A stretch of 27,333 bases of DNA from Candidatus Hydrogenedens sp. (GTDB lineage Bacteria; Hydrogenedentota; Hydrogenedentia; Hydrogenedentales; Hydrogenedentaceae): contig JBMFRC010000030.1 in NCBI GenBank assembly GCA_049968235.1, positions 1 to 27,333 on the forward strand. The letters are read 5' to 3'. Position numbers and translations under genes: made by a program. A model generated the notes under the pieces. The model searched no databases. It saw only the letters and a program-made list of their open reading frames with translations, and had not been told where the DNA came from. This document shows positions 1 to 27,333 of the stretch, one piece after another; within the stretch, counting starts at the first letter, position 1, and every line of letters starts with the position of its first letter.

Positions 1-2480
1 CCACCACCGCCACCATGGCCACCAGCAAGATAAAGATTATTTGCAGGAGCCGTAAACTCTGCATGATTACCATTACTACCATTCCCTCCAGAAACTCCAC
101 TTGCACCAATTGTCCCATTTCCCCCATTAGAACCATTTCCCCCACTGCTTCCTGCTGTTACATTCACGCAGTTTTGGGCTGTGCTTCCAATCCCAATAGA
201 ACCACCTGTACCAACACTGCCACCATTTGCATTCGTGGGAGAAATTCCTCCTGGAGTCCCTCCTGTTCCTCCACTTCCTGCTATTCCCTGTTGACCGAAA
301 CCCAATTGCCCATTTGATCCATTCATTCCTACTTCTCCCGAATTGCCAGCAAGACCTATCCCCCCGGGAGTGCCAGGATTGGAAGTTCCATTTTGACCAT
401 TACCGCCATTACTATTATTTCCACCGGCTCCACCTGTCGCTTGAGCACCTCCATAACCACCCATTGAACCACCTGCTCCACCTGTTCCTCCAGCACCACC
501 CGAACCACCGTTTCCTCCTACGCCTCCACCAGCCCTGCCTGGAACGGTGCCCGATACATCCAGTGTCGTATTCCATGTTATATCTTTTGTAGCAGATATG
601 ACCAGCGGATTTATTCCGGAGACATTCACCGTAACTCCTGATGGAACATATATTGTTTCAAAGTCAAATTTGCTAACATAATTCCCGCTACCCATATCAA
701 CAGAACGACCTGAAATTGCAAGTCTTCCGTTTACCCTATAGAAAGGCTGATATATTTGATCTCCCGTATAAATTGTTAATATGTCTCCCGAATTTAAAAT
801 TAAATTTCCAAGTTTTCCATTGCTTCTATAAAGTTCATCGATTGTAAAGGTAGGTTCCTGAAATAAATAGTTTGAATATATCTCTGTGTAATTGGTATTT
901 CCTACAAGGTCAGTGCAAACCCCCGCATTTATAACAACATTTACATAAAAATCAGAACTTCGGTTTACATTAATATGAAATTGATAATTCGCTCCACTAC
1001 CTGAGAAATTTGTTATTTGTGCTGACCCATTACCGGATGTCATTAACATAATATCATCTGCAGTAAATCCTTTGACAGGCTCGCTAAATTCTACAGAAAA
1101 AATCGTATAGTCATTCGTTGTAGGCGATGGTGTCGTAGGTGTGATTTGAATAAATGGCCGAGAAGTATCTACTGTATAAACTTCTCCTGTTGTAAAATTC
1201 CCATTTCCACTTCCAAATATTACACCCAAATTATTTCCTAATATTCTCCAGTTATCATCAACAATAGTATCTCTATCTAAAAAATCGATACTGAAGTTAC
1301 CATTACCTGTTCCTCGATTAACCGTTACAGTTCTTGTGGTTCCACTTCCTGTAACCGATATAATAGATGTACCTGAGAACCCCGGAGCGTCAATTATAAA
1401 ATCAGCAGGAGTAACTACAGATACAGGTTCGCTAAATGTAACTATAAATTGTAAAGTTGGATTACGAGTGGGATTTTGAGCAGATATATCTCTTTTAATT
1501 GAAACAACGAAAGGTGGTGTTGTATCTATTAGCCAATCAAATATATGCTGAAATAAAGAATTTTCAAATATTATTCTATACCCTTCTTCATTCAGATGAA
1601 TAGGGTCTGTTCCATTATTTCCCATTGCGGACATTGGAGATGGGTAATCGATGTTTCCTCCCGGAAGGGGAGTATATGAAGGAGGATGCCCGGGGTAAGG
1701 AGTTGTATTCATCGGAAATGGTGGAAAAAAAGTATCTGTAAAAATTTCTCCTTCACTATTAGAGTTAGATTTAAGATAATATCCATTATGACCATACCAA
1801 TATTGTTGTAAACCAAAACTATGAACATATTCTGTTCTGTATCGAGTTGCAGAAATCAATATTTTTCTTAAACCCAATTCGTAAAAAGCCTGATTTAATT
1901 CTGCAGGTGTCGGATAGTCCATTTGTATATATAATTCCTGAGCTAATTCAACCCCTTCAAGAGCAAGTTCATAAATATTGATATAATCATAATCTGCCAA
2001 AGCAATTTTTACATCGGGTCGAATTGATAAAATATAATCCACTACAGTTTGAATATTTTGCTGTATCGTGTCAAAAATATCATTATTACCCCCAGGTTGA
2101 GGAAGCATCCCCTTTTTCCAATTTTTTAATATATCATTAAGACCAAGTGACAAGTAAACAATATCTGCAGTTGGATTATTCAATAATGCATTTTGGAGAG
2201 AATAAGTTCTTAGTGGCATATTGCTATCTTTAAAATTCGGGACATCACTTGCCCAATCCTCTGCTGTTGTTCCACTAACTGCTGTTGTATCTCCAATGAC
2301 ACTAACATCGTTAAAACCATAATAATTTAAAACATCACCCCAGACATTGTATTCCAAAATTTTTTCTGCCCAGTCATCTCCTACTACAAGTATTCTTGCT
2401 GTCTGTGCGTATCCATTTACAACAGCAAAAATAACAAAAATAAAAACGATAGAATAATTAAGATAGTAAAACCTTCTCAT
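1..2480 (-). CDS. Giant secreted/cell-surface protein, paralog A (partial: start at 2480, C-terminal part lies beyond the window start). Signal peptide, SGNH/GDSL-fold hydrolase-like domain with GDD in place of GDS, two Ig-like domains opening with DTTPP, a beta-solenoid-like segment and a Gly-rich GGxGGx tract
   Basis: Hand translation of the reverse strand from the ATG at 2478-2480. A GGAGGAAGG Shine-Dalgarno lies 4-12 nt upstream (reverse complement of 2484-2492). The protein reads MRRFYYLNYSIVFIFVIFAVVNGYAQTARILVVGDDWAEK...SLGLNDIL...DPIHLNEEGY...DTTPPFVVSI...SGSGTTRTVTVNRGTGNGNFSIDF...ITWNTTLDVSGTVPGRAGGGVGGNGGSGG...APANNLYLAGGHGGGGG and is still open at position 1. It is collinear at protein level with the + strand gene at 2702..8558. 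It is absent from the ORF track only because it has no in-window stop. The track ORFs 15..317 and 227..592 are antisense or frame-shifted low-complexity artefacts of it. Confidence 0.8.
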   Translation of the reverse strand, partial: MRRFYYLNYSIVFIFVIFAVVNGYAQTARILVVGDDWAEKILEYNVWGDVLNYYGFNDVSVIGDTTAVSGTTAEDWASDVPNFKDSNMPLRTYSLQNALLNNPTADIVYLSLGLNDILKNWKKGMLPQPGGNNDIFDTIQQNIQTVVDYILSIRPDVKIALADYDYINIYELALEGVELAQELYIQMDYPTPAELNQAFYELGLRKILISATRYRTEYVHSFGLQQYWYGHNGYYLKSNSNSEGEIFTDTFFPPFPMNTTPYPGHPPSYTPLPGGNIDYPSPMSAMGNNGTDPIHLNEEGYRIIFENSLFQHIFDWLIDTTPPFVVSIKRDISAQNPTRNPTLQFIVTFSEPVSVVTPADFIIDAPGFSGTSIISVTGSGTTRTVTVNRGTGNGNFSIDFLDRDTIVDDNWRILGNNLGVIFGSGNGNFTTGEVYTVDTSRPFIQITPTTPSPTTNDYTIFSVEFSEPVKGFTADDIMLMTSGNGSAQITNFSGSGANYQFHINVNRSSDFYVNVVINAGVCTDLVGNTNYTEIYSNYLFQEPTFTIDELYRSNGKLGNLILNSGDILTIYTGDQIYQPFYRVNGRLAISGRSVDMGSGNYVSKFDFETIYVPSGVTVNVSGINPLVISATKDITWNTTLDVSGTVPGRAGGGVGGNGGSGGAGGTGGAGGSMGGYGGAQATGGAGGNNSNGGNGQNGTSNPGTPGGIGLAGNSGEVGMNGSNGQLGFGQQGIAGSGGTGGTPGGISPTNANGGSVGTGGSIGIGSTAQNCVNVTAGSSGGNGSNGGNGTIGASGVSGGNGSNGNHAEFTAPANNLYLAGGHGGGG

Positions 2481-2701
2481 TTGCCTTCCTCCAATAATTA
2501 CCAGTCTTAATTAATATGATAAAACACATACAAAAATACCACTAATTAAATTATAGCGGAAATTGTATATAAAAGTCAATAGTTTTAAGAAAAAAAATTA
2601 TTATTTTTAAATTGTAGAATTATGTAAAAATTGATTTATGAATTTTTAATGTTTTATGTTAAAATAATAAAACAAAGGAATTAATTTACGAGAGAATGAA
2701 T
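2481..2701. promoter_or_regulatory. AT-rich divergent intergenic region expected to carry the promoters of both giant paralog genes
   Basis: A 221-bp, very AT-rich spacer between the two outward-facing start codons (2480 on the minus strand, 2702 on the plus strand). I could not place confident -35/-10 hexamers. Confidence 0.35.
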
Positions 2702-3286
2702 ATGTGTTTGTTCAAAAGATTTTTTCGAGTAATACTCTTATCCATTTTGTTATGAGGGCTTTCTTCCTTTGCTTATTCTGCAACACTTCGTATTTTAATT
2801 GTCGGGGACAGTTGGGCAGAAATTATTTGGAATGATTCTATTTGGCCCTATGTATTAAATTACTATGGATTGAGTGATTGGAGTGTTCAAGGTGATAAGG
2901 TTGCCATAGGCGGAACAACTGCCGAACATTTTGCAGATGACTGGCCTAATCCGCGAGATAACAATAACCCTGTGCGAACATATTCCCTTCGAAATGCAAT
3001 TATGAATAATCCAACGATTGATATAGTTCATCTCAGTTTAGGAGGGAATGACCTACTCTGGAAATGGAAAAATGGTATGCAACCGCAACCGGGTCCTAAT
3101 AACGATGTATTTGATGAAATAGAACAGGACCTGACTACTGTAGTGGATTACATTCTCTCGCTCCGTCCAGACATTAAAGCAGGTTTAGTTGACTATGACT
3201 TCGTAAATATATGGGAATTAGCCCTCGCAGGGAATCAGGCGGCAATTCTAATGCAGGCTAACTTAGATAATCCATACGCCAAGTGA
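2702..3286 (+). pseudogene. Disrupted N-terminal part of giant surface protein paralog B: signal peptide plus SGNH/GDSL hydrolase domain interrupted by an in-frame TGA (2753-2755) and a frameshift near 3274-3276
   Basis: ATG at 2702 gives MCLFKRFFRVILLSILL, then TGA, then in the same frame GLSSFAYSATLRILIVGDSWAEIIWND...SLGGNDLL... This aligns residue for residue with paralog A (ILVVGDDWAE, SLGLNDIL). Frame 1 ends ...LDNPYAK-TGA at 3284-3286. Homology to paralog A (DYPTPAELNQAF) continues in the +1 frame as HTPSELNSAF. The track ORF 2870..3286 is an internal-Met fragment that would lack both the signal peptide and the GDS block. Confidence 0.6.
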
Positions 3287-3287
3287 A

Positions 3288-6200
3288 TTGAACTCCGCTT
3301 TTGTGGAATTAGGCTGGCGTAAGCGGAATATTGCAAATACACGCAATCGTGTCGCATATATCCATAATTTCGGTTTGCAACAATATAGACACGGTCATCC
3401 GGGATTCTGGGATAAGGGACCTGTCTATCGTCCGGCGTTTGCAAGTAATATAAGTCCCATCCCTGGCGACCCAACTGATTATATCCCCTATCCCGGTGGA
3501 TTTATCGAATATCCTACTCCGCGAGTAGGGCTTGCAAATAATGGTAATGACCCGATACATTTAAATACAACAGGCTATCGTGATTTATGCGGGTATGCAT
3601 TATATCAATTTTTTGCAAATTGGTTAATTGACACGACACCACCGTTTGTGGCATCTATCACACGCAATCCATCTGCTCCTAATCCTACCAATACGCAAAC
3701 ATTAGAATTTATAGTCACATTTACAGAACCAGTAACAAATGTAACTCTGGATGATTTTGTCATTGAGGGGATAGGTTTCAGTGGTGCATCTTTGGTATCT
3801 ATTTCGGGTTCAGGAACGACACGAACAGTAACAATAAACCGAGGCACAGGACAGGGAGACATTAGTATAGACCTAATCGACCGTGATACGATTTACGACA
3901 TGAACTGGCGTGTGCTTGGCAATGCTCTGGGACAAAACTTTGGGGCAGGTAACGCGAATTACACCGCTGGCGAATACTATACAATCGATACAACCTCACC
4001 AACTGTTCTCATTACAGCGGATACGCCTCAACCTAATGAAACCACTTATGCAACATTCACTACAACTTTCAGTGAACCGGTTACAGGATTTACCGCAAGC
4101 GATATACAATTAACTGTGTCGGGTTCAGGTATTGCACAAGTTACAAATTTTTCGGGTAGTGGAGCAACGTACAATTTTGGCATCACCGTGGCAAGGAGTT
4201 CCGACATCTTCGTAACAGTTAATATTCCAAACGGTATTTGCTCGGATATAGCAGGAAATCCCAATCAAGGTTACACCTATGATAATTACTATTTTAAACT
4301 CCCGCCTTTTGCTTCCACAGATGTTTATCTAAGTAATGGTACGCTTGGTGATTTGACAGTAAATTCAGGAGATATACTTGTTTTCTATACTGGCACCAAC
4401 ACACTACCACCTTATTACCAAATTAACTCCGGAATGCAAATACAGGGACAGTTATTAGACATAGGGAGTGGCAACAAAGTGGGCAAGTTTAACTTTCAGT
4501 CAATTTATGTTCCATCAGGGGTGAGCATTACTGTTTCAGGAACAAATCCATTAGTAATAGCAGGAACGAAAGATATTACATGGAATTCGCCTGTGGATGT
4601 ATCCGGTGCCGTTCCTGGACGGGCAGGAGGTGGTGTAGGTGGTAGTAGTGGTTCTGGCGGGAATGGTGGTCCCGGTGGTGTAGGCGGAACTTCAGGCGGT
4701 TCTGGTGCTTTATCTGCTCCTGGTGGTGCTGGAGGTGATTATAGCAATGGTGGTCAAGGACAACCCGGGACATCCTATTCTGGATATGCAGGTGGTGCAG
4801 GTGGGCAAGGCTCTGTCGGTCAGAATGGCTCCGCAGGTGCCAGTGGAACAGTTGGTTTCAACGGTATGGGTAGTCCAGGCTCAGGAGGAGGTGGTGGCTC
4901 TGGTGGTCCAGCATCGCCTGTGTGGGGTAATGGCGGTTCAGCCGGGTCTGGTGGTCCATCGGGCGGAGGCGGAGGAGGTAAGACCTGCGAAAATGGAAAT
5001 CCAGGTGGAAATGATGGTGATGGCTACAATGGCGGAAACGCAAATCCCGGTGCTCCTGGAAATAACGGTCAAAACGGTTCACCTGGCGGAAATGCCTCAT
5101 TTATAGCGCCGGCGAATGACTTGACCTTAGCAGGTGGTGCAGGAGGAGGCGGAGGAGGCGGAGGAGGCGGAGGTAGTGGTGGTCAAGGTGGTGGAAAAGG
5201 AGGAGGTGGTGGTAGTGGTGGTAGTGGAGGCGGTGGAGGTGGAGCGTGGAATGCTCCATGTCATAATTGTTCAGGTTCCGCAATAGATGGTTTTGGTGGT
5301 GTTGGCGGAATTGGCGGAGCAGGTGGTGCCGGCGGAAACGGTGGAAATGGTGGTACTGCCCCTAAGGCAAGAGATGGTGGAAAGGGTGGTGATAGATGCG
5401 GTGTCATAGTCCTATCTGCTCGTGGACTTGTTGTATTTGGAGGACAAATCAACATTTCTGCAAGTGCACCTGGTAGCGGTGGAACGACAGTGCCTGCGAA
5501 CCCTGGCTCAGCAGGTGTCGACCCCGGCAACAACTGGGGTTGGGGAAGCGGTGGAGGTAATGGCACACAAGGATACTGGGCTAACTCAATAGGATGGTGT
5601 TTCCCTGTTGAGTCCAATGGCGGAAATGGCGGTTCCGGTGGTCGCGGCGGTAGGGGTGGAATAGGGGGTACTGGAGGGCAGAGTAGAACATCCGGTGCCG
5701 GTGGTATCGGCGGATTGGGAACACCAGGTATGTTTAAACTACACGGCAGTATAATTCTTACCTCTGGCGGATTGGTTGTATGCAATAACCATACCACGGA
5801 TGCAAGTTCGAATATTATCGGCAGATTTACACACATCTCAAATATGCGTTCACCGACCTACCCTGCTTTCTCTGATGATATCCTCATTGGTGCTACGCAG
5901 AATGATGCCGTGCTGAAAGCACCTGCCCCTTACAATTTACTAATATCTGCTCCACTAATTCCACAATTGGTTGGCGGACCGGCTACCGGCGGTTTCACTG
6001 AATCCGATTTCTGGAATAAATCGCAAGTGAATACACCGGGAATAGACCTGGTAGAGAAGGTGGAACTTTCCGGTTCCAATTCGCCATTCAAGGATTTTAA
6101 ACAAATATTCCTCGTTAATAACGGTGGTGTAGATGCAAAAGAAGTAGAACTTTATGTAGATGGTTCACCGACATACTATATCGGTATCATTCCGAGTGGT

Positions 6201-8558
6201 GCTATCTGGACAACGACAGTGCCTGAAGGAATTAATGTATCTTTCAAGGTTGGTATGGATATTACGCTAACTCCTTTGAAAACGGAAACATATCAAGGTG
6301 CTTCTTTCTCCATTAATGCTAATGTCATCGGTGGAACAGGAACAAAATCATATCGCTGGCTAAGAAACGGACAGGAAGTAGCAGTGACTCCAGCACCGTT
6401 ACTAACGATTAACCCTGTGAACCTGTCCGATACTGGCACATATACCATAGAGGTAACTGACAGCACACATACAGAAACAGGTGATAATAGCGTTAGTGTA
6501 TTAGTTTATCTACCTGTTGCTATCAATACTCAGCCTATTGGCGGAAACTACACGACCGGGCAAACATTATTACTCACAGTTTCTGCGACTGGCGGTAAAG
6601 GCTCTCTAAATTATGATTGGCGGAAAGGCGGTGTATCGTTAGGTACTCCGAATCTGCCATATTTAGATTTATCGCCAGCGGGTCCGGAGGATAACGGAAG
6701 TTACGATGTAGTCGTTTCGGATGAACTTGGGTCTATTCCATATGGACAGGTTATCTCCAGTTCCGCATTGATTACAGTTAACGACCCATTAGCGGTTTAT
6801 GGACCTGCAGGACAGACTACAGTATATGAGAATACACCGAATGTGCAGTTAACTGTTCTGGCAAGTGGTGGTGTATCACCGTATAGATACGAGTGGTTTA
6901 AAGACCTTAATGAAAATGGTATCTTAGACGAAGGCGAGGTATTAAGCAATACCCCGCCATTCTCTGGTGTGGATACAGACACCCTGACTGTATCATCTCC
7001 AACTATAAGCAATAGCGGAGTATATCGTTGTATTGTTACAGATGATAACGGCAATGGTACAAGTGTGGTATCGCAAGCCGGAGTATTGAATGTTGTTCCT
7101 CATCTGACTATCGCAGTTCAACCACAAAATGTAGTTCGGAATCCAGGACAGAGTGTTCAGTTTACTGTAGAAATCATCGGTGGTATCCCTCCGTTGACAT
7201 ACACATGGCGTCGAGCCAGCATCGGCAATCTACCTCCTGAACAACAGCCCGGTGGAAATGTTTTGACACTGAACAATCTGAACGAGACAGATGAAGATTT
7301 CTACGATGTAATTATTCAAGACAGCGGGACTGATAGTATTACATCCGATGCAGTATTTTTGATGATAGTGGATAACCCACTTACGATTACTTCTCAGCCA
7401 ACAGACTTACGGGCGTATGTCGGAGAGTATCCATCACATACTCTTCAGGTAGTTGCAAATGGTGGATATGGAACTATCCACTACCTATGGATGAAGGATA
7501 ATCAGCCTGCCCCCGGTGTGAATAACCAATCCATCTACTTTATTACACCATTGACCACGAATGTCTCAGGGACTTATTACTGTGTGGTTAGCGATGATGT
7601 CCCAGAGAATAATATCAACTCGGATTCTGTAGAAGTATTAATTGCGGAGCATATGCAGTTTGTAAATGACCTACCTTCGGTGAAATACGCACCATATAAT
7701 GAACCGTTGACTTTAACTGTCTTGCTATCGGGCGGTTTAGGGAATCTTAATTACGAATGGTGGTTTAATAATGGCAATGGTTATACCCAGATAAGTGGCA
7801 ATTCTCCAACGATTAATTTGGGGAATCCCACAAGTATCAATACAGGGTTGTATTATGTACGTGTATTTGATGAGCGCGAAGAACTGCAATCCATAGTTTG
7901 TCAAATCTATGTAGGTGAAGATTTAGCGATTACACAACAACCTCAGGAAGTATTGATTTATATAGATGAAGGTCCTAATTTCCAGTTGGATGTTCAGACC
8001 ACCGATGGCTTTGGAAATAAACAATACACATGGTATCGTAATAATGAACTGGCTCCTGGAATAAATAATGAAGCAGTTTATGTATCCCCTCAAATAGAAC
8101 CATTATTGTCAGGTAATTATTGGGTTGAAGTTCGGGATGAAAAAGATACAGTACGGTCTGAACAAGCACGAGTTGCTATTAGTTCTCATGCAGAATTTCT
8201 CCGCCAACCTACAGGTGGAACAGTAGGAGAAGGAAATACCTGGCGATTTGAGGTAGAAGTAACGGGTGGGTTAATTGAATTGCATTATCAATGGAAATTC
8301 CAGCCGTTAGGTAAAGTGAAAGAAATTCAAAATATTGGCACAGATTCACCTATATTGGAAATCGCGGATATTAGTTCGAATGATGCAGGTTTATATTGGG
8401 TTGAAGTTACAGATGCTCGTGAGACAATTTCCTCAAATCAAGTTATATTAAATGTAGAAAAAGATATACCCTCGCATAATTTGTTAGGTATTACAATCAT
8501 AATTATTTCTATCATATCGATATTTTTCTATATTAAACAGTCCAAAGCAAAAGTATAA
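3288..8558 (+). CDS. Large intact ORF (1756 codons) for the remainder of giant surface protein paralog B: tail of the SGNH domain (DPIHLN His block), 2 Ig-like domains, a beta-solenoid-like segment, a ~380-aa Gly-rich GGxGGx tract, 8 tandem ~90-aa Ig (I-set-like) repeats and a C-terminal TM anchor
   Basis: ORF track 3288..8558. It begins at TTG one nucleotide after the TGA of the upstream fragment. Motifs read directly: DTTPPFVASI and DTTSPTVLI Ig-like openings. Gly-rich GGVGGSSGSGGNGGPGG...GGAGGAGGNGGNGG. Eight repeats each carry a GGxGxxxYxW motif (YRWLRNG, YDWRKGG, YEWFKD, YTWRRAS, YLWMKDN, YEWWFNN, YTWYRNN, YQWKFQP at about 270-nt spacing) and an SGxYxCxVxD-type motif (DTGTYTIEVTD, NSGVYRCIVTDD, VSGTYYCVVSDD, DAGLYWVEVTDA ...). 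The C-terminus is NLLGITIIIISIISIFFYIKQSKAKV. Whether it is expressed is uncertain because the upstream part is disrupted. Confidence 0.7.
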   Translation: MNSAFVELGWRKRNIANTRNRVAYIHNFGLQQYRHGHPGFWDKGPVYRPAFASNISPIPGDPTDYIPYPGGFIEYPTPRVGLANNGNDPIHLNTTGYRDLCGYALYQFFANWLIDTTPPFVASITRNPSAPNPTNTQTLEFIVTFTEPVTNVTLDDFVIEGIGFSGASLVSISGSGTTRTVTINRGTGQGDISIDLIDRDTIYDMNWRVLGNALGQNFGAGNANYTAGEYYTIDTTSPTVLITADTPQPNETTYATFTTTFSEPVTGFTASDIQLTVSGSGIAQVTNFSGSGATYNFGITVARSSDIFVTVNIPNGICSDIAGNPNQGYTYDNYYFKLPPFASTDVYLSNGTLGDLTVNSGDILVFYTGTNTLPPYYQINSGMQIQGQLLDIGSGNKVGKFNFQSIYVPSGVSITVSGTNPLVIAGTKDITWNSPVDVSGAVPGRAGGGVGGSSGSGGNGGPGGVGGTSGGSGALSAPGGAGGDYSNGGQGQPGTSYSGYAGGAGGQGSVGQNGSAGASGTVGFNGMGSPGSGGGGGSGGPASPVWGNGGSAGSGGPSGGGGGGKTCENGNPGGNDGDGYNGGNANPGAPGNNGQNGSPGGNASFIAPANDLTLAGGAGGGGGGGGGGGSGGQGGGKGGGGGSGGSGGGGGGAWNAPCHNCSGSAIDGFGGVGGIGGAGGAGGNGGNGGTAPKARDGGKGGDRCGVIVLSARGLVVFGGQINISASAPGSGGTTVPANPGSAGVDPGNNWGWGSGGGNGTQGYWANSIGWCFPVESNGGNGGSGGRGGRGGIGGTGGQSRTSGAGGIGGLGTPGMFKLHGSIILTSGGLVVCNNHTTDASSNIIGRFTHISNMRSPTYPAFSDDILIGATQNDAVLKAPAPYNLLISAPLIPQLVGGPATGGFTESDFWNKSQVNTPGIDLVEKVELSGSNSPFKDFKQIFLVNNGGVDAKEVELYVDGSPTYYIGIIPSGAIWTTTVPEGINVSFKVGMDITLTPLKTETYQGASFSINANVIGGTGTKSYRWLRNGQEVAVTPAPLLTINPVNLSDTGTYTIEVTDSTHTETGDNSVSVLVYLPVAINTQPIGGNYTTGQTLLLTVSATGGKGSLNYDWRKGGVSLGTPNLPYLDLSPAGPEDNGSYDVVVSDELGSIPYGQVISSSALITVNDPLAVYGPAGQTTVYENTPNVQLTVLASGGVSPYRYEWFKDLNENGILDEGEVLSNTPPFSGVDTDTLTVSSPTISNSGVYRCIVTDDNGNGTSVVSQAGVLNVVPHLTIAVQPQNVVRNPGQSVQFTVEIIGGIPPLTYTWRRASIGNLPPEQQPGGNVLTLNNLNETDEDFYDVIIQDSGTDSITSDAVFLMIVDNPLTITSQPTDLRAYVGEYPSHTLQVVANGGYGTIHYLWMKDNQPAPGVNNQSIYFITPLTTNVSGTYYCVVSDDVPENNINSDSVEVLIAEHMQFVNDLPSVKYAPYNEPLTLTVLLSGGLGNLNYEWWFNNGNGYTQISGNSPTINLGNPTSINTGLYYVRVFDEREELQSIVCQIYVGEDLAITQQPQEVLIYIDEGPNFQLDVQTTDGFGNKQYTWYRNNELAPGINNEAVYVSPQIEPLLSGNYWVEVRDEKDTVRSEQARVAISSHAEFLRQPTGGTVGEGNTWRFEVEVTGGLIELHYQWKFQPLGKVKEIQNIGTDSPILEIADISSNDAGLYWVEVTDARETISSNQVILNVEKDIPSHNLLGITIIIISIISIFFYIKQSKAKV
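5142..5173 (+). repeat. Perfect 9-bp tandem repeat (GGAGGAGGC) x3 plus a partial copy inside the Gly-rich coding tract
   Basis: Read directly: ggaggaggc ggaggaggc ggaggaggc ggagg. It encodes GGG units in frame and is a plausible slipped-strand length-variation site. Confidence 0.7.
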
Positions 8559-8572
8559 TTTTTTATAAAATT

Positions 8573-8606
8573 TTGGGGAACTTTTATGATCCCCAAGACA
8601 ATTTTT
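8573..8606 (+). terminator. Putative intrinsic terminator downstream of the paralog B ORF
   Basis: Inverted repeat ttgggga (8573-8579) / tccccaa (8590-8596) with a 10-nt loop, followed by gacaattttt (T-run 8602-8606). It starts 15 nt after the TAA at 8556-8558. Confidence 0.4.
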
Positions 8607-8796
8607 ATTATTACAGAAATAATGGAACTGTGATTTTGTGATTTATCTATTAAAGAGTAAATATGAAGGTGTCATTTTTATAAAGCGATAATTATATTGA
8701 ATGTGAAAAAAAGAATAAAGGGATAAATGCATCAAACATTAGAGGGTGGGCTTCTACATAAATAAAATTCCAACTAAATATTTGCAGAGAAGTTTA

Positions 8797-11772
8797 TCAG
8801 ATGTCGGATTTCTTCTTAAAACCTACACTTTTAGGACTTGGTATTGAAGTTCTTGGGACTATGATAGATTCTTTTTGTTGTATAGTTTGAGTTTCTGGAG
8901 TTACATTCTGAGTTTTCATTTCTATATTTTGGGATGATTGGGAGGGTTCTTTTTGTTGAAGTAGCGAAGAATTCGGGCTGGCATATTTGGTGGTAGGTAT
9001 TTTTGTCTCTTTATTTAATTGGAGAACTTTTAACATTTGTTCAATATACTCTGCAATTTCAATACGTTTTGATAGTAGCAAATTGGGATTTCTTGAAAAA
9101 TTAACTAAGTCGGGACAGAATTCTTGAAAGTTATAAACTTTTTCTGCTTGTTGTAACAATTCAGGATTATTTCCGGTATTTTTAAGTTCTTTGATTAGTT
9201 TTGAGAATATATTTAAGTAATCATAATCTTCAATTCCATCGCGAATTATTTCCCAGCGGATAGAATTTAGAGGTCCTTCTTTTCCAGGATATACCAGAAA
9301 TCCATCTCCATTTGTGGGAATTACATCGAGAGGACATTTTTGTGGGTCATTTTCCCTGGAATAATTGATACACCAGTAATGGACACCCTTAATTCCCAAC
9401 ATCCATGTCTGCCAGAAGAAAATTCTATGCTCAATCCCTGCAAAATCAAGGAAGAAATTGGCATAGGGACGAGGAGGTGCATGATTTACACACCACCAGA
9501 CCTCTTTTCCCGCCTGAATTTTTTCCAGTATGTATCTGTTAAATTGTGTATCCATCACAGGGCTATGAATACACCAGATATCTACATTCTCAGGAAGTAT
9601 TGGATTTAGTCCTCGTGTGGTTATCATCAACGGTAGGTCGGGAGTCTGAATTTTCCATTGAGTAATTGTATTTAATAATTTTTCTTTATCTTCTTCTTTC
9701 GGATATTCCCATAACGGGACAAAAGATTTTTTTAGCAGGTTGTTTGTTTGCAAAAAAGAATAGAGTGCTTTTAATTGTTCCGGTTGTTGTATTAATTGGG
9801 ATGGTATTGTAAAGGTATTTATACCTTCTTTAATAAGCCGTTGTATTTTCGGTAATATATTAGAAAGTTCCTGGGAATAATCGGAAGTTTTGGGTAAGGG
9901 TAGTTGTGTAAGTTCGCGAAGTGTTATTCGGTGTTCGATAGCATTTTGTAGGTATGCTGAAGCCACTGCGGAAGCATTCGGTTTATCTCCTGTAAGCACC
10001 TGAGAACTTTTGAGAGCATTTTCCCATGAAAACCCAAAATCTGTTTTTAGAGTGGGAATGTCCGGTAAAGCAAATTCGAACACATGAATATTTAGTTCCA
10101 ATTCTACAGGGTCGAAAGAGTTACTCTGTAATTCAAAAATTCCTTGATAGTCACCGGGGGGAAGGGTTTCAGGAGCGTATAATGTTATCCAGAAAGCGGA
10201 AGTCGTCTGTGGCGGAATTTTTATTGTGTTCGTTGGAGCAAGCATATCTGGCCAATAACCTGTGGGTCCTTCGTAGTAAGAAGGAATAACCACAGGATGA
10301 TATTTTACTTCATAGGTGGAAACGACATCTTTCGGCATGGACATTCCTGTTTGACGATTTTTAAGTTCAGAAAGAATTCCCTGAATGGTGCATGTGTCAT
10401 TCCCATTATTCCTTACAACAATTTGAATGGATTCCCGTTCCTTTCTTGCAAGGAATATTTTTAGTGCTGAATCCGTTTGATTAGAAGGTTCCGGATTATC
10501 TTCCGGGAAAACCTTAAAAAGAGATGATTCCGACCAGATTTTTGTTGTGGCATTCTGGAATAATAAACTTCTTTCTAATTTTCGAGGACCTTTGTCCAAT
10601 GCTTTGGTAGCATCTGTCCATGGAGGAAATGGTTCTTCATTCGTCGTTAAAGATGTTTCGGTACTGCCCACAACGAATTGAGTATCAATTCCTCCATGAG
10701 GCGAACCTGTTTCTTTACCGAGATAATACGGTTTTCCGTTCTGTTCTAACTGAGCAAGGAAATCATACCTCCCCGGTCCCGGTGCTGTCCATTCGTAAGT
10801 GCAACGAATAAGTATGTTGGGTTGAAAATCGAATTTCTTTGTGGGTAAATGCCATACTCTACCATCATGTCCAAGTATTCGTGATTGGATACGCATATTT
10901 TTGAAGTCACGGTTTGGAGAGAGAAGCAAAATCAGTTTTCCATCTTCTTTGTAATCTAATTGGCAGGCTATTTCTTCCGAAGCGAAATTAACATGGCTAA
11001 GTCCACGAACTATTGAAAGTTTATAAATAGTTGACCATGTATCACCGGGTTTTAGTAAAGATGGAAGAAACCATGATTGCACTCCTTGTTTACTTTCCTG
11101 AGGCTCCCATACGGCTAAAAAGGAATGAAGCATATCCGCATGGAATATAAGACAAACATTGGCTAAGAGTTCCTGATCTGTATAGGCAGACCAATTTCGA
11201 GATGCAACCCAATGATGACTGGAATTGATTGTCATAATACCTTCTGTGGTAGGCAGTTCTAAACGGTCAGATTCATTCCATTTTCCCCCAGGGTTAATGG
11301 AGTTGGCTACCCATGGAGCTATCCACTGACTTTCGTTCCCTTCGTTTTTAACTTCTAATTTGATAGAAAGTCCTGCTACAAAGGGTGATAATTGAATGGT
11401 TCGCTTTACTTTTAGCCCTTGTATATTGGGTCCTTCGCAATTATAGGTATAGCGAAACTCTTTTGTCCCGTCAGGTAATGTACTTTGCTCCCATTGCTCA
11501 TTGATTTTCCGATTGGGAACATAAAAATTGCCTACACCAAAGCCTTCCTGAAACATTCCCAGAGGACCTGCAATGTTATCCGCTGGGTTTGTCAAACCAA
11601 GTTGAGTAATGACTCCCTGTTTAGCAGGATCTATTTTTAACCACATATAGTGAGATTTTACTTCTGTCTCAGTATCTATGTTTTGTGATGTGGTATTGAA
11701 CGAGATAAAAATTACAAACAGTTGTAGAAATATTGCAATATACGCTCTTGTTTCAGTAGATAAGTCCATCAT
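8797..11772 (-). CDS. Large secreted protein (991 aa) with an N-terminal signal/TM segment; putative glycoside-hydrolase-like protein carrying a DUF4091-type C-terminal region
   Basis: ORF track. N-terminus MMDLSTETRAYIAIFLQLFVIFISF is hydrophobic. A C-terminal-third block WCINYSRENDPQKCPLDVIPTNGDGFLVYPGKEGPLNSIRWEIIRDGIEDYDYLN matches my recollection of the DUF4091 signature (DGxLxYPG...SIRxExxRDGxEDYEYL). Stop is TGA. The family assignment is from memory, not a search. Confidence 0.55.
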   Translation of the reverse strand: MMDLSTETRAYIAIFLQLFVIFISFNTTSQNIDTETEVKSHYMWLKIDPAKQGVITQLGLTNPADNIAGPLGMFQEGFGVGNFYVPNRKINEQWEQSTLPDGTKEFRYTYNCEGPNIQGLKVKRTIQLSPFVAGLSIKLEVKNEGNESQWIAPWVANSINPGGKWNESDRLELPTTEGIMTINSSHHWVASRNWSAYTDQELLANVCLIFHADMLHSFLAVWEPQESKQGVQSWFLPSLLKPGDTWSTIYKLSIVRGLSHVNFASEEIACQLDYKEDGKLILLLSPNRDFKNMRIQSRILGHDGRVWHLPTKKFDFQPNILIRCTYEWTAPGPGRYDFLAQLEQNGKPYYLGKETGSPHGGIDTQFVVGSTETSLTTNEEPFPPWTDATKALDKGPRKLERSLLFQNATTKIWSESSLFKVFPEDNPEPSNQTDSALKIFLARKERESIQIVVRNNGNDTCTIQGILSELKNRQTGMSMPKDVVSTYEVKYHPVVIPSYYEGPTGYWPDMLAPTNTIKIPPQTTSAFWITLYAPETLPPGDYQGIFELQSNSFDPVELELNIHVFEFALPDIPTLKTDFGFSWENALKSSQVLTGDKPNASAVASAYLQNAIEHRITLRELTQLPLPKTSDYSQELSNILPKIQRLIKEGINTFTIPSQLIQQPEQLKALYSFLQTNNLLKKSFVPLWEYPKEEDKEKLLNTITQWKIQTPDLPLMITTRGLNPILPENVDIWCIHSPVMDTQFNRYILEKIQAGKEVWWCVNHAPPRPYANFFLDFAGIEHRIFFWQTWMLGIKGVHYWCINYSRENDPQKCPLDVIPTNGDGFLVYPGKEGPLNSIRWEIIRDGIEDYDYLNIFSKLIKELKNTGNNPELLQQAEKVYNFQEFCPDLVNFSRNPNLLLSKRIEIAEYIEQMLKVLQLNKETKIPTTKYASPNSSLLQQKEPSQSSQNIEMKTQNVTPETQTIQQKESIIVPRTSIPSPKSVGFKKKSDI

Positions 11773-11872
11773 AGGTAATCTGATAGTGTAATTTTTTTTG
11801 AATATATGATTTAATTAAGGGATAAGTATAATGAATTTCTGCTATGATTATCATTTTTTGATTTTAAGAAAT

Positions 11873-11903
11873 TTGCGAAAATCGAGTTACTTTACGTTAT
11901 AAT
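11873..11903 (+). promoter_or_regulatory. Candidate sigma70-type promoter for the dehydrogenase gene pair (TTGCGA -35, TATAAT -10)
   Basis: TTGCGA at 11873-11878 and TATAAT at 11898-11903. The 19-nt spacer is longer than optimal. It lies about 80 nt upstream of the ATG at 11984. Confidence 0.25.
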
Positions 11904-11983
11904 ACAAACAGGGGATAATTTGATATTAAACAGTTTCGATTCAAACAATCTATTTTCTTACAGAAATTTAAAAGGAAAAGATA

Positions 11984-13041
11984 ATATGAAAGCGTTAAGA
12001 CTTTATGCACCCGGAGATTTAAGGTTGGAAGAAATTCCTATTCCTCTACCGAGCCCTGATGAGGTGCTGGTTCGCATACTGGCATGTGGAATTTGTGGTT
12101 CTGATATACCTCGTGTATTCGAACATGGAACTTACAAATATCCTCTTATCCCGGGTCATGAGTTTTCAGGTATTGTTGAGAAAGTAGGTTCTGAAACTGG
12201 AAAAGATTGGATAGGACGACATGTAGTCGTATATCCATTAATCCCTTGTAGGCAATGTTCCTCATGCTATTCGGGTTTATATACACAGTGTCTTAATTAT
12301 GATTACTTAGGGTCAAGAAGAGATGGGGGATTTGCGGAATATGTTACTGTACCAAGAGATAATATTATTCCTGTTCCGGATGGAGTTCCCGGAGAAGTTT
12401 CAGCAATAACAGAACCCTGTGCTGTGGCTTTGCATGCAGTAAGAAAGGCTCAAGTTTGTGCCGGAGATACCGTATTGATAACAGGTGCAGGAACAATTGG
12501 TATATTGATTGCTCTATGGGCAAGGGCTTCCGGGGCAGAAGTTCTAATGACAGACCTTATTATAAAGAAGTTAAAGTTTGCTCGTTCTTTAGGTTTTCAA
12601 CATCTCTTAGATGCGGGACAGGCAAACGTATCTGAATGGGTAAAACAAAGATATAAAAATGGGGTTAATTTAGTTTTTGAAACAACGGGACATCCTGGAG
12701 GGTTAGAAACGGCTATAGAAAGTTGCTGTATTTCGGGGAGAATTATTTTAGTCGGAAATCCATCTTTTGAAGAAATGAAACTCCCTGCAAAACAATACGG
12801 AACAATTTTGCGTAAAGAAATTCAGATTACAGGAGTATGGAATTCATGGATAAATGAGTATCCCAAAAATGAATGGCAGGTGGTCTTGCAGGAATTTAAA
12901 AAAGATAGTTCCCTTTATTCAAAAGTTATTACTCATAAAGTTCCTATTGAAGGGCTTAAAGAATTGTTCATGGAAATATACAACAAAAAAGTTTTTCCTA
13001 TAAAGGCAATATATTGTAATAAGGAGATAAACTCATGTTAG
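11984..13041 (+). CDS. Zn-dependent medium-chain dehydrogenase/reductase (MDR) family alcohol/polyol dehydrogenase (sorbitol/galactitol-phosphate/threonine dehydrogenase-like)
   Basis: The track ORF 11920..13041 contains MKALRLYAPGDLRLEEIPIP at 11984, preceded by the purine-rich stretch aaaggaaaag. That ATG is the more likely start. Catalytic Zn motif GHEFSGIVEKVG. Structural Zn Cys cluster CRQCSSCYSGLYTQC. GxGxxG ITGAGTIG. Confidence 0.8.
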
Positions 13042-14069
13042 CATTGGTATTTGAAGATATTGGGAAACTGGCATTAAAAGAGGTTCCAAAACCGCAAGTA
13101 GTACCGGGTTCGGTATTGGTAAAAGTCAAATCTTGTGCTATTTGTGGTTCTGATTTGAGAATAATCAATAATGGAAATAGCCGAGTTAAGGTCCCTACGA
13201 TATTGGGTCATGAAGCCTCAGGTGAGGTTGTAGAAGTAGGAGAAGGTGTAAATCGTTTTAAGGTCGGAGACCGAGTGGCAATAGGTTCCGATGTCCCCTG
13301 TGGAACCTGCGTTTATTGTGAAGCAGGAATAGGTAATATATGCCCAATAAATTATGCTATGGGTTATCAGTTTCCGGGAAGTTTCGCTGAGTATGTGTTA
13401 TTGAACCCTCTGGTGGTAGAACATGGTCCTGTTCATCATATTCCGGATAATGTATCTTATGATGAGTCCGCATTAGCAGAACCGTTGGCATGTTGTCTGA
13501 ATGCTTTGGAATTATGTGGAGTGAATTTAGGGGAAAGTGTTGTTATTATTGGTGCAGGACCAATAGGATGTATGCTGATGGAAGTATCTCGTAAAATGGG
13601 TGCAGGAAAAGTTATTGCGGTAAATCGCACACGGAAAAGAGAAAATGTTGTTCAGCAAGTTGCTGATGTAATTATATATACATCAGAAGAAAATCTTGTT
13701 TCTCGAATCTTAGAAGAGACAGGAGGTTTGGGGGCGGATGTAGTTCTAACTGCCTGTTCATCTCCGGAAGCACAGATAGATGCTTTACATATCGTAAGAA
13801 ATCGCGGTCGTGTAAATTTCTTCGGTGGTTTGCCACCGGGAACTCCACCAACGCCCATCGACACAAACATAATCCACTATAAAGAAATACTACTTACCGG
13901 GGCACATGGTTCTGTTCCACGTCATCATCGACAGGCTCTTGAACTTATATCTCGTGGAATTGTACAGGTAAAAAGATATATTTCCTCGGCATATCCTCTC
14001 TCAAAATCTCTGGAAGCGTTTCAGAAAGCGAGTGAAAAAACAGAAATGCGTGTTCTTATTCAGCCCTGA
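13035..14069 (+). CDS. Second Zn-dependent MDR-family alcohol/polyol dehydrogenase, a tandem paralog
   Basis: ORF track. CAICGSD, GHEASGEVVEVGEGV, Cys cluster CGTCVYCEAGIGNIC, IIGAGPIG. Its ATG overlaps the TAG of the upstream gene in ATGTTAG (7-nt overlap). Ends in TGA at a length typical for the family (344 aa). Confidence 0.85.
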   Translation: MLALVFEDIGKLALKEVPKPQVVPGSVLVKVKSCAICGSDLRIINNGNSRVKVPTILGHEASGEVVEVGEGVNRFKVGDRVAIGSDVPCGTCVYCEAGIGNICPINYAMGYQFPGSFAEYVLLNPLVVEHGPVHHIPDNVSYDESALAEPLACCLNALELCGVNLGESVVIIGAGPIGCMLMEVSRKMGAGKVIAVNRTRKRENVVQQVADVIIYTSEENLVSRILEETGGLGADVVLTACSSPEAQIDALHIVRNRGRVNFFGGLPPGTPPTPIDTNIIHYKEILLTGAHGSVPRHHRQALELISRGIVQVKRYISSAYPLSKSLEAFQKASEKTEMRVLIQP

Positions 14070-14171
14070 CTTTATGCGATTTATGGGTCGAGCATACGAT
14101 AATAAATAACAATCTTAGAAATATTTAATGATATTATTTATTATTGAATTTTGAACATAAGGTTTATAAAT

Positions 14172-14969
14172 ATGAAAAAGAAAGCAGACCCTATCTGGGC
14201 GAGAATTCGTGAAGAAGCACAGGAAGGTATTCAAAAAGAGCCATTGCTTGCAAGTTTTTTGTCATCCACCATATTATCACACAAGACTTTGGAGGATGTA
14301 TTAAGTTTCCATTTGGCAGGGAAATTAGAAAGCATCACTTTGCCCGCGGTGAGTTTACGTGAATTGTTTGACGAAGCCTTCGCAAATGAATCCGGAATTG
14401 GAGAGGCTATTCGTGCGGACTTGATTGCCGTTCATGACCGAGACCCCGCATGCCGGTTATTCTGCCAGCCTTTATTATATTTCAAAGGTTTTCAGGCGTT
14501 GCAATCATATCGAGTTGCTCATTATTACTGGAATAGGGAACGGTTTCATCTGGCTTTATTTTTACAAAGCAGAATGTCAGAGGTGTTCGGGATTGATATA
14601 CATCCTGCTGCAAGAATCGGCAAAGGGATATTGATTGACCATGGAACAGGGGTGGTTATTGGAGAAACCGCTGTAATTGGGAATAATGTATCTTTATTAC
14701 ATGAAGTAACCTTAGGAGGAACGGGGAAAGTTCGTGGAGATAGACATCCCAAGATTGGAGATGGAGTATTAATTGCTGCGGGTGCAAAGATATTAGGAAA
14801 TGTTCATGTAGGGGAAGGTGCAAAAGTTGCTGCATGTGCCGTTGTTCTCAGGGATATTCCTCCTCATACCACAGTTGCGGGAGTACCTGCAAAACCGATT
14901 GGTCCTACTTCTGAAGAGGCTCCAGCCCTTGTTATGGACCAATTCTTTTCCAATGGTGAGGGACTTTAA
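14172..14969 (+). CDS. cysE: Serine O-acetyltransferase (CysE), left-handed beta-helix hexapeptide acyltransferase
   Basis: MKKKADPIWARIREEAQ is the classic CysE N-terminus. Hexapeptide repeats IGETAVIGNNVSLLHEVTLGG...IGDGVLIAAGAKILGNV. The track start 14151 is a TTG; the ATG at 14172 is preferred. Confidence 0.8.
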   Translation: MKKKADPIWARIREEAQEGIQKEPLLASFLSSTILSHKTLEDVLSFHLAGKLESITLPAVSLRELFDEAFANESGIGEAIRADLIAVHDRDPACRLFCQPLLYFKGFQALQSYRVAHYYWNRERFHLALFLQSRMSEVFGIDIHPAARIGKGILIDHGTGVVIGETAVIGNNVSLLHEVTLGGTGKVRGDRHPKIGDGVLIAAGAKILGNVHVGEGAKVAACAVVLRDIPPHTTVAGVPAKPIGPTSEEAPALVMDQFFSNGEGL

Positions 14970-16024
14970 GGAGTTAAGTTCATTGTTTTTAAATCTTCTG
15001 TTAACCATTCCGCAAGATAACTGTAAATAATCGGTTTGGGGTGTCCATCAGGATATTTATGTTCGTTCTTTTTTTCCAATCCATTTAATATTTCTTTTTT
15101 ACTACTGTCTCTAAAATAATCAATAACAATAAATTCTTTTTTCCCCTTTATATAATCATAAATGCCCGGAACTGCCTCCGCAGAACCTGGAAAAAACAGG
15201 AAAACCATTTGAATCTCTGGAAACCGTTTTGAAAGGTTTTCGCGTGTTTTTAGTAATAATAGGTAAAGTAATTCAAACTGGTCTTTTGTAAATTCGGGAG
15301 GGTAATCAATACCCTTTATGTCAAATATCATAGAAATTAAAGTAGATTTATAAAGCATTTCTGAGATAAAGCATGAATAAGGTTTGGTATCAGCAAAGGT
15401 ACCTAAGTTCAAAATTTCACCTTTTCCCATTTCAATATGGGGAAGATATTTGCCCCATCTACCAATGATAGACCATGAGCCGATTAACCTTTTTAAGTGA
15501 CTTCCAATAAAAGTATAGACAACAACAGTAGGAAGTGCTTTTATATCATCTGTAAAATCTGAATTTAATGTGGAGAGATATATTTCTTGAGGAGAATATC
15601 CGGGGACTCCATAGTTATACACTTTACAATGGGGATTTCGCATAGCAAATTGGGATGGTAATGTCTCGTTATCATTGACCTCTGTACCAAAAGTGAACGA
15701 ACAACCTATAAAAAGATAATTTACTTTTTTTTCTGTTTCTGAAGATGAATACGTATTTCTTCTTCCTTTTTTATCTATGGAGTAATTATATGTTACCGAA
15801 GGAAGGGAGCCTTTTTTTATTACTGCGTAGCCTTTTATTCCCGCATTGAGTTTTTTCGGTTTAGTAATATCTGTATGGGTAAGTATAGAAGGGTTTTCCT
15901 GTATAGTCAATTTAAAATATCTATTGTATATGGGTCGTGAAATCATCTCAGAAATAAATAATATACCTATTAAAAATGCACAGCCTAAAAGAAAAGCAAT
16001 TAGATTAGACAAATATTTTTTCAT
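14966..16024 (-). CDS. Membrane-anchored SGNH/GDSL-fold hydrolase-like protein (hypothetical)
   Basis: ORF track. N-terminal TM segment MKKYLSNLIAFLLGCAFLIGILFI. FIGCSFTFG resembles SGNH block I. DGHPKP resembles block V (DGxHP). Its stop overlaps the cysE stop on the opposite strand inside a TTTAA palindrome (14966-14969). Confidence 0.6.
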   Translation of the reverse strand: MKKYLSNLIAFLLGCAFLIGILFISEMISRPIYNRYFKLTIQENPSILTHTDITKPKKLNAGIKGYAVIKKGSLPSVTYNYSIDKKGRRNTYSSSETEKKVNYLFIGCSFTFGTEVNDNETLPSQFAMRNPHCKVYNYGVPGYSPQEIYLSTLNSDFTDDIKALPTVVVYTFIGSHLKRLIGSWSIIGRWGKYLPHIEMGKGEILNLGTFADTKPYSCFISEMLYKSTLISMIFDIKGIDYPPEFTKDQFELLYLLLLKTRENLSKRFPEIQMVFLFFPGSAEAVPGIYDYIKGKKEFIVIDYFRDSSKKEILNGLEKKNEHKYPDGHPKPIIYSYLAEWLTEDLKTMNLTP

Positions 16025-16116
16025 TTCCTATTACCGTATTTTTGCCAATTAAGGAACTGTTTATTATTAGACGGAAGGGTTTTAAAAATGCAAATATCCA
16101 CAGAACAAATAAATAG

Positions 16117-17646
16117 TTAAACCTTGAACACTTCGTGTTCGCCTTTACCTTTGATTGAATCAAGTCGTGGGACAGAGTAGGTCCCCATGAGAAGTTGATC
16201 TAAGGTACTACGGTCTGTTACTGCTTCGCGTGCATGTTCGAGAGTGATTCGTCCCTCTTTATAAAGTTTATGTATATATTGTTCAAAAATAAAGGAATGG
16301 GATACGGTTTGTTGCATGCCCCCACGAATAAGGTCTGTATCTCCAGAAAGAATACCATCGTTAATAGCCTTAATATCGTTATACATAATTTCAAGAGCAG
16401 GTATACGTCCTCCGTTGACCTGAGGGACGAGTCGTTGGCAGATAACACATTTAATACAATCACGCAATTGCAATCGAACAAGGTCTCTTTCTGATGGGTC
16501 AAAGAAACTTACAATTCGATTGACTACTTCCGAAGCGGTATTTGAGTGCAGGGTGCTGATAACTAAATGTCCTGTCGCAGCCGCATTAATTGCAGAACGA
16601 ATGGTATCAGGGTCTCTCATCTCGCCAATAACAATTACGTCTGGATCATGTCGGAGTGCTCCTGTTACGGCGTCATTAAAAGTTAATACATCATCGCCCA
16701 TATTTCTTTGAGATATAACTGATTTCTTATTAATATGAACATATTCAATAGGATTTTCAATAGTTAAAATATGGTATGATTTATGCGTATTTATCCAATC
16801 AATGATTGCAGCAACAGTAGTTGTCTTTCCGCTACCCGTCATTCCTGTAACCAGCACAAGTCCGTGATTAATATCGGCTATTTCCAACATTGTGTTCTTA
16901 GGAATATTTAACTCTTCAAAAGAGGGAATTTTTTCAGGTAGAAATCGGAAAGTGCAATGGGGAGCCCCCATTTTATAGAAAGCAGATACTCGAGCATATC
17001 CCAGTCCTGCTTGATGATAGCTAAAACTGGTCTGGTTGGTCTTTTCCAATTCTTCACGATAGCGGTCCGGAACAATTTGGCGAATGAGGTCTAATATCTG
17101 AATGGCTGAAAGTGGTCCCATCAATTCAGAGTGTTTCATGTCACCGTCAACACGAAATAAAGGACATTCCCCGGGGGATAGATGCACATCACTTGCTTTG
17201 TATTGTATCATCGCTTGAAACAAAAGTTCTGGGCTAATTCTATCAATACGATAACGGTCACCTCGAACTTTCCATACTTCCGGGATTGTTAGGCATTGAC
17301 AGACTTTATCAATGGTTGTAAAAACTTTAGGAAGAAGATTGGGAGGTATTCCCTCCTGAGTAGAAACAATGAGCCATTCCTGCTGTCGTTCTGCATTACA
17401 TACATCTGCATTCTCTTTAACAACCTTTAAAATTCTATTTAAACATGCTTCCGGAACACGCATACGGAGTATCCATCGAATATAATCCCCATGAAAATCA
17501 TCTCGTTCCGCCTCAAATTCCATATTACTTGCTCGTGCAAGTATAAAACGAGGTATGCCTTCTTTTAATCGAATTTGCTCTTCTATTGTTTTAACAATGG
17601 CACGCACAGTAGGTGTTTGTCCTGTTCCAATAATAAACTCAGCCAT
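16117..17646 (-). CDS. PilT/PilU-family type IV pilus retraction-type ATPase with a ~135-aa N-terminal extension
   Basis: ORF track. Walker A GMTGSGKTTT. PilT-like N-domain SPELLFQAMIQYKASDVHLSPGECPLFRVDGDM. IVIGEMRD and ISTLHSNTASE blocks. An AAAGGGA Shine-Dalgarno-like sequence lies 7 nt before the ATG at 17646. Confidence 0.8.
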   Translation of the reverse strand: MAEFIIGTGQTPTVRAIVKTIEEQIRLKEGIPRFILARASNMEFEAERDDFHGDYIRWILRMRVPEACLNRILKVVKENADVCNAERQQEWLIVSTQEGIPPNLLPKVFTTIDKVCQCLTIPEVWKVRGDRYRIDRISPELLFQAMIQYKASDVHLSPGECPLFRVDGDMKHSELMGPLSAIQILDLIRQIVPDRYREELEKTNQTSFSYHQAGLGYARVSAFYKMGAPHCTFRFLPEKIPSFEELNIPKNTMLEIADINHGLVLVTGMTGSGKTTTVAAIIDWINTHKSYHILTIENPIEYVHINKKSVISQRNMGDDVLTFNDAVTGALRHDPDVIVIGEMRDPDTIRSAINAAATGHLVISTLHSNTASEVVNRIVSFFDPSERDLVRLQLRDCIKCVICQRLVPQVNGGRIPALEIMYNDIKAINDGILSGDTDLIRGGMQQTVSHSFIFEQYIHKLYKEGRITLEHAREAVTDRSTLDQLLMGTYSVPRLDSIKGKGEHEVFKV

Positions 17647-17980
17647 AATTTATTCCCTTTTTGTATCGCTCTATTTTGTATTTTCTCGCAATATCTTATT
17701 AGGAATAATACATTATTATAATATGTATGTCAATTTTTTATGTAAATTCTAAGAATTTATGGATTGAAATTGAAAGGTCAACGAGAAACAATTTTATAAA
17801 TAGAAAGATAAAATAACAACCGGAAATAAAGATAAATAGTTTCATATTTGCATTGGAATATTTAAAATATTTATAATTATATTCCTATAAATTAATAAAA
17901 AATTTTTGCTGGGGGAGAGAAAAGTTTATTTATTATGTAAACAAATATTAATTAAATTGTAAAAGGTAAAGGAGTTATCC

Positions 17981-18139
17981 GTGAAAAGGACTTACCAACC
18001 ATCGAATACCCGTAGATTGCGGACGCACGGTTTTCGTGCAAGAATGGCTACCCGCTGGGGAAGAGCTGTATTAAGTGCACGTCGGAGAAAAGGTCGTAAA
18101 TATTTAACGGTTTCAGACCGAGTTGAGAAGAAATATTAA
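17981..18139 (+). CDS. rpmH: 50S ribosomal protein L34
   Basis: Not in the ORF track because it is short. GTG start with an AAAGGAG Shine-Dalgarno at 17967-17973. Translation [44 protein letters not shown]... is the canonical L34 sequence. TAA at 18137-18139. Confidence 0.85.
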
Positions 18140-18171
18140 CAAAAAATTTTTATGGAGGGTAAGAATACTTT

Positions 18172-18528
18172 GTGCCCGGAAAATATGGCTTTCCTAAAGA
18201 ATATCGCCTTCGAAAGAAGAAGGAATTTGAAGATGTTTTCCAGAAGGGAAAGCGTATTACCGGGGAAGGAATGGTTTGCTATTGGTTTTCTGATGAACAG
18301 ATGGGTAACAAATTGGGGATAGTAGTATCCCGAAAGGTAGGACAGTCGGTGAAAAGGAATCGAATTAAAAGATATGTTCGGGAATTTTATAGGTTAAACC
18401 GACCTCATTTTCGTGAGAATGGTGTTTTGGTTGTTGTTGCCCGTGTAGGACTGTCCGAATGGAATCATCAACAGATTGATGCCGAATTGGCAAGGTTACT
18501 TAAAACCGGGGGAATACTCAATGGCTAA
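18172..18528 (+). CDS. rnpA: Ribonuclease P protein component
   Basis: ORF track. Basic protein with the NRIKRYVREFYR block typical of RnpA. Immediately downstream of rpmH, the conserved order. Confidence 0.8.
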   Translation: MPGKYGFPKEYRLRKKKEFEDVFQKGKRITGEGMVCYWFSDEQMGNKLGIVVSRKVGQSVKRNRIKRYVREFYRLNRPHFRENGVLVVVARVGLSEWNHQQIDAELARLLKTGGILNG

Positions 18529-18784
18529 GGTTGCTATTTTGATTATTACAGCCTATCAAAAAGGAATCTCCCCCTGGTTAGGACAGCATTGTCGATTTTA
18601 TCCAAGTTGTTCTAACTATGCTATTGAGTCATTCCAGAGGCATGGGTTTCTTAAAGGTCTCGTTTTGACCTTTTGGCGTATTTTAAGATGTCAGCCCTTT
18701 TGTAAAGGAGGGTATGACCCGGTACCTATGAAATTCCCTGCCCATAAATCGCATCACTCATGTAATGACACCCTTATGAAGTAA
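18521..18784 (+). CDS. yidD: Membrane protein insertion efficiency factor YidD
   Basis: MAKVAILIITAYQKGISPWLGQHCRFYPSCSNYAIESFQRHGFLKG matches the YidD/DUF37 signature. The ATG at 18521 overlaps the rnpA TAA (ATGGCTAA). The track start 18476 lies inside rnpA and is rejected. Confidence 0.8.
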   Translation: MAKVAILIITAYQKGISPWLGQHCRFYPSCSNYAIESFQRHGFLKGLVLTFWRILRCQPFCKGGYDPVPMKFPAHKSHHSCNDTLMK

Positions 18785-18880
18785 ATCACTTATATCGGAT
18801 TCATCAGAAGCAATTAGCAAAACCCTCCACAAAAATTAAAGTCTTATATTCTCTTATATTCATAGAATGGAGATAAATTC

Positions 18881-20818
18881 GTGTTTGGTGACGATGACAA
18901 TAAAAAAGTTTTTCGGGACCAGGTAATAGGGCTATTGTTAATTACCGGTATTGTGATTATTTGGAGTTATTTTTTTATTCCTTCACCGCCTCAAAAAACA
19001 GTAAAAGATAATGGAAATATTGCGGTTAATGAAACAAACAAACAAATTTCAGAAAATACAGCGCCCCTTCAATCTTCGGAAAAAACAATTCCCATAAAAA
19101 AAGAGGACACAGAAAAAGAAGAGAAGCAACAATTATTAGAAATGGGGATAGTTTTCCCTCCAGAACCCGAAATTACGAATGAAGAAGAAAATCATGTAAC
19201 TTTATCCGGAGAAAATATGGATATTGTTTTTACACGAATTGGGGCACGGGTAAAGTATCTGAATATTTATTTAAAACCCAATCGAACAGATAAAGTGCAG
19301 ATTGTCCCTATATGGAAGAACACACCTGATAAAGATGCGGTTTATCCGTTTGGACTTCGTTTCCATGACCATCCCCTTGATGATGAATTAGATTCAAAAC
19401 GCTGGGATGTGCAGATTAATGAAACCGAGCATACCGCTTCTTTTTCTTATACAATACCTAATTTCCTACGGATAGATAAAATATTTTCATTTGGAGATTC
19501 TCCTTTCGTTGTCGATGTAAGGATAAAAATTACAAATCTATCCTCAACTGTTTTTCCCAAGAATTTACAAAATAGAGTTGACCCGGTCCTCTCTTTGAGT
19601 TGGGGTCCTAATGTAAATTCGGGGGATAATAATAAAGGCATTGTGCAGACCGTAATTTTTGAACGCAAAGGGGAACTTTTAAGGTATGTAACATCAAAAT
19701 TTAAACCAAAACCCAATCCGAAGGAGTTTTTGGAACGAACATTTGATGTAAGATGGTCTGCCATTCGAAGCGCCTATTTTGTGATTGCACTAAAACCAGA
19801 ATTTAATATGGCACAGGGGTGGATTACAGGCGGTCCAAAACATTTCCGGGTAGGAATCGGTGTAACACAATGTCAGATTGACCCTCATGAAACACAGGAG
19901 TTTCTTATAAGGTCATATGTGGGACCGAACAGAGGTCCTTTACTCGCTAAGGCATGGTCAGGATTGGAACAGGTTTGGGAATTTTTTACATCTGTAAAGA
20001 TAATGGATAAGTTTGCAAAATTGTTGCTTGCCATATTGAACTTTTTTTATGAGTGGACCATTCCTAATTATGGTGTGGCTATTATTTTATTGACTATTTT
20101 AGTTCGCCTTGTTGTTTTTCCACTCACATGGAAAAGTATGGTTAGCATGAAAAAAATGCAGAAACTTGCCCCAGAGATAGAAAAGTTAAAAGCAGAAGTA
20201 GGAGATAACCAGCAAGAACTACAAAAAAGGATGATGGAATTATATCGGGAACGAGGAGTTAATCCTTTAGGAGGGTGTTTACCGTTATTCTTACAGTTGC
20301 CTGTATTTATAGCACTGTATCGAATGCTCTGGAGTGCAGTCGAATTACGAGGTGCAGAGTTTATATTTTGGATGAAAGATATGTCACAGCCTGACCGTTT
20401 AGTTAATCTTCCTTTTTCCATTCCGTTTCCTTTTAGTGGTGGAAATCTGGAAAGTATTAATTTGCTCCCCATTTTGATGGGTATTTCTATGTATGTTAGC
20501 CAGAAATTAACACCGGGTGCCTCTGCTGTGCAAACACCACAACAGCGAATTATGATGAATATTATGCCTATATTCTTCACCCTCATATGTTATAACATGG
20601 CTTCAGGTTTGAGTTTGTATATTTTAGTGAGTACCTTATTAGGAATTGCCCAGAACTATATAGTTCCTATGAAAGATGTGGATATTACACCGCGTAAAGT
20701 AGCCACGACACGAAGACATTTTTATACCGTAGCACAAGAAAAGAAACGACAATGGACAAAAGAACTTCGTCGTGAACGAAAACTGAAACAAAGAAAAACA
20801 AATGAGGATGAAGAGTAA
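18881..20818 (+). CDS. yidC: Membrane protein insertase YidC (long periplasmic N-domain, basic C-terminal tail)
   Basis: ORF track. GTG start with a GGAGA Shine-Dalgarno. The conserved YidC core is YGVAIILLTILVRLVVFPLTWKSMVSMKKMQKLAPEIEKLKAEVGDNQQELQKRMMELYRERGVNPLGGCLPLFLQLPVFIALY. C-tail is RRHFYTVAQEKKRQWTKELRRERKLKQRK. Confidence 0.9.
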   Translation: MFGDDDNKKVFRDQVIGLLLITGIVIIWSYFFIPSPPQKTVKDNGNIAVNETNKQISENTAPLQSSEKTIPIKKEDTEKEEKQQLLEMGIVFPPEPEITNEEENHVTLSGENMDIVFTRIGARVKYLNIYLKPNRTDKVQIVPIWKNTPDKDAVYPFGLRFHDHPLDDELDSKRWDVQINETEHTASFSYTIPNFLRIDKIFSFGDSPFVVDVRIKITNLSSTVFPKNLQNRVDPVLSLSWGPNVNSGDNNKGIVQTVIFERKGELLRYVTSKFKPKPNPKEFLERTFDVRWSAIRSAYFVIALKPEFNMAQGWITGGPKHFRVGIGVTQCQIDPHETQEFLIRSYVGPNRGPLLAKAWSGLEQVWEFFTSVKIMDKFAKLLLAILNFFYEWTIPNYGVAIILLTILVRLVVFPLTWKSMVSMKKMQKLAPEIEKLKAEVGDNQQELQKRMMELYRERGVNPLGGCLPLFLQLPVFIALYRMLWSAVELRGAEFIFWMKDMSQPDRLVNLPFSIPFPFSGGNLESINLLPILMGISMYVSQKLTPGASAVQTPQQRIMMNIMPIFFTLICYNMASGLSLYILVSTLLGIAQNYIVPMKDVDITPRKVATTRRHFYTVAQEKKRQWTKELRRERKLKQRKTNEDEE

Positions 20819-20885
20819 TATATAAAAATGCACAAAACTTATAATAAAATCCAAAACATGTTACAATTATAATGGAGATGGTGAT

Positions 20886-22013
20886 ATGAAACAGATAGAA
20901 ACCGTCGGAGCAACACGAGAGGAAGCCATTCAAAAGGCTCTTGAAGAGTTAGGGGTTGAAATGGCTGATGTATCGAACATCGAAGTGATTGATGAGGGTA
21001 GTAAAGGATTCCTGGGACTGGGTTCACGACCGGTAAAGGTTCGTGTTACAGTTGAAAAATCCATACCACAAGACCATCAAAAGCTACAAAAGCATACAGA
21101 TGAGAAAGGTAGTAAACATACTCCGGCCAAAAGCAAGGAGAGGGTGCTACCTAAACCTACAAAAGGAAAAGGTAAAGAATTTGAGAAAAATTATGCTCAG
21201 ATGGAATCAGGCAGTATTTCTGAAGAAAACAGTAAACATAACACGAGACAGGAGAGAAAAAATATGATGACAGAACAGCCCCCACAAGAAGAGAATAAGA
21301 ATGTGCAGGAAAAAGAAATGAAAGTAACTATTACAGATGCCCAAGGTAATGAAGCATCAGCCCTCTTAAATGAAATGCTCAAAAAAATGGGGGTTGAAGC
21401 ATCTGTGAAGTTTGTTCGGACAGACGATGGCATCCCAAAATTGGAAATTGAATCGCAAGACGGCGCTTTGTTAATCGGGAAAAAAGGTTCTCACCTTGAA
21501 ACCTTACAATTTCTTATCAACCGTATGTTCTTTGGAATTGAAGAAGGAGATTCCATCGAAAAATTTGTTGTAGATACAGAAAATTACCTGGCACGCAGAA
21601 AAGAAACCTTACAACAAATGGCTTTAGATTTCGCCGAGCGAGCAAGAAAAACAGGAAGAAAAATGAAATTATCTCCTATGCCTTCTCATGAACGAAGAGT
21701 TATACACATGACATTACAGAACGACCATTCGGTTGAAACTTTCAGTATAGGTAAAGGGGACAATCGTTGCGTGGTGATTGCACCTAAAAATCGTCATTTT
21801 GATAGACGACCCCGGGATAATCGAGACCGCAGAGACCATAGAGGTTATAGAGATACAAGAGACCGTAGAGACAGATACCCCAATAATCGTTATTCCAGCA
21901 AACCGCAAAATAGAAGAAGTGGTGGCAGAGACTATAGACCCGATTGGAAACGGGGAAGACCCAACCGTTCTCCCTATGGTGATGATATTGAACCCGGCCA
22001 GGTATCGGAATAA
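20886..22013 (+). CDS. jag: Jag/KhpB-family RNA-binding protein (Jag_N, KH and R3H domains) with a K/E-rich internal insert and an R/D-repeat C-terminal tail
   Basis: ORF track. Jag_N block MKQIETVGATREEAIQKALEELGVEMADVSNIEVIDEGSKGFLGLGSRPVKVRV. R3H-like RRVIHMTLQNDHSVETFSIGKGDNRCVVIAPK. Tail DRRPRDNRDRRDHRGYRDTRDRRDRY. Conserved position between yidC and mnmE. Confidence 0.8.
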   Translation: MKQIETVGATREEAIQKALEELGVEMADVSNIEVIDEGSKGFLGLGSRPVKVRVTVEKSIPQDHQKLQKHTDEKGSKHTPAKSKERVLPKPTKGKGKEFEKNYAQMESGSISEENSKHNTRQERKNMMTEQPPQEENKNVQEKEMKVTITDAQGNEASALLNEMLKKMGVEASVKFVRTDDGIPKLEIESQDGALLIGKKGSHLETLQFLINRMFFGIEEGDSIEKFVVDTENYLARRKETLQQMALDFAERARKTGRKMKLSPMPSHERRVIHMTLQNDHSVETFSIGKGDNRCVVIAPKNRHFDRRPRDNRDRRDHRGYRDTRDRRDRYPNNRYSSKPQNRRSGGRDYRPDWKRGRPNRSPYGDDIEPGQVSE

Positions 22014-22050
22014 TACATAAAAACTAATTTATTTCTTAAGGAAAAGAATA

Positions 22051-23433
22051 ATGGGGTGCAAATCAAGGGATGATACAATTACCGCAATTTGCACCCCCCC
22101 GGGTGTGGGTGCGATAGGGGTGATTCGTGTCAGTGGACCGGATGCAATACATGTTGTATCTTCTATTGCTCGGTCAAGAGCAGGACAGAATATAACTATG
22201 AAAAAACGAGGATTATATTATGGATATATTGTAGATGAAAATGAGAAAATCCTTGACGATGTGATTCTATTAACAATGAAATCCCCGCATTCCTATACAG
22301 GAGAAGATGTCGTCGAAATCCATGCACATGGAAATATGTTGATTTTAAGGGGAATTATTGATTTACTTCTAAAAAAGGGGGTTAGAATTGCAGAACCGGG
22401 CGAATTTACAAAACGTGCTTTCTTAAATGGAAAAATAGACCTCACACAGGCAGAAGGTGTTATAGACCAAATTACGGCAAAGACGAAGAAATCTTTGGAA
22501 CTCTCACGGGAAATCCTTGAAGGACACCTTTCAAAAAAGATTTATGAATATTCAGAACATATTAAAACAATATTAGCATGGGTGGAAGCAGTTATAGATT
22601 TTCCTGAAGAAGAAATCCCGGACAAATTATGGCAACAGTCATTGGCCTACCTGCAGGAAATCCTTATAAGTATGAAACGATTATTGTCAACCTCTGAAAG
22701 AGGCAAAATCTTAAGGGAAGGAGTTATTACTGCTATAGCAGGCAAACCGAATGTAGGAAAATCAAGTTTATTTAATGCCCTACTACAAGAAAACCGTGCC
22801 ATCGTTTCTCCATATCCTGGGACAACACGCGACCATCTGGAAGAATATGCATCCTTAGGTGGGGTCCCGGTCCGATTAATCGACACCGCTGGTTTAAGAG
22901 ATGTAACCGAACCTGTTGAGAAAGAGGGTATTGAGCGAGCATGGAAAGCCATTGAAAATGCACATATTATTTTATTTGTCATTGACGCTACAAATATAAA
23001 CAAAGAAGATATTCAATTATATCTGTCCTTAAAGAAAAACACAAATAAAATACTATTGCTAATAGTGAACAAGACCGATTTAAATAAAAACCCCGACATA
23101 CCTCCTTTATTGACAGAAGATGTAAAAAGTATTATTTACACTTCCGCCAAAACAGGCGAAGGATTGGACACACTGGAGAAAGAAATAGTTACGAATCTTT
23201 TAGGAGAGCAAGAAATATCCGGAGATATAATTCTTACCCGTGAACACCAAAAAGATAGTCTGTTAAGGGCATATAAATGTATCCAGAATTGTATCCACCA
23301 AAAAGAATTATCCCCAGAACTAATAGCATTTGAACTACGCGAAGCTCTTCACGCATTAGGAGAAATCACTGGAGAAACCGCCCCGGAAGAACTGTTAGAT
23401 ATAATCTTCTCCTCCTTCTGCATAGGAAAATAA
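22051..23433 (+). CDS. mnmE: tRNA modification GTPase MnmE (TrmE)
   Basis: ORF track. N-terminus DTITAICTPPGVGAIGVIRVSG. G-domain GKPNVGKSSLFNAL...DTAGLR...NKTD. Canonical C-terminal CIGK. Confidence 0.9.
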   Translation: MGCKSRDDTITAICTPPGVGAIGVIRVSGPDAIHVVSSIARSRAGQNITMKKRGLYYGYIVDENEKILDDVILLTMKSPHSYTGEDVVEIHAHGNMLILRGIIDLLLKKGVRIAEPGEFTKRAFLNGKIDLTQAEGVIDQITAKTKKSLELSREILEGHLSKKIYEYSEHIKTILAWVEAVIDFPEEEIPDKLWQQSLAYLQEILISMKRLLSTSERGKILREGVITAIAGKPNVGKSSLFNALLQENRAIVSPYPGTTRDHLEEYASLGGVPVRLIDTAGLRDVTEPVEKEGIERAWKAIENAHIILFVIDATNINKEDIQLYLSLKKNTNKILLLIVNKTDLNKNPDIPPLLTEDVKSIIYTSAKTGEGLDTLEKEIVTNLLGEQEISGDIILTREHQKDSLLRAYKCIQNCIHQKELSPELIAFELREALHALGEITGETAPEELLDIIFSSFCIGK

Positions 23434-23934
23434 AATCAGAATAAATGTGCTTTATAGTCATGGTCTCTTTTCAAACATTATACCGTATGCCTCGCAGGTA
23501 AACAGTGGTATTATAACCTTCGGCGATATTTCTCCACCATATTACTACCCCCTGTATTGCTTACCGCTTGAAATTATCTACAAATTTTTTAATATCAATA
23601 GGATGTAAGGAATGTTGTAATAAGTATAAGTATATGTGGATAGGAAATAGTTTAAAACGGATAATGTTAGAAAGTCAAGAGAAATCTATGCCTGGAATTA
23701 AGTATCACCCGTTATTCCATCAATTTACACCCTCTCGATACCTGAAGAATACCAATGAGCGATTTTATTTTAACTGGTGGGCCATACAAAATTTTGATGA
23801 AGTCGAAATTTGGTTAGTAAAGTGCCCCGCATAGCCTATCCTTATGTACATAAAACGAAGTAAAGGTAATGCACAAAGTGCCGTATAGTTTGAAATGAAA
23901 ACCTACCACACACTATGTTGTTACTGTATTTTTC

Positions 23935-26900
23935 TTATTTTCTGTCATTTAGTTTCTTAACTAAATGGGCAGGACCTTTCAGTTGGATTTTATTCACAAA
24001 ATCATCAAAGTTACAGACCCAATATTTCTTTTGTGGTTCAAGTACGGAAGCCATTCCGCCCTGAGCAGGAATAAGCAATAATTTTACATTAATAGTAAAT
24101 CCATCGAATGAAAAATCTTTGCCCTTTTTTTGTCCATCCTCTTCGGTTTCAAATATCCTTGAATATCCATCAATTTTTCTGTATCCATCTGTATGTTCTG
24201 TACCTTTAGGATCAACGAACAGAATAAAATACTGATTTCCTTTCTTTAACCAAAATATAAAGTCGGGTTTGAATTTTTCAATACGATTTGTTTTAGGTTG
24301 ATAATAAGGTATATAAACTTCATCTAATGTTTCATCAATTTTTGAAAAATACCACCAATCAAAATTTTTAAAAAGATTATTTTCTTGTTGCAAATAATTC
24401 TCTAATTCATTTATAAAATCCACTTCACTTTTGTGCTTAATAATATGCTGAATAAAGTCAGCTCTTTCAGCATCTGATAAAGCAATAGGTAAATAGTAAT
24501 GATTTGTAAGATATTTTATTTTTATTTTTTCTTGAGGGCTGTAAGCGGTTTCTGCTTCTTTTAATAAATTAGTTGAAACATCTTCTATGTTCTTTGTGTA
24601 CTCATCAATATTAATTTCTTTTTTTTCAAGTTTTTCTTTCAGTTGTTGTTTTATTAACTCTTTATCTTTTGCTTTCTTTACTTTTTCTATCTTTTCTCTC
24701 AAGTGATTTAATTTATCTATTGATACATTAATCCTCTTAAAGTGTATGATTTCTTCTTCTAATTTTTTGAAGGTATTAAATTCTTTTGCTTTGCTTGCAA
24801 AGTGTTTAAATATTCGTCCAAGCAAAAATTCTGGGTTATTAACTACTTTTTCTTCGTTATTTATTAAAAAGTAGTTATCTTTTTTAACATTAAATGCTTC
24901 TTTTAATTTTTGTAATACTTTAATATTGCAATCATATTTTACCAAGCAGATTTTATCACCTAAATAATTAAAGTAAGCCCTTGTTAATTCATAATCATTG
25001 GGATGAATAGAAAATTTAACCACATCTTGTTCTTCCACAATAATATTATTAGATTCTCTGTAAACTGGTATTAAAAGTAATTTATCTTTTACATCGGGGT
25101 TTATCTCAAATAAATCACCAAGTAATGCTTCTGGTTTTTCTTGCTTTAATGTTTCTATAACTTCTTTTAAGTTTTCCGATTTTGTTCCATAGACAAATAA
25201 CGATTCCAAAGGTTCTATACTATCTTTAATTGCATCAAATATCTGAGCATCCAGTTCTTTGTTGTTGTAAAGAAATACGGCTCTTTTTCGTTTATCTTTT
25301 ATTGGCTCAATTCGTACACCACGTCCTACAGCTTGTAATACAAATTTTCTTGCATCTGTACCTTTTCCAATATTGATAAACAAAATAATATTGGGTCTGT
25401 TGCTATCCCAACCTTCGTAGAAGGAGCGGGACCCCATTAAAATATTGATTTCCTGACTATTATTGATGTTTTTAAAGATACTTTCATTCTCAAATCTTTC
25501 TACGATTTCATATCCCGATAATTTATTTTTAATCCATTCTGAAATATCTCCGATTTTCATTAGTGCAAATGGCTTATCTGTGGTTTTTAATTTAAAAATC
25601 AATTCCTGTTTATTACTGGGAATTTTAAGAATTTCTATTTTTCCAAAAGTGTCAGAATTAAAAACATACTTTAGAATATCAGAATAGTTTATTTGTTCAA
25701 TGATATCCAAAAAATTTTGATTTATTCTAGCTTCTTCAAAAATAAATTTTGCATTTTCACTTGAAAGTTCATTTTTGAGTTCTTCTATTGATGCTTTAAG
25801 TAAATCATCGCTCAATTGCTCCCCTAATGCAATCTTTTCAATTTCTCTGAAAAAGAGTTCCAAGTCGGAATCATCAGTATTAACAGAATTCACAAGGGTT
25901 ATAAGTAAAGGCCTATGGTATAAATTTTCAGATACGTTTTTAATACCTTCATAGAGTTTATTTATTGCAGTTTGAAGGACAAATATTTTTAGAATGATTT
26001 TTTGTTTTTCAATCCCAATATGATTATCTTTTCTTTCTAATACACTTATATTCTTCTGAGATATGTAAATATGCTTTCCATAGCCATCTTCTATAAATCG
26101 GGCAAGATTAAAGTTAAAAACACAGGTTGCAAAATCTCTTGGGTCTGTAAAGGTAGCAGAAAAATTGAACAGAAATCCATTTCGGCTGAGTATGTTGTAA
26201 AAGGTTTGTCTTTTGCTGTCTTCTCTGTCGCCTTTGTGTGCTTCGTCCAACAAAATATACCAGTTGCCATTAGTGTCATAGTTTTTAAAATCAATGATTT
26301 TATCTTTTTGTTCATCAGATATCAAATCGCTTCGGTAGTAATAAATATCTATACTATTACCAAATTTAAGAGTTGGGTTTTGTTTACTAGAAGAATAATC
26401 TTTTAGGTCAATTAGATTTAAGTCAATATCATTATAAAGATTAAACTCTTCGATATGTTTTTTAAATTGTTCTATTAAATCTTCTCTGTAAGTTAAAAAT
26501 AAAATATCTTTTTTAGGAATTTTATTATTTTTCATAAGATAACCAAGCAATTCAATAAGTTTAACAATAACTAATGTTTTGCCACTACCTGTTGCCATCC
26601 AAAAAGACATACGATTAATGAAATGCTCAAAAGATATTTTGTTGTTTTCTATTGGATAATATTTATCGTATTCTAACAGGTATTTTATAGTTTTACTTTC
26701 TTTTTCGGTGTCAAACCCCAGTTCTTCGGTAAGTCCGTTGTTTAAAAATCTTTGGTAGAATTTGTTTTTTTCTGAGGTGTCTTCATTAAAATAAAGATAT
26801 AGTGCTTTTAAAAAGTTTTTCAAGGCATTTTGTTGGTAATCAAATAGTTTTTTATTACTGGAAAATTTTTCTAAATCTATGCCCAGCCATTCTTGTGGAA

Positions 26901-26952
26901 GGTTATTAAGATCATAGTTTTCTACAATGTTCTGAAGATACAATTTACTCAT
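23935..26952 (-). CDS. SF2 (DEAH-type) helicase fused to a C-terminal PD-(D/E)xK nuclease; architecture of a Type III restriction enzyme Res subunit or a related defense helicase-nuclease
   Basis: ORF track, 1005 aa. Motif Q/Ia LFDYQQNALKN. Motif I MATGSGKT. Motif II ILLDEAHKG. Motif III FSAT. Motif VI LQAVGRGVR. C-terminal KPDFIFWLKKGNQYFILFVDPKG is a PD...D-x-K nuclease motif. A K/E-rich coiled-coil-like segment lies between the two modules. The gene is far AT-richer than its neighbours and its codon usage is AAA/AAT/ATT-dominated. A GGGAG Shine-Dalgarno-like sequence precedes the ATG at 26950-26952. Confidence 0.75.
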   Translation of the reverse strand: MSKLYLQNIVENYDLNNLPQEWLGIDLEKFSSNKKLFDYQQNALKNFLKALYLYFNEDTSEKNKFYQRFLNNGLTEELGFDTEKESKTIKYLLEYDKYYPIENNKISFEHFINRMSFWMATGSGKTLVIVKLIELLGYLMKNNKIPKKDILFLTYREDLIEQFKKHIEEFNLYNDIDLNLIDLKDYSSSKQNPTLKFGNSIDIYYYRSDLISDEQKDKIIDFKNYDTNGNWYILLDEAHKGDREDSKRQTFYNILSRNGFLFNFSATFTDPRDFATCVFNFNLARFIEDGYGKHIYISQKNISVLERKDNHIGIEKQKIILKIFVLQTAINKLYEGIKNVSENLYHRPLLITLVNSVNTDDSDLELFFREIEKIALGEQLSDDLLKASIEELKNELSSENAKFIFEEARINQNFLDIIEQINYSDILKYVFNSDTFGKIEILKIPSNKQELIFKLKTTDKPFALMKIGDISEWIKNKLSGYEIVERFENESIFKNINNSQEINILMGSRSFYEGWDSNRPNIILFINIGKGTDARKFVLQAVGRGVRIEPIKDKRKRAVFLYNNKELDAQIFDAIKDSIEPLESLFVYGTKSENLKEVIETLKQEKPEALLGDLFEINPDVKDKLLLIPVYRESNNIIVEEQDVVKFSIHPNDYELTRAYFNYLGDKICLVKYDCNIKVLQKLKEAFNVKKDNYFLINNEEKVVNNPEFLLGRIFKHFASKAKEFNTFKKLEEEIIHFKRINVSIDKLNHLREKIEKVKKAKDKELIKQQLKEKLEKKEINIDEYTKNIEDVSTNLLKEAETAYSPQEKIKIKYLTNHYYLPIALSDAERADFIQHIIKHKSEVDFINELENYLQQENNLFKNFDWWYFSKIDETLDEVYIPYYQPKTNRIEKFKPDFIFWLKKGNQYFILFVDPKGTEHTDGYRKIDGYSRIFETEEDGQKKGKDFSFDGFTINVKLLLIPAQGGMASVLEPQKKYWVCNFDDFVNKIQLKGPAHLVKKLNDRK

Positions 26953-26956
26953 AGTT

Positions 26957-27333
26957 TCACTCCCACCAGATTAATGGTTTTATCAATCGATAATCCAAAT
27001 CTTTTGTATCTACTTTTGTTCCATCTTCAAACTGCACAACTACCCCGTCAACCTTTGGTTGACACCCCTTCAAAGAAGGGGAATTATTCCCCTCTTTTAG
27101 AGGGGCGTCAGAAGGACTGTGCGTAATTTTTTTTATCCATTTCCCAGTAAGATTAGACAAGGTTTCAGCAATGTCTATATTTGGATAGAGTTTATCCAAA
27201 TCGACCTTTACTTTGTTATTTTCATAATCAATCTCTAAAGCTTTGAGCATCTTTTCGTCTTTTAAGAAAACATATTGTTCGTAAGGACTTTTGTCTCCTG
27301 CAATAAATATATCGTGATTTTCATAAACCGTAT
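26957..27333 (-). CDS. 3' part of an upstream gene (N-terminus beyond the window end) whose TGA (26957-26959) sits 4 nt before the helicase ATG; product unknown, possibly the partner subunit (e.g. a Mod-like methyltransferase C-terminus)
   Basis: The reverse-strand frame is open from the window edge: ...TVYENHDIFIAGDKSPYEQYVFLKDEKMLKALEIDYENNKVKVDLDKLYPNIDIAETLSNLTGKWIKKITHSPSDAPLKEGNNSPSLKGCQPKVDGVVVQFEDGTKVDTKDLDYRLIKPLIWWE. The ORF track lists only the part from the internal Met (26957..27250). Confidence 0.55.
   Translation of the reverse strand, partial: TVYENHDIFIAGDKSPYEQYVFLKDEKMLKALEIDYENNKVKVDLDKLYPNIDIAETLSNLTGKWIKKITHSPSDAPLKEGNNSPSLKGCQPKVDGVVVQFEDGTKVDTKDLDYRLIKPLIWWE
27047..27105. 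repeat. Cluster of four interlocking perfect palindromes built on G4/C4 tracts (7-bp stems; neighbouring hairpins share arms)
   Basis: Read directly on the + strand. gtcaacc-ttt-ggttgac at 27047-27063. ccccttc-aaa-gaagggg at 27065-27081. ggggaat-t-attcccc at 27078-27092. cccctct-ttt-agagggg at 27089-27105. This is a GC-rich islet in an otherwise very AT-rich segment, inside the 3' region of the partial upstream ORF. Confidence 0.8.

What the first reader, a model, noticed from the sequence alone, without database searches (positions are those of the whole stretch)
1..8558. Head-to-head pair of giant, deeply diverged paralogous surface proteins with a chimeric SGNH / Ig / PGRS-like Gly-rich / 8x Ig-repeat architecture
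The reverse strand of 1..2480 is absent from the ORF track because it runs off the window. Hand translation shows it encodes a protein collinear with the + strand gene at 2702..8558. Both have a signal peptide, an SGNH block I (ILVVGDDWAE vs ILIVGDSWAE) and blocks III and V (SLGLND/SLGGND, DPIHLN). Both have DTTPPFV(V/A)SI Ig-like domains, an ...ITWN..DVSG.VPGRAGGGVGG.. entry into a Gly-rich tract and APAN(N/D)L(Y/T)LAGG. Protein identity is roughly half while the DNA has diverged, so this is an old duplication kept in divergent orientation around a shared promoter region. An esterase domain joined to a PE-PGRS-like GGxGGx tract, eight tandem I-set-like Ig repeats and a C-terminal TM anchor does not match any named adhesin family I know. 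The pair looks like an accessory surface or adhesion module.
Basis: seen in the sequence. Interest (0 to 1): 0.6.

Follow-up and report, generated by a model that had tools for sequence, protein, structure and literature searches.

The report
Paired giant surface-protein genes, one dead
Two back-to-back genes in an uncultured Hydrogenedens bacterium encode related ~1,950-residue cell-surface proteins of an undescribed family, but the copy that is complete in this window is a decaying pseudogene, and the intact copy has lost the catalytic serine of its esterase-like head.

Summary
The core observation holds. The minus strand of 1..2480 is an open 826-codon frame. It is collinear with the + strand product of 2702..8558 at 56% amino-acid identity.

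The + strand "gene" is not an ORF. It has a TGA at codon 18 (2753-2755) and a 1-nt insertion (A at 3276). Two sibling assemblies (98.9-99.8% identical) share the TGA and carry further, different lesions, so paralog B is a decaying pseudogene here.

The window is a whole contig of a Candidatus Hydrogenedens MAG. Paralog A is cut off by the contig end inside a poly-Gly codon run.

The divergent pair recurs in five other lineages, and one copy or the other is often knocked out, never both.

The architecture is: signal peptide, SGNH-fold domain, two Big_12 domains, a 645-aa module that matches no Pfam family, eight Ig_3 repeats, and a conserved tail of [IVL]P motif, TM helix and basic cluster. The 645-aa module consists of beta-helix-like strands plus about 370 aa of (GGX)n.

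All A orthologues have GDD instead of the GDS nucleophile, yet the domain is under strong purifying selection (dN/dS about 0.06).

The resemblance to PE-PGRS is compositional only.

Most likely these are redundant surface adhesin or substrate-capture proteins.

The parts
1..2480 (-). Paralog A, 5' part (826 codons, intact). It is truncated by the contig end inside a poly-Gly codon run. It equals NCBI MGC8739633.1 (ACP5UA_13455, partial).
   Evidence: Open frame. P0290 is 827 aa on a 27333-nt contig. The C-terminal 1128 aa lie on a separate contig in a sibling MAG (L004/P0272).
2406..2480 (-). Paralog A signal peptide (MRRFYYLNYSIVFIFVIFAVVNGYA).
   Evidence: Read from the sequence; inferred Sec-type signal.
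1527..2405 (-). Paralog A SGNH-fold domain. It has GDD in place of the GDS nucleophile; blocks II (G), III (GLND) and V (DPIH) are kept.
   Evidence: AF2 pLDDT 93 / pTM 0.91. Foldseek against PDB returns only SGNH/GDSL hydrolases. Lipase_GDSL_2 scores 28.4 bits, below the 32.9 cut-off. Family consensus. dN/dS is 0.06-0.08.
861..1526 (-). Paralog A, two Big_12-type bacterial Ig-like domains (starting DTTPPFV.. and DTSRPFI..).
   Evidence: Pfam Big_12 at residues 438-531, 26.2 bits against a cut-off of 27. More than 100 database hits cover only this 20-30% of A, nearly all carrying precomputed Big_12 (PF19078) domains.
3..860 (-). Paralog A, start of the central module: beta-helix-like strands, then the (GGX)n Gly-rich tract up to APANNLYLAGG.
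   Evidence: Collinear with B 534-817.
2481..2701 (.). AT-rich divergent intergenic region. It has a promoter-like TTGACT-18-TATAAT site (2579->2550, minus strand) for A and both ribosome-binding sites. Blocks are conserved across five lineages.
   Evidence: The promoter scan count is no higher than in shuffled sequence, so the support comes from conservation.
2702..8558 (+). Paralog B, a pseudogene. The full-length 1951-codon gene remnant is disrupted twice near its 5' end.
   Evidence: Sibling assemblies L003 and L006 share the TGA and carry further independent lesions. No protein product is on record for the 1756-aa ORF.
2753..2755 (+). In-frame TGA at codon 18, in the hydrophobic core of the signal peptide. 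It is the founder lesion, shared by all three sibling assemblies.
   Evidence: TGA is an ordinary stop codon in this window (GH123 and ADH genes).
3276..3276 (+). Inserted A (CCAT[A]CG) that causes the frameshift. It is present in the window and in L003 and absent from L006, which instead has TTG->TAG at 3288-3290.
   Evidence: Intact orthologues read NNPSPSELNSAF.
2780..3629 (+). Paralog B SGNH-fold domain remnant. The catalytic GDS serine is retained, along with GGND and DPIH.
3630..4301 (+). Paralog B, two Big_12-type Ig-like domains.
   Evidence: Pfam Big_12, 39.6 bits against a cut-off of 27.
4302..6236 (+). The 645-aa central module: beta-helix-like strands, (GGX)n tracts with conserved Cys and an FxAPAN.L.LAGG motif, more beta-helix-like strands, and a terminal beta-sandwich. 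It matches no Pfam family.
4620..5732 (+). Gly-rich tract (44% Gly) with runs of 3-7 GGX triplets.
   Evidence: Gly autocorrelation at lag 3 is 0.43, against 0.00 +/- 0.05 in shuffles. Short DNA tandem repeats lie at 5141-5354.
6270..8456 (+). Eight tandem Ig_3 / I-set-type Ig repeats, each about 90 aa.
   Evidence: Pfam Ig_3 154.6 bits and I-set 75.2 bits. The repeat motif GG..Y.W is found by regex at 7 positions plus a variant at about residue 1768 (FGNKQYTW, read from the sequence).
8457..8555 (+). C-terminal tail: a conserved [IVL]P-x-x-[NG] motif, a TM helix and a Lys/Arg cluster. It looks like a sorting signal.
   Evidence: The tail is conserved in all full-length relatives. No curated NCBIfam -CTERM model reaches its threshold.

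Best explanation
Shown:
- The window is a complete contig from a Candidatus Hydrogenedens MAG. It carries a divergently oriented pair of anciently duplicated genes.
- Each gene encodes a ~1,950-aa exported protein with this layout: Sec signal peptide, SGNH-fold domain, two Big_12 Ig-like domains, a 645-aa beta-helix-like / (GGX)n glycine-rich module, eight Ig_3 repeats, and a C-terminal [IVL]P motif followed by a TM helix and a basic tail.
- Paralog B (2702..8558) is a recently inactivated, decaying pseudogene in this species. Its founder lesion is a TGA at codon 18, followed by independent frameshifts and nonsense mutations in sibling populations.
- Paralog A (1..2480, truncated by the contig end) is the surviving copy.
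- All A orthologues replace the SGNH nucleophile Ser by Asp, yet the domain is under strong purifying selection.

Inferred:
- The proteins are anchored by their C-terminus at the cell envelope. The Ig repeats and the glycine-rich/beta-helix module would form a long stalk that holds the SGNH head away from the cell.
- B-type heads probably act as esterases, most plausibly O-deacetylating glycans. A-type heads probably only bind the ligand.
- The two paralogs are functionally overlapping adhesin or substrate-capture proteins. This would explain why either one, but not both, is lost in different lineages.
For: Paralogy and collinearity:
- 56.4% identity over 803 aa.
- Sister clades in an NJ tree.
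- The pair is conserved in L001, L002, L007, L008 and L009.

Source:
- P0290 (MGC8739633.1) lies on a 27333-nt contig of Candidatus Hydrogenedens sp..

Pseudogene:
- TGA at codon 18 and an inserted A at 3276.
- L003 (99.8% identical) shares both lesions and adds a +C after 5836 and a W->stop at 8398.
- L006 (98.9% identical) shares the TGA, lacks the insertion, and has TTG->TAG.
- B SNPs between siblings are 9 nonsynonymous to 4 synonymous.
- TGA is a normal stop codon here.
- dN/dS of B against intact orthologues is 0.03-0.08, so the inactivation is recent.

SGNH domain:
- AF2 pLDDT 93, and only SGNH/GDSL structural hits, with E down to 2.5e-7.
- 469 relatives in the exhaustive search. Standalone relatives pass the Pfam threshold.
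- Ser, Gly, Asn, Asp and His are near-invariant in the family. 130 of 149 representatives have GDS.
- GDD is present in all six A-type orthologues, with dN/dS 0.06-0.08.

Central module:
- pLDDT 83.6.
- Gly lag-3 periodicity.

Ig repeats.

Reciprocal loss:
- B is disrupted in the window species, in L001 and in L011.
- A is disrupted in L008 (frameshift) and L009 (TGG->TAG).
- Both copies are intact in L007.
- Both are never disrupted together.
Against: - No experiment, expression data or localisation data exist for any family member.
- The organism appears to be diderm (its YidC has a periplasmic domain). A C-terminal TM anchor alone would leave the protein in the inner membrane, and the route to the cell surface is unknown. 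The tail matches no curated sorting-signal model.
- The esterase substrate is a guess from the closest folds and from glycoside hydrolase neighbours.
- An Asp in place of the Ser nucleophile could support altered chemistry rather than binding only.
- The 3D arrangement of the Gly tract could not be inspected. Only summary statistics of the AF2 model were available, and the alignment behind it had 14 sequences.
- The 'never both lost' pattern rests on six genomes, several with only partial gene copies visible.
Confidence: 0.7

Rival explanations
1. Paralog B is functional. On this view the TGA and the frameshift are assembly or sequencing artefacts, or they are bypassed by recoding (TGA read as an amino acid, or programmed frameshifting).
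For: MAG consensus sequences can contain errors. B's sequence is otherwise well conserved: 79-82% identity to intact orthologues, with low dN/dS.
Against: - The TGA is present in three independently assembled MAGs that differ by SNPs.
- The siblings carry additional, different lesions: +C, W->stop and TTG->TAG.
- TGA terminates other genes in the window.
- The TGA lies in the signal-peptide core, and no in-frame start follows it until 2870, which is past catalytic block I.
- The indel is not in a slippery or homopolymer context.
Confidence: 0.04
2. The lesions are reversible phase variation: a contingency locus that switches each paralog on and off.
For: One copy or the other is disrupted in 5 of about 13 gene copies seen across lineages. 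That is an unusually high rate and is typical of surface proteins under fluctuating selection.
Against: - None of the lesions lies in a simple-sequence repeat or homopolymer tract. They are point nonsense mutations and single-base indels in complex sequence.
- The window lineage has accumulated 2-4 lesions per copy, which is not reversible.
Confidence: 0.06
3. The proteins are homologues of mycobacterial PE_PGRS proteins, as the first reader's 'PGRS-like' label suggests.
For: GGX triplet runs with strong lag-3 periodicity. High-confidence but DSSP-blank modelled segments, as expected for polyglycine-II helices. PGRS domains are proposed to form PGII sandwiches of glycine-rich triplets (PMC9436101).
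Against: - No PE domain or any other Pfam hit in the region.
- Secretion is by an N-terminal Sec signal, not ESX.
- The phylum is Hydrogenedentota, not Mycobacterium.
Confidence: 0.02
4. The protein is a secreted beta-helix exoprotein of the two-partner-secretion or autotransporter type (an adhesin or toxin released or displayed through an outer-membrane partner), rather than a C-terminally anchored stalk.
Against: - The beta-helix-like part is internal, not an N-terminal TPS domain.
- There is no Haemagg_act, autotransporter beta-barrel or TpsB-like hit in the protein or among its neighbours.
- The C-terminus is a TM helix with a basic tail, not a beta-barrel.
Confidence: 0.05
5. The pair encodes structural envelope or S-layer-like proteins whose role is architectural, not adhesion or catalysis.
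For: Very large, Ig-rich, membrane-tailed proteins conserved across a lineage. The catalytic Ser is dispensable in the A lineage.
Against: - Either copy is readily lost, which is unlike an essential envelope component.
- The B lineage and all outgroups keep a complete SGNH catalytic set.
- The head domain is the most strongly constrained part.
Confidence: 0.1

Closest known systems
SGNH/GDSL hydrolases (e.g. Geobacillus GDSL esterase 7e16, Phocaeicola sialate O-acetylesterase 7pzg, Neisseria PatB 7tlv, PAF-AH 1wab, CE3 esterase 5b5s)
   Same: The N-terminal domain has the SGNH alpha/beta/alpha fold. It also has the family's conserved blocks I (GDS), II (G), III (GGND) and V (DxxH).
   Different: - It scores below the Pfam gathering score (28.4 against 32.9).
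- It carries about 90 aa of insertions, including a Pro-rich loop between blocks III and V.
- The A lineage has Asp instead of the Ser nucleophile.
- It is fused to a ~1,600-aa stalk.
PGRS domains of mycobacterial PE_PGRS proteins (and other polyglycine-II structures)
   Same: Glycine-rich GGX triplet runs of 3-7 triplets with 3-residue periodicity. The AF2 model is confident there but shows no alpha or beta secondary structure. This matches the PGII-sandwich description in PMC9436101.
   Different: There is no PE domain, no ESX signal, and a different phylum. The Gly tract is embedded in beta-helix-like strands with conserved cysteines. No sequence homology is detectable.
Right-handed beta-helix adhesins (TpsA proteins HMW1, FHA, EtpA; autotransporter passengers)
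   Different: There is no TPS domain at the N-terminus, no beta-barrel translocator and no TpsB neighbour. Anchorage is by a C-terminal TM tail.
Giant Ig-repeat surface adhesins of Gram-negative bacteria (own knowledge: e.g. the SiiE / LapA / BapA type)
   Same: Size of about 2,000 aa, arrays of Ig-like domains acting as a stalk, and a functional head.
   Different: These proteins use a Sec signal plus a C-terminal TM/basic tail instead of a T1SS signal. Their repeats are eukaryote-type Ig_3/I-set. They have an esterase-fold head and a Gly-rich module.
PEP-CTERM / IPTL-CTERM-type C-terminal sorting signals
   Same: A tripartite tail: a short conserved Pro-containing motif, a TM helix and an Arg/Lys cluster. 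It is conserved in every family member.
   Different: No curated model reaches its threshold. The best scores are IPTL_CTERM 13.4 against 20.5 and PEP_CTERM 12.1 against 16. No sortase-like gene is seen nearby.

Membership tests
SGNH/GDSL hydrolase superfamily | Three-layer alpha/beta/alpha SGNH fold | tested here: met
   AF2 model of A residues 24-320: pLDDT 93, pTM 0.91. The 57 Foldseek PDB hits at E<=0.001 shown are almost all SGNH/GDSL enzymes.
SGNH/GDSL hydrolase superfamily | Block I GDS(L) serine nucleophile | tested here: inconclusive
   Met in B and in all B-type and outgroup proteins (GDSW). Not met in A or in any of the six A-type orthologues (GDDW).
SGNH/GDSL hydrolase superfamily | Block II Gly, block III GxND Asn, block V DxxH | tested here: met
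   G47, N92, D269 and H272 are invariant in the six domains and at least 90% conserved in the 52-sequence family alignment.
SGNH/GDSL hydrolase superfamily | Score above the Pfam Lipase_GDSL_2 gathering threshold | tested here: not met
   The best score is 28.4 bits against a cut-off of 32.9. All six domains hit below threshold. Standalone homologues P0131 and P0132 pass, with 36.7 and 33.2 bits.
PE_PGRS (Mycobacterium) | N-terminal PE domain followed by a PGRS domain | tested here: not met
   No PE hit in Pfam. The N-terminus is a Sec signal followed by an SGNH domain.
PE_PGRS (Mycobacterium) | Glycine-rich GGX triplet repeats forming PGII helices | tested here: inconclusive
   Triplet periodicity is shown and the model is confident but DSSP-blank there. 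The PGII geometry itself could not be inspected.
Bacterial Ig-like domain Big_12 (PF19078) | Pfam score above threshold | tested here: met
   B scores 39.6 bits against a cut-off of 27. A scores 26.2 bits, just below it.
Ig_3 / I-set immunoglobulin repeats | Pfam score above threshold, in tandem copies | tested here: met
   Ig_3 154.6 bits and I-set 75.2 bits. Eight repeats were counted.
Two-partner secretion TpsA / autotransporter adhesins | N-terminal TPS domain or C-terminal beta-barrel translocator, with a transporter partner | tested here: not met
   There is only internal fold similarity. No Pfam hit for such domains appears in the protein or among the window's genes.
PEP-CTERM / IPTL-CTERM / LPXTG and other curated C-terminal sorting domains | NCBIfam model score above its cut-off | tested here: not met
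   Eight C-terminal tails were scanned at E<=10. All matches fall below their cut-offs, and the window's own tail matches nothing.

The most novel reading that the evidence does not exclude
The ~2,000-aa proteins would define a family specific to Hydrogenedentota. Its 645-aa central module would be a new fold type: a beta-helix scaffold carrying (GGX)n polyglycine-II-like tracts, which would make it a PGRS-like domain outside mycobacteria. The duplicated pair would be kept under fluctuating selection, for example from phage or predator recognition of the exposed head. Lineages would then repeatedly knock out one paralog while keeping the other, and the GDS (catalytic) and GDD (binding-only) heads would serve as alternative surface states.
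Probability: 0.2. Interest if true: 0.6.

Novelty: new variant of a known kind. Interest (0 to 1): 0.4.

Why it matters
Hydrogenedentota have no well-characterised cultured representative, and nothing is known about their cell surface.

This family is a conserved, very large, modular surface protein. It has an enzyme-fold head, and its central 645-aa module is absent from Pfam and from the PDB at the sequence and Foldseek level.

Three features are testable:
- whether (GGX)n tracts outside mycobacteria adopt polyglycine-II structure;
- whether an SGNH domain with Ser replaced by Asp has become a lectin-like binding head;
- why one of two old paralogs is repeatedly inactivated.

For annotation, the practical point is that 2702..8558 should be called a pseudogene. 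The contig breaks in these MAGs fall in the poly-Gly codon runs of these genes.

Tried and rejected
- **Source contig via B's product.** The look-up of encoding contigs with the 1756-aa B ORF found nothing. This fits B not being called as a gene.
- **Word-indexed search, SGNH domain alone.** The search for homologous proteins with the 297-aa SGNH domain returned no hit, not even the identical P0001. That is a tool-sensitivity failure. The exhaustive HMMER search then found 469 relatives.
- **PDB sequence searches.** Searches with the domain and with a 6-sequence profile gave only E of about 1-2.
- **Curated family scans.** NCBIfam on both proteins gave nothing. NCBIfam on the C-terminal tails gave only sub-threshold generic TM/basic-tail matches. 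Pfam on the central module gave nothing at E<=5.
- **Fold searches for the central module.** Foldseek against PDB had a best E of 1.1. The afdb50 library was unavailable.
- **TGA recoding.** Rejected, because TGA ends other genes in the window.
- **Slipped-strand phase variation.** Rejected, because no lesion lies in a repeat.
- **Rosetta-stone split.** In L005 a nearby 573-aa GDSL-like gene might have been the detached head. It is unrelated to the A/B head.
- **Other scans.** Rfam found no RNA family in the window. PADLOC on the low-GC helicase gene gave nothing.
- **Literature.** Searches found no description of this family.
Full report
**Observation**

The minus strand of 1..2480 translates as 826 codons with no stop, and it runs off the window start.

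The + strand region 2702..8558 is not one ORF. The mechanical ORF list gives 2870..3286 (138 aa) and 3288..8558 (1756 aa). Translating from the ATG at 2702 shows a TGA at codon 18 (2753-2755), inside the hydrophobic core of the signal peptide. The frame is then lost after ..LDNP.

Removing one base restores a 1951-codon reading frame. Its product aligns collinearly with the minus-strand product at 56.4% identity over 803 aa. DNA identity over the aligned codons is 58% and third-position identity 38%. The duplication is therefore old, with no recent gene conversion.

**Source**

The product of 1..2480 is MGC8739633.1, [quoted passage not shown]. It lies on a contig of exactly 27,333 nt, so the window is a whole MAG contig and the rest of paralog A cannot be recovered from it.

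The neighbours are chromosomal housekeeping genes: GH123, two Zn-ADHs, CysE, a T2SSE-type ATPase, rnpA-yidD-yidC-jag-mnmE, and a ResIII helicase.

In a sibling MAG, the C-terminal 1128 aa of A sit on a separate 5-kb contig (L004/P0272). They are followed by a phosphoribosyltransferase gene and a sigma-70 gene. L001 has ORFs of the same lengths (173 and 282 aa, minus strand) downstream of its A-type gene, though I did not scan those two against Pfam. The break falls in a poly-Gly codon run.

**Paralog B is a pseudogene**

- L003 is a sibling MAG, 99.8% identical over 10.1 kb, with 18 SNPs and 1 indel. It has the same TGA and the same extra base. It also has a +C after 5836 and a TGG->stop at 8398.
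- L006 is a third sibling, 98.9% identical. It has the TGA but lacks the extra base, which identifies the window's lesion as an inserted A at 3276 (CCAT[A]CG). L006 instead has TTG->TAG at 3288-3290.

A shared founder lesion followed by independent secondary lesions is the signature of decay, not of assembly error.

SNPs in B between the window and L003 are 9 nonsynonymous (one of them nonsense) to 4 synonymous. TGA is a normal stop codon in the window. After the TGA, the next in-frame start is at 2870, beyond catalytic block I.

Against intact orthologues, B shows dN/dS of 0.03-0.08, so the inactivation is recent.

**The pair in other genomes**

Scans of genome and metagenome collections found the same divergent arrangement in L001 (the same contig as L010), L002, L007, L008 and L009.

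An NJ tree places the A-type and B-type copies as sister clades. More distant full-length relatives (P0121, P0125, P0190, P0161, P0274) fall outside both. The duplication therefore occurred in the common ancestor of these Hydrogenedens-like lineages.

The spacer is 220-260 bp and AT-rich. It has conserved blocks that include a TTGACT-18-TATAAT site and both ribosome-binding sites. In L001 a GntR/LacI-type regulator gene lies between the two genes.

Intactness by lineage:

| Lineage | A-type copy | B-type copy |
|---|---|---|
| Window species | intact | dead |
| L001 | intact | 1-nt deletion at the SGNH/Big junction |
| L002 | intact | intact over the visible 926 aa |
| L007 | intact (1971 aa) | intact (1963 aa) |
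| L008 | frameshifted | intact over 1037 aa |
| L009 | TGG->TAG at about codon 410 | intact |
| L011 | not adjacent | TAA at codon 537 |

That makes five independent knockouts among about 13 gene copies, none in a repeat tract, and never both copies in one genome.

**Architecture**

(i) *Signal peptide.* A Sec-type signal peptide is read from the sequence.

(ii) *SGNH-fold head.*
- The six heads all hit Lipase_GDSL_2 below threshold (best 28.4 bits against 32.9).
- An exhaustive HMMER search found 469 representatives at E<=1e-3. Many are ~290-aa standalone proteins that pass the Pfam threshold, and one is named SGNH/GDSL hydrolase by NCBI.
- An AF2 model built on 52 sequences has pLDDT 93 and pTM 0.91. 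In the PDB it matches only SGNH/GDSL enzymes: GDSL esterases, sialate O-acetylesterase, PatB, PAF-AH and CE3.
- The family conserves Ser (block I), Gly (block II), Asn (block III) and Asp/His (block V).
- B-type and outgroup proteins have GDS. All six A-type orthologues have GDD.
- The GDD domain has dN/dS of 0.06-0.08, so it is still functionally constrained.

(iii) *Two Big_12-type Ig-like domains*. These account for essentially all of the >100 hits in the word-indexed homology search.

(iv) *A 645-aa central module* (window 4302-6236).
- It matches no Pfam family at E<=5 and has no Foldseek match in the PDB.
- The AF2 model, built on 14 sequences, has pLDDT 83.6 and pTM 0.69.
- The ~370-aa Gly tract (44% Gly) is modelled confidently but without DSSP secondary structure.
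- Gly autocorrelation at lag 3 is 0.43-0.52, against 0.00 +/- 0.05 in shuffles, with runs of 3-7 GGX triplets. This is what polyglycine-II helices would give, as proposed for PGRS domains (PMC9436101). I could not inspect the coordinates.
- The module occurs directly after a signal peptide, without the SGNH and Big domains, in P0273, P0275 and P0277. It is therefore an independent evolutionary unit.

(v) *Eight Ig_3/I-set repeats*.

(vi) *A C-terminal tail.* It consists of an [IVL]P-x-x-[NG] motif, a TM helix and a Lys/Arg cluster. It is conserved in all relatives but falls below threshold for every curated -CTERM sorting model.

**Interpretation**

What is shown:
- a conserved divergent paralog pair;
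- the domain composition;
- the pseudogene state of B;
- the Ser->Asp change in A, under purifying selection;
- reciprocal knockouts across lineages.

What is inferred:
- C-terminal anchoring, with the Ig repeats and the Gly/beta-helix module acting as a stalk that presents the SGNH head.
- Esterase activity of the GDS heads, probably glycan O-deacetylation. This rests on the closest folds and on the glycoside hydrolase genes seen next to the pair (GH123 here; a fucosidase-like gene in L002).
- Ligand binding without catalysis by the GDD heads.
- Functional overlap between the paralogs, which would explain why either can be lost.

How the protein would cross an outer membrane is unknown.

**Comparison with known families**

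- The head belongs structurally to the SGNH superfamily. It is sub-threshold for Pfam and, in A, lacks the nucleophile.
- The Gly tract resembles PGRS in composition, periodicity and probably conformation, but it is not a PE_PGRS homologue.
- The beta-helix similarity to TpsA and autotransporter proteins is at the fold level only.
- No named adhesin family covers the whole protein.

I rate this a new variant of a known kind: a giant modular surface adhesin or enzyme-display protein. Interest is moderate, and for this particular window it is reduced because the only complete copy is dead.

Noticed in passing
window 4169-4282 (B, second Big_12 domain): 17 of the 30 substitutions between the window and sibling L006 fall in this 114-nt stretch. 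Between species, the Big_12 and pre-Gly parts of B have much higher dN (0.11-0.19) and saturated dS compared with the SGNH head (dN 0.03-0.06). This suggests a recombination tract or a variable patch.
   Followed up: partly
window 1-20 (contig end), with L003, L004 and L006: All contigs carrying paralog A end inside or near the Gly-rich tract. The 5' and 3' halves of A lie on separate contigs in the sibling MAG. The gap falls in a run of poly-Gly codons, so these genes systematically break short-read assemblies.
   Followed up: partly
L009 10162-10164; L008 about 7000; L011 5939-5941: There are independent inactivating mutations in other lineages: an A-type TGG->TAG (L009), an A-type frameshift (L008) and a B-type TAA (L011). 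In L011 the B-type gene has no A-type neighbour within the 4.3 kb upstream.
   Followed up: partly
L001 2868-3962: A 364-aa regulator with a GntR HTH and a LacI-type sugar-binding domain is inserted between the two divergent paralogs in this lineage only.
   Followed up: no
window A vs L007A and B vs L007B: Synonymous divergence of B between the window and L007 (dS about 1.7) is about twice that of A (dS 0.66-0.91), although the genes are adjacent. The two paralogs may have different histories, for example allele exchange.
   Followed up: no
window 18172-23433: The cluster rnpA-yidD-yidC-jag-mnmE is present. This cluster usually lies next to the chromosomal replication origin. YidC has a periplasmic domain, which implies a diderm envelope.
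   Followed up: no
window 23935-27333: This is a low-GC stretch (27-29% against about 38% elsewhere). It carries a 1005-aa ResIII/DEAD/SNF2-type helicase gene with no PADLOC defence-system match. It may be foreign DNA.
   Followed up: partly
window 14966-16024 (-): A 352-aa ORF with no Pfam or PADLOC match lies directly downstream of a T2SSE-type secretion or pilus ATPase gene (16117-17646).
   Followed up: no
L005 (3.5-Mb contig ERZ21831104 ctg97496l) 8001-11324: P0275 is a 1107-aa relative made only of signal peptide, central Gly/beta-helix module, Ig repeats and tail, with no SGNH or Big domains. It lies beside an 1130-aa S8 peptidase gene and a purH-like gene. The nearby 573-aa GDSL-like protein is unrelated to the A/B head.
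   Followed up: partly
window 8797-11772 (-): The gene convergent with B encodes a 991-aa GH123-family glycosidase. Its recognised domains start only at about residue 425, so the N-terminal ~400 aa are unassigned.
   Followed up: no

What the first reader, a model, noticed from the sequence alone, without database searches (positions are those of the whole stretch)
2702..3290. The two copies have each lost a piece of the SGNH catalytic apparatus: paralog B keeps GDS but is hit by a nonsense codon and a frameshift confined to the SGNH region, while intact paralog A has GDD at the nucleophile
In paralog B the only two lesions in about 5.9 kb are an in-frame TGA at 2753-2755 inside the signal peptide (ILLSILL*GLSSFAYSA) and a frame change at about 3274-3276. 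At that point homology to paralog A switches frame: frame 1 ends ...LDNPYAK*, while DYPTPAELNQAF matches HTPSELNSAF in the +1 frame. The following 1756 codons, including the slippage-prone Gly-rich tract, remain open. That argues against an old pseudogene. It argues for recent inactivation, a sequencing or assembly error, or phase-variable (ON/OFF) expression of the exported form. In paralog A the Ser of the GDS(L) nucleophile motif reads GDD (GGA GAT GAC TGG GCA GAA) while the Gly/Asn and Asp-His blocks are retained. So neither copy appears able to make a secreted, catalytically competent SGNH esterase. A protein started at the TTG at 3288 or the Met at 2870 would lack a signal peptide. TGA recoding is unlikely because TGA ends two conserved genes (13035..14069 and 8797..11772) at normal lengths.
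Basis: partly seen in the sequence, partly recalled or inferred. Interest (0 to 1): 0.6.

Follow-up and report, generated by a model that had tools for sequence, protein, structure and literature searches.

The report
Decaying esterase-surface-protein gene beside altered paralog
One of two neighbouring giant surface-protein genes in this Hydrogenedentes bacterium is a real, recently killed and now decaying pseudogene, while its intact twin has carried an aspartate in place of the esterase's catalytic serine since the two genes duplicated, so the finding is largely correct but mostly ordinary.

Summary
Paralog B (2702..8558, +) has an in-frame TGA at 2753-2755 and a 1-nt insertion (A3276), and 1756 codons stay open after it. 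Paralog A (minus strand, start 2480, runs off the left end) reads GDD where every other homolog reads GDS.

Both B lesions are real. An independent conspecific MAG contig (L040, 99.81% identical) carries the same two lesions plus two more: another 1-nt insertion and W1899*. Within the species, B shows 9 nonsynonymous to 4 synonymous differences and about three times the SNP density of its flanks. Between species its dN/dS is about 0.03-0.1. B is therefore a recently inactivated, decaying pseudogene. It is not an assembly error, a phase-variable gene or a recoded gene.

GDD in A is not a lesion. It is fixed in every A-clade ortholog (six populations, 66-90% identical), with synonymous GAC/GAT variation and dN/dS about 0.07-0.11. 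It arose on the A stem after the A/B duplication. A's SGNH domain is most likely a maintained non-hydrolytic or chemically altered module.

Beyond the finding, A, B or a single-copy homolog carry independent, unique nonsense or frameshift lesions in five other populations, so loss appears recurrent.

Interest is modest.

The parts
1..2480 (-). Paralog A, 5' part only (826 codons, start codon at 2480-2478, gene runs off the left end). It has a signal peptide, an SGNH-like domain (about 2402-1521), Big_12-type Ig domains, and a Gly-rich region that begins at about 545.
   Evidence: Translation has no stops. Pfam hits to Lipase_GDSL_2, Lipase_GDSL and Big_12 are below the gathering cutoff. Full-length orthologs of 1962-1988 aa are found in L032, L003 and L007.
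2373..2381 (-). GDD (GGA GAT GAC) at SGNH block I of paralog A. D36 occupies the nucleophile position.
   Evidence: Alignments. GDD is present in all A-clade orthologs with synonymous GAC/GAT variation. AF2 model: strand 2-9, then helix 11-18. 2VPT profile alignment.
2133..2144 (-). Block III of paralog A, GLND. The oxyanion Asn is kept. The Gly before it is replaced by Leu in the whole A clade.
1596..1607 (-). Block V of paralog A, DPIH (Asp and His retained).
2481..2701 (.). AT-rich 221-bp intergenic region between the divergently oriented A and B genes, presumed to hold divergent promoters. The consensus scan found no more sites than in shuffled sequence.
2702..3275 (+). Paralog B, 5' fragment (pseudogene). 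It holds the start ATG at 2702, the signal peptide, and SGNH blocks I-III: GDS 2804-2812, GGT 2909-2917, GGND 3041-3052.
2753..2755 (+). Nonsense codon TGA in the signal peptide of B. Orthologs have TTA (Leu), GTA or GTG (Val) at this codon.
   Evidence: The same TGA is present in the independent conspecific contig L040.
3276..3276 (+). Inserted A that shifts the frame of B. The old frame then stops at the TGA at 3284-3286.
   Evidence: Multi-ortholog DNA alignment. The same insertion is present in L040.
3277..8558 (+). Rest of pseudogene B, in the shifted frame. It holds SGNH block V (DPIH 3549-3560), Big_12 domains, a Gly-rich region from about 4611, about 8 Ig_3 repeats, and a C-terminal hydrophobic anchor at 8481-8531. 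It is still open in the window strain.
   Evidence: ORF 3288..8558. Pfam Ig_3, I-set and Big_12 hits. One tblastn HSP to intact L032 B. In L040 this stretch carries an extra 1-nt insertion at about 5836 and TGG to TAG at 8398.

Best explanation
A and B are divergently oriented paralogs. Each encodes a cell-surface protein of about 1,950 aa built from a signal peptide, an N-terminal SGNH esterase-fold domain, Big_12/Ig domains, a Gly-rich spacer, Ig_3 repeats and a C-terminal membrane anchor.

**Paralog B.** B keeps the canonical Ser-Gly-Asn-His/Asp apparatus and is an intact gene under strong constraint in several related species. In this species it was knocked out by two mutations: a TTA-type Leu codon changed to TGA in the signal peptide, and a 1-nt insertion (A3276). 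Both mutations are shared by two independently assembled strains. B now evolves without constraint, with neutral-like polymorphism and further lesions in the sister strain. No full-length exported product is expected from it (inferred).

**Paralog A.** A changed the nucleophile Ser to Asp, and GGND to GLND, on the stem branch right after the A/B duplication. It has kept that state under purifying selection in every A-clade lineague examined here, that is, in every A-clade lineage. Its SGNH-fold domain is therefore a maintained module. It is most probably non-hydrolytic, for example ligand-binding, as in the only solved SGNH-fold domain with Asp at that position, the Oskar OSK domain. That functional reading is inferred and was not shown.
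For: **Lesions are real and shared**
- L040 (GCA_049969095.1) is 99.81% identical to window 22-10148. It shows no difference at 2753-2755 or 3276.
- L040 adds an insertion at about 5836 and W1899*.

**Relaxed constraint on B within the species**
- There are 13 SNPs in B, 9 nonsynonymous (one a nonsense) and 4 synonymous.
- The other 8.8 kb compared with the same MAG holds 6 SNPs (binomial P = 0.011).

**Long-term constraint on B**
- NG86 dN/dS is 0.03-0.045 for B's SGNH domain and 0.06-0.14 for the rest.
- The window branch's dN is not accelerated.
- Intact B orthologs of 1925-1953 aa exist in L032, L033 and L006.

**Not recoding**
- Nonsense codons in other lineages are TAG, TAA and TGA, at positions where orthologs have W or L/V (Y inferred from the window for the TAA).
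- TGA ends three normal genes in the window.

**A clade**
- GDD is present in all of window, L040, L032, L033, L034, L007 and L003, with GAC/GAT variation. Every other homolog uses AGY Ser.
- In the NJ tree the A clade has 200/200 bootstrap support, the B clade 200/200 and A+B as sisters 183/200. All outgroups read GDS, and the A stem is longer.
- dN/dS of A's SGNH domain is 0.07-0.11.

**Nucleophile position**
- Shown by the 2VPT profile alignment, the AF2 model and Foldseek hits that are all SGNH esterases.
- The Oskar precedent comes from PMC10792757.
Against: - No reads or expression data are available, so low-level readthrough combined with frameshifting cannot be excluded experimentally.
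- The window and L040 may come from the same study and sequencing platform. A platform-specific systematic error is conceivable, but neither site is a homopolymer.
- The full length of A in this species is not seen. Both the window and L040 break in the Gly-rich region, so A could be damaged further downstream.
- A retains Asn, Asp and His. This is equally compatible with residual or altered catalysis. At about 75% overall conservation, invariance of these few residues is weak evidence either way.
Confidence: 0.82

Rival explanations
1. The TGA and the extra base are consensus, assembly or sequencing errors, and B is really intact.
For: The sources are MAGs and no reads were available. Giant repeat-rich genes are hard to assemble.
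Against: - Both lesions are present in an independently assembled conspecific MAG contig that differs from the window at 18 SNPs and 1 indel.
- There are no indels in 14.3 kb against L001 or in 5 kb against L002.
- Neither site is a homopolymer or a repeat.
- A-B DNA identity is only about 64%, so a paralog chimera is implausible.
- Neutral-like polymorphism and extra lesions in B fit a true pseudogene.
Confidence: 0.04
2. Phase-variable (reversible ON/OFF) expression of the exported B protein through mutable sites.
For: - One lesion in another population (L034, paralog A) is a (TA)6 to (TA)7 slippage.
- Surface proteins are classic contingency genes.
- Several lineages carry different single lesions.
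Against: - The window's two lesions are a point substitution and a single-base insertion in non-repetitive sequence.
- Reversion would need two independent exact back-mutations.
- Both strains are OFF with identical lesions, and one has two further lesions.
- No invertible element or SSR lies at the 5' end.
Confidence: 0.04
3. Translational recoding yields full-length B, through TGA read as an amino acid plus a programmed +1 frameshift.
For: The long open downstream frame in the window strain. The 0-frame stop lies only 3 codons after the shift site.
Against: - No slippery +1 motif lies between the TAG at 3264-3266 in the +1 frame and the TGA at 3284-3286. The codons CCA-UAC, GCC-AAG and AAG-UGA cannot re-pair after a +1 shift (sequence).
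- Orthologs have no shift at this site.
- TGA is a normal terminator here.
- Orthologous codons are Leu or Val, not Trp, Gly or Sec.
- The downstream frame is broken in L040.
Confidence: 0.02
4. B is a split gene whose 1756-aa downstream ORF (TTG at 3288) is still made and used without the SGNH domain.
For: - The ORF is open in the window.
- In L003/L004 the B ortholog is split exactly at the SGNH/Big boundary into 338-aa and 1619-aa ORFs.
Against: - The product would lack a signal peptide although it is built of extracytoplasmic Ig-type domains and a C-terminal anchor.
- The same ORF carries a frameshift and a nonsense codon in the conspecific MAG, and its polymorphism has N:S of about 2:1.
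Confidence: 0.06

Closest known systems
SGNH/GDSL hydrolases of the Lipase_GDSL_2 (PF13472) type, e.g. Clostridium thermocellum CE3 acetyl esterase (PDB 2VPT)
   Same: - The fold matches: Foldseek top hits are all SGNH esterases.
- Block I GDS, block III GGND and block V D-x-x-H align with the enzyme's motifs.
- The B clade and all outgroups keep every catalytic block.
   Different: - Only sub-threshold Pfam scores (20-25 bits against a cutoff of 32.9).
- About 100 extra residues are inserted between blocks III and V.
- The domain sits at the N-terminus of an Ig-repeat surface protein of about 1,950 aa.
- In the window, B is a pseudogene and A has Asp in place of the nucleophile.
OSK domain of Drosophila Oskar (PDB 5A4A), a non-enzymatic SGNH-like fold
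   Same: According to PMC10792757, it is the only solved SGNH-fold protein with Asp instead of Ser at the block I nucleophile position. It is a binding module, not an enzyme. This is a precedent for reading the A-clade domain as non-hydrolytic.
   Different: - OSK lacks the whole triad and most active-site contacts, whereas paralog A keeps the Asn of block III and the Asp-x-x-His of block V.
- It is eukaryotic, intracellular and RNA-binding.
- No sequence relationship was tested here.
Recently inactivated ('young') bacterial pseudogenes of large surface proteins or adhesins
   Same: - One or a few lesions in an otherwise open reading frame.
- Lesions shared by close strains, with further strain-specific hits.
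- Neutral-like within-species polymorphism contrasting with strong between-species constraint.
   Different: Nothing essential. The notable feature is that the same family is hit independently in at least six populations.

Membership tests
SGNH/GDSL hydrolase superfamily (fold) | Three-layer alpha/beta/alpha SGNH fold | tested here: met
   AF2 model of the A domain has pLDDT 85 and pTM 0.86. There are 65 Foldseek PDB hits with E<=1e-3, and the top 50 listed are SGNH/GDSL-type proteins, mostly esterases, plus related acyltransferases.
SGNH/GDSL hydrolase (catalytically competent enzyme) | Block I Ser nucleophile (GDS) | tested here: not met
   Paralog A has GDD (2381-2373), conserved in all A-clade orthologs. 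Paralog B has GDS (2804-2812), but the gene is disrupted upstream and downstream of it.
SGNH/GDSL hydrolase (catalytically competent enzyme) | Block II Gly and block III Asn (oxyanion hole) | tested here: met
   B has GGT and GGND. A has SGT and GLND, so the Asn is kept but the neighbouring Gly is replaced by Leu.
SGNH/GDSL hydrolase (catalytically competent enzyme) | Block V Asp-x-x-His | tested here: met
   DPIH is present in both A (1607-1596) and B (3549-3560) and aligns with DGLH of 2VPT.
SGNH/GDSL hydrolase (catalytically competent enzyme) | Measured esterase or acyltransferase activity | not testable with these tools
   Needs recombinant protein assays.
Pfam Lipase_GDSL_2 (PF13472) | Score at or above the gathering threshold (32.9 bits) | tested here: not met
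   25.4 bits for A and 20.4 bits for repaired B. Several database homologs carry the precomputed PF13472 assignment.
Pseudogene (paralog B) | Disabling lesions relative to intact orthologs, reproducible in independent assemblies | tested here: met
   TGA and A3276 measured against intact L032, L033 and L006. Both are present in L040.
Pseudogene (paralog B) | Relaxed selection after inactivation | tested here: met
   Within-species N:S is 9:4. SNP density is 2.2/kb against 0.68/kb elsewhere (P = 0.011). Two extra lesions in L040. Small numbers.
Phase-variable contingency locus | Lesion lies in a hypermutable repeat or invertible element, with ON and OFF alleles coexisting | tested here: not met
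   Both window lesions lie in non-repetitive sequence. Both strains are OFF. Within-sample allele frequencies were not testable.
Programmed frameshift or stop-codon recoding | Conserved slippery site or recoding signal, and conservation of the shift in orthologs | tested here: not met
   There is no slippery motif. Orthologs are unshifted at this site. Stop codons of all three kinds occur at lesions in other lineages.

The most novel reading that the evidence does not exclude
There are two readings that the data do not exclude.

1. The A-clade domain could be a functional SGNH variant that uses Asp-His-Asp chemistry, either with Asp as nucleophile or as a base activating water, rather than a dead binding module. 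The Asp is selectively maintained alongside intact Asn, Asp and His.

2. The repeated, independent and recent knock-outs of A, B or the single-copy homolog may be driven by selection rather than drift. They occur in at least six populations, and in the window species, L033, L034 and the L003 population the partner gene, as far as it is seen, is open. The driver could be escape from a phage or predator that uses these exposed proteins as a receptor, making this a natural loss-of-function polymorphism system in Hydrogenedentes.
Probability: 0.12. Interest if true: 0.6.

Novelty: new member of a known kind. Interest (0 to 1): 0.3.

Why it matters
- **Annotation.** B should be called a pseudogene in this species. 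Its 138-aa and 1756-aa ORFs should not be annotated as proteins. A's 'SGNH/GDSL hydrolase' label should not be read as an active esterase.
- **Biology.** The locus is a clean small example of two fates after duplication. One copy changed its catalytic nucleophile and kept it for a long time. The other stayed canonical but is repeatedly lost.
- **Wider relevance.** The conserved Ser-to-Asp SGNH domain is a rare state. The only structurally known precedent is the non-enzymatic Oskar OSK domain. It would be a cheap target for a biochemical test.
- **Lead for follow-up.** The recurrent knock-outs hint at selection on the cell surface of an uncultured phylum. This is a lead, not a result.

Tried and rejected
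- **Exact-product look-ups.** Searches for the 1756-aa ORF and the 991-aa GH123 protein found nothing. The conspecific contig was reached only through the paralog A fragment P0016.
- **dS values.** Between-species dS is saturated (many NaN), so only the order of magnitude of dN/dS is used.
- **First NJ tree.** It had a frame error for window B. It was redone correctly.
- **Promoter and terminator scan.** The scan of the intergenic region gave no more sites than shuffled sequence.
- **Rfam.** The gathering-threshold scan of the whole window found nothing.
- **NCBIfam.** It gave only a sub-threshold T9SS Por_Secre_tail hit at B's C-terminus (20.8 bits against a cutoff of 23), which is not accepted.
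- **Rejected ideas.** TGA-as-Trp/Gly code, selenocysteine, a +1 programmed frameshift and an A/B chimeric assembly were all considered and rejected. The reasons are given under the rival explanations.
Full report
**What is in the sequence**

The window is 37.8% G+C. The same-species MAG contigs L001, L002 and L040 identify it as Candidatus Hydrogenedens/Hydrogenedentota. It carries two divergently oriented paralogs separated by a 221-bp AT-rich spacer.

Paralog A is on the minus strand. It starts at 2480 and runs off the left end, giving 826 codons with no stop. Paralog B is on the plus strand from 2702 to 8558. The two are 56% identical over 796 aa.

Both have the same architecture:
- a signal peptide;
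- an SGNH-fold domain of about 300 aa with sub-threshold Pfam GDSL hits;
- Big_12-type Ig domains;
- a long Gly-rich region;
- in B and in the full-length orthologs of both, about eight Ig_3 repeats and a C-terminal hydrophobic anchor.

**Checking the observation**

Every element of the description is present.
- TGA lies at 2753-2755, codon 18 of the signal peptide.
- Frame 1 ends ...LDNPYAK* at 3284-3286 and homology continues in the next frame. A DNA alignment with seven B orthologs pins this to one inserted base, A3276 (CCAT[A]CGCC against CCAT-CACC). Deleting it restores ...NLDNPSPSELNSAF.
- The ORF 3288..8558 is 1756 codons. It matches the intact 1953-aa ortholog in L032 as a single tblastn HSP in one frame.
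- Paralog A reads GGA GAT GAC (GDD, 2381-2373) where B reads GDS (2804-2812). Block II Gly, block III Asn and block V DPIH are present in both.
- TGA ends three ordinary ORFs in the window.
- The ATG at 2702 is the right start. It aligns with the ortholog starts, and in L007 it is the only ATG.

**Is the GDD position the nucleophile?**

Yes, on four lines of evidence.
- All 15 database homologs and all non-A loci from genome and metagenome scans have GDS-W at this column.
- A profile of the family aligns GDS, GGND and D-G-x-H to the corresponding motifs of the solved CE3 esterase 2VPT.
- An AlphaFold model of A's domain (pLDDT 85) has strand 2-9 followed by helix 11-18, which puts the second Asp at the strand-to-helix turn that carries the Ser in SGNH enzymes.
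- Its Foldseek hits are all SGNH esterases.

**B's lesions are real and B is decaying**

L040 is a contig of an independently assembled conspecific MAG (GCA_049969095.1, JBMFPN010000072.1). It is 99.81% identical to window 22-10148.

L040 carries the same TGA and the same inserted A. It also has an additional 1-nt insertion at about 5836 and a TGG-to-TAG change (W1899*) at 8398. The gene calls on that contig include the same 138-aa ORF as 2870..3286.

Between the window and that MAG, B carries 13 SNPs, of which 9 are nonsynonymous (one a nonsense) and 4 synonymous. The 8.8 kb of other sequence compared with the same MAG carries 6 SNPs (binomial P = 0.011). Against L001 and L002 there are no indels in 19 kb. 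Assembly error is therefore very unlikely.

Between species, B is strongly constrained. NG86 dN/dS is about 0.03-0.045 in the SGNH domain and 0.06-0.14 elsewhere. The dN of the window branch, from a three-taxon comparison with L032 and L031, is not elevated. Intact B orthologs exist in L032, L033 and L006. In L034 and L007 they are intact up to the contig end.

Inactivation is thus young on the scale of species divergence. It is old enough to be shared by two strains and to be followed by further hits.

**Rivals for B**

*Recoding.* This is rejected.
- The orthologous codon is TTA, GTA or GTG.
- Nonsense lesions elsewhere in the family use TAG, TAA and TGA.
- There is no +1 slippery motif between the flanking stops, and orthologs are unshifted at this site.

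*Phase variation.* This is not supported. Neither lesion lies in a repeat, two exact reversions would be needed, and both strains are OFF.

*A functional signal-less 1756-aa product.* This is unlikely because that ORF is itself broken in L040.

**A's GDD is ancestral, not damage**

A-type orthologs sit next to B in L032, L033, L034, L007 and L003/L004, and in L040. They are 66-90% identical to each other over their length and 73-86% identical to the window's N-terminal 335 aa. All read GDD, with the Asp codon varying between GAC and GAT. Every other homolog uses AGY Ser, so the change needed two substitutions.

The A clade also shares GGND to GLND and His to Tyr just before block III.

In an NJ tree of the first 330 residues, the A clade has 200/200 bootstrap support, the B clade 200/200 and A+B as sisters 183/200. 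All outgroups read GDS. A is more diverged from the outgroups than B (p-distance 0.53 against 0.42). dN/dS of A's SGNH domain is 0.07-0.11.

The Ser-to-Asp change therefore happened once, on the A stem after the duplication, and has been maintained since.

A structural survey of SGNH folds reports that the only solved member with Asp at this position is the Oskar OSK domain, which is RNA-binding and not an enzyme (PMC10792757). By analogy, A's domain is most likely a non-hydrolytic module. That is inference. A keeps Asn, Asp and His, so altered catalysis is not excluded.

**Wider pattern, beyond the finding**

Independent and unique lesions occur in relatives:
- L003/L004/L008/L035: the B ortholog has a 1-nt deletion just after the SGNH domain.
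- L031: B has a TAA nonsense at aa 514.
- L033: A has TGG to TAG at aa 411.
- L034: conspecific with L033 (98.4% identical), A instead has a (TA)6-to-(TA)7 insertion. Each of these two lesions is absent from the other contig.
- L041-L043: a single-copy GDS homolog has TGG to TGA in the SGNH domain plus a frameshift, identical in three assemblies.

In the window species, L033, L034 and the L003 population, where both paralogs are at least partly visible, only one of the two is hit. Whether this rate exceeds the background for these MAGs was not tested. It is a lead, not a conclusion.

**Verdict**

Its cautious reading that B is recently inactivated is right, and the alternatives it offered (assembly error, phase variation) are now unlikely.

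The headline symmetry, that 'each copy lost a piece', is misleading. B is a young, decaying pseudogene. A carries an old, selectively maintained active-site substitution.

This is a new member of known kinds of things: a young pseudogene and a probable pseudo-enzyme domain. It carries one modestly unusual feature, the conserved Asp at the SGNH nucleophile position.

Noticed in passing
L034:~5116-5155 (minus strand), compared with L033 and L032: Paralog A of L034 is frameshifted by a TA insertion in a (TA)6 run that encodes ...PFLYIYNV... of an Ig repeat. The conspecific L033 lacks this insertion but has TGG to TAG at aa 411 of the same gene. So two different knock-outs of one gene occur within one species.
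   Followed up: partly
L003:10001-15861 and L004:4266-8872: In a related species the B ortholog is split by a 1-nt deletion exactly at the SGNH/Big-domain boundary (WLVD|TTPPF) into 338-aa and 1619-aa ORFs. The split is identical in the ENA and Logan assemblies. This locus also has a GntR/LacI-type regulator gene inserted between A and B, which the window lacks.
   Followed up: partly
L041:9482-15014, L042, L043: A single-copy GDS homolog (54% identical to B) in another Hydrogenedentes population is broken by TGG to TGA inside the SGNH domain and by a frameshift in the Gly-rich region. The lesions are identical in three assemblies.
   Followed up: partly
window 8481-8558 (and the C-termini of the orthologs): B ends in a hydrophobic helix followed by a short basic tail (LLGITIIIISIISIFFYIKQSKAKV), resembling a tripartite sorting or anchor signal. 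The only library hit is a sub-threshold T9SS Por_Secre_tail match (20.8 bits against a cutoff of 23).
   Followed up: no
window 2690-2701: The Shine-Dalgarno-like AGGAGA found 6 nt upstream of the B start in L032, L033, L034 and L007 reads GAGAGA in the window and in L040. This may be a further sign of decay at the 5' end of B.
   Followed up: no
window 8797-11772 (-): A 991-aa protein with GH123 catalytic and N-terminal domains lies immediately downstream of B. Together with the SGNH esterase domains this hints at a glycan-processing neighbourhood.
   Followed up: no
window ~17980-23433 (+): This is the conserved rpmH-rnpA-yidD-yidC-jag-mnmE cluster, usually found near the replication origin. 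The gene identities are taken from the L001 gene calls, which are 99.94% identical to the window.
   Followed up: no
window 23935-26952 (-): A 1005-aa Type III restriction Res-subunit/DEAD-helicase-like protein sits in a stretch that looks lower in G+C by eye and is not shared with L001 beyond 24069. It may be a strain-variable defence island.
   Followed up: no
window 14966-16024 (-): A 352-aa membrane-anchored ORF has no Pfam hit but contains a 'GCSFTFG' segment and a late 'DGHP' motif. It may be another very divergent SGNH-like protein. This was not tested.
   Followed up: no

What the first reader, a model, noticed from the sequence alone, without database searches (positions are those of the whole stretch)
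23434..27333. AT-rich foreign segment directly downstream of mnmE carrying a helicase-nuclease (Type III Res-like), translationally coupled to an upstream partner gene: candidate R-M or other defense island at the trmE hotspot
Composition drops sharply after mnmE, from about 40% G+C on the housekeeping side to what looks like under 30% in 23.9-27.3 kb (by eye; I have not counted). Codon usage changes accordingly. The 1005-aa product has every SF2 motif in order (LFDYQ, GSGKT, DEAH, SAT, QAVGRGVR) and a C-terminal PD...(D)xK motif (KPDFIFWLKKGNQYFILFVDPKG). That is the Res-subunit layout of Type III R-M enzymes, also seen in other helicase-nuclease defense proteins. The upstream gene ends 4 nt before the helicase ATG, which is operon-like coupling as in mod-res. 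Its visible C-terminal sequence matches nothing I recognise, so the pair could be a Type III R-M system or a different two-gene helicase-nuclease defense module. The 3' end of mnmE/trmE is an established integration site for genomic islands (SGI1-family elements), which fits this being mobile.
Basis: partly seen in the sequence, partly recalled or inferred. Interest (0 to 1): 0.65.

Follow-up and report, generated by a model that had tools for sequence, protein, structure and literature searches.

The report
Divergent Type III-like restriction-modification cassette
Next to the housekeeping gene mnmE, this Candidatus Hydrogenedens contig carries a horizontally acquired, AT-rich two-gene restriction-modification cassette (methyltransferase plus helicase-nuclease) that works like a Type III system but has an unusual, poorly annotated restriction subunit; this is an ordinary kind of bacterial defence gene pair.

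Summary
On the minus strand, 23935-26952 encodes an intact 1005-aa SF2 helicase with a C-terminal PD-(D/E)xK nuclease. The 3.4-kb segment is 28.9% G+C against 39.2% for the rest of the contig. The upstream ORF ends 4 nt before the helicase ATG and runs off the contig end.

The partner is no longer unknown. It is the C-terminus of a roughly 800-aa beta-class Mod methyltransferase, which in relatives matches a Type III MTase model end to end. The pair is therefore a mod-res operon.

The cassette is about 87% identical in DNA to copies in Spirochaetales genomes. In the closest relatives of the host, mnmE is followed directly by tRNA-Val/Glu/Gln and prs, or by a different insert. The site is therefore a variable hotspot.

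No integrase or far border can be seen, because the contig ends inside mod. Verdict: a new member of a known kind, of modest interest.

The parts
22051..23433 (+). mnmE (tRNA modification GTPase). It is the last conserved housekeeping gene and forms the left border of the foreign segment.
   Evidence: Pfam TrmE_N, MnmE_helical and MMR_HSR1. Nucleotide homology with relatives L006, L007 and L010 stops at 23429-23447.
23434..23934 (.). Spacer between the convergent mnmE and res genes. It has no detectable feature and is unique to this species.
   Evidence: No tRNA, no Rfam match, no terminator-like site. Small ORFs have no Pfam hit. 99.9% identical only to same-species contigs L011 and L012. Homology to other res-bearing loci starts at 23898-23915. 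G+C 34.5%.
23935..26952 (-). res: 1005-aa SF2 helicase-like ATPase fused to a C-terminal PD-(D/E)xK nuclease. It is the restriction subunit of a Type III-like R-M system.
26236..26589 (-). RecA1 core of Res, from Walker A (GSGKT, 26575-26589) to Walker B (DEAH, 26236-26247).
   Evidence: T121, K125, D236, E237, A238 and H239 are invariant in A1.
25312..25335 (-). Helicase motif VI (QAVGRGVR) with the arginine fingers.
   Evidence: Q540, R544, G545 and R547 are invariant.
24175..24426 (-). Catalytic core of the nuclease domain: E843 ... P896-D897 ... D914-P915-K916 ... K926.
26953..26967 (-). mod-res junction: GGTGGGAG (Shine-Dalgarno inside the end of mod), TGA stop, the 4-nt AACT, then the res ATG.
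   Evidence: The same junction is conserved in L005, L013 and L018, and is duplicated in front of res in L001 and L017.
26957..27333 (-). 3' end of mod (last 124 codons). The frame is open to the contig end and the gene is cut by the end of the assembly.
   Evidence: Frame read by hand. PADLOC MTase_III PDLC03638 positions 724-795 of 816, E 3.6e-9. 69-72% identical to full-length Mods of L005 and L001. On record as a partial protein on a 27333-bp contig.
27034..27125 (-). G+C-rich nested-palindrome insertion inside mod. It is in frame (net +75 nt, 25 aa) and absent from all relatives.
   Evidence: Alignment. RNA fold -42 kcal/mol, z -3.8. The CCCCT-N7-AGGGG hairpins occur nowhere else in the window or in the 14 loci held at that point (L001-L014).

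Best explanation
This is a horizontally acquired Type III-like restriction-modification operon (mod then res), sitting in a variable slot immediately downstream of mnmE in a Candidatus Hydrogenedens genome.

**Shown here:**
- The gene order, the 4-nt junction and the Shine-Dalgarno sequence.
- An intact Res with every SF2 ATPase motif and a PD-(D/E)xK nuclease fold.
- A partner whose visible C-terminus belongs to a family of roughly 800-aa beta-class (DPPF before FxGxG) methyltransferases, with conserved ends and a hypervariable central target-recognition region.
- Absence of the cassette from the closest host relatives, and near-identical copies in unrelated phyla.

**Inferred from the EcoP1I/EcoP15I paradigm (PMC3874151, PMC4490356, PMC4005696):**
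- A Mod dimer reads a short asymmetric site and methylates one strand.
- One Res docks on Mod through the Mod C-terminal domain.
- On unmethylated DNA, ATP hydrolysis by the Res motor switches the complex into a sliding state.
- Collision with a second, inversely oriented site-bound complex fires the C-terminal nuclease close to the site.

Res alone should be harmless, because it needs Mod to find DNA.

The Res belongs to a separate sequence lineage (PF27151-type C-terminal domain, about 110-aa N-terminal extension). Mod carries about 370 extra N-terminal residues. Details such as stoichiometry and cut position may therefore differ from the canonical enzymes.
For: - **Res domains:** Pfam ResIII, conserved motifs, and a confident model.
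- **Nuclease:** the C-terminal domain matches only PD-(D/E)xK nucleases.
- **Partner in the window:** PADLOC MTase_III hit; 69-72% identity to full-length Mods.
- **Partner in relatives:** those Mods hit MTase_III model PDLC03638 end to end, E 1.6e-302 and 6e-278. They have DPPF at about residue 401, DFFxGxGT at about 600-700, and a centre only 4-36% identical between alleles whose ends are 85-95% identical.
- **Pairing:** a PF01555 methyltransferase lies upstream on the same strand in all seven independent contexts examined. These are L005, L018, L013/14, L016, L001-4, L017 and L015.
- **Horizontal transfer:** res is 87-88% identical in DNA to copies in Spirochaetales MAGs and in an ENA metagenome contig. 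In that close clade (six contexts) mod and res are 26-32% G+C against 31-43% flanks; the distant Rhodothermus plasmid copy (L015) is 58% G+C. Homologues at 58-86% identity occur in at least seven phylum-level groups.
- **Hotspot:** four host relatives have mnmE, then tRNA-Val(cac), tRNA-Glu, tRNA-Gln, prs and rplY. Between mnmE and tRNA-Val there is nothing in L008 and L010, a Type II MTase plus a 207-aa ORF in L007, and a DUF5714 gene in L006.
Against: - **Sequence-level membership fails:** no PADLOC REase_III model hits the Res, whereas EcoPI Res hits one with E = 0.
- **Different nuclease domain family:** canonical Res proteins carry PF19778, which does not hit this protein.
- **Weak profile-profile signal:** comparison with an EcoPI Res family profile gives only 50% probability, over RecA1.
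- **No PDB sequence match**, even with a profile.
- **Mod mostly unseen:** only 124 residues of Mod are in the window, so its catalytic motifs are inferred from relatives.
- **Possible defect:** the visible part carries a 25-aa insertion that could impair the Mod C-terminal domain, the region that contacts Res in EcoP15I (PMC4490356).
- **No experiment:** no activity, recognition site or methylation has been measured for any member, as far as these searches show.
Confidence: 0.65

Rival explanations
1. The cassette is a decaying or inactive remnant. Mod would be crippled by the 75-nt palindromic insertion, or truncated, so that Res is silent and the pair no longer restricts DNA.
For: - The in-frame 25-aa insertion in the Mod C-terminal region is absent from every relative.
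- All three assemblies of this species break inside the cassette.
- Relatives show IS256-disrupted res (L016), and there are many short Mod-C-terminal fragments in databases.
Against: - Res is full length, with every invariant family residue intact.
- The insertion keeps the frame, has no stop, and lies in a stretch that already varies between relatives (KKI-GEGE/GHSE/CEGE-VEFE).
- Contig breaks are equally explained by population heterogeneity in the hypervariable TRD.
Confidence: 0.2
2. It is not a classical R-M system but a different methyltransferase-helicase-nuclease defence system, for example a Type ISP/Type I-like translocating enzyme or an Hma/DISARM-like module. Its mechanism would differ from Type III sliding and collision.
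For: - The Res fails all canonical Type III Res sequence models.
- Mod has an unexplained N-terminal extension of about 370 aa.
- Extra ATPase or defence genes sit between mod and res in several relatives.
Against: - Two genes suffice in L005, L018 and L013/14.
- No PADLOC model of Hma, DISARM, BREX, Zorya or any other system hits the Res.
- Mod matches a curated Type III MTase model over its full length.
- The domain order (helicase, then spacer, then C-terminal nuclease) and the beta-class Mod with a swappable TRD are the Type III layout.
Confidence: 0.12
3. The helicase-nuclease is a resident, vertically inherited DNA-repair or recombination helicase of this lineage. The low G+C would simply reflect its amino-acid composition.
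For: - Synonymous codon usage is not an outlier.
- No integrase, transposase or att repeat is visible in the window.
Against: - The gene is absent from the same position in four relatives.
- It is 87-88% identical in DNA to genes in Spirochaetales MAGs.
- It is always paired with a DNA methyltransferase.
- It is found on plasmids and beside Type I R-M genes.
Confidence: 0.02

Closest known systems
Type III restriction-modification systems (EcoP1I, EcoP15I; Mod2Res1; PDB 4ZCF)
   Same: - Two-gene mod then res operon.
- Res is an SF2 (DEAH) ATPase, then a spacer, then a C-terminal PD-(D/E)xK nuclease.
- There is a long insert between motif Q and motif I, as in EcoP15I.
- Mod is a beta-class amino-methyltransferase (DPPY/F before FxGxG) with a variable central TRD and a conserved C-terminal domain.
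   Different: - The Res shares no detectable sequence-family membership: no REase_III HMM and no PF19778. It carries a PF27151 'YagJ'-type C-terminal domain instead.
- hhalign probability is 33-50% at best.
- The Res has about 110 residues before RecA1, and a helical rather than beta-sandwich insert after RecA1 (against PMC4490356).
- Mod is about 800-850 aa against about 645 aa, with about 370 extra N-terminal residues.
Type ISP (LlaBIII, LlaGI) and Type I HsdR (EcoR124I) restriction motors
   Different: - In those enzymes the nuclease is N-terminal to the motor; here it is C-terminal.
- Type ISP is a single polypeptide.
- Type I needs HsdS and a gamma-class HsdM; here the partner is a beta-class Mod with its own TRD.
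E. coli K-12 YagJ (b0276, CP4-6 cryptic prophage), namesake of Pfam PF27151
   Same: The YagJ core aligns with the nuclease core of this Res (RPDF...VDPH against KPDF...VDPK; hhalign probability 73%).
   Different: YagJ is a 243-aa stand-alone ORF beside IS1C. It has no helicase part, has H in place of the catalytic K, and has no known function.
SGI1-family islands integrated at the 3' end of trmE/mnmE
   Same: Foreign DNA begins immediately after the mnmE stop codon.
   Different: - No integrase, no att duplication of the mnmE 3' end, and no far border can be seen.
- In relatives the slot is bounded on the other side by the 3' end of tRNA-Val(cac), and holds small, unrelated one- or two-gene inserts rather than a large integrative element.
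- The SGI1 integration site itself is recalled from general knowledge and was not checked in a paper here.

Membership tests
Type III R-M system (functional class) | Two adjacent co-oriented genes, mod upstream of res, expressed as a unit | tested here: met
   mod ends 4 nt before the res ATG, with a GGAG inside the mod 3' end. The same junction is found in L005, L013 and L018.
Type III R-M system (functional class) | Res has the SF2 helicase-like ATPase motifs (Q, I, II DEAH, III, VI) in its N-terminal part | tested here: met
Type III R-M system (functional class) | Res has a C-terminal PD-(D/E)xK endonuclease domain | tested here: met
   The E843/PD897/D914-x-K916 motif is conserved. The fold matches Bax1, NgoMIV, Cfr10I and others.
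Type III R-M system (functional class) | Mod is a beta-class N6-adenine (or N4-cytosine) methyltransferase with an internal TRD | tested here: inconclusive
   Met in all relatives: DPPF before DFFxGxGT, a hypervariable centre, and the PDLC03638 MTase_III model matched end to end. In the window only the last 124 residues exist, so the catalytic motifs of this copy are unseen.
Type III R-M system (functional class) | ATP-dependent cleavage that needs Mod and two inversely oriented unmethylated sites; hemimethylation of one strand | not testable with these tools
   This needs biochemistry or methylome data. No characterised member of this lineage was found.
Canonical Type III Res sequence family (EcoPI/EcoP15I Res; PADLOC REase_III; Pfam PF19778 RE_endonuc) | Significant match to REase_III profile HMMs | tested here: not met
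   There are no PADLOC hits for the window Res, P0001 or P0003 at E <= 0.1 or 0.01. The control, EcoPI Res, hits PDLC03649 with E = 0.
Canonical Type III Res sequence family (EcoPI/EcoP15I Res; PADLOC REase_III; Pfam PF19778 RE_endonuc) | C-terminal domain belongs to PF19778 | tested here: not met
   PF19778 is absent from the Pfam scans of the protein and of 29 C-terminal domains. Precomputed domains are PF27151 for this family and PF19778 for canonical Res. hhalign gives only 33-50% probability.
PF27151 (YagJ)-type helicase-nuclease family | Full-length homology to proteins carrying ResIII plus PF27151 | tested here: met
   The window protein is 58-86% identical over 86-100% of its length to the 120 listed proteins, all with ResIII plus PF27151. 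There are 343 cluster representatives at E <= 1e-30. The same-species fragment in L011 is annotated PF27151. PF27151 itself is not in the local Pfam copy, so the window protein was not scanned against it directly.
Genomic island integrated at mnmE/trmE (SGI1-like) | Integrase plus a direct repeat of the mnmE 3' end at the far border | not testable with these tools
   The contig ends inside mod. The same-species contigs L011 and L012 end inside res. No integrase or repeat lies within 23434-27333.
Genomic island (generic: strain- or lineage-variable insert) | Absent from the same site in close relatives, with atypical composition | tested here: met

The most novel reading that the evidence does not exclude
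The PF27151-type Res with a long Mod may form a mechanistically distinct class of ATP-dependent R-M system, which current defence-finders score as an orphan methyltransferase. Its conserved ~45-nt mod-res junction might also act as a docking site where other defence genes are inserted and co-expressed. Examples are a Ppl-like ATPase, a Schlafen/AlbA_2 ATPase, an M78 peptidase with DUF4411, and a nucleotidyltransferase. The junction is duplicated wherever such cargo sits between mod and res.
Probability: 0.1. Interest if true: 0.5.

Novelty: new member of a known kind. Interest (0 to 1): 0.25.

Why it matters
For this genome, the result turns a 'DEAD/DEAH box helicase' and a 'hypothetical protein, partial' into a probable restriction system. 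It also marks the mnmE | tRNA-Val junction as a site of gene flux in Hydrogenedentota.

More generally, it points to an annotation gap. A widespread Res lineage has 343 clusters (50% identity) at E <= 1e-30. It occurs in Bacteroidota, Ignavibacteriota, Spirochaetota, Thermotogota, Rhodothermota, CPR and others, including on plasmids. Yet it is invisible to the PADLOC REase_III profiles and to PF19778. Its Mod partners are likely to be scored as orphan Type III methyltransferases, and the abundance of Type III systems would then be underestimated in environmental genomes.

Nothing here challenges current understanding of R-M systems.

Tried and rejected
- **Contig with the exact Res:** the exact-sequence look-up of the Res found no contig.
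- **Same-species contigs:** the exact MnmE look-up found two, but both end inside res.
- **Metagenome scan for the junction:** this found a contig from a different organism, with the cassette beside Type I hsdS/hsdR/hsdM, so it did not give the far border.
- **Last protein search:** run with the Mod fragment, it showed that the window is the entire 27333-bp contig.
- **PDB sequence searches:** the protein, the full-length profile and the C-terminal profile all gave nothing meaningful.
- **NCBIfam:** only a noise-level hit.
- **Rfam, tRNA and terminator scans** of the segment were empty.
- **Repeat search:** no direct repeat of the mnmE 3' end or any other convincing repeat was found within 23300-27333.
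- **Codon usage:** a codon-usage shift as independent evidence of foreignness was rejected, because the synonymous usage distance is unremarkable.
- **Literature:** a search on YagJ returned no functional study.
- **Palindromic insert:** searches for further copies found none in the window or in the 14 loci held at that point. Its status as a repeated mobile element remains untested.
- **Hma, DISARM, BREX or Zorya-type systems:** considered, then rejected because no PADLOC model matched and the two genes suffice in several loci.

Full report
**What is in the sequence**

The window is a complete public contig. Its last ORF fragment is on record as a partial hypothetical protein on a 27333-bp contig of a Candidatus Hydrogenedens sp. 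MAG. The plus strand carries rpmH, rnpA, yidD, yidC (18881-20818), jag (20886-22013) and mnmE (22051-23433).

A featureless 500-bp spacer follows, at 23434-23934. It has no tRNA, no Rfam match, no terminator-like site and no Pfam hit for its small ORFs.

The minus strand then carries a 1005-aa ORF at 23935-26952. It is preceded by an ORF whose frame stays open to the contig edge (26957-27333, 124 codons). That upstream ORF stops (TGA) 4 nt before the ATG of the long ORF, and a GGAG lies 7 nt upstream of the ATG.

Across 65 family members sharing 31-86% identity, the following are invariant or at least 90% conserved:
- Q40
- G122-S-G-K-T126
- D236-E-A-H239
- S265-A-T267
- Q540 and R544-G-x-R547
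- in the C-terminal domain, E843, P896-D897, D914-P915-K916 and K926

G+C is 28.1% for the long gene and 28.9% for 23935-27333, against 39.2% for the rest of the contig. No other 3.4-kb window falls below 35.6%.

One nuance: the drop is carried mainly by codon positions 1 and 2 (0.40 and 0.22). GC3 is 0.225, against 0.25-0.33 in most neighbouring genes. The synonymous codon usage distance (0.75) lies within the range of the other genes. Codon usage therefore adds little as independent evidence.

**The partner gene**

The 124 visible residues hit the C-terminal end (positions 724-795 of 816) of PADLOC model PDLC03638, 'Type III methyltransferase'. They are 69-72% identical to the C-termini of full-length 796-850-aa PF01555 methyltransferases that precede res homologues elsewhere.

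Those full-length proteins match PDLC03638 from end to end, at E 1.6e-302 and 6e-278. They have DPPF at about residue 401 and DFFxGxGT at about 600-700, which is the beta-class order of Type III Mods. Their centre is only 4-36% identical between alleles whose N- and C-terminal regions are 85-95% identical. That is the pattern expected of swappable target-recognition domains.

A PF01555 methyltransferase lies upstream on the same strand in all seven independent contexts inspected:
- adjacent in L005, L018, L013/14 and L016
- with other genes wedged in between in L001-4, L017 and L015

.

**The helicase-nuclease**

Pfam finds only the generic ResIII/DEAD/SNF2 ATPase domain. At the sequence level the protein stands apart from canonical Type III Res proteins:
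- No PADLOC model hits it, whereas EcoPI Res hits REase_III with E = 0.
- NCBIfam gives only noise.
- PDB sequence searches give nothing, even with profiles.
- Canonical Res proteins carry PF19778. This family carries PF27151 'YagJ' instead.
- Profile-profile comparison with an EcoPI Res family alignment gives only 50% probability, over RecA1.
- Against the single EcoPI sequence, the only aligned stretch is the nuclease motif, FSKI...IP...PDF...(D/E)xK, at 33% probability.

The domain order is N-terminal extension, RecA1, insert, RecA2, helical spacer, nuclease. This parallels EcoP15I Res, which has RecA1 at 7-269, a Pin insert, RecA2 at 366-594, a spacer at 620-810 and then the endonuclease (PMC4490356).

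**Foreign origin and the insertion site**

MnmE identifies the host lineage: it is 82% identical to that of Ca. Hydrogenedens terephthalaticus and 70-76% identical to four other MAGs. In the four relatives whose contigs extend past mnmE, it is followed by tRNA-Val(cac, minus strand), tRNA-Glu, tRNA-Gln, prs and rplY.

Between the mnmE stop and the 3' end of tRNA-Val the relatives differ:
- 14 bp in L010
- 78 bp in L008
- a Type II methyltransferase (PDLC03337, E 4e-137) plus a 207-aa ORF in L007
- a DUF5714 gene in L006

.

Homology between the window and these relatives stops at the mnmE stop codon. The window contains no tRNA at all.

The res gene is 87-88% identical in DNA over 3.1 kb to copies in Spirochaetales MAGs and in an unrelated ENA metagenome contig. 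In that contig the cassette sits among Type I hsdS, hsdR and hsdM genes. In this close clade mod and res are 26-32% G+C whatever the flanks (31-43%); the distant Rhodothermus plasmid copy (L015) is 58% G+C. Homologues at 58-86% identity are spread over many phyla, and more distant ones occur on plasmids.

The segment is therefore horizontally acquired and sits in a lineage-variable slot.

What cannot be shown is how it got there. There is no integrase, no transposase and no repeat of the mnmE 3' end in 23434-27333. The far border lies beyond the contig. All three assemblies of this species break inside the cassette. The window breaks close to where the conserved Mod C-terminus meets the hypervariable TRD. 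That pattern is what population heterogeneity in the TRD would produce, but this is inference.

The analogy with SGI1, which integrates at the trmE 3' end (my own knowledge, not checked in a paper here), is therefore unproven. The 3' end of tRNA-Val is an equally plausible target.

**Mechanism**

Shown here:
- the operon layout
- an intact ATPase and an intact nuclease
- a beta-class Mod family with variable TRDs
- horizontal mobility

Inferred from EcoP1I/EcoP15I (PMC3874151, PMC4005696, PMC4490356, PMC6158743):
- A Mod dimer recognises an asymmetric site and methylates one strand.
- One Res is held through the Mod C-terminal domain.
- ATP hydrolysis converts the site-bound complex into a sliding clamp.
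- Collision with an inversely oriented, site-bound complex activates cleavage near the site.

I put about 0.65 on this. The main alternative is that this particular copy is inactive. A smaller alternative is that the lineage works differently, in a Type I/ISP-like or multi-component way.

**Comparison and novelty**

By function and architecture this is a Type III-like R-M system. By sequence-family membership the Res is not a member of the canonical EcoP1/EcoP15 Res family: two defining features were tested and not met.

It belongs instead to a large family that already exists in Pfam (PF27151) and in annotation. NCBI names its members 'DEAD/DEAH box helicase family protein' or 'restriction endonuclease subunit R', and JGI names some 'type III restriction enzyme'.

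E. coli K-12 YagJ is the namesake of PF27151. It is a 243-aa ORF next to IS1C in the cryptic prophage CP4-6. It aligns with the nuclease core at 73% probability but has H in place of the catalytic K.

I rate the finding a new member of a known kind. Its practical value is the annotation gap: the PADLOC REase_III models miss the Res, so such Mods are likely to be scored as orphan methyltransferases.

**Side observations**

- The mod fragment carries a 75-nt in-frame, G+C-rich nested palindrome at 27034-27125, absent from all relatives. It folds at -42 kcal/mol (z -3.8) and is unique in the window. It recalls the in-frame palindromic elements of Rickettsia (my own knowledge).
- In several relatives, other defence-type genes are wedged between mod and res. 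In L001 and L017 the last ~45 nt of mod, including the Shine-Dalgarno sequence, are duplicated in front of res.

Noticed in passing
window 27034-27125 (- strand, inside the mod 3' end): A 75-nt in-frame insertion (25 aa...THSPSDAPLKEGNNSPSLKGCQPKVDGVV...) made of nested G+C-rich palindromes: CCCCT-N7-AGGGG units plus GTCAACCAAAGGTTGAC, flanked by GCACA...TGTGC. It is absent from every related mod. It folds at -42 kcal/mol (z -3.8). It looks like a miniature palindromic element that inserted without breaking the frame, as Rickettsia palindromic elements do. No second copy was found in the window or in the 14 loci held at that point (L001-L014).
   Followed up: partly
L001:4384-9961, L017:6310-7931, L015:4551-6004 (relatives; not in the window): Other defence-type genes are wedged between mod and res. 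L001-4 carry a Ppl-like AAA ATPase, a Schlafen/AlbA_2-HATPase_c_4 protein, an M78 peptidase and DUF4411. L017 carries M78 and DUF4411. The Rhodothermus plasmid (L015) carries a nucleotidyltransferase and a hypothetical protein. In L001 and L017 the last ~45 nt of mod, including the Shine-Dalgarno sequence, are repeated directly in front of res. This suggests a recurrent insertion point.
   Followed up: partly
L006-L010 (relatives), the site equivalent to window 23434: The slot between the mnmE stop and the 3' end of tRNA-Val(cac) is variable across Hydrogenedens-like genomes. It is empty in L008 and L010, holds a Type II MTase plus a 207-aa ORF (a likely Type II R-M) in L007, and holds a DUF5714 gene in L006. 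The window has no tRNA gene anywhere.
   Followed up: yes
window end 27333; L011 and L012 ends: All three assemblies of this species break inside the mod-res cassette. The window contig ends close to where the conserved Mod C-terminus meets the hypervariable TRD. This is consistent with several mod alleles coexisting in the population, though low coverage is also possible.
   Followed up: no
window 3288-8558 (+), especially 4500-6000: A 1756-aa protein rich in immunoglobulin-like domains (Ig_3, I-set, Big_12). An internal stretch has 52-55% G+C and strong positive GC skew, in a contig averaging 38% G+C.
   Followed up: no
window 23935-23970 (3' end of res): The window Res is about 12 residues longer at its C-terminus than its closest homologues (1005 against 985-993 aa). 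Nucleotide homology to L001 continues about 37 nt past the window's stop codon. The tail is predicted disordered (pLDDT below 50 for residues 994-1005).
   Followed up: no
L020:7501-8232 (E. coli K-12 yagJ, CP4-6 prophage): YagJ is the namesake of Pfam PF27151. It aligns only with the nuclease core of this Res family and has VDPH in place of VDPK. It sits directly beside IS1C. It may be a stand-alone or truncated, possibly inactive, relative.
   Followed up: partly
window 14966-16024 (-): A 352-aa ORF with no Pfam match and low G+C (32%, GC1 0.37), sitting between housekeeping-type genes. It is the second most AT-rich gene in the contig.
   Followed up: no

What the first reader, a model, noticed from the sequence alone, without database searches (positions are those of the whole stretch)
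27047..27105. Four interlocking perfect palindromes on alternating C4/G4 tracts inside the 3' end of the gene upstream of the helicase
The stretch cccc-ttc-aaa-gaa-gggg-aat-t-att-cccc-tct-ttt-aga-gggg, preceded by gtcaacc-ttt-ggttgac, forms four 7-bp-stem hairpins at 27047-63, 27065-81, 27078-92 and 27089-105. Hairpin 3 shares an arm with both hairpin 2 and hairpin 4, so the structures are mutually exclusive. RNA or cruciform DNA could fold as 2 plus 4 or as 3 alone, an attenuator-like layout. It is a GC-rich islet in a very AT-rich gene and forces atypical codons (ccc ctc ttt tag agg gg...) onto the encoded SPSDAPLKEGNNSPSLKGCQPKVDG segment. That suggests a small palindromic element (REP/MITE-like) or a protein- or RNA-level regulatory site was inserted or selected here. 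It sits 90-150 nt upstream of the coupled helicase start and could modulate read-through into the helicase gene. No U-tract follows it on the transcribed strand, so it is not a simple intrinsic terminator.
Basis: seen in the sequence. Interest (0 to 1): 0.55.

Follow-up and report, generated by a model that had tools for sequence, protein, structure and literature searches.

The report
Hairpin repeat doublet inside mod gene
The four interlocking palindromes are two head-to-head copies of a ~45-base, two-hairpin repeat found across many bacterial phyla. This repeat inserts into genes without breaking the reading frame, and inverted copies of it flank the genes of one conserved group of DUF559 endonucleases, which may be what moves it.

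Summary
Window 27038-27125 is an 88-nt in-frame insert in the 3' end of a Type III-like mod gene, 86 nt upstream of res.

It is two inverted copies of one element: AACCACCCCG, variable hairpin A, CACCCCTCC-NNN-GGAGGGG (hairpin B), AAT.

A covariance model built only from other genomes finds both copies (E 2e-10 and 9e-7) and nothing else in the window. An 89%-identical homologue lacks the insert. Other homologues carry one to three copies at the same site or at other sites.

A pattern scan of genomes hit its 120-locus limit across many phyla. About one third of copies lie in long open frames in either orientation; the rest are probably intergenic. Hairpin A covaries. There is no Rfam family.

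The only mobility-type gene that recurs beside the element is a conserved DUF559 (Vsr-like) endonuclease, flanked by inverted copies and often in frame inside restriction-modification genes.

The REP/MITE-like reading is supported. The attenuator reading is not. Mobilisation by DUF559 is inferred, not shown.

The parts
27038..27084 (+). Element copy 2, complete, sense on the + strand (antisense to mod). It consists of the 5' box AACTACCCCG (27038-47), hairpin A GTCAACC ttt GGTTGAC (27047-63), A, hairpin B CCCCTTC aaa GAAGGGG (27065-81) and AAT (27082-84).
   Evidence: Covariance model R1, built from 47 copies in other genomes, gives a full-length match at 27038-27086 (42.6 bits, E 2e-10). Sequence.
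27086..27125 (-). Element copy 1, sense on the - strand (same sense as mod) and partly decayed. It has AAT (27088-86), hairpin B CCCCTCT aaa AGAGGGG (27105-27089), G, a weak hairpin A GTCCTTCTGAC (27117-27107) and a degenerate 5' box ACGCACA (to about 27125).
   Evidence: Model R1 matches 27117-27086 on the - strand at model positions 10-41 (29.7 bits, E 8.6e-7). The outer boundary comes from comparison with the empty allele L128.
27078..27092 (.). It is formed by the 3' ends of the two convergent copies, with 7 nt between the two hairpin B stems.
   Evidence: Convergent (AAT...ATT) doublets are the commonest pairing in other genomes: 21 of 36 adjacent pairs, with gaps of 16-90 nt.
27038..27125 (-). 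The whole 88-nt insert relative to the empty allele. It replaces 16 nt, a net gain of 72 nt or 24 codons. It encodes T-HSPSDAPLKEGNNSPSLKGCQPKVDGVV in the Mod C-terminal region.
   Evidence: DNA alignment with L128 (89% aa identity, no insert), L131 and L001 (empty at this site), and L130 and L003 (filled).
26957..27333 (-). 3' end (124 codons plus stop) of a Type III-like mod methyltransferase gene, cut by the contig end. This is the host gene of the insert.
   Evidence: Homologues carry PF01555 and are named adenine-specific DNA methylase Mod. The fragment itself has no Pfam hit.
23935..26952 (-). res: a 1005-aa ResIII/DEAD helicase-nuclease subunit. Its ATG is 4 nt after the mod stop codon and 86 nt downstream of the insert.
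   Evidence: Pfam ResIII, E 4.4e-15. ORF.

Best explanation
The stretch is a fixed, in-frame insertion of two inverted (convergent, REPIN-like) copies of a small repeated DNA element.

Each copy is about 45 nt:
- a conserved 5' box, (A)ACCACCCCG;
- hairpin A, whose sequence varies between copies but whose pairing is kept;
- a nearly invariant hairpin B, CCCCTCC-NNN-GGAGGGG;
- AAT.

The consensus has no stop codon in any of its six reading frames and encodes Pro/Gly/Ser/Glu-rich peptides. Copies whose length keeps the frame can therefore persist inside genes as loop or linker insertions. Here the insertion sits in the C-terminal region of Mod.

The element belongs to a family spread across many bacterial phyla and some phages. 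The family's likely autonomous form is a conserved DUF559 (Vsr-like PD-(D/E)xK) endonuclease gene flanked by inverted copies. The last conserved codons of that gene (..NHPAL..) are encoded by the 5' box of the downstream copy. Solo copies and doublets such as this one would be its non-autonomous relatives, as REP/REPIN sequences are to RAYT genes.

Shown:
- It is an insertion.
- It belongs to the family.
- Hairpin A covaries.
- The family is associated with DUF559.
- The DUF559 unit favours restriction-modification genes as hosts.

Inferred:
- DUF559 cuts at or near the hairpins, as cruciform or single-stranded DNA.
- DUF559 drives copying of the element.
- This doublet came with the horizontally acquired mod-res block and now has no dedicated function.
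For: Insertion:
- Most homologues read ...GKWIKKIS-DGEVEFEDG...; the window has 24 extra codons.
- The 89%-identical allele L128 lacks the 88 nt.
- Desulfurella L130 carries the orthologous doublet, with the same variant box AACTACCCCG.

The same element in other places:
- The same mod family has 1-3 tandem copies at this site and copies at two other sites.
- Viral contigs carry copies in ORFs and between genes.

Family size and spread:
My own estimate of chance matches for the whole collection is about 35.
- Hits include Chryseobacterium, Flavobacterium, Pedobacter, cyanobacteria, Verrucomicrobia, Patescibacteria, Clostridia, Gammaproteobacteria and Cloacimonadales.

Structure:
- 134 of 156 copies have the 5' box.
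- Hairpin A forms at least 4 bp in 90% of copies, against 28% of shuffles, with 91 distinct sequences.
- The variable position-7 pair of hairpin B, next to the loop, is C-G in 138 copies, T-A in 13 and mismatched in 5.
- On a 47-sequence alignment there are 31 cells with changes on both sides, against 4.8 in shuffles (0 of 500 shuffles reach the observed value).

Window copies: matched by a model that never saw them.

DUF559 link, starting from the element:
- Clustering all ORFs in the 113 genome loci gave its largest family in 12 loci, the one that contains DUF559 (E 3e-30).
- A profile search found 11 DUF559 genes in 11 loci: 10 genome loci and viral locus L007.
- All 11 have an oppositely oriented copy 49-229 nt upstream. 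At least 7 have a same-sense copy 7-85 nt downstream.

DUF559 link, starting from the protein:
- 93 of the 120 best DUF559 homologues contain element-encoded peptides, against 1 of 120 after shuffling.
- The same holds for 74 of 148 cluster representatives, again against 1 after shuffling.
- The order antisense copy, DUF559, sense copy is seen 19 times and the reverse twice.
- Francisella uliginis has five copies around a DUF559 gene inside a Type I R-M operon.

Hosts:
- Most of the 35 long proteins with an internal DUF559 match R-M families: Type ISP C-terminal domain 11, HsdS 7, Eco57I 4, MmeI 3, N6_N4 methylase 2. A protein can match more than one of these families.
- One is a Type III-like Mod carrying the whole unit in frame.

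Other mobility genes: no transposase family recurs near the element.
Against: - The window contains only this doublet and no DUF559 gene. The rest of the source genome could not be searched, so multicopy status in this organism is unknown.
- No target-site duplication or clear target motif was seen.
- No biochemical activity is known for this DUF559 group. The nearest solved structure is an uncharacterised protein, 3HRL.
- DUF559 could be a passenger, or a homing gene that merely targets these repeats.
- Sampling is biased. Loci were fetched with a pattern that fixes most of hairpin B and the AAT, so their invariance is partly by construction.
- The DUF559 queries included the 13-residue tail encoded by the element.
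- One DUF559 locus (L135) has the flanking copies in the opposite order.
- No match to the element or to DUF559 was found in the plasmid collection.
Confidence: 0.6

Rival explanations
1. Regulatory RNA structure. The alternative hairpins in the mod mRNA act as an attenuator, pause site or processing barrier that sets the Mod:Res ratio or delays Res synthesis.
For: - The minus-strand RNA folds strongly (-42 kcal/mol, z -3.9), with a diverse ensemble of competing folds.
- It lies 86 nt upstream of a res start codon that follows the mod stop by 4 nt.
- REP-type hairpins are known to stabilise upstream mRNA (established knowledge for the E. coli malE-malF REPs).
Against: - The insert is absent from an 89%-identical allele and from most homologues.
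- Other lineages carry it in different copy numbers and at different sites.
- The same element occurs in unrelated genes and intergenic DNA with no strand preference.
- No U-tract follows on the transcribed strand.
- The terminator-like hits are only the weak 5-bp junction stem.
- Homologues with the insert are not always followed by res.
Confidence: 0.1
2. The hairpin repeats are an independent REP-like family moved by some other, unidentified host or mobile enzyme. DUF559 is a homing-type endonuclease gene that uses the repeats or their doublets as landing sites, or simply hitch-hikes between them.
For: - Vsr-like nucleases include a proven homing endonuclease, I-Bth0305I (PMC3239194).
- CGTC-tagged REPs were reported to lack a dedicated transposase (PMC3733652).
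- Most copies are far from any DUF559 gene (11 genes, about 170 copies).
- The DUF559 unit or a doublet occupies the same site in Type ISP proteins, in L019, L038 and P0125.
Against: - The 3' end of the DUF559 reading frame is itself built from the element's 5' box in most homologues. This points to co-evolution as one unit.
- No other candidate enzyme recurs near the copies.
- DUF559 and the element are both unusually conserved across phyla.
Confidence: 0.2
3. The segment is selected at the protein level as a functional linker or loop of Mod, and the palindromes are a by-product of the codons for Pro/Gly/Glu.
For: - The insert is in frame and rich in Pro, Gly and Ser.
- It lies between conserved blocks of the Mod C-terminus, where several lineages have extra residues.
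Against: - The same nucleotide sequence, including the non-coding-like boxes, is found in all reading frames, in both orientations and between genes.
- Pairing in hairpin A is kept through changes on both sides. Protein-level selection does not predict this.
- Most homologues function without the segment.
Confidence: 0.05
4. Assembly or sequencing artefact: a chimeric palindrome near the contig end.
For: - The feature lies within 300 nt of the contig end.
- Contigs of this gene family break inside mod.
Against: - The insert keeps the frame.
- The orthologous doublet is present in an independent assembly of another organism (L130).
- Related inserts occur in many independent assemblies and in isolate genomes.
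Confidence: 0.02

Closest known systems
CGTC-tagged REPs (Di Nocera, De Gregorio and Rocco 2013, PMC3733652); the family includes Rickettsia RPE-4/-6 and Neisseria dRS3
   Same: - Short palindromic repeats with a CGTC tag before the stem (75 of 134 copies here) and a CCA-type tail (72 of 134).
- Head-to-head dimers predominate.
- Copies occur inside genes as in-frame inserts.
- No RAYT-type transposase is associated.
   Different: - Here the CGTC hairpin is only half of the unit. It is always followed by a second, nearly invariant hairpin, CCCCTCC-NNN-GGAGGGG-AAT, and preceded by ACCACCC. The paper's text does not describe either feature.
- Stems are 4-11 bp and mostly GC-rich, not 8-9 bp starting with A/T.
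- Loops are mostly 3-4 nt.
- The same sequence is conserved across phyla.
- A DUF559 gene is associated.
REP/REPIN elements and their RAYT (Y1 HUH) transposases
   Same: - Hairpin repeats, often as inverted doublets.
- The presumed enzyme gene is flanked by inverted copies.
- Structure is conserved while the stem sequence varies.
   Different: - No GTAG tag.
- No Y1 transposase near the copies.
- The associated gene is a PD-(D/E)xK DUF559 endonuclease.
- REP families are normally specific to a species or genus. This one spans phyla.
Rickettsia palindromic elements (RPE-1 type), yeast mitochondrial GC clusters and PARCELs (recalled from established literature, not tested here)
   Same: GC-rich or palindromic mobile sequences that persist inside protein-coding genes because they stay open in the reading frame and encode tolerated peptide inserts. 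They form GC islets in AT-rich genes.
   Different: - Different sequences, sizes (RPE-1 and PARCELs are 100 nt or more) and host ranges.
- None is linked to DUF559.
Vsr-like (EDxHD) homing endonucleases such as I-Bth0305I, and 'fractured gene' endonucleases (PMC3239194, PMC2677866)
   Same: - The nuclease fold is related to Vsr. DUF559, Vsr and I-Bth0305I are grouped together in PMC3424549.
- The genes invade conserved host genes.
- Hairpins lie upstream of the endonuclease ORF.
   Different: - Those enzymes sit in group I introns, inteins or between split-intein halves. No intein or intron domain was reported in the two host ORFs scanned in full (L038; P0241).
- Here the unit is read through in frame and is bounded by inverted hairpin repeats.
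- By sequence, only the uncharacterised 3HRL matches.

Membership tests
CGTC-tagged REP superfamily (PMC3733652) | Unpaired CGTC (or TGTC/CCTC) tag at one end of the stem-loop | tested here: inconclusive
   CGTC follows the 5' box in 75 of 134 copies and CGCC in 36. In the window's copy 2, CGTC is present, but GTC pairs with GAC and so is not unpaired.
CGTC-tagged REP superfamily (PMC3733652) | Stem of 8-9 bp with A/T at the first two positions, loop of 4-5 nt, 3-nt CCA tail | tested here: not met
   Hairpin A segments are 9-39 nt, most often 11, 17 or 25 nt. Only the Chryseobacterium-type copies (CGTC AAAAATTC ttt GAATTTTT GCCA) fit. The CCA tail is present in 72 of 134 copies. Window copy 2 has a 7-bp stem, a 3-nt loop and the tail ACA.
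CGTC-tagged REP superfamily (PMC3733652) | Predominantly head-to-head dimers; intragenic copies occur | tested here: met
   There are 21 convergent pairs, against 7 divergent and 8 tandem. About one third of copies lie in open frames of 150 aa or more.
REP/REPIN-RAYT | GTAG tag and an associated Y1 (HUH) RAYT transposase flanked by the repeats | tested here: not met
   There is no GTAG in the consensus. The recurrent neighbouring ORF families are DUF559, ABC ATPases, HsdM, RhuM and housekeeping genes, with no transposase.
REP/REPIN-RAYT | Many copies per genome | tested here: inconclusive
   Several genomes gave multiple loci: Chryseobacterium rhizoplanae, C. takakiae, Porisulfidus, five copies in 2 kb of Francisella uliginis, and 6 in L102.
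MITE | Terminal inverted repeats plus target-site duplication | tested here: not met
   Conservation stops at (A)AC upstream and at AAT(ttt) downstream. No duplicated flank is evident. A single copy is not bounded by terminal inverted repeats; only the DUF559 unit or a doublet is.
Intrinsic terminator / attenuator | GC-rich hairpin followed by a U-tract on the transcribed strand; conserved position relative to the regulated gene | tested here: not met
   No U-tract follows the hairpins on the - strand. The scan reports only the 5-bp junction stem. The insert is absent from close alleles.
Known RNA families (Rfam 15) | Match to a curated covariance model | tested here: not met
   The window has no hit at gathering threshold. 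No family matches the element in 7 element-rich loci at E up to 1.
Intein or group I intron homing element | Splicing domains (Hint/intein blocks or an intron ribozyme) around the endonuclease | tested here: not met
   Pfam scans of the two host ORFs shown in full list DUF559 plus host R-M domains only (L038, P0241). No intron family was found in Rfam. This feature does not apply to the window itself, which has no endonuclease gene.
DUF559 (PF04480) for the associated gene | Pfam domain match above the curated threshold | tested here: met
   104.7 bits against a cut-off of 20.6. All 35 long representatives match. The domain is not present in the window.

The most novel reading that the evidence does not exclude
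The two-hairpin element and its DUF559 gene together form a previously undescribed type of selfish element. It would be a REPIN/RAYT-like system run by a Vsr-like PD-(D/E)xK nuclease instead of a Y1 transposase. It would spread across phyla, survive inside genes by being open in all six frames and encoding linker-like peptides, and preferentially colonise restriction-modification genes. If so, it would give a function to a large DUF559 group and supply the 'missing enzyme' for CGTC-type palindromic repeats.
Probability: 0.4. Interest if true: 0.8.

Novelty: new variant of a known kind. Interest (0 to 1): 0.62.

Why it matters
For this window, the result removes a tempting regulatory story. The palindromes are a passenger insertion in a horizontally acquired mod-res block.

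The family behind it is more interesting than the single site.
- One short sequence is conserved from Bacteroidota to Cyanobacteria, Clostridia, Proteobacteria and phages.
- It is tolerated inside proteins in either orientation.
- It is tied to a DUF559 endonuclease whose function is unknown.

This makes two open questions testable: what DUF559 proteins do, and what moves the REP families that lack a RAYT.

There are also practical consequences.
- The repeats create spurious ORF extensions and mis-annotations such as 'DNA methylase'.
- They probably contribute to predicted 'programmed inversions' at DUF559 loci.
- They may contribute to contig breaks in restriction-modification genes.

Tried and rejected
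- **Rfam**: the window at gathering threshold and seven element-rich loci at E up to 1 gave no family for the element. The only real hit, Flavo-1, lies elsewhere in L036.
- **Literature by sequence strings**: only primer noise.
- **Literature by other terms**: DUF559, EDxHD, Vsr-like plus inverted repeats, and palindromic in-frame elements. No paper links DUF559 to these hairpins. The closest is the CGTC-REP paper.
- **Plasmid collection**: blastn with the consensus and tblastn with DUF559 both found nothing.
- **Target-site duplication or target motif**: none seen.
- **Other copies in the window**: none by pattern or by covariance model with filters off.
- **Transposase search**: annotation of the 14 commonest ORF clusters near the copies found none.
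- **PDB sequence search** with DUF559: only the uncharacterised 3HRL.
- **Considered and rejected**: CRISPR-like repeats, integron attC sites, dif/Xer sites, small ribozymes and riboswitches. Their defining motifs are absent and there are no Rfam hits.
- **Not attempted**: the Neisseria DUF559/dRS3 test. With about one dRS3 per 3 kb (recalled from memory), adjacency would not be informative.
Full report
**1. The observation**

- GTCAACC ttt GGTTGAC (27047-63)
- CCCCTTC aaa GAAGGGG (27065-81)
- GGGGAAT t ATTCCCC (27078-92)
- CCCCTCT ttt AGAGGGG (27089-105)

The third has a 1-nt loop as written. A feasible version with 7 bp and a 3-nt loop is 27077-93. One search also shows a larger imperfect palindrome with 25-nt arms, 27060-84 and 27086-110, 80% complementary and centred on 27085.

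The stretch lies in the minus-strand ORF that runs off the contig end and stops at 26957. Four bases later comes the ATG of a 1005-aa ResIII/DEAD protein. The window is a whole 27,333-bp contig of a Candidatus Hydrogenedens MAG. The res-mod block has 27-29% GC, against 33-53% elsewhere. It sits next to yidC-jag-mnmE, so it looks like an acquired island.

**2. It is an insertion**

The 124-residue C-terminal fragment has hundreds of homologues at 60-89% identity in very different phyla. Many are named Mod or site-specific DNA methyltransferase and carry PF01555.

In the alignment, most read ...GKWIKKIS-DGEVEFEDG.... The window has 24 extra codons, THSPSDAPLKEGNNSPSLKGCQPKVDGVV. At the DNA level, the 89%-identical allele L128 lacks 88 nt (27038-27125), which replace 16 nt.

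A Desulfurella MAG (L130) has the orthologous doublet, with the same variant box. The insertion therefore predates the divergence of these two alleles.

Other lineages of the same gene carry one, two or three related units at the same site (L003 has three tandem 42-nt units). They also carry units at two other sites.

**3. Anatomy**

I compared the inserts in L001-L003 and the copies found in viral contigs with 156 copies from genomes. The unit is (A)ACCACCCCG, hairpin A, CACCCCTCC-NNN-GGAGGGG, AAT.

The window holds two such units with their AAT ends facing each other:
- Copy 2 is complete and lies on the + strand (27038-27084; box AACTACCCCG).
- Copy 1 lies on the - strand (27125-27086) and has a decayed 5' part.

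The "interlocking" is what any head-to-head doublet looks like.

A covariance model built from 47 copies in other genomes finds copy 2 full-length (42.6 bits, E 2e-10) and copy 1 (29.7 bits, E 8.6e-7). It finds nothing else in the window.

**4. The family**

My own estimate of chance matches for the whole collection is about 35. Hits came from Chryseobacterium, Flavobacterium, Pedobacter, Bergeyella, Bacteroidales, cyanobacteria, Verrucomicrobia, Patescibacteria, Clostridia, Gammaproteobacteria, Cloacimonadales, Planctomycetes, Acidobacteria and others.

Structure statistics:
- 134 of 156 copies have the 5' box.
- The segment between the boxes forms at least 4 bp in 90% of copies, against 28% of shuffles, with 91 different sequences.
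- On the 47-sequence alignment, hairpin A has 31 cells changed on both sides, against 4.8 in shuffles (0 of 500 shuffles reach that).
- The variable position-7 pair of hairpin B, next to the loop, is C-G 138 times, T-A 13 times and mismatched 5 times.

Most of hairpin B and the AAT were fixed by my search pattern, so their invariance is partly by construction.

Other properties:
- About two thirds of copies are not in long open frames. One third lie in open frames of 150 aa or more, 23 in sense and 35 in antisense. This argues for a DNA-level element, not a strand-specific RNA.
- Adjacent copies are mostly convergent doublets: 21 of 36 pairs.
- The consensus has no stop codon in any of its six frames, by direct reading of the sequence.
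- Conservation ends at (A)AC upstream and at AAT(ttt) downstream, with no target duplication.
- No Rfam family matches.

**5. The associated gene**

I clustered all ORFs of 100 aa or more from the 113 genome loci. The largest recurrent family, in 12 loci, is the one containing DUF559, a Vsr-like PD-(D/E)xK domain (E 3e-30). No transposase family recurs.

A profile search found 11 DUF559 genes in 11 loci: 10 genome loci and viral locus L007. Every one has an oppositely oriented copy 49-229 nt upstream. At least 7 have a same-sense copy 7-85 nt downstream. The conserved C-terminus ..NHPAL.. is encoded by the 5' box itself (AAC CAC CCC GCC CTG).

Starting instead from the protein:
- More than 3,156 homologues at 58-77% identity span many phyla.
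- 93 of the best 120 contain peptides encoded by the element, against 1 of 120 after shuffling.
- The same holds for 74 of the best 148 cluster representatives, again against 1 after shuffling.
- The order antisense copy, DUF559, sense copy occurs 19 times and the reverse twice.

The unit is often read through in frame inside larger proteins. Most of the 35 long representatives match restriction-modification families: Type ISP C-terminal domain 11, HsdS 7, Eco57I 4, MmeI 3, N6_N4 methylase 2. These family counts can overlap within one protein. One is a Type III-like Mod with the whole unit in frame (P0241).

In the isolate Francisella uliginis, five copies surround a DUF559 gene inside a Type I operon. 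Solo copies in open frames also favour R-M proteins (about 10 of 29) but occur in housekeeping genes too.

**6. How it most likely works**

Shown:
- The window feature is an inherited in-frame insertion of a doublet.
- The doublet belongs to a cross-phylum family of hairpin repeats that is physically tied to one DUF559 group.

Inferred:
- DUF559 recognises and cuts the hairpins, or a cruciform, and so drives copying.
- Doublets and solo copies are non-autonomous derivatives or footprints.
- In this mod gene the insert is tolerated as a Pro/Gly-rich loop.

A weaker variant is that DUF559 only homes into, or rides between, repeats that something else moves.

The regulatory reading has only the strong predicted fold and the position in its favour. 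The presence/absence pattern, the varied contexts and the missing U-tract count against it.

**7. Comparison with what is known**

The nearest described class is the CGTC-tagged REPs of Di Nocera et al. (PMC3733652). Those have a CGTC tag, a CCA tail, head-to-head dimers and intragenic copies, and "apparently lack a dedicated transposase".

Here the CGTC tag is present in 56% of copies and the CCA tail in 54%. Stem and loop sizes do not fit. The invariant second hairpin and the ACCACCC box are not described in that paper.

REP/REPIN-RAYT is the closest functional analogy, but GTAG and RAYT are both absent.

Vsr-like nucleases include the homing endonuclease I-Bth0305I (PMC3239194). DUF559 is grouped with Vsr and I-Bth0305I in PMC3424549. 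By sequence, however, only the uncharacterised 3HRL matches, and no intein or intron domain was reported in the host ORFs scanned.

PMC9881135 lists DUF559 proteins as 14-fold enriched among predicted programmed-inversion targets. The flanking inverted repeats described here could explain that.

I found no paper in the searchable library that links DUF559 to these hairpins. Subscription literature was not searchable.

**8. Verdict**

- The REP/MITE-like interpretation is supported. The attenuator interpretation is not.
- The single site is ordinary: one more intragenic palindromic insert.
- The family it reveals is a new variant of the REP-like kind, with a testable candidate enzyme.

Confidence:
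- About 0.95 that this is an inserted doublet of a repeat family.
- About 0.45-0.55 that DUF559 is the mobilising enzyme.
- About 0.6 for the combined statement.

Noticed in passing
window 27333 (contig end); L001 2-496; L002 27-521; L003 129-662; L130 1-288: Nearly all of the 120 best homologues of this Mod C-terminus are short or partial ORFs (212 aa or less) at contig ends. Assemblies from many studies break inside this mod gene family, upstream of the conserved 3' part.
   Followed up: partly
L001 496-6625; L002 523-2159; L130 292-2859; L131 3606-8036: The conserved mod 3' end is followed or preceded by variable cargo instead of res.
- L001: an MTase+SNase gene, an MjaI-family (RE_MjaI) gene and a Fic gene come before ResIII.
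- L002: an M78 peptidase and DUF4411.
- L130: AAA_14 and RhuM/Fic.
- L131: the 195-aa remnant sits after an N6_N4 methylase and a HinfI-family endonuclease gene and before transposase genes.
   Followed up: no
L001 305-350 (also P0051, P0072, P0078; P0003 and P0008 at another site): A second, different GC-rich palindromic insert, TCCCCCCTTATTAAGGGGGGA, encoding SPLIKGG. It lies in frame at other positions of the same mod family.
   Followed up: no
L003 about 22-32: A run of seven T in the FxGxG (AdoMet-binding) motif of mod puts a stop codon in frame. This could be a sequencing error on a contig with 3.9x coverage, or a homopolymer phase switch.
   Followed up: no
window 23935-27333 versus the rest: The res-mod block is 27-29% GC, against 33-53% elsewhere, and abuts yidC-jag-mnmE. 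This is consistent with a horizontally acquired island.
   Followed up: partly
L038 3935-5713; L019 2508-4175; P0125: In Type ISP C-terminal domains, the same site just before ..IDILDYIYAVLHSPTYREKY.. carries either a doublet or the whole DUF559 unit. In L038 the doublet plus about 100 aa of host sequence is tandemly duplicated.
   Followed up: no
L004 5297-11581 (IMGVR_UViG_3300028920_001368): A viral contig has an open frame of more than 2,275 aa that runs off the contig end and carries in-frame copies of the element. The same contig has copies placed exactly between genes, just after stop codons and ahead of ribosome-binding sites (L006 10477-10522 and 12173-12219).
   Followed up: partly
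Literature, PMC9881135 table: 'DUF559 domain-containing protein' is 14-fold enriched among predicted programmed-inversion targets. The inverted hairpin repeats that flank DUF559 may be what that screen detected.
   Followed up: no
window 27179-27201: A separate perfect 9-bp inverted repeat, ATTTGGATA n5 TATCCAAAT, inside mod. It is unrelated to the element.
   Followed up: no
window 1-1000 and 3288-8558: The first kilobase has a strong negative GC skew (-0.34) at 44% GC. A 1756-aa protein with many Ig-like domains spans a stretch of up to 53% GC.
   Followed up: no
L135 1925-2423: One DUF559 gene (Clostridiales MAG) has the flanking copies in the reverse order: sense upstream and antisense downstream. 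Its protein lacks the tail encoded by the element.
   Followed up: no
P0212, P0225: Some stand-alone DUF559 proteins of about 145 aa are named 'DNA methylase' in public records. This is probably annotation carried over from methyltransferase genes that contain the inserted unit.
   Followed up: no
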